A stretch of 57,874 bases of DNA, the filler included, from Jimgerdemannia flammicorona (Eukaryota): the NCBI GenBank assembly GCA_003990765.1. It is 2 parts of 2 records of this genome, joined end to end, with 100 filler letters (N's around TTAATTAATTAA, not from the genome) between each part and the next. Parts side by side here need not be neighbours in the genome. Positions count along the whole stretch, not along the records: positions 28,992 to 57,874 come from RBNJ01000537.1; 1 more part is not named here. One strand, written 5' to 3'. Shown here piece after piece: positions 1-57,874 of this stretch. The position numbers and the translations under genes are program-made. The first letter of the stretch is position 1. The number at the start of each line of letters is the position of its first letter. Under the pieces are notes generated by a model, which saw only the letters and a list, made by a program, of their open reading frames with translations, searched no databases and was not told the DNA's origin.

Positions 1-829
1 AAAAAAAAGGCACAGGAACGGGCAACATCCGGAGCAACGCCTTGCAACATTCTAAAGCGGGTTGACATTATTTCTCTCAAGAAGTCTGTTAGAACTATTT
101 TAGCATCAGGCCATCAAACCCTTTAGGAACCTGTTAGATATAATTACAGCCACCACGTTACGCACGGTATCCTGGTCCGACATCCTCTATTAAGTTTCCT
201 GCCTCTTTGTCTTGAAACACTATTAAAGCCTGAATTGAAGATTCCAATTCTGTATATACAAAGAATCAGCTTACGCTTCATGTTAGGGTATCATTACTAA
301 ATTGGTCATCTGTATCGAGATCCAATCATTGTCAGTTGGGGTGGCTGTGGGGTACAGCGAGCACATTGGCTAAAATCATTTCAGATATGGTTACTCATCG
401 ACTCGCCACTTTATTCTTGTCGAGACACCGCCACTTCTCCCCCGGCGTCGACTTAACCATCCTGCATCTCTCACACGGTCGCGGGACAAAGCATCGGACA
501 CCATCTATTGCCACTACGGCCTCTACTGGCAGACACCTCCATAGGATACTCTCGAATATATCTACAATAATCCTGTAGGAATGTACAAACTGTTATTTGA
601 CTCTTTTGATTGGCAAAGATCGTTCGTGTTACTTTATTTTATTTATTTTTAGAATTGCATTCCACACCCAAGAAATAGGATGGCAATAGCATGACGTTAA
701 TCCTGTCTATTTGAGAGAGAAAAAAATTACAATCCAAATATTACGGTTGAACATCGAAACAGCTAGAGTCAACTATTGAGGGGAAACACATACCCTGTAT
801 CCTCATCATAATTCCGTAATAAAACCGGA

Positions 830-1930
830 ATTTGCTTCACAGAGATTCTCTGAAGACCTTACTACTATCCTCTCACAATACAGAAGTCTAGTTATATCTC
901 ACCTCTCTGGTCTTTAGAACTTCAGATAGATACTTAGTTAGTCTCTCTTCTTTCTCAAGCTATCAAGCCCTCAGTCTGACAAGTAGCCAATCTACTATAC
1001 TATCCTCTGCTATCCTTAGTTCTGACTATAGTCCATTTACTTCCTTAGTTAATTTTCTACATATCTCTCCTATCAATTCTATTTTTTCTATAACTTTCAA
1101 CTATTATTACAGCTCCTTCTCCAGTCTCCTCTCTCTGTCTCTTTGTTTCTTCTCTGTTATCTCTCCAATATCTCTTCAGTAAGCTCCTATTAAATGTTAA
1201 AACTTTTCCTACCAATCTATCACTGATTATCTATCTATCTATTTAGCAATATCTACAAATTAATCTCTCTCTATCTGTCTTCTAAACAATACTACATTTA
1301 GGTACCAATGTCTTTCACTACTATTTATCTTTTAGAACTAATCTCTTACTTCTACTTTTCAGTTATTAGACCAGGAGTACTATCTCACATCAGTCACATC
1401 CAGTATATTCCCCAGTACTCAGCTACTAGTAATCAGTTAATTCTTATTCTGACCAATCTATCTCTAATAGTATATCATTGTATAAAAGGCCCAAACTCCT
1501 CTCTCCTTCATTACTGAATACTATCAACTAGTTTTATCTTCTTTTCTACCTAAAGCCATCTTGATAATTCTTGAGAGACTACTATTTCAGCTCTACTACA
1601 TATCTTAATAGTCCAACTTTCTATCTCACACTATATTAAAGTCACTCTCTATAATATTCAACTCCACCTCCTCCTAGTCTTCTCAAATTATCTATTTATC
1701 AACTTATTACTTTTACTCTCTACCAACTGCTGAAAGGTATACAGAGCCTACAATTAGTCTATTATTAGCTCTCTCTTTCAATCACTCTCAGACCAGATAT
1801 TGACTATAAGTATCTACCTCTACTAACTTATCCCTATCAATGTCAACTAAGATTCTGATCTACTTATTCTACCCTATACTTCCAAACTATTTCTTACTTT
1901 AATTCTTATAATTCTATATATTGTAGACTC
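830..1930 (+). mobile_element. Highly decayed LINE ORF2 fragment (endonuclease/linker region), tentative
   Basis: CpG-free, CTA/TAG-rich sequence. Reverting C>T/G>A changes gives endonuclease-like words (RIDxxL-like at ~925, SD[H]SP at ~1021) and an 'I..N.LRDYY..LY'-like linker at ~1560. No open frame. Confidence 0.35.
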
Positions 1931-1934
1931 TAAC

Positions 1935-2100
1935 TAGTATTTAGAATAAATCAAATTAAATTAAATTTAGACAAAATTTAATTCAATTTAAATAGTTTAA
2001 ATTAAATTGAGATCTAATTTAATTTAATTCAAATCAAATCAAGAGTTCAATTTAATTTGAAATTTAAAACTAAATATAGTAATTCCAAATATAAGTAATA
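1935..2100. mobile_element. Partial, decayed copy of the hAT-type MITE
   Basis: Starts with TAGTA and continues with the same AATTGA/TCAAAT-rich terminal array as the copy at 3350-3730. Confidence 0.5.
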
Positions 2101-2674
2101 TAACTTATAATATATATATATATACTCTCTCTTAAAGTAATTATATCAGATGTATCTTTTATACTACTATTTATATATAGAGAATACTATAATAATAGTC
2201 TCAGTATTAGATATAGCCATAATAAGTCTAGCTTCAATAAGTATAATCTCAACAAGGTCTGAGAAAGAAAAATAAAAAGTATAAGAATGATCTAGTATTT
2301 AGAAGAAGTTTATAAAGAAGTATAAGAAAAATAGAGATATCTAAATTAAATATAACTACTATAAAATATTATATAAGACTATTAGTGGCTCAACAATAAA
2401 TTTATAGATATATTTTGACAAATTTTATAAAAATAGTTAAGCAAGAGTAATAGAGTTATTATTATTTTTTTTTTTTGAAAGTATAGTTTTATATAACTTA
2501 TCTGTTTTTTTTTTCCTTTCTTATTATTAATTTATTACTACTTGATAATTCTTTAAATAGCTAAGATTCTCTATAATATTATTTTAAGACAAACTTATTC
2601 ACTAGATTATTCATAATAGTTAGTCTTTTATAGTTATTGAGAATTCAGAGCTAAAAGATCTTTTTTACCTTCTA

Positions 2675-4184
2675 TTTTTTTTTTTTTTTTTTTTTTTTTT
2701 TATTTTTTTTTAATAGATTCAATATTCCATAGATTTTTATTAGAAGAGAACCTAGACTATATAGGTCAAAACCCTTCTCTACTACTTATCAAGCACTGCT
2801 ATCTTATTAACCTAGACTAGCTATTGTCCAGTAGCTTGACTATACCAAGCACAGCAGGGTCTATGTTAGTCTGTATCTCATTCTGTGCACCATACTCTCC
2901 CTACTACCAGGGGGAACCCAGCCATATACTAATGATTAAAAGTGCATACCCAAGACCCCAATATATGTATAAGGCTATACTTGAGTCAAATAGAATAGCC
3001 TTTGCCACCTTAAAGAGAATGACAGATAAAGAAAAACTCTTATCAAAGTATATTATAGTAGGTAGAGCCTGGTTCTCTCAGTTGAGATAAGTAAAGGACT
3101 TATATATGAGATGGGAGAAGACCCCCAATACTCTACTACTCAAACCTGCAGGTCTTAATCACATTGTTATGTCAGCTCCCAGTTCCAGTTGAGTATAGCC
3201 AAGATGCCTAAAATAGGTAGTCTCAGGCCCCCTGACCCCCCCCCCAATGACCAAGGCCCAACCTGCCAAATTACCAAAAGAAGCCAAGAGTAATACCTAT
3301 CACCTAACTACTCCACACCAATCAAAAGGCCCCACTAAAGTAGCACCTATAGTACTTCCAAATGAATTGAATCAATTCAAATCAAATCAAATTGAGGGTC
3401 ATTCAAATCAAATTGAATTGGGGATTTTTCAATTCAAATTGAGTTCAAATCAAATCAAATTCAAATTGAATTGAGGGTCTGATTTGAAACCTATTTTTAG
3501 AAATGTAATAACTCGACGAATATACATCCAAATTCAATGATCTTTAGCTTATTAGAGTCCCCTATATAATAGGAATCTAAAAAGCTAAAGATCATTGAAT
3601 TTGGATATGTATTTGTCAAGTTATTTAATTTCTAAAAATAGAGTTCAAATCAGACCTCAAATTGAATTGGACCTCAATTTGAATTGATTTGAATCAAATT
3701 TGACCTCAATTTGATTTATTGGGAGCACTAAGCACCTGCCTCAGCTCTGATGACTGCCCCAGCCTGGCACCCTACTGGTTCACTGTTATTGCCCTTCTAT
3801 CTATCTGTGATAGTCATCTCCCCTCCCATCCCAACAATACTCAAAAAGCAGTCACCTATGTCAGAACCACACTTGCTGGAAAGCTCACTAAAGCCAGAGG
3901 GCCCTACTATAGATACTGAGGATCTGTAGGTAATCTATACTGAGTACTTGATGCCCAAAGTCAGCTGACTCCCTATATAGCTCATGATATACTAAGACAG
4001 CACCCTGTTGGTAATAGCAAAAGGAAGAAGACACTGCACTAAAACAGATGTACTCCAGATATAGCTGAAGGCACTAGAAACTGTAAAAAAGTAGAGAAGA
4101 CACTGATCTGATACTGATAAAGGAGCAACTCATCACCATTGTCTCCCTTCCACTATCCTGCAATAGGTACAGCAAACCAATCCA
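2675..4184 (-). mobile_element. Poly(A)-tailed non-LTR retroposon copy 1, interrupted by a MITE at 3350-3730
   Basis: Poly-T at 2675-2711, followed by the reverse complement of the element at 6245-7437. Homology resumes exactly after the MITE. Confidence 0.85.
3350..3730. mobile_element. hAT-type MITE, near-palindromic along its length
   Basis: Termini TAGTACTTCCAAAT...ATTTGGGAGCACTA. 8-bp TSD AGCACCTA (3342-3349) / AGCACCTG (3731-3738). Internal inverted repeat centred at ~3565. Confidence 0.9.
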
Positions 4185-4254
4185 AGCTGATAGCTAATAT
4201 CATATAATATCAGCTTATATATATGTCATATTAGTTTGTGACTGAGCTTATCCA

Positions 4255-4435
4255 GACTTGCAAGCACAAGACTTGCAAAGCCTGGCTTATGCAAATCTCA
4301 CTTTAATCTTATATACAAATCTTGCTTACAAATCTTGCTTTAATCTTGCTTGCAAATCTTGCTCAAACCTTGCTGCAAATCTTGCTCAAACATACTACAA
4401 ATCTTGCTTAAATGTCATTGCAAATCTTGCTCAAC
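4255..4435. repeat. Subterminal array of CAAATCTTGCT motifs (hAT left end)
   Basis: The (C)AAATCTTGCT motif recurs many times at short spacing. Confidence 0.7.
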
Positions 4436-4939
4436 ACAGAATATGCTGAATCTCCAAAGTATGTTTGCTGTTTGCAGTTGCATGATAGGTACCAGTTCAC
4501 TACCTGTACATATTTATTTATCCATCCTCTATCTACAATTGATTATTGGCTATCATATGTCACCTTACTGCTCTCTCTCTCTCACTACCCCCCAGCTCAC
4601 TGACTCCTATTCCAGGCCCCACAGTTCCTGACTTTTCTTGCCACTCACTACCTCCCCCCAACTCCCTGCCCCCTAGTTCACTGCCCCCCCAGCTCATTTC
4701 CCAGTTTGCCACTCTCTAGCTTGCCACTTCTTAGCCACTTTCCAGCTCTTGGCCTCCCACTCAAGCTTCCAGTCCCCACTATTATCAAATATTTGAAATG
4801 TCTAAAGATTAAGAAGTATATTTAGAAGAAATCTCAAAACCATCAGATAATATATCAGAGAATATATTGGAGGATATATCAGATATCTCCACTAGTTCAT
4901 TATTACTAACAAGTATGAGAATAAAAATAAAAATAAAAC

Positions 4940-7900
4940 CTGGTGATAGCTGGGTGTGGAATTATGTCACAAAGGTAGTTTTATACATTGTACTAATAGT
5001 TGTATTCATAGAGGTGATTGGTCTCATCAGTTGTAAGGGTGGGTGGTTAGTTGTAAGTGGTTGAGATTCTAATATAGTCTTATATATCTCTATTCAAATA
5101 GAATTTACAAAGTAAGCTCATCAGTTGCAACCATTATATGACTTAGAGCTATATATCAAAGGATGGCAATATCAATAATCTTAAACAACATCTCTGAAAG
5201 CATCACAATGCCATGCTCTTACCTCTCCAACGTGCTGAGAATCCTTGCTGGTCTAAGAAAGATAATATTATGAGTATGGATAGAATGGAATTTGGGAAGT
5301 ACTTAGGAGGTTATTAGAAAAATAATTCATCAAATTTTATTATTACAAATAGGAACACACTAGCAAGACTTTAAGTGATGAAAATTTCTATCAGTTAATT
5401 GCCAACTTCATTGTCACTGGATATCAGCCATTCTCCACTATCAAAAACACTGATTTCAAGTATCTTCTTCACATATTATGCCCTGATCTGACCCTTCTAT
5501 TGGCTGATATGATTTCATGAGTTATTTAAAAAGAATTCAAACTATTGCAGACTCAAGTGAAAGCAAGACTAGTAGGGCTCAAGTTGAAGGTATCACTTAT
5601 ACTTGATTGTTGGACATTAGATATTAACATCAAGGCCTTCCTTGGAATAACAGCCCATTGGATTGACAGTGATTGGAAGATGTATGACATTATCTTAGAC
5701 TTTGTGAATATTAGTGAAATAATATACATAGGTACCAATCTTGTGAAAAGTCTAGAGTTGATAATAGATGATTTATTGCCTAGTGACAATCAAATCATTG
5801 CTATTATGTATAACAATACCAGTAATAATGATACTCTGTTTGAGAATCTCCATTATCTGCTTGCTCATATATACTGTTTTGGATATGTGTTGAATCTCAT
5901 CATTCATGATGCTCTTGGTTCTCTTAGTGAGCCCATTGGAAAGCTATGAGAGTTGATAAAGAAGATCAAAAATTTAGTGCAATAATAAGTACAACTGGTA
6001 AAGGTCTGTGAATTCTCCAGAATTCCCATTTTGAAGCCTCTCTTAGATGTTACAATGAGATGGAGTTCTATATATGAAATGTTAGCACATACTCTGAAGA
6101 TTCATAAGGTAAGATTTTGAATCTATTTGTATAGATTTTGGAATACAATTCAGAAGTATTTTGGTACTAAATAAATTGATATTATATCTAAATAGGGCTT
6201 GGATATATTATGTGCCATAGATAAGCAAATGAGTGATATATCTGGCCCCTTTCTCTGCTACCCTACTAGTCACAATAGTTTGGTAGACAACCTTCCAAGT
6301 CCACTTTCCACAATTATTACCCCCTCTACCTCAGGTTGGTTTGCTGTATCTATTGCAGGATAGTGGGAGAGAGACAATAGTGATGAGTTGCCTCTTTATT
6401 GGTGTCCAATCAGTGTCTTCTCTACTTTTTCATAGTTTCTAGTACCTTTGGCTATATCTAGAGTATATCTGTTTTGGTGTGGTGCCTTTTTTCTTTTGCT
6501 GTTACCAATAAGGTATTGTCTCAGTATGTCTTAGACTACATAGGGAGTCAGCTGACCTTAGGTATCAAGTACTCAGTATAGGTTACCTGCAGGTTCTCAG
6601 TATCTGTAATGGGGCTCTCTGGCTTTGATGAGCTTCTCAGCAAGCATGGTTCTGGTATAGGTGACTGCTCTTTGGGTGTTGTCAGGATGAGAGGAGAGAT
6701 GGCTGTCACAGATAGGAAGAAGAATAATAATGGTGAACTAGTAGGGTGCCAGGCTGGGAGTGGTCATCAGGGCTAGGGTGGGTGCTGCTTCAGTGGAGCC
6801 TTTTGATTGGTGTGGTATGGTTAGGTGGTAGGTGTTACTCTCAGCTTCTTTTGGTGATTTGTGAGGTTGGGCCTTGGTCATCTGAGGGAATCAGGGGGCC
6901 TGAGGCTACCTATTTCAGGTGTCTTGACTATACTCAACTGGAACTAGGAGCTGACATAGCAATATGATCAAGGCCTGTAGGCTTGAGTAGTGGGGTATTG
7001 GGGGTCTCCTTCTGCCTTACATATAAGTCCTTTACTCACCTCAACTGGGAGAACTAGACCCTGCCCACCATATTGTACTTTGATGAGAGTTTTTCTTTAC
7101 CTATCATTCTCTTTGAGATGACAGGGGCTATTCTATTTGGCTCGGACATAACCTTGTATATATGTTGGATTCTTGGGTATATGCTTTTGATCATTGGCAT
7201 ATAGCTGGGTTTCCCCTGGTGGTAGGGAGAGTATGGTATATAGAATGAGGTGCAGACCAATATAGGCCCTACTGCATCTAATATAGTCAAGCTGCTGGAT
7301 AATAGCTAGCCTAGGTTAATAGGGGGGGCAGTGCTTGATAGGTGGTGGGAGAGAGTTTTGGCCTATATAGTCTAGGTTCCCTTTCAATAAAAATCCATGG
7401 AACATTGAGTTAAAAAAAAAAAAAAAAAAAAAAAAAATGAGCAATATATCTGAAGATACATGGCAATAATTTGAATTGATTTGCCAATTTCTCAAGCCTT
7501 TTGCCAAAGTGACAACCATGATGTCAGCTTCGAAGTATCCTACAATAGTGGCTGTTATCCCACTATTTAATTAGCTATGTAATTACCTTGAAGATATCAT
7601 TGATACATATCAAACTGGTGAACATTTTAATTAAGTATACATATATATGATTTTGAAAGTAATTTTATTTGTGAATTTAGGAACTAATTTAGTAAGTAAT
7701 TGGGAAGTAATATGTGTATATTTTTATTTTTTATAGATAATGCTTACTACTGTTAAAAATACATATACAAAACTTCTAAAGTATTATTGCAAGATAACAC
7801 TATTATATAGTATAGCTTTAGCCTTAGATTCATATATCAATATGTGTTATTTCCATCATAAGCAATGGAAAAAATCCTTAATTGATGAATAGAAGAATCA

Positions 7901-8345
7901 GATGAAATGTATCTGGGAAAAGGGGTATAAGCCTATTAATACTATCATTATATCCTCAATATCTTGTAATGCTGATGATTTTATCAACTCAATATATGAG
8001 AAGAAATAGCACATCAATGTGGATGATGAGCTTGAATAGTGGGTGTTGTTTTTATGTTTTTTGGTTAGCTTGATTAATTTTTACTCATATTTCTCTATTT
8101 CAGTTATTTGTCAGAGAATCTAGCTGATCCTCATATATGTAGATATACTGAATTGGTAGCAGTAAAATCAGTTAGTATATCCTAATCTTTTATGAATGGC
8201 TTATGATTATCTTACTATTTCAGTAATATCTATTCTATCTGAATATATTTTTTCTATTGCTGGTGAGCTAGTGACTGAATGTCAAAATAGCTTATATATA
8301 AATATAATTCATATATACATATATTTGGATTCTTGGTGATTTTTA
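4940..8345 (+). pseudogene. hAT transposase pseudogene (BED finger, DDE core, dimerization domain), intron-containing and split by a retroposon
   Basis: SWVWNY, CNH...NLKQHL.KHH (BED); SLILDCWT...FLGITAHWID; HIYCFGYVLNL; LDVTMRWSSIYEML; FLKPFAKVT; YPNL..MAYDYL...SEYIFSIAG. Many stops. Confidence 0.9.
6245..7437 (+). mobile_element. Poly(A)-tailed non-LTR retroposon copy 2 (~1.19 kb) inserted in the hAT transposase
   Basis: AATAAA at ~7386, poly-A at 7412-7437. TSD AAATGAGTGATATATCTG (6227-6244) / AAATGAGCAATATATCTG (ends 7452). Confidence 0.9.
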
Positions 8346-8499
8346 GATATTTTTCACTTTCAATTACTCTGAATATTATCCAAATATTTTCCAAATATTT
8401 TCCAAATTATTTTTTCAGAGCAGAGTTCAGAGAGTTGGGTTCAGGGTCAGGTTCAGGGGTCAGGTTCAGGTTTGGGTTAAGGGTAAATAATGGGTCAGG

Positions 8500-8720
8500 T
8501 GATATATATTTCCAGATTAGGTTAAAGATATATTATGTTTAATTCTGAGTCAGATTAAAGATAGATAATGTATCTTTCCAGATTGGGTTAAAGACAGGTG
8601 ACATACAATTCTGAGTTGGATTAAAGATGGGTGATATATAATTCCAAGTTGGGTTAAAGATGAGTGATGTATAATTCTGAGTTGGGTTAAAGATAGGTGA
8701 TGTCTAATTCCAGATTGGCT
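8500..8720. repeat. ~32-bp tandem subterminal repeat (hAT right end)
   Basis: About seven degenerate units of TTCCAGATTGGGTTAAAGATAGGTGATGTATAA. Confidence 0.8.
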
Positions 8721-8770
8721 GTTTTATGAGTCAGATTTCAGATTAATTGGGTCAGGTTTGTAGAGCACTA

Positions 8771-9350
8771 ACTATTGGTCAGAATATTTAATAGATGGAG
8801 GAGTATTGGAGTATGAGGAGTATTTTAACATTAGGTAGAAAAGTAAGATAATACAGACTCCTGAGTATTGATTAGGTGAGTGTGAGGTGATGGAAGACTT
8901 TTGGAGAGTAATTGAAAGTCTCTTGGAGGTTCATCCATTAGGACTTATAGTGAGAGAGAGGTAGAGTGATCTTCAGAAGAGACTAGTAGAAGGGGTGAGA
9001 GATAAGTAGTTAACTATTAGGTGAGTACTAGCTATTTAGGTTGAACTTATCAAATATTGACTATATATATTTGAAGATAAGTAGTAGTTAATACTTGGAT
9101 TATAGGTTACTAGATAGGAGTAGCTAATAATAGATCTTTTGAATAGCTAATAGAAGAGATAGAGATCTGAAGAGAGAACTTATAGAAGACTAGTGGAGAA
9201 AATTTATAGATAGAGTAGAGAGAGAATTAGAGTTACTAGGGAGATGATAATTTTCTAAAGAGATGAAAAAGAGAAAGAGGAGAAAGAGAGACCTCTCATA
9301 GAATTAGATAAGAAGTGGAGTTGTATTAGTATAATATAGATTAGATGATA
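8771..9350 (+). mobile_element. Decayed LINE ORF2 3' fragment
   Basis: TPE[H]xLGECEVMEDFW matches QMPEHWLGECEVLSDFW of the LINE at ~29100. Collinear with the reverse complement of 35700-36100. Confidence 0.75.
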
Positions 9351-9369
9351 ATAAAGTAGAAGTCTAAGT

Positions 9370-9501
9370 GACTTTATTAAATTTGGATATATTTTTATTA
9401 AGTTATTATATTTCTAAAAATAGGATTCAAATCAGAATTTAATTTAAATTTTATTCAAATTGAAAAATCTCCAATTTAATTCAATTTGTTTGGGAGCACT
9501 A
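9370..9501. mobile_element. Right half of the hAT-type MITE
   Basis: Ends ...TTTGTTTGGGAGCACTA, with internal similarity to 3590-3730. Confidence 0.75.
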
Positions 9502-9812
9502 CTCCTGCCTCCCACTACCATACACCAACTCTCCACTCCTGCAGCCCTTCCCTGTACTCTGCTACTGCTCTCAGTATCACTAGCTTCAGCAGCTGCTGCA
9601 AAACTCTTGGAAAGGCATAGGCCAGGCCTTCTCCTCTCCAGAGGCTCTGAGCCTGTTGTTGAAATTCAATAAAACTTGTTGTGTTAGATAGCTAAACTTC
9701 TGCCGCACCATGCACACCAGTGTTGTTGCTTTTCGCTGAAAGATGCGCGTGTGGCTTAGCTCGCTCCGTTTGGATAGGAATTTGTAGGCGTCAGTTGTAT
9801 ATATAAAGTATT

Positions 9813-9818
9813 CACGTG
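9813..9818. promoter_or_regulatory. CACGTG E-box upstream of the uL4m gene
   Basis: TCACGTGA, 76 bp upstream of ATG 9889. The same motif occurs at similar spacing before other genes. Confidence 0.5.
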
Positions 9819-9888
9819 ACCTCAGTGATGTCACGATTGTTGATTTGAGGTTCTGGTGAGGAACGCGACGGATGCCATTCCTTCCGCC

Positions 9889-11003
9889 ATGTTCACAAGG
9901 GCCCTCACAGCTCTTTGCCTAAAACCTACGGCGTCAGTACTCACGGTATGTCTTCTACTGTCTGAAAATATTCCAAGTTTATTTTGTGGTTCCCGGAGAT
10001 TTTTTTTTTGTTTCGACTGGGCTGACTAGGGGTTTGTTAGACTTGTCGGCCCTTGGTGAGCCAGCAACGGCCGTTTGCCACGACAGTTGACATTCCAGTA
10101 AAAGGTATTGTAATAATATTCCCCTATTACTCGCGCTTGGTCGATCCAACAACTTTCTGCCTGCACATTCACATTAATCGCGCTTATGATTTACTTCCCC
10201 AACTTGCTTGCCTTGCAAGCCATAACCCCGCTCCCAAGCCACATCCAAGCTTGGATTCGATCCTTCGAGACCAATGAGCTCATCGATATCGTGCTCTTGG
10301 ATCGAACGGTTTTTGGCGCTCCGCGCCGGGTCGACATCCTCCATCGTGTCGTCGTATGGCAGCGTGACAACCTGAGGCAGGGGACGGCGTCCACGAAGGG
10401 TCGGTCCGACGTTCGTGGGAGGTCGGGCAAACTGGCCCCGCAGAAGGGGCGGGGTAAAGCGAGGGTTGGCAGTGTTCGGGCGCCGCATCGTAGGGGAGGT
10501 ACGTTGATGGGATTGTCGTTTATTTCAGTGTGGGCGTGAAGGCGTGGGGATGATTGTGAAAGCGGATTGTGAATCACGATCTTAACCTGCCCCTCAACGC
10601 AGGCGGCATCGCCTTCGGCCCCAAGCCACGCGACCACTCTACGAAGCTCCCGCATAAGATGCAAGACATGGGCCTGCGGGTCGCGCTGTCGGTCAAATAC
10701 GCGCAGAACCAACTGATTGTGGTGGACAGCCTGCAGCTAGAAACGCACAAGACAAAGGACCTGCATCTGATCCTGCGCCGCAACTGGGCCATCAACAAAG
10801 ACTCTGCCAGGACCATGCTGTTCGTGACGGGAACCGAGTGCGCCGAGTATGAGAACCTGGAGCGTGCCTCGAGGACACTTCGCAGCGTTGGCCTACTCGA
10901 AGCAGGGAACGCTAATGTGCTTAGTTTACTCAAGTATGAACTCGTTGTCGTGGATAAGGAGGCCGTGAAAAAGTTGGAGAAGTTGTTGAGGGTCGGGAAC
11001 TGA
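9889..11003 (+). CDS. MRPL4: Mitochondrial ribosomal protein uL4m (YmL6-like), 4 exons (approx. 9889-9945, 10041-10104, 10220-10498, 10603-11003)
   Basis: L4 motifs RVDILHRVVVWQR, RQGTASTKGRSDVRG, QKGRGKARVGS, GGIAFGPKPRD. GT-AG introns; basic, presequence-like N-terminus. Confidence 0.93.
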
Positions 11004-11175
11004 GGGGTTTGTGGGATAAGTGTTGTACGCTTGGGCGGAGTGCTCGCTGGCGTATGGTGCAGAAATAGAATAGAAAATCAACGAAATGTGAGGTCGTTTC
11101 TTTCTGTATGTATCGAACCGATCAATATCTTTTTGGTCTTCAATGTATCAGCTTACCAAACATCCCCAAATTGAC

Positions 11176-11343
11176 GATGGGTTGGATTTAGTGATCGTAA
11201 TGTACATGACGAAGTTAATCAAAGTACGGATGGCTTGGATTTAGTGATCGTAATGTACATGACGAAGTTAATCAAAGTACGGATGGCTTGGATTTAGTGA
11301 TCGTAATGTGCATGACGAAGTTAATCAAAGTACGGATGGCTTG
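11176..11343. repeat. 53-bp tandem repeat, three near-identical copies
   Basis: GGATTTAGTGATCGTAATGTACATGACGAAGTTAATCAAAGTACGGATGGCTT starts at 11184, 11237 and 11290. Confidence 0.95.
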
Positions 11344-12588
11344 ATAGACAGGATTAGCCGTTACTAGCCAACACTGCCTAAATCATATGTCCGACTGGTG
11401 CCCCTAGGGATAGCTCCATCCAGCAAAGCCCGAAGAACGAGCTATTGATATCTCTGTCTTAACTCCACAGTGGACGCCAGAATTTAAGGAGCAGACGTTG
11501 AGACCTCCTGTTTGGTTATCGCAGGAGGCAATCACGTCCTTCTCGTAGACCCAGATGAATGTCCACTGTTCCTGTGTTCAGATTCTTGTGGCATAGATCT
11601 TGGGGAGGCGGTTCGGGTGGAGGCTTGGATGGAGGTGGGGTTGATGTGATTGACATTGTAGAGATGGATGGACGACGCTGTGCCAGCGACGAAGCAGGCT
11701 TGTTAGGCAGAAAAAAGAGAAGATTTTTATAGCATCTCAGGACGAACAGGAAAGAAGGCAAGGCGACATGGAACAATGCGAGGCAAGATGAAAAGGAGCA
11801 ATGCCTTACAAAATGATGAGGAGAAGCGCAAGGCAAGAAAAGAAAAAAAAAAAAAAAGGAGCAACACAAGGCAGGACAAAATGCAATGCTTGGCAGGACG
11901 TGTACATTGGGCCATTAGCCACAAACCATTGCACGGGTTTAAGGACGAGAGTAGTAGACACATGGCTTCCTGAAATGCATTTTGTCTGCGCGGTCATCTC
12001 GCCCGTCTCGGACAATGATGGAAGCGACGTTGGTTTCCTTGATCCGATGGAATGAAAATAGTACCTGCGTTCATCTGAGATGCAAGAATGCATGTGGTAA
12101 CGGGATTGCGTGGCCAGCTCTGAGATGCGACAACAGAGTCTGTCATCATCTCATTAACAGCCTCTCTTCAACATGCGCATTGCATCTTTTCGAGCCTCGC
12201 CTCCTATCCCGTGTTCACGTCTGTCTTGGGTTTTCTCCCATGACGAAACGATGCTTAACCTTATTGCATTGTCAGACCCTTGTCGACGCATCCGGCATTA
12301 ATTGCGCGAAGCATCTTGCACGTAGGAGACACGCTCGCCCGCTCGTGTAATGCCTACGCTGTAACATACACTAAAGAGTGTTTTTGCCTTGGTTGACATC
12401 GTTTTTTGTTCTTTAATAGATCGAGTCATTTGCGGGAAATAAACATTCTCGAGAAATGTTCATAACAACGGTGATCACGGCGGTTGGGATATCTTCCTCG
12501 AACTTCCGCCTCTCCACAAATCCATCGCTCCGACCAAATCTTATACATGTATATCTACTTGTCAAAATCACCACAACATCTATCCATC

Positions 12589-13097
12589 CTAACCCTGAGC
12601 CGCCGTGGCTTGCTTCTCTCCTTCGATGATGCCCAATCGCGCCACGTTACTCTTCGCCGCTGAATCCGCGACCTTCAACTCGAGCTTCCTTCGTTCGAGC
12701 TGCTTCAGCTCCTCGGTTTTGATGCGCAGGACACGGGCGATCTTGGACGGCGAGGAATGTTTAAGAAAAAAATTGGTTAGTTTTTGACGTATCGACACCC
12801 AAGAACCAACTTCCAAGCGACGAAAACAACGGTACCTCTTTGGTGTGGTGCAAGCACTCGAGGTAATCGTCGCGCTGCAGAAGGCACTCCTGGGGACTGT
12901 CGGCCATCGCATAACACTTGTGGAACTCCTGCCAGAAGTTGAAGCAGCGGCCACGGCCTGGGCAACGATGCGACGAGTTCGAATGCCGCGGGGGGGTTGG
13001 GGGGTGAGTTAGGGGTCAGAACGGATTGTTCGTTAACGACGAGAGTGTCAGTTTTCGGTGACTACCTACCGCCATTGTAACCGAAACCGGAAGCCAT
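12589..13097 (-). CDS. NDUFS5: NADH:ubiquinone oxidoreductase 15-kDa subunit (twin CX9C), 3 exons (13097-13070, 12957-12836, 12741-12589)
   Basis: Spliced protein MASGFGYNGGRGRCFNFWQEFHKCYAMADSPQECLLQRDDYLECLHHTKEIARV... This is the typical fungal NDUFS5/NIPM signature. Confidence 0.9.
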
Positions 13098-13168
13098 TAT
13101 GGATGTATGCGGGGTTGTGGATGTTTTGGTTTGTGCGTTGGGTCTCTGTCGTTCGTGTTATCACAAAT

Positions 13169-13179
13169 CACGTGATTGG
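13169..13179. promoter_or_regulatory. CACGTG E-box with adjacent CCAAT box upstream of NDUFS5
   Basis: TCACGTGATTGG, 72 bp upstream of the minus-strand ATG at 13097. Confidence 0.5.
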
Positions 13180-14041
13180 TTTTATATTGCCACAGATATA
13201 ATAGGCAGGAAGCCAAAGTTCACAGATTTATATTGAACAACTCGGCATCACCGCCTCAGAATTTGAAGTTGTATTAGCCAACCAAATCTCTTACACCATG
13301 GCAAGGAGCATAGCGAGCTGTCATTCGTCTGTTCTATATCTAACTGAAGCCTACATAATAGCGAGAAAGGCTAGTCCGGTATTCCACTGACGTGGATTGC
13401 AGAGGTATAATCCATGGCGGTGTGCAAGCCAAGTGATGTTACTATCTTCAGCCTGGGGATTGTAGGCATTAACCAACCGCATCCATTTCCATAACGTTTC
13501 TCGTCTCATCAGATGAAGGAATAAAAGAGAATGAGTTTAAACAGAAATACAAGTTATTATTCATCTGCTCTGTAATTATGTGAGGCACGCTTGGGAGTGA
13601 CCCACAAATTCAGGAACAGATGCATTTTGTTTTTGTTTCGAAAGCCTTGTCCATAGGAGATATCCAGCCAGGGTTCATATTGTATCACAAGTATTGATGT
13701 CTTTGTTCAGATGTCATATCAAATCGATACCCATTCTACAGCTTATTGTGTGAGAATTTCAATGAGAATGCTGGATCAGGAAATTGTTTGTAGGAAGTAC
13801 TGTACATTTAGGCCTCCTATCCAGAACACCTCCAAATAATATACTCGCAGTTGCAATTCTACGCATGCCAGTTTACGCAAGTACGCATCACCCATCATTC
13901 ATGCAAATGAAGAGTTTTGCGAACCCGTCCCAATTGTCACCGTAAACTCCAGGCATCAATTTTCCAACCGCGATCACGATTACGCGACACAATCAACGTT
14001 CGTAGAAATCATAACAACATCCTCCTTACATCCCGTCAGAT

Positions 14042-16802
14042 TCACACCGCTACCGCTGTGTTAATGATTCCAAAATCTGGACCTACACAAAAAGAACCAC
14101 CAAAAACGCGTGAGCCTACACAGAAAATCCCAACGCGACGATCCAAACGACAAACCCGACTCCCAACCCACCCTTCCTAATCTTGAGCGCCAGCAGCTCG
14201 AGACACGCCCTGGCGTCCTCAGCGGAATCGTGGCCCTCGGCGCTATCCTGGATAAACTTCTTGAGATAGCGGTGGGCGAGGTTGCGAAGCGAGTGGCGGT
14301 AGGGAAGGCCGCCCGAGTGCGGGTAGAGCTGTAAGGTGGGGTATGAATGTGAGTGTGGGGTAGGGTGACGATGGTGACCGCGGGGAAATGAACGAAGAGG
14401 GACGGGTTACCACTGCGGTGTCGACGACGTTATGATGAACGAGCTATTGGGGCGGATCAAGATTGAGGGTGATTTCATTAACGTGTTTCCATAGATGTCA
14501 GAATGAAATTGTAATATGAAAAAAAAAAACAAAAAACAAAAAACAAAAAAGTAACAACATACCCGCATCACCTTCAAGTCGTTTTCCTACCGAGATAGTA
14601 TAAGGAGGGACAGTCTCGTCAATCCCAAGCATAACAACCAGAATAATCCGCAAAAACCAATTCTCCCACATACCTCCCTTTCAAAAAAATAAAATAAATT
14701 GAAAATCCCTCTTCCAATCTCCAGCACCTACCAAACTCTGTCCGACAATGATAGTTCCCCCATCCACAAACTCAAAAAACTTCTCCATAATGCCCTTGAA
14801 ATCATACTTGGCGTCTCTGAGCGTCACGATCCCACTAAACCTGGTATTGAGGTCAATGACGGCTCCGCCGCGCGGCAGTACCAGCTCGTCCAGCACCGCC
14901 GCGCCGTCTCGCCCGTCCAGCACCGTCAGCCGCGCCAGCTCCAGACCCGCCGTCGTGTAACACTAGGGGAAGTGGGGAGGATAAGACCTAATGACGCGAG
15001 AAAGGAAACGTAATGCAAAGATGTCATACCATCTCGCAGTCCAGTGCGACCAGGTCCCTGACCTGTGCGACGCCCCGCGCGGCGCGGGACGACGCCGGCG
15101 GGGCCTGGACGAAGGGGGCACGGCGCTCGAGTTCGGCGATGGTTTCCTCTGCAATATTATCAAGTAGAGATGGCATTCAGGCCCGGAGTCAGACTGAAGC
15201 GTTCCAGTTGAGGAGGTACAATACATACCTTTAAATACGTGCGGTCCAGACGTGCAGCCCACGTCACCGGGGAGCTTGTCGCAGCAGCTATATGACCGTT
15301 GTTTCTGGCCTGCGGAGCAGAGGCATAAGGATCAGATCAAGGGAAAGAGTCATGTTGGACGCGGCCCAAAAACGATCAATTCCCGCTTCCAAACCATCAC
15401 TCAGCTTATCTAAACCTCACTCTCCCCTCCCCCACATCTCAGCCCGCCACCCCACTTCACTTCATCCTTGACCCCAAAGATATACTCACCATCAACCTTC
15501 ACGACCCTAATCTTCCCATGATGATATACGCACGCAACCAGGTCTCCCTCCCTGAGCACGGCCTTAACCGTATACTCCCTCCCGCACCGATCACATGGTT
15601 TGATCTTCCCTTCATCCTCCTCCGCGCGCTCCACGGTTGCCACATCGGTCACCTGAATCGGATACCCCATCTGTTCCATCTGTGCCACCGTCAGCACGTA
15701 CCGCGCGGCGTTTTGCGCGCGAACGGGGTACGTTGCCGCGTTGCCCAAATCCGGTCCGGTTCCTTCCGCGGGGGAGGCGCCGGGCGGAAGGTACTCGCCG
15801 TCGATACCAATATCGAGGGCGTCGCAGGCCGGTGCGCGCCGCTTCAGCCGCGTGAGCGTGTTCGCCGCTAGGTTTTTGTAGGTCGCCGGGCCACTCGCGG
15901 CATGCACAGCCGACTCTTGCCGCAGCGCGTGAACGGTCGCTAGGGTCAGGTCCGAGGCGAGCGCATGTGGCGTGTAAATGCGAACGAACTCGGCGTGAAA
16001 TTTCGTGGCGATAAGCTGGCGGAGCTTTGCTGGCGAGTGCGAGCGCACATCGGGAGGCACCACGGGAGGGCCTGTTGGGATGAGATTTTGAGGCGGGCGC
16101 GCTGACGAAACCGTGGATTTTTGGGGAGTTCGTGCTGGCGAGGTCGTGGGCTGTCGGTTATGGTGGGGAATAATTCTCGTTCACTTTACAAAAAATTGAA
16201 CCGCGTGAAATAGAATCAAACTCGAATGGATTGGCACCAACCTGTATCCGACCTAGGGATGATGGTGATGATGACGACGACGACGACGAGAGGGGCTGTG
16301 GCTGTTGGAATAGCGTTTCAACGTTTCAGTTGGCCTTGGGAGAAAGGAGACGAGACAAAACATGATTGAAAATAGAGACTCACATGGCTGGCGGCACGCT
16401 GTCCTGCTACAGAAAAAGACGCTGTTGATTGTCCAGCGGGGATGACGGGCGGTGGCCGTCCAGTGGATGTAAGGGGTGCTGTTCAGGTGACAATCCCTTC
16501 AAATGGGGTAGAATGATAAGCTATTTCGAAAAGGTTGTCGTACCTCTCGCGCCCGTAGCCGATGGCGTACTGGGTGTGCCGGAAATACCGGCGGCGGCGG
16601 GGCGGGTCACCCTTGCGGGCGACGTCGGCTTGACGGTCTGTGTGGAACTGTGGAAAGGCAGGTGTTGCGGAGCATAGTTTTCAGTCTTACGCCGTTTTGC
16701 AGGCGGTGGTTGTGGGATGTGGGAGAAGTGGCAGTAGACACGGTTGCAGTCTGGAAGGAATGGACAGGGTTGTTTTGTGAAGTGGCCGAGGGATGCGAAC
16801 AT
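14042..16802 (-). CDS. REX3: DEDDh RNA exonuclease, Rex3/REXO1-like, multi-exon
   Basis: N-terminal CPFLPDCNRVYCHFSH; CDRCGREY...CVYHHGK...SCC; LDCEM|CYTTAGLELARLTV; VGQSL; VVDTAV; SLRNLAHRYLKKFIQ...GHDSAEDARACLEL; last exon GPDFGIINTAVAV*. Inner exon borders are approximate. Confidence 0.85.
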
Positions 16803-16937
16803 GGGGAAGCTGAGGGGTGGCGGGTTGTGTCAGAAGAAGTTAAATGTCACAGATGCCTCACGTGTTTGCCTATTTGTGGCGTCGTGTGGCTGGTCGCGAC
16901 ACCTACTCTACTCACCCCTTACCCCTACTCCCGCAAA
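16803..16937. promoter_or_regulatory. Compact divergent intergenic region containing CACGTG (16859-16864)
   Basis: Only 135 bp separate the head-to-head ATGs at 16802 (-) and 16938 (+). Confidence 0.6.
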
Positions 16938-19900
16938 ATGTCCGCCCACTTGCGCATCCTCTCCGCCCGTCTACCGAGACCCCTATTTCTCCCCAGGACA
17001 CTCTGCATCTCCAGCCCACTCTGCCTCTCCAGCCCACTCTGCATCTCCACCCCACTCATCTCCACCCCACTCTGCCCAGCACCACCACGTCACGTCGCTT
17101 GCCTCCGCCACATCCGAAAGTATACCGCAGACACCTCAAAAGACCCCAACGACGCTCCTCGGGCACCTACCAGCACTATAGAGAAGGTTGCCACAAGGGG
17201 CAAGAGGAAGACCATAGAAACTGAAGCCGAAACCTCGGCGCGTGCGGGTCGGAGAAGTCGCCCAACAACACCTCGTCCCCCTTCCCCCCTCCGCAACCTG
17301 CTAAACACGAGCATACCCATCCTCGCCACCCTCGAACAGCGCATCCTTCGTGCCAAAGAGAACTCCACCACCTTCGCAAACATCCCCTACCCGTACAATC
17401 CCCTCTCGCGCGACGAGCTGACCGCTGTCTGTGCTCCGCTCCTCGACCCATCTTTCTCTCTCCCCGACCACCTCCCTGCCCTCTCCTCCCGCATCATTAC
17501 CCTTGTTTCCCCCTTCAAAGGCTCCGACGTCCTCCTCGAGTACCTCGCCACCGCCCTCGCCCACCACACCAACGCCGACTTCCTCAAAATCACAAACGCA
17601 GACCTCTTTCACCGTCTCCCCTCCTACATCTCCGCCACCGCCCACGTCATCGACGCAAACGATCGCCCCAACTTCCCAGTCAACCAGATTCCCTTTCCCC
17701 CCGGTGCTTCGGCCATCGTTTCCGCTTTTCGCCGCCTCGACAGAAATAGCAGCCCCGGCGGGGCGCCTATCCTTATCAATGTGAGCGGGGGCGACGAACC
17801 CGACCCCACCATGTCGGGAGGCGTCCCTTTTCCCTGGCGCCGTGTCTACAACCAGGGCTGGTCGCCGCGCGATGGCGTTTTCCGATCCAACATTCCCATT
17901 GGCTCTCAGCAGCCCTCCGTGAACCAGGGGAAGCAACATCCAGTGACGGTCATGAGCGAAGTCTTTGATGAGTTCCTTCACACGGCCTCCGAAGCCGGTG
18001 ATCGTCCAAAGATCATCTACTATTCTGACCTCATGGAACTCCTCGTCCTCAATGACACCCGCGAGCAGCTTCTCCACTCCCTCGCCGCCCCTCTTCTCTA
18101 CACAAAGCATCCAATCGTTATCATCGCCCCTTCAACAACAACCCTCCCTACCCACCAACTCGCCTCCCCGCGGGCGAACGACAACGCCCGCCTCGGCCCC
18201 GTCATCCGCCTCGCCGCCCCGTTCAGCGAAGACGAAGACGACCAGGACGACGAGTCAGATCCGCCCGGCCAGGACGGGTCCGGGCTTCTCGATGCCGCGA
18301 AGCTCTCGTACACACACTCCCCGGCAACGGGTTACGTCGGCGTACCCGTCATTAGTTTCCTCCCGCCGCAAACACCGTCCGCCCGTCACGCACTGCAACC
18401 ACTCCTGAACCGCGACCGTCGTCGTGTCGTCGCGGAGACCAACCTGCGCGAGATCCAAGCCGTGTGTGAGGCGAGTGGCGTCACTTTTGCGTCCGAAAAT
18501 GGCGGCAGCATCGGGTCCATCCTCGACGATCGATCCCTGACTCGGTACGATCGCATTGAGGCGCTCGTCGCTGGGACGTCGGCGAAGCTCCTTGAGGACC
18601 GCACACTCACTCCGCTTGAGGTCGAGAGGGTCATTGTTGTCGCGGCGGCGGCGACGAGGCGGAGAGGGGAGGGGGAGGTGAAGGTAGAACCCAACCTGAA
18701 GGCGAAGGCGAAAGTGAAGGCGAAAGCGGACGAGAACGGAAACGGCGCGCCGGAACCGAGGTGGGAGGTTAGCATGGTGGACTTGGCGAGGGCATGTGAG
18801 ATCGTGATCGGGAGCGCGGCAGCCAGGGCGGTCGCGCAGACGAATGCCACGGCTGTGCCCGGCGGAACTGGGGATGGGATGGAAGCAAGTGCACCGCCGC
18901 AGAGGTTGTCGGGCAGGGAACAGAAAATGATGAAGCAGTGCTTGGTGGGGGCGCGTGAGTAGTCGGGTTTGGGCGTGAGGTGAGATGTGTCTGCTGGAGG
19001 AGACCGTATGCTTGTCGGACTGCTGATGATGATGCGTGCGATTCCTCGTTGCGCGCTTGCTTATGAATCAATCTCTTCGCTCCACAGGGCTTGCGACTCG
19101 TTTTGCTGATATCGGTAAGCCGTAAACTAGTTTCATTTTAGTTCACTGGTCAATTCGTCATCACAACAACGATCTCACAAACCCCCTTCTTCCAATGCCC
19201 ACCTCGCGACACGTCAGGCGGCATGGACAAAACGAAACAGACCATAAGCGAGCTCATCTCGCTCCCGTTGCAGCGCCCGGACTTGTTTCGGACGGGCGTG
19301 CTGAGGCAAAGCACGACGGTGAGTCATGGGGGACATGGGAACCAAGGCTTATGTACGGATTAATTTAACGTCCCCACCATCGACAACAACAGGGCCTGCT
19401 ACTGTTTGGCCCACCCGGCACTGGTAAGCCATAGTCTGCCATCATCGAGATATTTTTGCAGACCGCACGTGTCCTAACGGCATCGGGACGGCCGCCCACT
19501 ATTCTACCTAGGCAAGACCATGCTGGCCAAGGCCATCGCCGTTGAGAGCGGATCCAACTTCCTGTCGGTCAACGTGTCGCAGCTGCAGAGCAAGTGGGTG
19601 GGGGAGAGCGAGAAGAATGTTAAGGTATAGTCTGGAGGAGAGTGGACGGGGGAAGGGGGAATCGGGAAGAAATTTGTTTGCTTGGTTGTTGATGTCTGTG
19701 GAATGCCTCGCTTCTGACGCGCGCTCTCCATCCGCACCCCCGCATGTAGGCACTCTTCACACTATCGCGTAAAATTCGACCGTGCGTAATATTCGTGGAC
19801 GAGGTTAGTGGGTCGTTCCGATCATTTTGAAGCGTAGGGTCGGGAGATTGGAGGGGTTCGGGTTCCTGAAAAGGAACAAATAAATCATATTGACTCTTGG

Positions 19901-20825
19901 CATCCAGATCGATGCCCTCCTCCGCGGCCGCGGGCTGGCGATGCCATACTGGGCCGTCGGGCAGGTGGATGAGTTCATGCAGGAATGGGACGGGATCAAC
20001 AGCGAAGAGAATAAGGGTGTGATTGGTATGTGTGGTGTATTTGAGGGGGGTGGGAAGGGGGAGGCCCGGGAATTGGATGTGCTTGCTTTTGGTGCGCGCA
20101 CGAATGCGGTCACGGAGACTCTATTGATATCGTGCCGTCTCCACCAGTGATCGGCGCGACCAACCGGCCCTTCGACCTCGACGAGGCAGTTCTAAGGCGA
20201 ATGCCCAGGCGGATATTGGGTGAGCGTGCTTGAGAGCACTTCACTTGTCTTTCTTCCGCTTGATTCGCTGTGGCCAAAGTATCGTTTTTGCTCCTTGGCT
20301 TGTCGGCCTGTCGAGCTGATCATTGATCCTCAACCCTCCACCCTCAACCCCTGTCGCCATGCGTATATACCGCACGCGATCCCATGACCCAGTCGACCTC
20401 CCGGACAAACAGACCCGCCTCGAAATACTACGTATCGCCCTACGTGGTGAGCACCTTGCGCCCGAGCTGGAGGAATCCGGGCTGCACGAGATCGCCGCAA
20501 AGACAGACATGTACTCGGGGAGCGATATCAAGAACCTGGCCATCGCCGCTGGTGAGTGCGTGCCACGTGGTCTTTTTCCTTTTCTCCAGTCTCCTCTTCC
20601 GCATTGACACCCTTCTCCCATGCACCCCCAGCCTACAATGCGATCCGCGAGCAGGACCGGGGGCCTGGCAGTCCCGTGCGCGTGCTTGGGATGTCCCACT
20701 TCCAAACGGCCATGAAAGAGGTGCGCGCATCGCTGGCGAACGAGATGGGGATCGTAAAGCAACTTAGGGACTGGGACCGTGTGTTCGGGACCAGGGAGGA
20801 GGTACAAGGATTCGGGTTCATGTGA
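16938..20825 (+). CDS. AAA+ ATPase, Msp1/ATAD1-related with long N-terminal region, probably mitochondrial; about 10 exons
   Basis: Exon 1 is 16938-18954. Spliced motifs: [24 protein letters not shown] (Walker A), [24 protein letters not shown] (Walker B), [38 protein letters not shown]. Confidence 0.9.
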
Positions 20826-21239
20826 AGTCAGCTGACGATGCTGTAAGGGTTGGTTGAACTCTTTTTGGGGCCTTGTTACTTCTTGGTGGGATTTGTTATG
20901 TCTGGTTGAGGATTAAGAGAGAATGCCTCCCCACCTGATTTTAGGGTTTGATGAAAAATAGCGTGAAAAGTTGATCGTTCAGCGATTTTCAGTTAGAGGT
21001 TTTGTGAATCAGGACATTGTAACATAATATACTCGCAATGAACTAGAGCACGATGGGCATTAAGTACTGCATAAACCAAGTTTTTTTTTTTTTTTTTAGA
21101 TCGCTCTACAAACAAAAACATCTCGAGTGGGTTATGATGTCGAAATTCTATATTTGTAGGCACGATACGATAATGCGTCATCTGGCAAGGGTTTTGAGTT
21201 TACAACCCTTGCAGCCAGATGCACGCGTGCCGGTCATTA

Positions 21240-22600
21240 ATTATTCGACCTCGGCGTCTTCTGGTTCAGCTGCTAGGCCGAATAGCAGTAGTTCATCGTG
21301 ATGCTACCGCGAAGAACTTTAGAGGCCGTCGAGGTATCGTACTGCGGGAGTGCGATGGAGAGAATACTCATTTCCAGTAATGCTGCCCTCGAGGGCAGTC
21401 GGATGGTAGATATTTGAAGCTTTGGACTGTCAGCGACACCCCCACATTCATTGCATTGAAGCGGCCCGGCATGGCAAATCTGACTAGCGCCATAGTATCC
21501 TGCAGACCCGCTGCCGCAAACAGTTGCAGGGCCTTGTGGTGATCAAATCGCCTTGTAGCCCAGCCGTTCCAGTGGTATCAGCGCAATCGTACCATTGCAT
21601 AACTACTACTAACCAATTGCCTGGGTGCTGAACACCTTAATCTTAGTTGCCAGCTTCACATCGCTGTCGAGGTGGTTCTAGAACACCGTTACCAAGTTTA
21701 GGACAGGGTCTTTCTCGTGTCATTCACAGTGTGACCAATAGTTGCATTCCGGCAACTTCTAAATGCCATATGTCAAAGCCGTCGTCGCCTTTGCATCAAC
21801 ATGCACTATTCCCGAGTTGGTCGATGATCTCGCCATTTTGGCAGCGCGGGCGGGCGTGCGCAAACGTGGCTTGAAGAGTGATGCTACATTGTAGATGATA
21901 TATTTGCGCTCACCAACTTTCCGGCTCATGGTTAGACGGATGTCGACGAGATTAAAGCTTATTTTTAAAGGAGATGTGGCTGTCAGTATTTTCGTAGGTA
22001 TTCTTTGATACGACTGATAGATATTAACAGTAAACCTACAAGTCGAGAAGAACCTTCTCGTATATAGCCGGAACGATTCATCTTCGACATTTGGGCTCTG
22101 GGAAAGTACAATCGGTCACATTCTTCTGCAGCAGGCGCGAAATATGTTAATGTGGGTTTTGTATATGTTAGGAGAAATCGTCAGTGGCAGATGCAATTGT
22201 GGGTATTGTATATGCTAGGAGAAATTCCAGAGATATCCTTACTTGGAGAGCATTGTCAATGTACTTTTCGAGTGTGGATGTCCAAACGACAGGATTGTTA
22301 TCACGCACCGAGGCTATCTCCATGGCAAGCTCCTCGCCTACCTCTGCTGATATCTGCGCGGTCGTCATACAAAAAGAGCAGATTATATTGGCATTGCTGG
22401 AAAATCTGTCAAACAGAAGATGGAATGTATGAGCTCAGACACTGCACAAACAACTTTTTATCATACAGTACATGACAAGTAGAATAACGGAGAGTTACAT
22501 TTGAATTTCTTCATTCTCTAATGGCCGCTTGTTGGTGTTGTCAATAACGTCAAGGATGCAGCGGAGTTCTAAGAATTTTCTACAAGATCGTGTAAAATAA
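21240..22600 (-). pseudogene. Disrupted gene of an uncharacterised fungal family (possibly Crinkler-type nuclease-like C-terminal domain)
   Basis: Protein-like pieces in shifting frames: WTSTLEKYIDNAL, GDDGFDIWHLEVAG, HTVNDTRKTL, NHLDSDVKLATKIKVFSTQAIG. Stops and frameshifts are present. The family assignment is from recollection, not a search. Confidence 0.5.
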
Positions 22601-23541
22601 ACTTATATTCTTCGAGACCGTCCTTCAATATATATGTGATTCAACAAGCAGACTGTTAACCCTTAAGGCAAAAGGAAGTGGTATATGGCGATGCATAAAG
22701 TAAATGCATACCTCTATTTCCGTTCAGCCGACACCTGCTGGAGCGTTTCTTCAATGTCACGAACTAAAAAGGAGGTTTCTTCGGTTAGCTATATCAGCTC
22801 GTTGCTGAGCAAGTGAAAGGTATTAGTGTTAATTTATAGGGACAAGCCAACCAAACAGAGTAATTGTCTCACATTTTTATGGCCGAAAACAAGCCCTTTC
22901 GGTGACTTCGTCAAGATTGCTATGCGCCTTCACGACAGGCTTAACTGACTTTACATCTTCCTTAGCAATAATGAGAATATATGGGTGGTGAGTTTTATAA
23001 TTTAAACATAGGAATGACGAAACACGTTGGTCATCCATATAGTCCTATTCTTCATATATTTAGATTATTTTTGCAGGCAAATTTGCCTGCGGAACAACAA
23101 AAACTACTCCTCCAGCACCATGCATAGGGTCAAATCGGCAACGTACATCCGAAATAGTCGTTCATTGGACTACGTCACACCAGTAATGATGACATCACTT
23201 TCCCCTTGTGTGAAGTGGATGCTGGCTGAATATAGAGGCCGATGCAAGAGTCATACAATCTTCCTCTTTTCTACTTGCCAAGGAGTCCGTGTCCTTTGGT
23301 TGATATCTCGTATCCTTTCAGATCCATCCATCGATGTACATGTAACATCGATCCATCCCTTTTTGCGAATTGTTTGTGTGGATGCATATCACTTTGGGGG
23401 GTGGCCGAACACCATTCGTCATGCTTGGCCCAATGGAGTGCGTGACGCCAACCTTCACGATTTCGTCATTATCCTTAACCCCTGCCTTGCCTCACCTCAC
23501 CTATTTCCTGCGACTTCAACAAATTCCGCGTCCACCAGACA

Positions 23542-24867
23542 ATGAAGCACAATAATCAGTTGCCAAACCAGCACTTCCGCAAGGATTGGCAGTTGCGCGT
23601 CAAGACGTGGTTCGACCAGCCCGGCCGCAAGAAGTCACGCCGTATTGCACGCATCCAGAAGGCCTCCCTCGTCCTGCCCCGTCCCGTCGACGGCCACTTG
23701 CGCCCTGCCGTCAGGTGTCCCACCATCAAGTATAATACCAAGCTGAGGCACGGTCGTGGATTCACTCTTGAGGAGCTTAAGGTACATTGTTGGGGACGGC
23801 TTGGTGGTGGAATGTGAAAGCGGGACCAAAGGAGAGGTGGAAAGGCGGCTTGAAGTTGCAGCGTGGAGGGACGGAGCGTTCGGCGAATAGGAGCTTAGAG
23901 GTGAAGGGAATCGTTCATTGGTGGTATACCTCTGGAAGACTGGGACGACGGCTGTGTACAATATCGTGCTGTGCATGATGTGGCTTGCTGAAGGCCTTCC
24001 CAGATATTTCGTATTTTTGCTGTTCGACAGGAGGGAGGGAGGGAGAAGGAGGAGGAGGATGTCAAATAATTTCTGCGAGGAAATGTTGGCGAATTCGCTG
24101 GTACTCCCCTAGTTAGGTTGTAGCCACCTCTGTAAGGTTGGCACGTAGACTGACCCTCCCGGACAATTTTCCGCCTCATTTTCTAGGAAAGTGGTATTCG
24201 CCGCAAGGAGGCTCTCTCCATCGGCATTGCCGTCGACCATCGCCGCCGCAATAACTCCGTCGAGTCCCTTCAGCTTAATGTTCAGCGCCTGAAGACCTAC
24301 AAGAGCAAACTCATTGTCTTCCCCCGCAGGACTGGCAGGCCCAGGGAGGGTGACGGAGATGTGAGCGACGTTTTTCTCTTTTACAATTTCGCCCTTATGT
24401 GATGGTAGAAGCATCAAATGTGGCGAATCGAAGATTCGCAAAATCTCAGTCTGCGTATTTGGCTTTTCCCCTAATCTTACCTTGGAACCCATATTTAGGC
24501 TGCTGATCTTGCCACCGCCGTCCAGTTCCACGGCAAAATCGTTCCCATCGAGCAGCCCGCTCAGGACGTCGAGGCCCGCGCCATTACTGCCAAGGACAAA
24601 TCTGTCAATGCCTACGCCCAGCTCCGCAAGGCCCGCTCCGACTTCCGTCTCCGTGGCGTCCGTGAGAAGCGTGCGAAGGATAAGGCTGAGGAGGAGGCTA
24701 ACAAGGTTCGTGGAATTTTTCAATGGGTTTGCGGATTTGAGGTAGCATGCACGGCAGACTACTAACGCAATCTGTCTCCGTTTCTCAACTCTAATTTTTT
24801 ATCATCCGGCCGTGTTGCATGAAACCCCCTCTCGTCAATCTCCTTTCGCGATCAACAGAAGAAGTAA
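23542..24867 (+). CDS. RPL13: 60S ribosomal protein L13 (eL13), 4 exons (23542-23781, 24187-24360, 24499-24705, 24859-24867)
   Basis: [30 protein letters not shown]...[57 protein letters not shown]...EEEANK|KK*. Confidence 0.97.
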
Positions 24868-25110
24868 ATATCTCCAAAATAAAAGTTGCTTTCGGATTGG
24901 ATATCAACGACCACTCCTCCCTCTCGTTTGTGTTGTGCCCTTCGGTTGTGGGATAGACGGCTCCAATAAATTGTTCCGTTAAAGTGATTGGGCGGGTGTG
25001 ACTGTGTATGGAATTTAGTGACGGGTTGATGCCAAGCCTCTCTCTCTTCCACCTCCGTACTGACTGACCACTGACTGACTGACCGACCGGCCGACAAAGA
25101 CACCGAAAAC

Positions 25111-26315
25111 ATGATATTGCCACCGAGCTCGTATCCTCTGGCCGGCGCTGTCTACTTCGTAGCGCACCCGCAGGTATGATACTCGGTAGATCCATAACCA
25201 ATTGCCTCTCATCAGTTGCACTCCACTGGCCCACACAACTTAACACCCTCCACTCTCCTCCTCTCCACACAACAATCGCCAGCTATGGTGCACAACCCTT
25301 TGCCCTTTTTTCCTCACTCTAGTCACGGGTATCACCTCCCTGATCCTCTTTCTCGTCTTCGCCCTGCCCGCCCAGGCCCATGCTCTTATCGGCGCCCACT
25401 GCCCCGCCTGGCTCGCCTGGATCGTCGCCGTCATCTTCTCCCTGCTGGAATCCGTCATATTTTCCCTTATTATTTTCGCCATCCTCCTGCCCATCTTCCA
25501 GGATGCCCTGTTTGATGCTACACTTAAGGCAAGGGGGTTGCACCGCGTGTTTGAAAACCGAAAGAGGCCAAATGATTTCATACTATGCTGTAGGGGTACC
25601 AGTGCGGGATTGTTTTTTGTGTGGTTTTTGATGCTGGCGCAGGTATGTTGGAGTTGGAATTGAAATTTTATCTCCCGAATAGGCGAAATGGAAGATGTGG
25701 ATTTGCTGATGAACTCAATTCACCTTGTATCAAAATCGCCATCTAGATTCTCGCCCTCATCATCACCGCCCCCCTTCATCTTCTCCCTGTTATCGGCACC
25801 GTCATCAGCTGTTACATCATTGGCTGGGTCGCAACGGTAAGGCATCCCCTCTTCCTCTTCTAAGGGCTTTTCAGATTCCTCCATTTTCCCATCTCATCTT
25901 TGCCTCCTCCAACCGCAATCACTAGTGGGGCGCCATGATCCACTACGACCTCGAGTTCCGCTCTTTCACAGTCAGCCAGTCGCGCCGCTACGCCTGGGAG
26001 CATCGCAGCGCCTACATGGCCTTCGGCGGCGTGGCTCTCGCGCTTGAACTGATCCCTCTCGCCGGCCTGATTTTCATGTGGACCAACGTTGTCGGGGCTG
26101 CCCTGTGGGTCGCCGACCAGATCGAGGACGAGGAGCGCAGGCGCGGCACTTCCGCCGTCCTGGGATCGCCACGCAGAGGCGAGCAGAGGCAGCCCCTGAT
26201 CGGAGCTTACCAGTATAGCGTCGGCGTCGCGCGGCAGCCCGGACCTCAACAGCAGGCGGTGTTGGCGAGTGGGAAGGGGTATGGATCGACGGAGGGGGTG
26301 GCGGTGTACGTGTGA
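25111..26315 (+). CDS. Multi-pass membrane protein, EI24/Rrt8(Lds)-like, 4 exons (approx. 25111-25173, 25283-25642, 25747-25836, 25926-26315)
   Basis: YPLAGAVYFVAHPQLW, FQDALFDATL, PLHLLPVIG, YMAFGGVALALELIPLAGLIFMWTNVVGAALW. Hydrophobic segments; GT-AG introns keep the frame. Confidence 0.8.
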
Positions 26316-27040
26316 GTGAGAAGGTCGGTTGGGAGTTGGTGGTGGAGGAACATGTCGAGGTGGAACGAACGGACATCAATTGAGCGGGAGGGTCACTAGC
26401 GTTATCGCTCAGGAAGTTCCTAATCAATCTTTGTTCTCCTCCCCATTTACATTTCCCGTACCGCATCAACAAAGACAAGAGTACGACTCCGCACGGAATG
26501 TATGATCCGTATCAGCCAAATTCCTCCTCTACTCCGTCAGTCGCCGCTATATGGGGCTTGTTTCTCATGTGTGTCCGTCCTTTGTACATCGACTCCTGGT
26601 TTCTTTTCTTTTGTCTGGTTTACCCCTCGTTGTGCGTACATCATATTCATTGCGATGTTAGCCAACCTTTCTCCTTGAATTACACCCTTCGTATGTGTCG
26701 TTCTTCACTATCGATGCCAATAATTAATGAATAATACAGCTCTATGTGGTGAGCAGTTCTATGTACGCTTGGCGAGCTTTGGTGGCGGGTATCCATAACA
26801 CGGATGCAAATTGGTGGGGTGGGGTGAAACATATTCGTCCGTTTATTCGAAAAGGCGAAAGAAGAGCAAGTGATCTTTCCTTCTATGCACCCAAGCACCG
26901 GTTTACATGTTGCCTCTATGTTTTGTTTTACAAGCGAACCTCTCAAACAAGGTTCCAGCGACTGAGGCAGGTCGGGAACATACTTGTAGCCTACTTACAA
27001 ACCCAACAGAGGCTGGCGTACAAAAGCGATATGTGGTGAT

Positions 27041-27080
27041 CTCTACACGGTGACAGTGAGCTCTACACGGTGACAGTGAG
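27041..27080. repeat. Exact 20-bp tandem duplication
   Basis: CTCTACACGGTGACAGTGAG occurs twice. Confidence 0.9.
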
Positions 27081-27192
27081 GGTAAGAAGGCAACCGCACC
27101 AACATAAGTCTACTGTACAGGGCGGACTGCATCTCCGGTGGAGAGTACCTTGGAGATGGATATAGGCTAACCTATTTATTAAACAAAGATGC

Positions 27193-27198
27193 CACGTG
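27193..27198. promoter_or_regulatory. CACGTG E-box upstream of the F-box gene
   Basis: 76 bp upstream of ATG 27269. Confidence 0.5.
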
Positions 27199-27268
27199 AT
27201 TAGGGCAGTGACGTGATAGTATGCATCATAAGCACGCCACCCCTTTACTGTCGCCCTCCTCTTCAACC

Positions 27269-28755
27269 ATGGCTTCCAAACCGGCAAACGGCAAGTCCGT
27301 CCTGGAGCCACTCACTAAGGAGCCTCTGTCCCTGCCTCCAGAGCTTGTACGCGAGGTTCTCAGCTACCTCGCCATCAACCAAATAAAGGTGCCCCTTGAC
27401 CTGCTGGCCTGCTCCATGGTCTGCAAAACCTGGTATGCCGAGGCCTGTGTCCTTACCTACGACGACAGTTTCCGAAACATTTACTTCAATAATAGCTACA
27501 ATGATCTTGAGCTGAGACGTGCTGCCGAATTGCTCGCCGAATCGCGCCGTCTCGGCCTCATCCATTGCAACTTCATACGGGGGATAGTCATCAACCTGGC
27601 TATCTTCGAGCCCAACAGACGTGAGCTATCCGTCTCTTCACCTGTTGTAATGATTCCTGTGAAGCGTCGCGTCTTGTGATTGACATTTAAGTCGCGCCAA
27701 TCCTTCCAAAAAAAAAAACCGTTGATGCTTTAGGTCCCTACACAGTATCCATCGACGTACCCGAGGGCGACACCGACGACGCGATCGCCTCTATCTTCGA
27801 GTTGTCCCCCCCGAACTTTACCCGGCTCTACATCTCATACATTGGCGTCCGTATCACAGAACCCTCCGTCATCCAACGTCTCTCCCGCTTCGTCGACCGC
27901 GTCGCCCCCTTCTGCAAAATCACCTCCCTCTACCTCAAAAACGAGTTGCTCATGGATGGCATCTACTACGTCGTCCCCGACTCGGTCAACCATCTCATTT
28001 CCGCCGCCTCCCAGACCCTCTGCACCCTCAACCTCCACCACGTCTCCCTAAACCCCAGCACGCAGGCCGCCCTGCGCCGCTGCACCGGCATGCGCGAGCT
28101 CGTCCTGAACCAGTCCCAGCTCAACGACTTCGTCCCTGTTCTCCCCTCGTGGCCTGAGCTGCGCAGTTTCAACTGCTCCCTCGGCTACTACCGCTACCTC
28201 CCCATTGACGAGGGCCTCGCCGCCCTCGCCGCCTCCTGCCCGAAACTCTCAGAGTTCGGCCTCAACGCCATGCGTTGCGAAGACTTTGACGACATCGTCT
28301 CAGTAGATTCCCTCTGCGCTCTCCTCCAGGCCTGCCCCGCACTTACCACCTTCGGCGTCGGCTGCCACTCCGCCATGGGGGACGCCATGCTGCGCGGGTT
28401 GGTCGCGCATGGCGCGAAGCTCACGAATATCGAGTTGGAGGGAGAGTGGGAGATGACGGAAGAGGCGGAAGTGGAGGCGGAGGAGGAGGAAGAGGAAGAA
28501 GGTGGACAGCAGCAGGAGGCGTTGTGGCCCGAGTTACAGTTGCTGTCGTTAAACGGATGCGAGGAGATCTCAAAATCATTCGTGGAAGGGGTCCTGCGGT
28601 CGTGCGTAAAGCTTGCCTCTGTCAGATTACCGCAGGACGTAGACGTTGATGACGGTTGGAGAACTTGCATGATGAAATATGGATTCCAGTACGATACCTC
28701 GAAGTGTCACCCGGTCATCGGGCCAAATAGCCCTAGATGGGTTAGATCTCTTTAA
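27269..28755 (+). CDS. F-box / leucine-rich-repeat (RNI-like) protein, 2 exons (27269-27620, 27734-28755)
   Basis: F-box LSLPPELVREVLSYL...DLLACSMVCKTWY. LRR-like units (SCPKLSEFGL, ACPALTTF, WPELQLLSLNGCEEIS, SCVKLASVRL). Confidence 0.88.
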
Positions 28756-28848
28756 TGTCGACGACGTATAATTCGAAAAGAAACGACCTGGTTGAGATAT
28801 ATTGCAAAACGCATAGAGTTTGTGCTGTACAGCAGATTAGCAGGTTTT

Positions 28849-28888
<40 letters not shown>

Positions 28889-28891
28889 AAA

Positions 28892-28991
28892 NNNNNNNNN
28901 NNNNNNNNNNNNNNNNNNNNNNNNNNNNNNNNNNNTTAATTAATTAANNNNNNNNNNNNNNNNNNNNNNNNNNNNNNNNNNNNNNNNNNNN
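28892..28991. other. Artificial 100-nt contig linker (N44-TTAATTAATTAA-N44)
   Basis: Symmetric N runs around a six-frame stop palindrome, flanked by homopolymer contig ends. Confidence 0.95.
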
Positions 28992-31900
28992 CCCCCCCCA
29001 CTAGTCTATCTCTCAAATCCTCCCACCACTCCCAAATACCAGTTCTCCTGCCCCTTACTCCCAAATTATTCCCAACAGTTTGCCAAAAGTCACTAAGTAC
29101 CTCACACTCCCCTAGCCAATGTTCAGGCATCTGAATATAACTCCCTTTCTGTCCTACATTATAGCACTCCTTGCAGTCAAAATAACCCCCCTCAATAAGG
29201 TGATCTGAGCAGTAATTGAGTATGATATTTCTCCTCAGCATGTGCCACCAAGTCATCCAGTACTTTGGTGGCATCTATCTTCTCACCTCAGCACTTTATG
29301 TCCAAATGCTATACCATTCCCACTCCTTACCAATTTCTATACCTTGCCAACCACTAGGCCACAGATTCTGGCCCAGTCCCCTCTAGCAGTCTATCTCATC
29401 ACTAATGTCAAACTCAAGCAATGGGATGCCACCCAGCAGCACTCAGTCCTATCTTCACATCACCAGGTCCCAATCCTCCTCTCCTTTATTCCTCTACCAA
29501 TGGATCCCAATATGGTGCACCCCCTCCACTATCCCCCACCAGAAGCCTTTATATCACAATTGATTAGTGTTCTGAAGTCCAACCAAAGATAGGAGATCAC
29601 CAGTTGAGTCTCTTGGCAAGGACTGCCTCTTCCAAACCTTCTGCAATAGGGGAACCCAACCACCCCCTCTCAATTCCATGGCTCTCTTCAACCACCAAAC
29701 TCTCAAGCAGTGTAGCCTCTTTGGAAAGTCAACCAGTCCCAGTCCACCACTCACCACTGGTAAGGACAAGACCTCCCAGCTTATCTGACTCCTCCTTCCA
29801 GCCCAGATCTATCCCTTGGTAAGCTTCATTAGCCACTTTACCACCCAGGATGGGAAGTCCAGATGATATACCAGATACCATAACTTTGGTAGTCAGTAGA
29901 TGTTCAAAATTATCACATGTCCTGCCAGGGTCAATTGATGGCCCCCCCAACTCCACAGGGCCTCCCCCCAGATGCCAACCCACTGCTTTCACCAAAGCCT
30001 GGGTAGTACTGACTCATATACCAACAGATAGATACCCAAGTACTGCACTGCCTCACTAGCAGGGATGATTGTTCCAATAACCTCCCCACCCACCAAACCA
30101 TTGCCTAACACTATTGTTTCACACTTATGCCAATTAAGTCTTGTCCCAGAGTTCTTCTCATACCACTCCACTGTCTTCTTAAGCTCCTCGATATTAGCAA
30201 TTAAACCCAGTCTGACCACCATGTCATCCACAAAGGCCCCTATCTTCCACCCAATACCAAAGATAGAGAGCCTCACTATCTTCCACCTGATTCTATCCAA
30301 TAGTGGTTCCAGAGAAAGGGCATACAAAATGGGGGACAATGGGTCCCCCTGGGGCACCCCCCTCCCCAGGGGAAAAGCCACCCCTCAATGTCCATTATAT
30401 ATGAGTGCTGCCCTACTCCCTTCCAGTAGACTGACTATTTCTGACTGGAACTGGTGCAGGACCCCAGCCCTATCCAAAACTTTCACCAACTAGACTCACC
30501 TCACCCAGTCATAAATCTTCTCCTGGTCTAAGAAGACCAGGCACCCATCCAATCCACAAGCTTGTGCCCCTTCAATAACTCTATATACCCAGGCCATGCC
30601 ATCCCAAATGAGCCATCCCCCTACAAAGCTCCTCTACTCAATGCCCAAGATTTGCTGTGCCACCTTTTGTAGCCTCGCAACCACTACCTTAGTAATCAAC
30701 TTCCTGTCTATATCCAAGAGCATAATTGGCCTCTAGTTCTTCCAGTCCTCTCACCTTCCTTTGTTCTTGTAGAGCAATGTCACCAATCCCAGATCCTGTT
30801 CCCCCACCCATCTCCTTGTCTGTAGAATAAGATCACACAATACCATCATCTCACCCAGTACTCCTGAGATCCTGACCATCTTCTTCCATAAATCCCAGAG
30901 CAGACCATCTTCTCCAGGTGCTATATCCAGTGTTGTTGCAGTGAGAACCTGGTGGATCTCCTCCTCTTGGACTGGCAACACCAAGTCACCCATCCTATCT
31001 ACTTGTGGGGGTTACTAATCTTCTAATACATAGCCAATTGCATTGGCATCTACCCCACCCTCCTCCTCACTCCACAATCTACTCCAGTGCTCCTTTAAAG
31101 ATCCAAGAATGTCTTGAATATCATGGACCAGGACACCATCAGAGTTGAGCACCCCCTCCCACCTTTGTTGCACCCTCCTTACCCAAAGGGCCCTCATGAG
31201 AAACTTAAAGGGCCTCTCCTCTTCCTCCAAATCTTATCAACATAGCCTAGCTACTAAGCCCTTCACCCTTGCTTCTTTCTCCTCCCACAGCATCTGTTAT
31301 AGTTCACCAATCTCCTTTTTTACCCTTATAGACCTCCAATTCTCCTCTCTCTCCAATGTCACCTGTCTCACCCAATCTCCTAAGAGCCTAGATAGTCTAC
31401 TAGAAGTCTATCTCACCTTTTGCCTCCTCTGTTTCCCAGTCTCCTTGCCAGCATCACTCCAGTATACCTTAGCCATCTCCTTCATCCTCATCTACCAAAC
31501 ACCAACTGGGATACCTTCCTACCTCCAATACTCTACCCATAGCTGAATGTCTGCAGCCCACCCATCCCACCAGATCCTATCATCTAATAAGGAGGAATTG
31601 AGATGTCAATGTCCAGGCCCATCCCCACTCCCCCCAAACTGACCCTGTCTAAGAATCCCCCAATGATCTAACCAAGGATACCATTCCACCTCTAGTGATC
31701 TCCAAATATCCAAACTCCAGTAGCTGGCCATCAGAATCCAATCAATTCTTATTCCCAAGCCTCCTGCCCAATGCATGTATACCCTCCTATTCCCCCAGCA
31801 CTTCCTACCTGTATCCATCAGAGCACTCAGCCTTTCTACTTCCTCTCATGCCACCAGCCCTCCACTCTGACCCTCAACTCCTTGTCCTCTATCTGTTCTG

Positions 31901-34482
31901 TCTAACAGCACCTCACGAACCATATTAAAGTCTCCACCCAGTATATCCAGCCCAGCCTCTATAAGTATCTCACTCTCTTGAAGACCCTTCACCCAGTCCA
32001 CATGCTCACCCCATACAGCAGGGCAGTAACAAGATCTCACTGTAATTGGCTCCCATCCAGTACATATCCACTCACCCCAGACCAGTCTATTCCCTCAGCT
32101 CTGCATATCCCTTATCTCCCCTCTGCCTTTCCATATCAGAATCCCAACCTTGCCCATCCAAACTGCCCCACCTCTTCATTCCTTTATCTATTCCAGTTTA
32201 TCTAAATCATCTTTATACCTAATATCCTGTAAGAGGAAGAGATCGGCCTCCAATTCCTTCAGCCAAGTAAAAATATTCCTTCATCAAGAAGTACTCCATA
32301 ACTCATTTATGTTCAGTGAAAAAATATTGGTTATACTATTCATATCAAAGTATAGTGTATTTATCCAGTCCATCCCTACTGCTCTAAGTTCATCTCTTCC
32401 TGCACCATGTCCAGATTATGTTCTGCATCTACTGCCTCCTCTTCAGCCCTCTGAGCCTCCAATCTAGTCAACAGCTCATTCATCTCTCCATCCACCTTCT
32501 CCTCAAACTCCTCTCAGTATTCTAGGCAGACCTTCTGCCAGAGCTGCAACCTATATCACTTGGCCCAACAGTACTTGGCCCTCTCACCAGCAACCCCTGC
32601 TAGTTTGGCCTCTTACTCCTTATCCACCTCATACTCTTCCTCCTCCAGATATACTGCAAGGATCTCTGCCTTCAATGCCAACTCCACACCATCTCCCTGC
32701 AATACCTATGCCCAATACTCATCACTCATTATCCTTAAGTCCACCTCTCCAAGCTCTTTAGCTGCCAGGTTATTAATTATTCTGCACATCCAAAGTAGAT
32801 TTCCCACCTTCTTTTCTCCTGGAGTCACCAGTCTTCCACCATCCAATATCATGATATCAGCCTCAGCACTTACAGCCTCATCCTACACCTCTGGGACATC
32901 CACCAATTCCTCCTCTCTAACTGCCACCACCTGTCCCCCATTTGCTACCTCAGGTATACCAAATTGCACTTGCTGGGCCCCCTTTATTGGCACATCCTCT
33001 CCTGCCCTGCTCTGGTAAGCTGGCCCTCACCTGATGAGAGGGGTAGGGGTAGGCAATCTCTCCCAGTCCTCCTCCCAGACCTCGAGTGTACCATCAGTAT
33101 ATGAGTCACTACCAGCTGCTTTCCTGTCCTCCTCTGTCCCCTTCCCTGTACTCCCACTCTTCTTGCCAGCCCAGACACTCACCTTGGTACCCCCTGGTTC
33201 CACCATTCCACCTGCCTCCTTCAGCAGTCATCTCTCTATCTTAGCCAGTAACTCCTTCTAATGTTTACAGCCCTGAGCTTTTTCTCATTATCCCTTGTCC
33301 ACTCTGATCCTCTTCCCATCCACCACCTCCAAGTGTGTTGACTCCACAAAGGACCTCCAAGCCTTTATCTGCTGTTCCACTGCTCCACTCAGCTCTTTTA
33401 GTACCTCTAGTAAGTCCTCTTCCTCCTCCTTGCTTCCCTTCACTCTTGTCACCTTGCATAAAATTGCCCCCCAGACCATCACCAAAGGCCAGTCCCTCAT
33501 CTTCTCTGTAGCTTCTTTCCCTACCAGCCAAATCTGCACATCTACATCTCTAGTCCTGAGTGAGGTTTCTTCCCAGACTCTGAACCTGATATCTACTATC
33601 TTGCCATACTCCACCATGACCTCCTTGACTCTCCTTCTCATCTTCACTGTTGTCACTATGGGCACTCCTTTCACCAGCAGTTGGACCACTCTGGGGTCCT
33701 ATTTCAGACAGTACACCATCAGGATATATACCTCCCCAACAATCAATTCAATCTTCAGTACTTCCTCCAGGACCTCAGCCTCTTCAAAACCCACCTTTAC
33801 TCTCTCTAATCTCTTCAGGAACTTCACAGATACTGCTCCAGCCATCTGCTTAGCGATAAGCCCCAGTACCATTTTTGCCATCACTGCCAGGCCCTGGAAT
33901 CACAATATCACCATGAATGCTGAGATTGATTTCTTGAGTAATGGCATCACCACCAGGTCTGTCACACCATCTGCCAAATCTCTCTGCCTTCCAAGCCTCA
34001 GTTGCTCAGCCATGCTATCAGTTATCACATCAGGATTTTTTTCCAGATTGGCAGTCCTGTCACTATCAGCCATCACACCCCCCACAGCCACTACTCCCCC
34101 AGCTTCACTGCCCTCACCCTCAAGTGCTACTCCCTTGTAAACTATTGTCAGCTCCATCTCCTTGCCTTTCTTCAGCCAACTCTCCAGCTCTGTCATCTAC
34201 TGCCTCTCCTTCACTGTCTCTGCAAAGCTCACTCTCCCAGACCCCTGTCCTCTACTGCTGCCTCTACCTCCTCCTCATCCTCCTGCCAACAGCCCTCTCA
34301 TGTCACCCCCCAGGCCAGGACCTCTCCCCACCTGCTGCCAGTCGAATGTGCTAGGGCTGCCCTGCCCAGTATGTACCCCAGAATGCTTGTTGTTTGCCAT
34401 TTCCTTATTACCTTTCTCCAATAAACGACTTGAGAGTGTGTTGTAAAGTGTGTGTAATGTGAATGTTAGCTGAGAAAGGTCA
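28992..34482 (-). mobile_element. L1/Tx1-type LINE, decayed (ORF1 ~34400-32385; ORF2 APE-RT ~32343-28992)
   Basis: ORF2 starts MNSITNIFSLNIN; ILGGDFN, RIDWIL, PWLDH, APGEDGL, GVPQGDPLSPILY, AFVDD, YLGI, C-terminal CKEC...PEHWLGEC. Many stops. Confidence 0.92.
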
Positions 34483-35406
34483 GTATTGTCTTGATATATT
34501 ATAGGCTATGTAGAGAGTCACTGACCTTGGGTATCAAGTGCCTAGTATAGGATATCTGCAGGTCCTTAGTATCTATAATGGGGCTCTCTAACTTTGGCAA
34601 GCTTCTTAGTGAGCATGATTCTAGTATAGGTAACTGTTTTTTGGGGTATTATTGGGATAGGAGGGGAGATAGTTGTTATAGATAGGAGGAAGAGTGATAA
34701 TAGTAAATCAGTAGAGTGTCAGGCTGGGGGCAGTTATTGGGGCTGGGGTAGGTACTGCTTCAGTGGGGTCTTTTGATTAGTATAGAGTAGTTAAGTAGTA
34801 GGTATCACTCATGACTTCTTTTGGCAATATGTGGGGTTAGGCCCCAGTTGTTAGAGAGAGTTAGGAAGCCTGAGGCTACCTATTTCAGGCATCTTGACTG
34901 CACTCAACTAGAATCAGAAGCTGATATAACAATGTGATTGAGGCCTATAGGCTTGAGTAGTAGGATATTGGGGGTCTTTTTCTACCTTATGTACAAGTCC
35001 TTTACTTATCTCATCTGAGAGAATTAGGTCCTATCTATTATAATATACTTTGATGAGAGTTTTATCTTTATCTGTCATTCTCCTTAGAGTAGCAGGAGCT
35101 ATTCTATTTAGCTCAAGTATGGTCTTATACATATATTGGAGCTTTGGGTATATGCTTTTAGTCATGGTATATAGTTGAGATCTCCCTGATGGTAGAGAGA
35201 GTATGGTATATAGAATGAGGTATGAATCACTATAGGCTCTACTGTACCTAGTATAGTCAAGTTGCTAAATAATAGCTAGCTTATATTAATGAGAGAGCAG
35301 TGCTTGATGGGTAGTAGGGGAGGGTTTTGGCCTATATAGTCTAGATTCCCTTTTAATAAAAATCCACAGAACTCTGAGTCTATAAAAAAAAAAAAAAAAA
35401 AAAAAA
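34483..35406 (+). mobile_element. Poly(A)-tailed non-LTR retroposon copy 3 (5'-truncated)
   Basis: Collinear with ~6513-7437. AATAAA followed by poly-A at 35384-35406. Confidence 0.88.
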
Positions 35407-35447
35407 TATACTTTTCATCCAATTCCATAAAAAATCTTCTCTCTCAC

Positions 35448-35701
35448 ATATACTTTTAGTTATTAGTATATGGCTGATTTCTCCCTAGTGGTAGGAAGAG
35501 TATGGTATATAGAATGAGGTATAGGCCACTATAGGCTCTGCTGTATCTGGTATAGTTAAGCTACTGAACAATAGCTAGTCTAGGTTTAATGAGGGAGTAG
35601 TGCTCAATGGGTAGTAGGGGAGGGTTTTGGTCTATATAGTCGAGGTTCCCTTCCAATAAAAATCTACAGGACTCTGAGTCCATAAAACAAAAAAAAAAAA
35701 A
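35448..35701 (+). mobile_element. Poly(A)-tailed non-LTR retroposon copy 4 (3' ~250 bp)
   Basis: Repeats 35149-35406 and ends in AATAAA...poly-A. Confidence 0.85.
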
Positions 35702-38700
35702 CCTCCTTCCCCCCCTCTCTCCTCTTTTCTCACCTCTCTAGAGGGTCATTAATCCCCCAGTGACTCCAACCCTCCTTCTACTCTTCCTGCAAATATACTC
35801 TATAAGTCTCCTATAGAGTCTCCCTTCAGGTCCCCACCCCTATTACTAAATATTCAGAATATCTAGTAATAATTATAACTTATGCCCCAAGTATCAAATG
35901 CTGACCATTCTCAAACATATAAAGCCAATGTCCAACAAGTCTAATAGTCAATCACTCATCTCCCACCCCTTCTATCAGCCTCCTCTAGAGATCACCCCAT
36001 CTCCTGCCCTCCATTTCTCCAAAAGGTTGTACCTCTAGCTAATCCTCTATTGCCCTCCAAAAGTCTCTCATAACTTTGTACTCCCCCAGCCAATGCTCAG
36101 AGATCTGTACTACTCTACTCTCTTGCCTAACATTAAAGCACACCTCATACTCCAAGACACCCCCTTCTATCAAATATCCTGACCTATAATTCAGTATCAT
36201 ATTACACTGCAAGAGCCTCTACCATACTACTCAAAATTTAAAAAGAAGCTATCTCACCACTTGCTTACTCCAAGACCAAATACTATTATAGTTTCACTTC
36301 TTGCTAATTCCTATCCTCTGCCAGATCTCAGACCACAAATCTCTTCAATACTTCTACAGATATTCTAAGCCATCCTTTAAATAAAAATCATTTACTGGTA
36401 TACCCCCTAATAGAAGATAATCCCACCTTTACATCTGGGGCCCCCAGACTTCTTCCTTCTTATCACTCTACTATCTGAGTCCAATTTAATGAGCATCATT
36501 AACCACTCTCCACCAGAATCTCCTATAGTATATCTTTCAGCTCCCCTCCAGTACCATCAGAGAGAGCAAGTTACCAGTCATACTCTGGGGAGAGAAACAA
36601 ATCTCCTATACCCTCTGCATAAGAGGTACTCACTCTCAACCTCTCAACTCACTAGCTCACCTCAGCCACTATATTCTCAAGTATGCAGGTACTTGGTAAA
36701 GTCTACCAGATCTAGCCCTTCTCTGTCTACCAGCAATGTCAACATCTCTCAGTCAATCTAACTTCACTATCCTGCTCATATTCATGATCTGGCCATCTTC
36801 AATAGTCTCCTAACCACCCATACTGAGAAGTCTAAGAAATACCCCAGATACCATAACTTAGATAGCTAATATATATTCAACAACATCATCCTTTCTATTA
36901 GAGAGACATATCAACTATCTCATCTTGAGAGCATCTCTTTACTCAATCAGTTGCTGCTTCTACTATCTCTGAGATAACAGAGAACTATATACTGAGAAGT
37001 CAATCTCTATGTATCTAACTACTTTCTCTGCCAGAACAACTGTTTTAATTATATCCTCTCCTACTATTTCTTTACCTAAAACCAGAGTCTCATATGTACT
37101 TGTACTAGTTGAGCTTAGGGTCTGAGTACCCCTCATACTATTCCACTACACTCTTCAGTGCTGCCACATCCTCCTCAGAGCTCAGTCTGACCACTATATC
37201 ATTAGCAAAGGCCCCCATCTTCTAGTTTACTCCCAGAATATTCAACTCCCCCACTCTGTGCCATATTCTGTCTAACAATGGCTCCAGAGAGAGGGTATAT
37301 AGAATTAATGACAGTGGGTCTCCCTGTGGCACTCCTTCACTCAGAGGAAATGACTCTCTCTTATATCTATTTACTATAATAGCTACCAGACTCCCCTCTA
37401 ATAGACTGATCAATGATCTCCTAAACTCTGGGTAGACCCTTATTTGCTTCAACACCCCCTCTAGCTATATATACTAGACTCTGTTATAAGCCTTCTCTTA
37501 GTCTAGAAATACTAGTTGATCATTAACCCCAGCAGTATGAGCTTCTTCAATAATACTATGGATCTATGCTGTCCTATCTCTTATCAAATGAACTCTGACA
37601 AAGCCCCTTTGCTCTGTCTCTAATACCTGCTGAGCTACTCCTTATAACCTAGTTACTAAAATCTTTATCACCAATTTGCAATCTATATTCAGAAGCATGA
37701 TCAATCTTTAGTTCTTCCAATTCTCCCTCCTCTCTTTATTCTTATATAGCAGAGCTATAAGCCCAAGTACTGCCCCCCAATTCAGGTCCCTGAGTTAATA
37801 ACTTCATCATACATCTATGTCATCTTCTTTAGTACCACCTTTACACTGGCCATTTATTTTCAAAAATTCCAAGACAGTTCATCCTCTTCTGATACTATCT
37901 CCAGACTCATTAATGCTAAAACCCTACAGATCTCCTCTCTTTAGACAGAACCTCCAAGATTATCTAGACCCTCTGCTAAGTCTAAATATCAAGCCTCCAG
38001 ATGCCATTTAATATTTAGTACATCTTTACCACCTTCTTCTTCACTCTACAATCATCCCCAATAAGACCTCAGTTAGCCTAAGATCTCTGATATCTCAATC
38101 ACCATATTACCTGCCTCATCCAATACTCTTTTTTGCTGTACCTCATCCTTCTTACCTAAAGTAGCCTTGACAGAAACTTTGTAGGTCACTCCCCCTCCTC
38201 TAAGCTCTGCTACCACAAATAGGCTACTATTCTCTTTATCTGCAATTCCTCCTCCTGCCTAAGCAGTCTCTGCAATTCTTCCATCTCTTACTGGATCTAT
38301 TGAGCCCTTCAATCTCCTTTCTCACTACTATCTAAGAATCCTGCCCACCTCTCCAAAAGTCTCTCCAACCTCTGTAAGGCCCACTTTATACAACTCCTCC
38401 TCTGAGCCCCCCTCTCTCTCTCAGTCTTGCCTCATAACTACTAAGCATCAGATTTCAAATACTGCTAATAATCCTCAATCTCCAGCTCCTGTATCCTTCA
38501 GCTAATAATTCTAGTACTAATATCTACTACCTACTCATTCTATAAGATGTATTCTCTCAGAAATGAAGTATTCAAACACTAATATCTAAATCCCTTCTCA
38601 CTTTTCCAAATCTCCCACAGCCCAACAAATCCCAGTAGTCAGACTAAGAATACTAAACCATCTTAAGAGAACTTCAGACATCTACTCTCCAGTACTCAGC

Positions 38701-41320
38701 AGTTAATATCCAGTCAATTCTCAATCCCAGCCCTGCTATCCAGTGAGTATAGACCCTATAGTCTCTCTATTCAAGATGTCCTACATCTACTAGTGAGCTC
38801 AATCTCTCAATCTCCTCTCAGTCTACTATCTTCCTACTCCTATCTGTCATCCCCCTCTCTCTATCAGTTCTGTCCAGCAGTCTATCACATATTATGTTAA
38901 AGTTACCCCCAGATAGTCAATCCTCTCTACTACTATAATATCAATATCTCATAGTTCTCTTATCTACTCTATATATTTCCTCCTTTCCACTGAGTAATAA
39001 CATAACTCAACAGTCAAGGGGCTTCACCCTGACCTCCTCTACACTCTCCACACTACTCTGCTCTCTCAATGTCCAATGTCCCCAATGTTCCTCTTACCCT
39101 TTCTAATCAGAATTCTTACCCAACTCTGCCATATAGCTATATCTCTCCATTCTCTTGTCTAATTCTATATGTCTAAGCCAGCATTATAGCCTATATCCTA
39201 CAACAAGAACAGATCTACATCCAGTCCCTTCAACTAGCTAAAAATATTCTAATATCTCATTATACCCCTCAAACTATTGATATTCAAAGAGAAGATTCTA
39301 GTTGTACTGTTTATATTAGATGATGTTTAGAGAGTAAGCCCTTATCCTATAATTCTATACTTACTATATTACTAGCAATATCCAGATTCTGCTCTGTCTC
39401 AAGTTCATCTGCCTCTCTCTGCTAAGCATTCAGTACTTCTAAGATCTCCTGATAATCCTCACTATTCACTACCTTCATATTAGACCAGTAGTCCTTGTAT
39501 ACTACCTGTCACTTCTTTAACATCTTTCTAAATTCCCATAGATATACTGCATACTCATTTACAATAGTTAGAAGTACTATCTCTCTGGCATAATCTATCT
39601 CATATTTCTCTATCTTCAATAAGCCTACTAATAGTTTATTTCAAAGCTTCTATACCACCTTCTCTCCTTATAGAATCTTACTTCAATATCTCTCACTAAT
39701 CATCTTAAAATCTACTTTACCCAACTCATCTACTATAATATTCATCAATACTTTCCACAGTTACCTCTTCTCCCCTATAGTCTCATTGATACCTAGGACC
39801 ACCTCCTGCCCCCCAGCCCCCAGACCCCCCTCAGCATTCATCTTCACTATCTCATCTCAGTCCTCCTCCAGTATGTCCTATAGCTTATCAGTCCCCCTCT
39901 CTCTTGTGGACACCCCATACTATACTTGGGCCTCCTCAGCTATCATCATAGCCTCAGCCACTATACTCTACTTGGTACTTCCCCCCTCCTTCAGAGTCAC
40001 TATGATAGCCTCTTTCTTTTCCTCTACCCAAGTACTTGCTTGTAATCCACTACTAATAGCAATAGCCTCACCCTCTGTCCTCTCTCCCAGCTTTACCAAT
40101 AGATCTTTCTGATGTTATCTCTCTTATATCCTCTTTCAGACAGTCTTATCTAGTTAAACTCTCCTACCATTCATAATCTCAACTACCATCCTAGCCTCAA
40201 ACTCTCTCTAGACCAATCACCTCTTCTTCACTACTCTGGCCAGATTCTTCAATATCTCTAGCAAGTTCTTCTTATCTTCTGGTATCCTCTTTACCCTCAA
40301 GACCTTATATGGTTTCCACTTCAGTACTACTAGTAAATCTCATTCTTTTCCAGTATTCTCTTTGCTCATTAGTCTAATCCAGACATCTGTATCTCTAGTC
40401 CTAAACTCAGTTCCTTCTCAGACCCAGAAGTCAACATTCACTATATTACTCCTTGATGATGTCCACAATCAGTCCTCTGGCCACCTCCTTCTTCACTGTA
40501 GATATATTTATCACTACCAGTTACACCACTCTGGGGTTCTAGCATAGACACTGAGCTATAGGAATTATCACTAATCCTACTACTACTTTTTTCTTCAATG
40601 CTCTCAACATTAACTCCTCCTTCTTGAAGCCTATCTCTACTCTCTCCAAACTCTTTAAGAACTTCACCAAGGCTACTCCTTTCACCTCCTGAGCCAGAAG
40701 ATCCAGAACTATTTTTGCTATGATTGCTAAGCCTCAGTAGTACAAAGTGATAGTGAATTTGAATACTAACTTCTTGAGTAATAGTGCTGCTACCAAATCT
40801 ATTATATCATCAGCCAGATCACTAGGTCTTATATCTCCCCCCAGTCTAGCCCCACTATCAGCTATTATATCTGGATTTTTTTTCTAATTAGTAGTCTCTT
40901 CTCTATCAGCAGTCTCACTCTCTTAAGTCTCTACTCCTCCAGCCCTACCACCACTATTACTATGGACCCCTTTGCCAGGCCTTGCAGCCCCTCCTTCTTC
41001 TTACTCTTCTGTAGTCAGCCCTCTAGTCTAGTTGCCAGATGTTCTGCTTTGATCTTATTAGTAAAACTCATCCTCTCAGACTCCTGCCTACTGGTCCTCC
41101 CTCATTTACTTCTTTGTCTATCAGCAAGAGTACTCAATAGACTCTCCCCCAATTCATGACTCCTCTTCACATACTGTCAGTCAAATACACTGGTACTGCC
41201 CTGCCCTGCAAGCTCCTCAGAATACTTATCAGTTACTATATTATTATTACCTTTTCTCCAAAAATGATATTAAAAGTATTGTTAGAAGTTTGTATAACTT
41301 AAATTATACTAGAGAAAGAT
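35702..41320 (-). mobile_element. Second L1/Tx1-type LINE, more decayed relative of the first
   Basis: EGVPQGDPLSLILYTLSLEPLLDRIW. The 5' region (41170-41320) and ORF1 region align with 34330-34480 and 33400-34070. ORF2 start at ~39315. Confidence 0.88.
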
Positions 41321-41730
41321 AATGTCTCTAAGTATATCTATATCAGTTACCTCATAGATCTCACTTAAAGAAATGCTATTATAGTATATAAACTCTATAC
41401 TATCTATAAGTAAAATATAGAAGTATTAATCCAGACCCAATTTTACCTTAGAAATATCTAAAAAAAAATAACCTCTGCTATCTATCTGAGTATTATTCAT
41501 TATATTGAAAAACTATTTTCCAAAGAAGAAGAGGAATTTTTAAAATAGAGTAGCTCTGAAATCAAAGAAGTTAATAAAACAGAAGCTGATATAGAAGATG
41601 CCTACTCATATTAGAATAATGACTAAAGAACTGATGTGATAAGCTAATAGAAAAATATACTAAGTTACTATCCAAATTAGTTACTATAATTTAACTATAT
41701 ACTATATCAAGTATACTAGACAATCAGGAC

Positions 41731-42030
41731 TAGTGCTCTCAATAAATTAAATTGAATCAAATTTGATCCAAATTTAATTTTGAGATTTAATTCAAACTCT
41801 ATTTTTTGAAATATAATAACTTGACAAAAACATATCCAAATTTAATAATCTTTAGCTTGTTAGATTCCTCTATAAGAGAAATCTAACAAGCAAAAGATTG
41901 TTAAATTTAAATATATTTCTATTAAGTTATTATATTTCAAAAAATAGAGTTTGAATTAGACCCTTAATTCAATTTAAATGACTCTCAATTTGATTCAATT
42001 CAAATTGATTTGATTTTTTTAGAAGTACTA
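41731..42030. mobile_element. hAT-type palindromic MITE
   Basis: TAGTGCTCTCAA...AGAAGTACTA termini and the same internal inverted repeat as 3350-3730. No clear TSD. Confidence 0.85.
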
Positions 42031-44049
42031 ATATAAGTATACAATCTCTAAGCTACTGAAATTGCATATCATTCTTAGAATAAATCTGGAAATTATATGT
42101 AGATTATAAAGCTGAGTTAAACCAAAGTCACAGATTACAAAGCTGAGTCAACTTAAAGTTATGAAATATAATATATAGAAATAGAACCTTATTAATCAAA
42201 ACTGAAAGTATATATACTGAACATATAGTATATTAAAATAAAGAACTATAATAAACTAAAACCAAAACCACAACTCTCAAACATATATCTAGTCATAACT
42301 ACTGAAGTCTACAACTATATCTATGCTGATATCTGGAATACTATTATTAACTAGGTTACAGTATCTCTATCTCTTATAAATATTCATAGTCTAGTACTCT
42401 TTTACTTCATGAAAACCTGATAGAATACTCTGAACATGCTTAGCAAGGCCCACTAAATTGGACAAATCTCAAGCTATTATTAAATTAGCTATCTTCTGGA
42501 AGATATGGTCCACTATTACTATGATATAGATATTACTGAAATGTCTCAATACTAGAAGCTCATTATATGTAAACACTGAGAACTCTTTTATAAGTATAGC
42601 ACCTTTATTCTCTATCTTAAGTTACTACTACTGAAATGATTAACACTCTGATCTATGACCAAATTGATGATATAGTGTAAAAAATCAACTATAAATATAT
42701 TAAGTACATCCAAACTACAGACAGACCTTTTCTATATTCAGATAACTATATTTTGTAAATGCTTTAAGTTGGATATATTATAAAGGATATCTATAATATA
42801 ATCTAGTTCAACAATGATAAAACAGAAGACAATGATCTCTCTAATACTGATATAACTTTTAGTCAAGAATCTCTACTAACTCTAATTATTCTGCTAATCT
42901 TATTAATGAATTTACAATAGTTTATAACTATCTATAAAATCTATTAGAATAATGACCACTGACATAAGTACTAACCTATATTTATATCTGACTATTTTAA
43001 CTATAATAAAGAAATAAGAGAATACAATTTGTATCTTCAGACAACTCTTAAGATAGAACCAAATAATCTCATCTCCTAAGTATAAGTAATATAAAGAACA
43101 ACTATCAGCTTACTATAACTCTATAATATATAGTACCATAATCTACTGAAGATATGCAGAGAGTAAATCTAATAAAAGTAAAGATTATATACTCCTTCTT
43201 TACCTACCAATACTATATCTAGTATACAAAATAGATAATATCATCCTATAGAATAATAACTTTGTTTCAATATACTACTATATAAATAAATAGAAAGATA
43301 TAATTCAAGAATCACTCTTTCTAGATAATTACTTTATCAGAGATGATATCATTGATAGTGACCTTATTAAGAAGTATCTAGATAGTATCTAAATTTATAA
43401 ATAACTTAATGGTCATTAGTATAGTTAGATTAGATAATTGTATTTTGACTTATCAGTAAGTTGATCTCTTGATATATCAGTTCATACTTATACTATATGA
43501 CTATATTCTGACTCATTAAGTACTAAAGTACTATATCTATATTTATCCTAGTCTAGATAGTCTTCTATTAATATAAATACCCCCTTTTCCAGATCTCAGA
43601 AACTCAGATATAAATAGATAGAAATCTAGATAAGAATTAGATAAATACTTTTCTATATAATTATCTCTTCACATATCTCCTATTATTAATTAATAATAAT
43701 ATTATAAATAGTAAATAACTCTATTTAATAACCCTCAATCTACTCTTAAGTAAACCTATACTATATTAGATCCTACTCCTAACTAGATTCAGAAATTCCT
43801 AATTGAGTATTATTTGAAGTAATATATCAATTCAACTAAGCTGGCCTTAGTTTCTTAAACTTTCTGAAATAAGAAAAATTCTGAATATTTAAAATAAGTT
43901 CAAGAAAGAACTTTGGTTAAAACATTAATCTAATCTTGAAATCAATAAGTATAGAGAATATACTTCATATAAAATTGATCTTAATCTTAAAAAAAAACAG
44001 TCTTTCAGAATATTCAAAACTTTTAAAAAACTCTTTTAGAACTATATAA

Positions 44050-44198
44050 TAGTGCTCTAGCAAGATACTCTTTTACAACTAACTAGAACTACTTTACTAT
44101 ATCAAATTGTATAAATAATCCAGATAGTATAATGTATTTTTAGCTGATATATTATATTAGAATTTGAGATTAGTATTCCTAGCTGATACATTATATAT
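44050..44198 (+). mobile_element. Possible left end of a hAT-family element into which the gypsy element inserted
   Basis: TAGTGCTCTA at 44050 is the reverse complement of the 8761-8770 terminus. TAGCTGATA motifs resemble 4185-4200. Confidence 0.35.
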
Positions 44199-44234
44199 TG
44201 TGGCATTGGTTATGTATAATGAACTTCGACTGCA

Positions 44235-44620
44235 GGAGGGATAGGGAAGGAATGGCTCACTTTAGGTTGGGCTTTGGCTATTTGGGTGGGGTTGGCCAGT
44301 CATTGGCTATTTGTCTTTGAGGATGGGAGGAGGCAGAGCTTGGGAGACCAGCTGCTGTGATGGCATAGGCTTATGGAAGATATCTTAACAGGCTGGTGGC
44401 TGGGTTGGGGGATGTGGGGTGGTTGGAGGCACCGCTTGGTGGAGAAAATCTGTAGACAAAGTGGGGGGAGAGTGGGGGTCATTGGTGAAAGGGTGATTTT
44501 CATTTATGAGGAAGTAGGGAGGGGCCCCCTGGTGGGGATTGGATAGTGGGTCGGAATGATGTATAATTATTCATAGACTGGTAATAAAGGCGGAGTCTAA
44601 GTGACTATAAAAAAAAAAAA
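44235..44620 (+). mobile_element. Poly(A)-tailed retroposon fragment inserted in the 3' LTR
   Basis: Absent from the other LTR. AATAAA then poly-A. 17-bp TSD AATGAACTTCGACTGCA (44218-44234) / AATGAACTTCAACTGCA (44621-44637). Confidence 0.9.
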
Positions 44621-45719
44621 AATGAACTTCAACTGCACAGCTCAATGTGTGCCACTGGTGAAGCACGTGATGGATAACTGAATGCGTTGGTGATATTCGC
44701 AGGTTGTTGATCATGTGATTGGCTTATTCGATTCATGTGGTAATTGATAATTAGCGAGAGATTGTTCGTTGGCTCAGGATGTCGATGGTGGCTCAATATT
44801 CAGTGGAAAAAGGTGTTGTTGCTAATAGAGGGTGGTTACTTGGGTGTGCCAGCAGTGATAAACTTTAGCAGAATATGCGGTCAATTTGAAGCAGGCAACA
44901 GTCTTGACTTTAAGCAGTTCGTGGCACAGTAGGTCGGGAAAATGGAGGTTGATGGCTCGCTCATCTGTTTTGGTTAATCTTGAAAGGTTCCTGGTGGTCA
45001 TTCGGGTCTTTGGCAGCGGGTTGGTCTTTGGTGGTCTAGTATCCTTTGGCTGGGTATCCTTGGGTTTCTGGGTCTTGAATCCCAAATGGCAGTCAAATAG
45101 TGGTCTGAATGTGCAGCGGTCATAGTCTTGAATCCTTGGCTGGGTCTCGGGTCTCGAATGGCAGCAGTCGGGTAACATTTTCTTTCCATGGCAAGAGAAA
45201 ATTCTTTAACTCAAACTTCCGAGCAATCTGTTGCTCTAGGTTGTTATCTTGTTCTCAGAATTTATCCAGTCTCTTGGAGGCAGTGGTTTTTTTGTAATCC
45301 TTTTTACTTTTAAACACAAGCTGACTGAGGTTTATTCACTCTAAGAATATGGGTTATTTATACAAGTTTGCTAGCTATGGGTACAGCTAAGATATACTAT
45401 ATTGTGGCAAACATTTGCTATGCTATTGGCTTGCACAATGCGAGGTGCAGGCTATTGTTTACTATGGATTAGGTTATAGGGGATAGCAATGCTAGATTCG
45501 GATGAGCTGATAAAATGCTGAAAACGGTGGTACTGGGTAGCAACGCTGGATTCGGATGAGCTGACATGATACAATGATTGTTGCCAGAAGTGGTTGTGGA
45601 GGGTGGCAATACTGGATTTGGACCTGCTGACAAAATGCTGAAAACGGTGGTACTGGGTAGCAATGCTGGAAATGGACTTACTGACAAAAGCTGGGTTCTT
45701 ACAGCTGATGGGCAGTACT

Positions 45720-46705
45720 CTAGAGGAAATAGTACCCTTCATCCATGGCAGGCAAATCTTGCTAGGTTGTGATTTCTTCTTCATCATATCTCTCCTCAAA
45801 GGGGAGAAGCGCCGGCCAAGAGGTGGGGGGGTAGAAAAGTGGCCAGTCATCTTCAACAACATTCTCCAACCCTTGAACAGCTTGAATGTGGACAAAGGAC
45901 TGGTAGACTCTCTGTTGCTCCTCTTCTTCTTCTGAAGGCTTGTCAGTTTCAGTATCAGAGGGGGTTTCTTCAGGAGCAGGGTCTTGGAGTTCTTGGGCCT
46001 CCTCTTCAAAGACAGGAACTTCTTGGGCTTCTTCTTGATTTAGTTCCCAAATGATGAGGTGTGAATTGTGGCTGACAGGGTGGTGGGTGGTTGGGGTAGC
46101 TCCAACGGGTGCCTCTATAGTGATGGGCGGTCCTTCAAATATCTCCATAAGACTCATTAGGTGACCTTAATAGTTGTCTCGGAGTGGGGTGGTGTGGAAA
46201 CCTGGCTGAGTAGGTTCAGTTTGTTGGCTTCCTATGGTGATGCAGTTGCTGCCAATAGCATTGGCTACTTCAGATTCTATCCAGTCAGCATCTTCAGTTG
46301 AAAGGCGGGAGAGGCTGCCAGCTGTTACTCCTTGCAAGTGTGCTATAGCCCAGGGAATATGGCAGAAGATTTGATGGACACGGAGAGCTCTCTTGATTAG
46401 CCAGCTGGTGGTTAATATTTCAGCAATGAGGCTTCCTGGTCGCCTTCTTGAGTCTCATTGTGAAGGCGGTGTCCGATTTCATAGTCATGCCAGAGGATCA
46501 TTCATTCGGTAGTATCTTTGAGCTGTTGGGTCATTATATACCAGTAGTTGATGAAGTGTCCAAGGTCCTCAGTATAGAAGTTCAAGTGTTCAGAAGTATC
46601 TGGGCGCCAGATGGCCTTCTTGATAGCTTCAAAGATCAGGGTCTTTGGGCCAGACAAAGGGGTAGAGTGGCAGGAGATCTGGTTGGTTCAGCGAATAGGA
46701 GGCAT
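45720..46705 (-). pseudogene. LTR-internal ORF of unknown function, 3' LTR copy
   Basis: 986 nt. Has a 1-nt deletion near 46431 and C>T stops, at positions that are open in the other LTR. Confidence 0.75.
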
Positions 46706-46912
46706 TGTGTGGTGAGTACTTGGTCCTTTGGTGCCGATCCCTGAGGCGGAGTATGGTTCCTTAAATAACGTGGTCTTCATTTTGGCTCGGGTCATCTTGT
46801 CTTCTTTTGGGATGATCACCTAATGGGTCAGGCTGTCTATTTGATTGTCACGCCATTATGTCGTCTGATCTTAGCAGTCACCGGTACTCCATTGTCAATT
46901 GTGTACATCACA

Positions 46913-46924
46913 TCTGCCCCTTGC
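46913..46924 (-). other. Polypurine tract candidate
   Basis: Minus strand GCAAGGGGCAGA directly before the TG of the 3' LTR. Confidence 0.7.
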
Positions 46925-47237
46925 AAAATTAGAGCTGTCCTCGGTGGTGAGGGTTATACAGAGTTGGGTGGTCTTAACTCCAGGGATGAGCAGAATGCTG
47001 GTGCATTTGTGAGGACTGGCCATCCTTGTCTAGGGCGAGGGCTCCCATAGTCACAGCTGGGGGTTCGAACCCATTGGAAATAGTATTACTTGTAATCTGA
47101 GGCAATTTCTTAGTAACAATGTCTGTCATATGGATGGGCTTGAGTCTGGTTCCAACGTTGTTGGCTTTCTTGAGTTCCGAGTAAAACATCTGTCATATCT
47201 CTAGCAGAGACGACACAGACAGAGTGAACAGGATTGT

Positions 47238-49900
47238 TCAAATGCATTTTGCTTCTCTTGAGTAGTAGAGTCTTATGCGGTTGCAGTATATCTTGGTCTT
47301 GAGGATAACTCCATCCAAGGTCTTGAGTTGATAAGTGTGGTTCGAGAATACTTGGTGTATGAGATAGGGGCCTTCCCATTTTGGTTCAAGCTTGGCACTC
47401 CAATTTCTTTCTATGATGGTATGGTACACCAGAACCTTTTGTCCAATGAGCAGGGGTTTGAGGTCAGCTTTGTGGTCGTAGTACCTCTTTTGTCATTCTT
47501 GTGCCTTGGCGATAAATCCTCATGCTTGCTGGTGTATGTCGTATAACCGGGTGATCTCTTCTGTGACTTGTTTTGATAGATCTAGCTGGACTGGTTCAGT
47601 AGGATCTTGTGCTTCTCAGCCATACACCAAATAGAAGGGGGTCTGTTGGATAGCAGTTGCCTTAGAGGTACAGATGCTGAACAGAATTGCTGGTAGATAG
47701 ATATCCCAGTTTAGTTGATCTCCGGTTCTACTGAGACCTCGCTTGATGGTCTGGTTCATTCGTTCAGTAAGTCCATTTGCTTGTGGGTGGTAGGCTGTTG
47801 TTGGTTGTAGCTTGATCTTGAAGTTGCTTGCAAAGGTCTTCATGGCTTGGTTGATGAATTCTTGGCCTTAGTCTGTAATGATTTCCTTGGGCACACCATG
47901 GCAGCTGAAAATTTCATCATACAGGATCCCAATAATTGTCTGGGCATCGGCAGTCTCAATGGCAAAGACTTCGGGCCATTTTGTCAGGTGGTCTTCGATA
48001 GTGAGGATGTAGTGTCTTTCTCGGCTGATTACTGGTAAAGGTTCAATAATGTCTATTCCTAGTCTTTGAAAGGCTCCAGCTAGTACTGCGATCAGTATTA
48101 ATAGTGCTCTATCGGTAGGCTTTTGTCAGTATCTTTGGCAGGTATCACATTGTTGAATGTGCATTGAAATTTGTTTTCTCATCTTGGGCCACCAGTACCA
48201 CTTCTTGATTCTTGCAATTGTAGCACCAATTCCTCGGTGTACATTTTGGTCATGATTTGTTGTCAGGATCTTCAATATTTCTTCTTCTCTTGGAACTTGG
48301 GTGTACTGCTCTCCTTCTACTCTCTAAAGTTCGCTATCGCCTTCTTGGAATTTCTTGAAATTCCTTTGGATAAACAACTTGTGGGCTGGTTGGATTCCTT
48401 TCTTGAAGCTTCTATGGTGCAGACTCCAGGTGAGGGCGAGGCACAATTCTTGGTTCATTTGGGTGAGTGGGAAGTAGCCTTCTCTTGTGGGGGCTCCTTC
48501 CCTTCTTGTTGGTTTCGCGGGATTCTTGATAGGGTATCGACATTGGAATTCTTAGCATCTTTCTTGTAGACAATAGTGAACTGATATTCTTGCAGAGATA
48601 TGATCCATCTAGCAAAGATTCCTGAGGGCTCTGGCTTGTTGAACAACCATTGTAGAGCTTGATGATCAGTGATAAGGGCGAATCTCTTTCCCAAGAGATA
48701 GTGTCGGAAGTGGTCCACAGCCCAAACTACTGCTAGGCATTCCAACTTAGTGGCTCCATAGTTCACTTGTGTTTCATTCATGGCCTTGCTAGCATATTCG
48801 ATAACATGCTCCCTCTTCTGGTCATCTTGCTGAGACAGAATTGATCCAAGTCCTAAGGCTGAGGCATCAGTTGCTAGGATGAATGGTTTGCCAAAGTCTG
48901 GTTGCACCAGAACAGGGGCTTTGGTAAGGGCCTTCTTGAGTAGGTCAAATGACTTTTGTTGTTCTTCTTTCCAGTAGAATGGTTGGTCCTTCTTGGAGAT
49001 ATCTCGGAGAGGTGCTGCCTTATCTGAAAACCTTGGGATGAATCGTTGATAGTAGGATGCCAGCATAAGGAAGGATAGGGTCTCCTTTGCTGAGGTCAGG
49101 GTTGGGTAGTTCTTGACTTTCTCTACCTTGTGGGGGTCGGCATGTGTTCCTTGAGCTGAGACAATATATCCCAGATATTTGACTTGATGTTTTCTGAAGA
49201 AGCACTTCTTGGCATTGAGTCTGAGTCCTGAATTTCGAATGGTATTGAATACTTCGTGGAGGTCTTGCAAATGCTGCTTGAATATCTCAGAGTAGATGAT
49301 TACATCATCTATGTACACTAGTACATTTCTTCCAATGAGGTTCTAGTAGATATAGTTCATCATTCATTGGAATGAGGCGGGTGCATTGCAGAGTCCAAAG
49401 GGCATTCATAGGTATTCATACTGTCCTCATCTGGTGATGAAGGCCATCTTGCAGATATCTTCTTTAGCAATGGGTATTACTTGGAATCCTTGGAACTGGT
49501 CGGTAGTGGTCATGTATTTGACTTTTCCAAGGGCATTGATGAGGTCATCAATTCTTGGCAGTGGGTAGGCATCTTCTGTGGTGACTTTGTTGAGTTTTCT
49601 GAAATCCACAACTAATCTCCATCCTCCTTTCTTTGGTACTATAATTGCTGGTGAAGCCCAGGGACTTGATGATGGTCTGATGACTCCATTTCGTAGCATT
49701 TCATCTATATATTGTTGTTTGAATTCAATCAGATGATGTGGTATTCGGTAGGGTCGTTGTCGGATTGGTCTTGCATCTCCTATATGTATAGGGTGTTCTC
49801 TGTATTGATATGGTGGGAAGTTATCATATGTGGTAGTAAATATATCTTTGTACTCCTCTATCAACTCCTGTATCTGTTGTTGCTGGTCCTTGGTTAGAGT
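47238..49900 (-). pseudogene. pol: reverse transcriptase, RNase H and integrase
   Basis: PSSSPWASP, RLVVDFRKLN, YPLPRIDD, YIDDVIIYS, FILATDAS, LECLAVVWAV, H...YWWPKM...CDTCQ, AYHPQANGLTERMN, KLEPKWEGPY. Confidence 0.95.
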
Positions 49901-50358
49901 TGTCTTGATGTCGATGGCTTTGATTACTGAATTTGCTGAGTCTTCCTCCCTGGTACCGTCAGTCTCACCAGAGAGGGCTTGCTATTTCCCAAGAATTTGA
50001 AGACTTCTTCCTCATAGGTGTCTATCAGTGGTTCGAAATATCCCAGTGTTGTTCCCTTGGGGATAGTTATCACTTCAAAGCCTGAGTTTCTAATAGGGAT
50101 GTGGATTAGTGACATCTGGTCATGAATTCGTTCTTCAGCCAGGAGGATGTGGTATTCCTTTTGAAGCTCCAGTGATGGTGCAAATATCAAGTTGTTTGCT
50201 TCTACTAGTAGGTGCACATCTAGGCCTTTTTGCTGGTAGGGCTGCAGGAGGATGTCTTCTCTTGCTCGGATTGGGCAGCAGATATGGGGTCTCATTTGTC
50301 AGAATTGAGCAACTGTTGCCAAATGAACCTTGATAGGTAGTGTCCGTAGATTTCTATT

Positions 50359-50766
50359 GGTGCTTCCAAAGCCTCCTTGTCCTCTGTTGGTATCTTCTAG
50401 TTGATCTACCTCTTGGATGGTTGGCTGTGATGTTTTGATAAACAGGATTTGGCAGATGGCTTCTATAGGACTGAAGAATCAGCTGGTTCTACTAGAATTG
50501 CGGATAATGACCTTCAAGGGACCCCGGTAGTCCTGATCAATGACTCCTCCTTCTACTGTAACTCCTTTGGTTGCCAATGAGGATCTTGAGGCCAATTGTC
50601 CATAATGCCCAGGTGGTATAGCAAGTGCAATCTGTAGGTCAAAAGTCCTGGTACTTCTGGGTCAGATTCTTACTTGGTAGGGGAGGCAGAGGTCATAACC
50701 AACTGATCCTTCTGTTTGTGCAAGAGGTGGCTGTGCCCAGGGGGAAAGCAGCTAGACCTGGATAAT
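50359..50766 (-). pseudogene. dUTPase domain within gag-pol
   Basis: All five trimeric dUTPase motifs: GSVGYDL, GQLASRSSLA, GGVIDQDYRG, AICQI, RGQGGFGST. The three in-frame stops are all explicable as C>T. Confidence 0.93.
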
Positions 50767-51849
50767 TGGTTGAGCTTTGAGAAATGGCACTTCAGCTGTT
50801 GCCATTGTAGGTGAGAAGTCTATGTGTTCTGGTTTGAAGAAAGGCCAGTGAGCTCCCATCTTTGAGTTTCTTGTGTAATTGAATCCAGTCTTTCCTAGAG
50901 GGTCTAGAGCTTCCATAAGGATGAAGGCAAGGTTGACACCTTCTTTTCCTTGATGAGGGCGACAGTACCAGTGAATGATAGCAAGAACTTCCAATGGTAG
51001 GTCCCAGATAGAGGTCTTGCTCTTGAACTTGCAGTCTCCTTTATGGTTGATTTCTTTGCACTTCTGACAGGCCCAGTGAATTCGAGGTTCTTGCAGGGTG
51101 GGATCCTTTCTCTTGACTCAGCTCTTATAGACATCTTTGCTGAGGTGAACATCTCAATGTTCACACCAGTGGCAGATAAAGATTTTTCCACAATCATAAT
51201 GTCCCTTCTTGACAAAATCTTCATTTCGCTGTTTGACCTCCCTACTGGTAGGGAATCTCTTCCAATACTTGTCATAGGTGGGCTGTGTAATCTGGAGGGC
51301 CTGGGTGATAGTGTAAGAGCTATTGCTTTCTCCTTCGATGGTAAGGGACTCGAATGTTTGGCGGGCAAGGATCTTCTGTCCTTCCTTATAGGTCTTCTTG
51401 AAGGTCTTCGGGATTGGAGGTTGTATTCGGTGGTGGGATGGTGCTTGCTTCAATTTATCCTTGTCATCAATTTCTGGTATTGGAATCTTCTTGAGATCCA
51501 GGATTTGGCAATTGCTGCAATCATCTCTTAGTGAGTGGAAGCTGATGAAGTGTTCACATATGCCTCGATGAAAGGCTCACATGATCCAATTTTCTACCAG
51601 TGGTAGTGGTGGTTGAGCAGAAGGTCCTGCAAACTCAAGTGCTGCCCTTGCATTAATGGCTCTATCAATGCTTTCTTCCAGACCTTCAACATCGATAACT
51701 CCAATAAAAGAGTCTTCTTGTTCACTTTCTTGGTCCCTTGGGGCATCGAAATCACTTCCTAGTTCTTGTAGGAAATTGGCCTCGCTTTCATCCTCAATAG
51801 TAGTAGGGGTGTCGCCATGTCCTTGCCATTCTGTTTCTGAGGCTTGATT

Positions 51850-52230
51850 TGTCCTTTTAGATGATCCTTTTGAGTCAATGGGCACCTTGTACTTCTGTCC
51901 ATAAATGGAGAAGACCAGGAGTTGTTTCTTGATATCTATGTTGGCTCCAACTCGGCTTAACCAGTCAGTTCCCAGGATCAGGTCATAGGAGGTTGCAGGG
52001 GTCACGACGGCTTTGGGTACATTGAGGCGGGCCTTTCCAACTTGAATGGGGATGTCTCTGACAAGTCCAAGGGGTGTGGAAGCTGATCCATCGGCCATGA
52101 TAACTCTTGCTTTGATTCCTTCATCTATTCCCCATCCAATTTGCTCCAACATTCTTTGGGTGATAATGCATACTGCTGCTCCAGTATCGATGAGAATTCT
52201 GGCATTTTCACCATACACTTTTCCATTGGC
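51850..52230 (-). pseudogene. Retropepsin aspartic protease domain
   Basis: ARILIDTGAAVCII ... YDLILGTDWL. Confidence 0.93.
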
Positions 52231-52899
52231 AAGTCTTGTAGATTGATGTTCATGTCGCTGGCTCTTATGGACTGTGTGGATAGTACTAGGTTCTTGAGTG
52301 TGTGGTCCTTGGACTGGAAGTCTCTTGGTATCTTCCTTGGCTTCTTTCAGGAATTTTCGCCTGACCTCTGGTGCATTCTTGAGGACTTGCTCAACTGTAA
52401 GACCAGCATTCTGTAGGCGGATATGTTCCCAAAGTGAGGCTACTGCATGGGGCTTGCTGCTTCTTCAGTGTCTTGGTCCCTTGGGGTGTAGTCTCTCATT
52501 CCTGATGGGCATTTCGTCAGCTGAAGATTCTATGCTCATATGCTCATCTTCTTCAAGGTCTGGCAGGGTAGAGCTGGGGGTTGTCCTAGATGGTCCGGCT
52601 TCTGATTCAGGAGTATCTCTTCTAACTCGCTTCTCCTGTTCTTGTGGAGTGTCTGAAGAAGAATGGCCATGTCGCGGATGCTTGCCTGTGGATATAGTTA
52701 CTGGCAGTTGAGGTGGGGGGTTCCTTTGTGGTCTTCCTCGCCCTCTGGTCTCTGCGGGGGCAGCTTCCCATGTCACCTTGGATGGAAAGGCCTCGAAGTA
52801 TGGGTAGATGTCATCTTCTTGACCATGGAGCCAGGCTGCTTCTTCTTCCATCTCCTGAGTCTCTTTGTCTACCTGAAAGAGGTTGACATTTCTGTCATT

Positions 52900-54720
52900 G
52901 GACTGGGTGGATTGGTTCCTTGGACAATTCCTCTGGATGTGGCCTTGATTTCCACAGCTAAAGCAGGTGGAACCATAGGAACCAGTCGCTGATGAGGCTG
53001 TAGTTGCAGCTGGTTATGCGGGGGCAGGACCTCTGTTGTCTTGTTGCCGGTAGTCTGGTCTGTTATCACGATGGTAGTCTTGTTGTCTTCTACCTTGGTT
53101 GTTCAGCTGGGCAACTGCGATGGCCAGGTCCTTCATTTGCTTGGTGAGCATTGTCATAGGGTCTTCTTGAACTCTTGATGGTGGCTGCTGCTGTGGTTGC
53201 CTGAATGGAGTCGGATTTGTGGGTGCTGGTCTGTTCTCATAGTTGGCTATCTGGGCTCTGAGGAAGGCATTCTCTTGCTCCATAGTTGTTCCTCAGGTCC
53301 TTGGGGTTTCGGCTCAGATTGGCTCAGGATAGCCTTGTACTTGTTGTACTGGTCTATAATCTGCTTCCCAACATCCTTGTGCTCCAGCAACTTGCTGTTC
53401 AATGTTTCGATATCCCATCCTGATAACTTGCCTTCAGAGTTCTGGGTATAAGCCATTGAGGAAGGTAGTTGAGGCTAGGGCCAGTTGGACTGCTGGTTGA
53501 AGGTTCGCCTTGATCATTTGAGCTTGAATCCGATGGTAGAAACTCTTGGGAGTTTCATTGGCAGCTTGGCTCATATAGGTCAAAGCCTCCTGTGCTTCTT
53601 GTTGGCGCTCGAATCCATTGAACTGGGCATGGAGCCAGGCTTTGTGAATCATGTACCTTGCTATATAGTTCCTATCAGGTTGAAGGCCATCATTCAGTTC
53701 CTCTGTATGAATTCCTCCTCTGGCTTGCTTGGCTTGATTATACCTCTGTAGGGCCGGTCCTCTCAGGAGTAACTCCACGATTCTGAGTTTTCTTGCAGCA
53801 TCCCATTGTTTGGTGGCTGCTTGGACTTCAATTTCTCCAAAGAATTCCTCGATATCTTCATTGTCTGCACCATGGAACTTCTGAAGATAGCTTATGTCTG
53901 GCTCATCTTCACTATCTGAGTATTGTTCAGGGGTAGGGGATCTGGCAGATTCTCGGGGTAATGGGAAAGGTGGTGGTGCTAGTGCTTGATGAACTAGTGG
54001 TGCTGGCAGAGGGTGGTGTCTTGGTGAGGGTGAGAGTAATCTGGCTCTTCTAATTAATGCTGGGGTTGAAGTCCTGGGTAGTGGTGGAGATCTTCTGATA
54101 GACTGGTGATAGTGGCGAGGTGTGAGTGACCAGGGTACCGAAGTTCGAGCAACTGATGGTGGGAGTGGACTGATATAACTGATAGTGAGTTTGTCTGCCC
54201 CTTGCTGTTGTGAAGTAGTGAGGTCTTGTTTGCCTTGTTGTGGGTCAGTGTCACTGTCGGGATAATAGTATAGATTGAATTCGTCCCTTTGATGGTCTGA
54301 TCTCCAATCGTTGTCTTGTTCTGGTTGATATAGATGATAGTCCTCTTCTCCTTCTGATGTTTCAAAGTATACCCGGTCTAGTGGAGTAACTCAAGTGACA
54401 ACAGTAGTTATGTAGTCGCTTCTGTCTGAGTTCTTCCTATGGATAAGGGTCTGATACTCCTCAGGGATATCCTCTTCTTCTTCTTGGCCTAAGTCTTGGA
54501 TCTGAAGGGGCAGTTCTGGTTGTCCTCTGAGTCATCTCCTTTCTCTTGAAGTCAAACTGTAATCTGGGTCACTTCTTTCTTCTGATTTGGTTTTCTGGCT
54601 ACTAGTGTTGAATAGGGTCCTGGCTACTGTTCTGACAACAGTGTGGGCTTTCTTTTCTGCTGAGGAGGGCTGTTGCTGCCCCTGGTTTGGTTGCTGACTT
54701 GGTCCTGCTAAGTTCTCCAC
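52900..54720 (-). pseudogene. gag: long low-complexity N-terminus, capsid-like region and CCHC knuckle
   Basis: KFHGADNEDIEEFF, QAANETPKSFYHRI, FLNGLYPEL, CFSCGNQGHIQRNCP. Same frame as the protease and dUTPase. Confidence 0.85.
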
Positions 54721-54771
54721 TGTAGATAGCTGGGTTCTTGAGCCAAATGGTCAAGTCTTTTGAAAACTTTT

Positions 54772-54789
54772 CCAGTTAAGCCTCCAAAA
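54772..54789 (-). other. Primer-binding site candidate
   Basis: Minus strand TTT-TGGAGGCTTAAC immediately after the 5' LTR. TGG is complementary to tRNA CCA; the tRNA is not identified. Confidence 0.55.
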
Positions 54790-55326
54790 TATGGCGTCGC
54801 TTATGTATAATGAACTTCGACTGCATGGCTCAATGTGTGCCACTTGGTGAAGCACGCAATGTATAACTGAAGGCATTGGTGACGTTCGCGGGTCGATGGT
54901 CACGTGATAGGTCATTTGAAACGTGCAATAATAGCAGGAGATCGTTTGTCAATGGCTCAATTGTTTAGTGGATAAGGGCGGCGATTATGCTGGCTAAGTT
55001 TCCTGGCAGCGATTAACTTGGCAGCAAACTCGGATTTATGCGGTGATGACGGGCTTGCTCTTTATGTGATCAATTAAAGCAGTCCGTGGCACAGTAGGTC
55101 AGGAAAATGGTCGACAGCTTGCTCGTCCATCTTGTTTAGCTTGAGAGGGCAGGATAACTTGGGTCTTTAGCAGTCATTCGAGTATCTTGGTGGGTCTTAG
55201 GCTGTGGTCTTGTTTGGCTGGGTATCCTTGGGTTCCTTGGCTTTCCAGGTCTTGAATCTCGAATGGCAGTCAAATGCGCGGTCCGAATGGCAGTTCGAAT
55301 AGGCGGTCTGAATGCGCGGCAGTCAT

Positions 55327-55425
55327 GGTCTTGAATCCTTGGCTGGGTCTCCTTGGGTTTCTGGGTCTTGAATCCTTGGCTGGGTCTTCTTGGGTTTCTG
55401 GGTCTTGAATCCTTGGCTGGGTCTC
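55327..55425. repeat. 37-bp tandem repeat in the 5' LTR
   Basis: GGTCTTGAATCCTTGGCTGGGTCT(C/T)CTTGGGTTTCTG, about 2.7 copies. The 3' LTR has only one partial copy. Confidence 0.8.
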
Positions 55426-56012
55426 GAGTCTCGAATGGTGGTCAAATGGTGGCGGTTGGGTAACGTTTTCTTTCCATGGCAAGAGAAAATTCTTTAACTC
55501 AAACTTCCGAGTGATCCATTGCTCTAGGTTGTTATCTTGTTCTCAGAATTTATCCAGTCTCTTGGAGGCAGTGTGTTTTCTCTGTAAAACTGTCTGACTG
55601 AGGTTTATTTACTCTAAGAATATGGGTTATTTATACAAGTTTGCTAGCTATGGGGGAGGGGGGGTGCGACTAAGGCTAAGGTATACTATATTGTAGTGAA
55701 CTTATGCTATTGGTTTGCATGATGCAAGGTGCAGGCTATTGTTTACTACGGGTTGGGTTATAGAGGATAGCAACGCTGGATTCGGATGAGCAGGCAGGAG
55801 TGCTGATTGTTGCCAGAAATGGTTGTGGAGGGTGGCAATGCTGAAAATGGGTGTTGCTGACTTGCTGACAAGAATGCTGAAAATGGTTGTACTGGATAGC
55901 AATGCTGGATTTGGACTTGCTGACAAAACACTGAAAACGGTTGTACTGGGTAGCAATGCTGGAAACGGACTTGCTGACAAAAGCTGAGTTCTCACGGCTG
56001 ATGGGCAGTACT

Positions 56013-56997
56013 CTAGAGGAAATAGTACCCTTCGTCCATGGTGGGCAAATCTTGCTGGGTTGTGATTTCTTCTTCATCATATCTATCCTCAAAGGGGGGA
56101 AGTACCAGCCAAGAGGTGAGGGGGTAGAAAAGTGGCCAGTCATCTTCAACAACATTCTCCAACCCTTGAACAGCTTGAATGTGGACAGAGGACTGGTAGA
56201 CTCTCTGTTGCTCCTCTTCTTCTTCTGAAGGCTCATCGGTTTCAGTGTCAGAGGGGGTTTCTTCAGAGGCAGGGTCTTGGAGTTCTTGGGCCTCCTCTTC
56301 AAAGACAGGAACTTCTTGGGCTTCTTCTTGATTCAGTTCCCAAATGATGAGGTGTGAATTGTGGCTGACAGGGTGGTGGGTGGTTGGGGTAGCTCCAACG
56401 GGTGCCTCTATAGTGATGGGTGGTCCTTCAAATATCTCCATAAGACTTATTAGGTGACCTTGATGGTTGTCTCAGAGTGGGGTAGTGTGGAAACCTGGCT
56501 GAGTAGGTTCAGTTTGTTGGCTTCCTATGGCAATGTAGTTGCTGCCAATAGCATTGGCTACTTCAGATTCTATCCAGTCAGCATCTTCAGTTGAAAGGTA
56601 GGAGAGACTGCCAGCTGTTACTCCTTGCAAGTGTGCTATAGCCCAGGGAATATGGCGGAAGATTTGATGGACACAGAGGGCTCTCTTGATTAGCCGGCTG
56701 GTGGTTAACATTTCAGCAATGAGGTCTTCCTGGTCACCTTCTTGAGTCTCATTGCGAAGGCAGTGTCCGATTTCATAGTTATGCCAGAGGGTCATTTGTT
56801 CGGTAGTGTCTTTGAGGTGTTGGGTCATTATATACTGGTAGTTGATGAAGTGTCCAAGGTCCTCAGTGTAGATTCAAGTGTTCAGAAGTATCTGGGTGCC
56901 AAATGGCCTTCTTGATAGCTTCAAAGATCAGGGTCTTTGGGCCAGGCAAAGGGGTAGAGCGGCAGGAGGTCTGGTTGGTTCGGCGAATGGGAGGCAT
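56013..56997 (-). pseudogene. LTR-internal ORF of unknown function, 5' LTR copy
   Basis: 985 nt. The 2-nt deletion near 56870 and the CGA>TGA at ~56472 are both intact in the other LTR. Confidence 0.75.
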
Positions 56998-57526
56998 TGT
57001 GTGGTGGGTACTTGGTTCTTTGGTGCCAATTCTTGAGGCGGAGTATGGTTCCTTAAATAACATGGTCTTCATTTTGGCTCAGATCATCTTGTCTTCTTTT
57101 GGGATGATCACCTAATGGGTCAGGCTGTCTATTTGATTGTCACGCCATTATGTCTTCTGATCTTAGCAGTCACTGGTACTCCATTGTCAATTGTGTACAT
57201 CACAATATATTATTATCATTAACTATATTAGTATATATTTTACTTATATTGTTATTTTTTACTAACTCAAAAATATATAGCTTAGACATAAATGTAGATA
57301 TTCTCTGTAGATACTTAGTATAAATTACTTATATATAGAATATGTCTCTATCTTAGTTATTGTCAGTTTTAGTAGTATTTATATTATATTACTCTTTACT
57401 AGCATTTTTTTTTCTGCTGCTCACACATTGTCAATACTGGCTTTTATACTTATTTTTATCATTCTTCTTATCCTTATAATAATAGTCATTCTATATATAT
57501 CTATACTTATAATAGTATGTAATAAT

Positions 57527-57866
57527 TAGTACTTCCAAATAAATCAAATCAATTTGAATTGAATTATATTGAAGGTTATTCAAATCAAATCAAATTCAAA
57601 TTAAATTGAGAGTATAATTTAAACTCTATTTTTCAAAATATAATAACTCAACAAAGATATGTCCAAATTTAATGATCTTTAGTTTATTTAATTCCTCTTA
57701 TATAAAGGAATCTAATAAGCTAAAGATCATTAAATTTGAATATAGTTTCATCAAGTTATTACATTTTAAAAATAGAGTTCAAATTAAATCAAATTGAACC
57801 TTTGATTCAATTGAATCAAATCAAATTTGAGTTAAATTCAATTCAATTCAATTCATTGAGAGTACT
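57527..57866. mobile_element. hAT-type palindromic MITE
   Basis: TAGTACTTCCAAAT...TTGAGAGTACT termini; collinear with 3350-3730. Confidence 0.88.
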
Positions 57867-57874
57867 TTTTTTTT

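Follow-up and report, generated by a model that had tools for sequence, protein, structure and literature searches.

The window analyzed, the whole stretch of 57,874 nucleotides from Jimgerdemannia flammicorona, carries on its minus strand a decayed, fungal-type Ty3/gypsy element of 12.6 kb (57204-44621). All parts of the element described below lie on this strand. LTR-LTR alignment defined a 5' LTR at 54809-57204 (2396 nt, beginning TGTGATG, with an end good to ~2 nt) and a 3' LTR at 44621-46912 (2292 nt), which agrees with the size of ~2.4 kb given in the original prediction. A purine-rich tract at 46913-46924 directly abuts the 3' LTR on its upstream side and, from the alignment, is a candidate polypurine tract. 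The 7.9-kb internal region (46913-54808) contains many stops and was assigned by Pfam to gag (zf-CCHC), aspartyl protease, dUTPase, reverse transcriptase (RT), RNase H and integrase. The order of the domains, gag(CCHC)-PR-dUTPase-RT-RNase H-IN, is that of the Ty3/gypsy (Metaviridae) elements, and two long direct repeats flank the coding interior, as is characteristic of this group. No clear tRNA-type PBS or target-site duplication was readable in the decayed flanks of the element. The dUTPase domain maps to 50482-50661 (Pfam E 1.2e-13), between protease and RT, and the segment upstream of it (51576-50755) holds ~260 codons with Cys/His-rich stretches and has no Pfam match.

The two LTRs are 87.7% identical over 1922 columns (57204-55326 versus 46912-45032), and similarity extends to 54809 and 44621 at 65% over 514 columns with tandem-repeat indels throughout. 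Tandem repeats of 54 nt occupy 55817-55982, directly 3' of the LTR reading frame described below, and repeats of 25 and 37 nt occupy 55260-55425 in the distal LTR, where large indels separate the two LTRs. The differences between the LTRs are mostly transitions, with CpA as the top context (32 C/T, 20 G/A) followed by CpG (20, 14), a pattern that suggests repeat-directed C-to-T mutation. Soil-metagenome runs contain relatives of the element, and their contigs were aligned to the window. Compared with the window, the contigs of run X1 show 175 A>G and 121 T>C differences, the reverse changes being rarer (C>T 80, G>A 77). The presence of A/T in the window where the run contigs have G/C fits C-to-T decay of the window copy. 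Depth in run X1 was ~170-240 over the LTR and 25-100 over the interior, depth not being equal to copy number. Contigs of runs X1, X2 and X5 break at both edges of a ~180-nt segment just upstream of the 3' LTR (46999-47177); its depth matches LTR-level depth, and the segment may be common to other element families.

The remainder of the window is heterogeneous in composition. AT-rich blocks (25-38% GC) at 1-9000, 41000-44600 and 57205-57874 adjoin gene-bearing blocks of 50-62% GC, in which the genes are compact and GC-rich. These genes, the type of the element and its relatives in soil metagenomes point to a fungal host. Two ORFs are of host type: one of the ribosomal protein L4 family at 10117-11003 (plus strand, E 1.6e-30), spread over two frames, which suggests a short intron, and an ElonginA-binding-protein-1-like ORF at 15410-16180 (minus strand, E 3e-7). 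A 354-codon ORF ends just before the 44-N runs at 28892-28935 and 28948-28991, which are filler between the joined parts. A second reverse transcriptase fragment (RVT_1, E 4.4e-13) at 29989-30384 (minus strand) lies within a region of strong negative GC skew (29000-41000) and likely belongs to a different decayed retroelement.

Each LTR wholly encloses one sense-strand reading frame of ~328 codons, on the same strand as gag-pol. The copy in the 5' LTR (56013-56997) reads MPPIRR from 56997 and EGYYFL to 56016, followed by the TAG at 56015-56013. Its only lesions ahead of the TAG are a 2-nt gap at 56873/56872 and a single TGA in frame, at residue 134 of the truncated window fragment P0001. The copy in the 3' LTR (45720-46705) has a 1-nt gap near 46431, opposite 56725, and the stops TGA, TGA, TAA and TAG. 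The positions and the lengths of 985 and 986 nt in the original prediction were reproduced, as were its two gaps. It had also listed three stops open in the other copy; the stops are indeed private to one copy, and they total five. There are no lesions common to both ORF copies. The earlier view of an ancestral ORF that was intact is supported. At 56872, the run contigs carry 2 extra nt at depths of 76/76 in X1 (2 contigs), 6.96/11.1 in X2 (2 contigs) and 0/4.73 in X5, which indicates that the 2-nt frameshift is private to the 5' copy in the window. Among the 12 run-contig indels listed of 41, 11 fall at 55242-55800 outside the ORF and one, at 56872, falls inside. The differences between the ORF copies are distributed over codon positions 1/2/3 as 18/14/22. 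This spread points to neutral decay after insertion, as expected of the LTRs of one element. Both copies in the window are probably defunct remnants of an insertion that took place long ago and has since undergone neutral decay.

The coding potential of the frame was compared with that of shuffled LTRs, which had a mean open frame of ~120 codons and a maximum of 268. A 285-codon window with at most one stop occurred in 3 of 2000 dinucleotide shuffles, and 285 fully open codons occurred in none of the 2000. Both LTRs also hold a second open frame, of 198 codons at 55736-56332 and 195 codons at 45452-46039 (minus strand), which covers the acidic region of the LTR ORF in a different frame and extends beyond its stop. 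This second frame was rejected as a gene: Pfam gave no match for it, and it probably results from the GAA/AAG-rich, stop-poor sequence. In an LTR so poor in stops, an open frame is by itself weak evidence of a gene, and the decisive support is homology rather than the frame itself. The long shuffled frames and the open overlapping frame are what would be expected if the LTR frame were a chance opening in stop-poor, non-coding DNA. This explanation is extremely improbable given the result for 285 open codons and the relatives described next, which at ~30% identity keep both the motifs and intact frames. Comparison with one of them, L001, shows conservation at the first two codon positions and a nearly random third.

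A direct protein search of 5.8 billion proteins returned 351 candidates, of which three passed the cut-off of E <= 0.01. The best match is a protein of 325 aa with 76% identity over 93% of the query (E 1.9e-133). Its 90% cluster has six members; among them are proteins of 324 and 331 aa that are intact and have the same MPP start. Some shorter members of the cluster begin or end at codons where the window copies have stops; their frames may be broken at those codons, and a contig end is an equally possible cause. A profile search of 1.84 billion representatives (cut-off E <= 0.001) gave eight matches, four of them distant proteins of 342, 214, 247 and 149 aa with ~30% identity (E 3e-22 to 4e-7). 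The eight reach 342 aa at most, and these representatives thus include no fused form. The distant proteins matched both LTR ORFs in the window by tblastn (E 1e-8 to 1e-22). With six family proteins as queries, tblastn of the window at E <= 0.01 found nothing beyond the two LTR ORFs, which argues that the gene was not copied from gag or pol.

DNA encoding a relative of the LTR ORF was obtained as a 1535-nt metagenome contig, L001, with an intact ORF of 291 aa. Its open frame of 308 codons was equaled in 0 of 2000 shuffles. The 5' copy of the window and L001 were compared over 144 aligned codons, with stop codon and gap columns left out. Identity at codon positions 1/2/3 was 0.53/0.61/0.34, and pN and pS were 0.452 and 0.696. 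Saturation of dS makes the resulting dN/dS of ~0.35 indicative only, an upper-bound impression. The flanks of the two ORFs are unalignable, with local scores of 17-23 against a shuffle maximum of 29. Conserved first and second positions, a near-random third position and unalignable flanks point to a protein under purifying selection. The LTR ORF is thus very probably a real, selected gene that forms part of the LTR, a setting seen in the window lineage. Searches for close-relative DNA with query P0003 gave 586 pattern matches in metagenome_contigs and 119 in viral_contigs, with 0 confirmed in either set, and query A3 gave 73 pattern matches in viral_contigs, again with 0 confirmed. A contig retrieved with A3 from genome_contigs (L002, an archaeal MAG contig of 29% GC) was rejected as spurious, the match being a single stretch of 52 residues around the search pattern (E 1e-4).

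The start codon was assigned from the relatives. The in-frame ATG originally noted 25 codons upstream is present at 57072. All full-length relatives begin at MPP, however, and in L001 an in-frame stop precedes the start with no ATG between, which identifies the ATG of MPP as the start that is conserved. The upstream in-frame ATGs of the window sit at or before its first TATA-like box and are missing from the relatives.

The origin of the ORF was considered in the light of the same searches. No LTR or gag-pol features are recognizable across the 1535 nt of L001, and LTR retrotransposons are documented to have acquired additional ORFs by capture (PMC5408684, PMC7264820). Both observations are compatible with an ORF that the LTR of this lineage happened to take up from its host or a different mobile element, with no role in the retrotransposon and with distant relatives that are free-standing or in other elements. 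The protein searches found neither a cellular homolog nor an NCBI or UniRef record, the sources listed being JGI or ENA only; the eight profile matches are all short and have no Pfam domain; and the intact frames in the close, 76% identical family speak for continued selection within the lineage. Capture without a role is therefore considered quite improbable. A 33-nt direct repeat (170-202 and 1481-1513, 82% identity, 1311 nt apart) brackets the ORF of L001; it may represent a regulatory motif present twice or mark the border of a unit that is itself repeated.

The family protein is ~325 aa long and starts with a conserved N-terminal peptide, MPP.R.N..QT...S.PLP. This is followed by a predicted helical domain of ~130 residues in which the motifs YEI, H..P..I and FEGPPI are nearly invariant. 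The final 80-150 residues form a strongly acidic tail, predicted to be disordered and studded with bulky hydrophobics. A motif that is first acidic and then hydrophobic recurs in the tail as DDWPLFYPL in one lineage and as DDEAPLILNF or TPWVLNF in others. The N-terminal peptide, the YEI, H..P..I and FEGPPI motifs and the acidic tail are also found in the distant relatives. The very acidic C-terminal half of the original prediction is confirmed, with a tail net charge of -16 to -32 and a D+E fraction of 0.19-0.28 in all six members examined. The N-terminal part is near neutral and not basic, with a pI of 5.7-6.6 in five full-length members and 4.9 in P0001.

An AlphaFold2 model of the 325-aa relative, based on an alignment of 13 sequences, is weak overall (mean pLDDT 53.2). 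It has helices over residues 20-151, where pLDDT in 10-residue blocks is 55-84, and a small beta element after FEGPPI; the remainder is below 50. Pfam returned 0 families at E <= 1 for 13 of 13 members, and there were 0 matches to PDB sequences at E <= 10. With the weak model as query, Foldseek against the PDB had a best E of 0.49 and the BFVD fold search a best E of 0.11, neither yielding a match at E <= 0.001, and VIA-align of 48,161 chains gave a best Z of 3.4 with none at Z >= 5. P0003 had no usable match in the ESM Atlas, and residues 1-215 of P0011 matched unnamed bacterial or phage clusters only, at the noise level of 0.90-0.91. A model this weak means that the blanks in the fold searches show neither a novel fold nor a function. 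The structural check suggested at the outset (AlphaFold2 and Foldseek) thus delivered a modeled helical domain but no fold match. In Pfam, the protein matched none of the described gypsy protein domains.

Two TATA-like octamers are present in each LTR of the window. The first, TATTTAAG (57052-57059, with a 3' LTR counterpart at 46767), lies 62 nt upstream of the ORF ATG, and the ATG is 208 nt from the LTR start. The second, TATAAATA (55628-55635, with a counterpart at 45362), lies ~380 nt after the ORF stop. The sole AATAAA of each LTR (55604-55609 and 45336) follows 26 nt after the second box and ~400 nt after the stop. Within the 1535 nt of L001 there is one TATA-like octamer, and it precedes the ATG by 80 nt. 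The TATA-like box before the ATG in both the window and L001, with the single AATAAA, leads to the LTR ORF being read as its own transcription unit, and the position of the AATAAA suggests a separate mRNA of ~1.4 kb. The chance that the ORF has its own promoter and a short mRNA is judged to be slightly under even. One RNA run among 14 runs had three small contigs that aligned to the window (47003-47043, 55465-55606 and 56144-56334); DNA may be present in this RNA library, so these contigs are no demonstration of transcription.

The paired signals also bear on where the ORF sits within the LTR. It could be part of U3, with genomic RNA starting from the second box as in MMTV, or part of an R/U5 leader, with genomic RNA starting from the first. 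In the latter arrangement, the first TATA-like box would be the main promoter of the element, and the genomic RNA would have the ORF as its first cistron, within an R/U5 leader of great length. The short spacing between box and ATG in the window and L001 is in keeping with this layout, as is the closeness of the ATG to the LTR start. The implied R+U5 would be ~2.2 kb, which is unusually long among LTR elements, and the second TATA-like box with its AATAAA resembles an ordinary U3/R junction. The leader arrangement, in which a short ORF-only mRNA would arise through use of the 5' LTR poly(A) signal and the ORF would not be a U3 gene of the MMTV type, is considered unlikely.

The explanation that best accounts for the results as a whole, and that is held to be probable, is an LTR-borne gene with its own transcription unit and a trans-acting adaptor as its product. 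Each retrotransposition would copy the LTR gene to both ends of the element. Transcription of this self-contained unit would begin downstream of the first TATA-like box and end at the AATAAA, and any LTR, whether one of the pair or a solo LTR, could yield the mRNA. As an adaptor, the product would serve the element in trans: its helical domain would bind a partner from the host or the element, and its acidic tail would work in the manner of an activation domain. The tail has the trait of acidic activators, an acidic, hydrophobic-studded region predicted to be disordered (pLDDT <50). The pI of the N-terminal part and the best VIA Z give no clear sign of a promoter-targeting domain, and the protein may be a protein-protein adaptor. 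The N-terminal domain is not basic and has no DNA-binding or other fold match, so the case for an activator comes from the composition of the tail. An activator-like function is doubtful on this basis. The fuller proposal, a fungal Ty3/gypsy lineage that evolved an LTR-internal accessory gene with its own promoter whose helical, acidic-tailed product is a transcriptional activator or counter-silencing adaptor, is tentative.

Before gene calling, retrotransposon LTRs are masked as regulatory, non-coding DNA, so a conserved protein gene inside an LTR would be systematically missed. The family consists of a handful of unnamed proteins among billions, which fits an oversight related to masking. 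If the gene is expressed from each LTR, then solo LTRs would be coding genes and the protein dose would scale with LTR number. The protein family is new and can be probed for element activation or for countering fungal genome defense.

To our knowledge, a protein gene inside an LTR is otherwise known mainly from a few retroviruses. The sag ORF of MMTV, ~320 codons long, lies in the LTR, so that each end of the provirus has a copy. The window element shares this layout: an entire ORF on the sense strand within a long LTR, present at both ends. In contrast to MMTV, the element is fungal-type and has no env, and whereas Sag is a membrane glycoprotein, the LTR ORF protein looks soluble, with a predicted helical domain and an acidic tail. 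The absence of a Pfam match of any kind includes the MMTV superantigen family, and Pfam, PDB sequences and Foldseek searches of the PDB and BFVD revealed no relation to Sag, Nef or Tas in either sequence or fold. The likeness to foamy-virus tas/bel and HIV/SIV nef is looser, these being accessory genes at or within the LTR; for the LTR ORF, action in trans is a proposal. The activation region of Tas, itself an activator, is acidic. The tas/bel and nef genes overlap the U3 of the 3' LTR only partly and are expressed from spliced or internal-promoter RNAs, whereas the window ORF lies wholly inside the LTR and shows no sequence or fold similarity to them (BFVD, PDB). If the proposal is true, complex LTRs that bear accessory genes extend beyond the vertebrate retroviruses, with a parallel to MMTV sag or foamy-virus tas in an element without env. 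For MMTV, the term 'LTR open reading frame' is in use (PMC2119252, PMC2190914).

Other LTR retrotransposons, fungal gypsy elements among them, were also compared. The additional ORFs (aORFs) of plant and bdelloid LTR retrotransposons sit between the LTRs, and they have no sequence relation to the LTR ORF (Pfam). PMC7264820 (plants) and PMC5408684 (bdelloids) describe Ty3/gypsy aORFs beyond gag and pol with unknown function, extra genes of the same general kind as the LTR ORF. The phrases 'in the LTR', 'within the LTR' and 'inside the LTR' are all absent from the review PMC7264820. Fungal gypsy elements span ~4.4 kb to >13 kb, and PosPlaTy3-5 of the basidiomycete Postia placenta has the same internal order as the window element, with a dUTPase between protease and RT (PMC2864245). 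The full-text literature search returned no fungal LTR retrotransposon with a protein gene borne by its LTR; the legend to Figure 3 of PMC2864245 marks an 'add. ORF' of unknown function, for which the text gives no position and which may be relevant here. Retroelement accessory genes are already known, and what appears new here is an accessory gene wholly within a fungal-type gypsy LTR that encodes an undescribed protein family.
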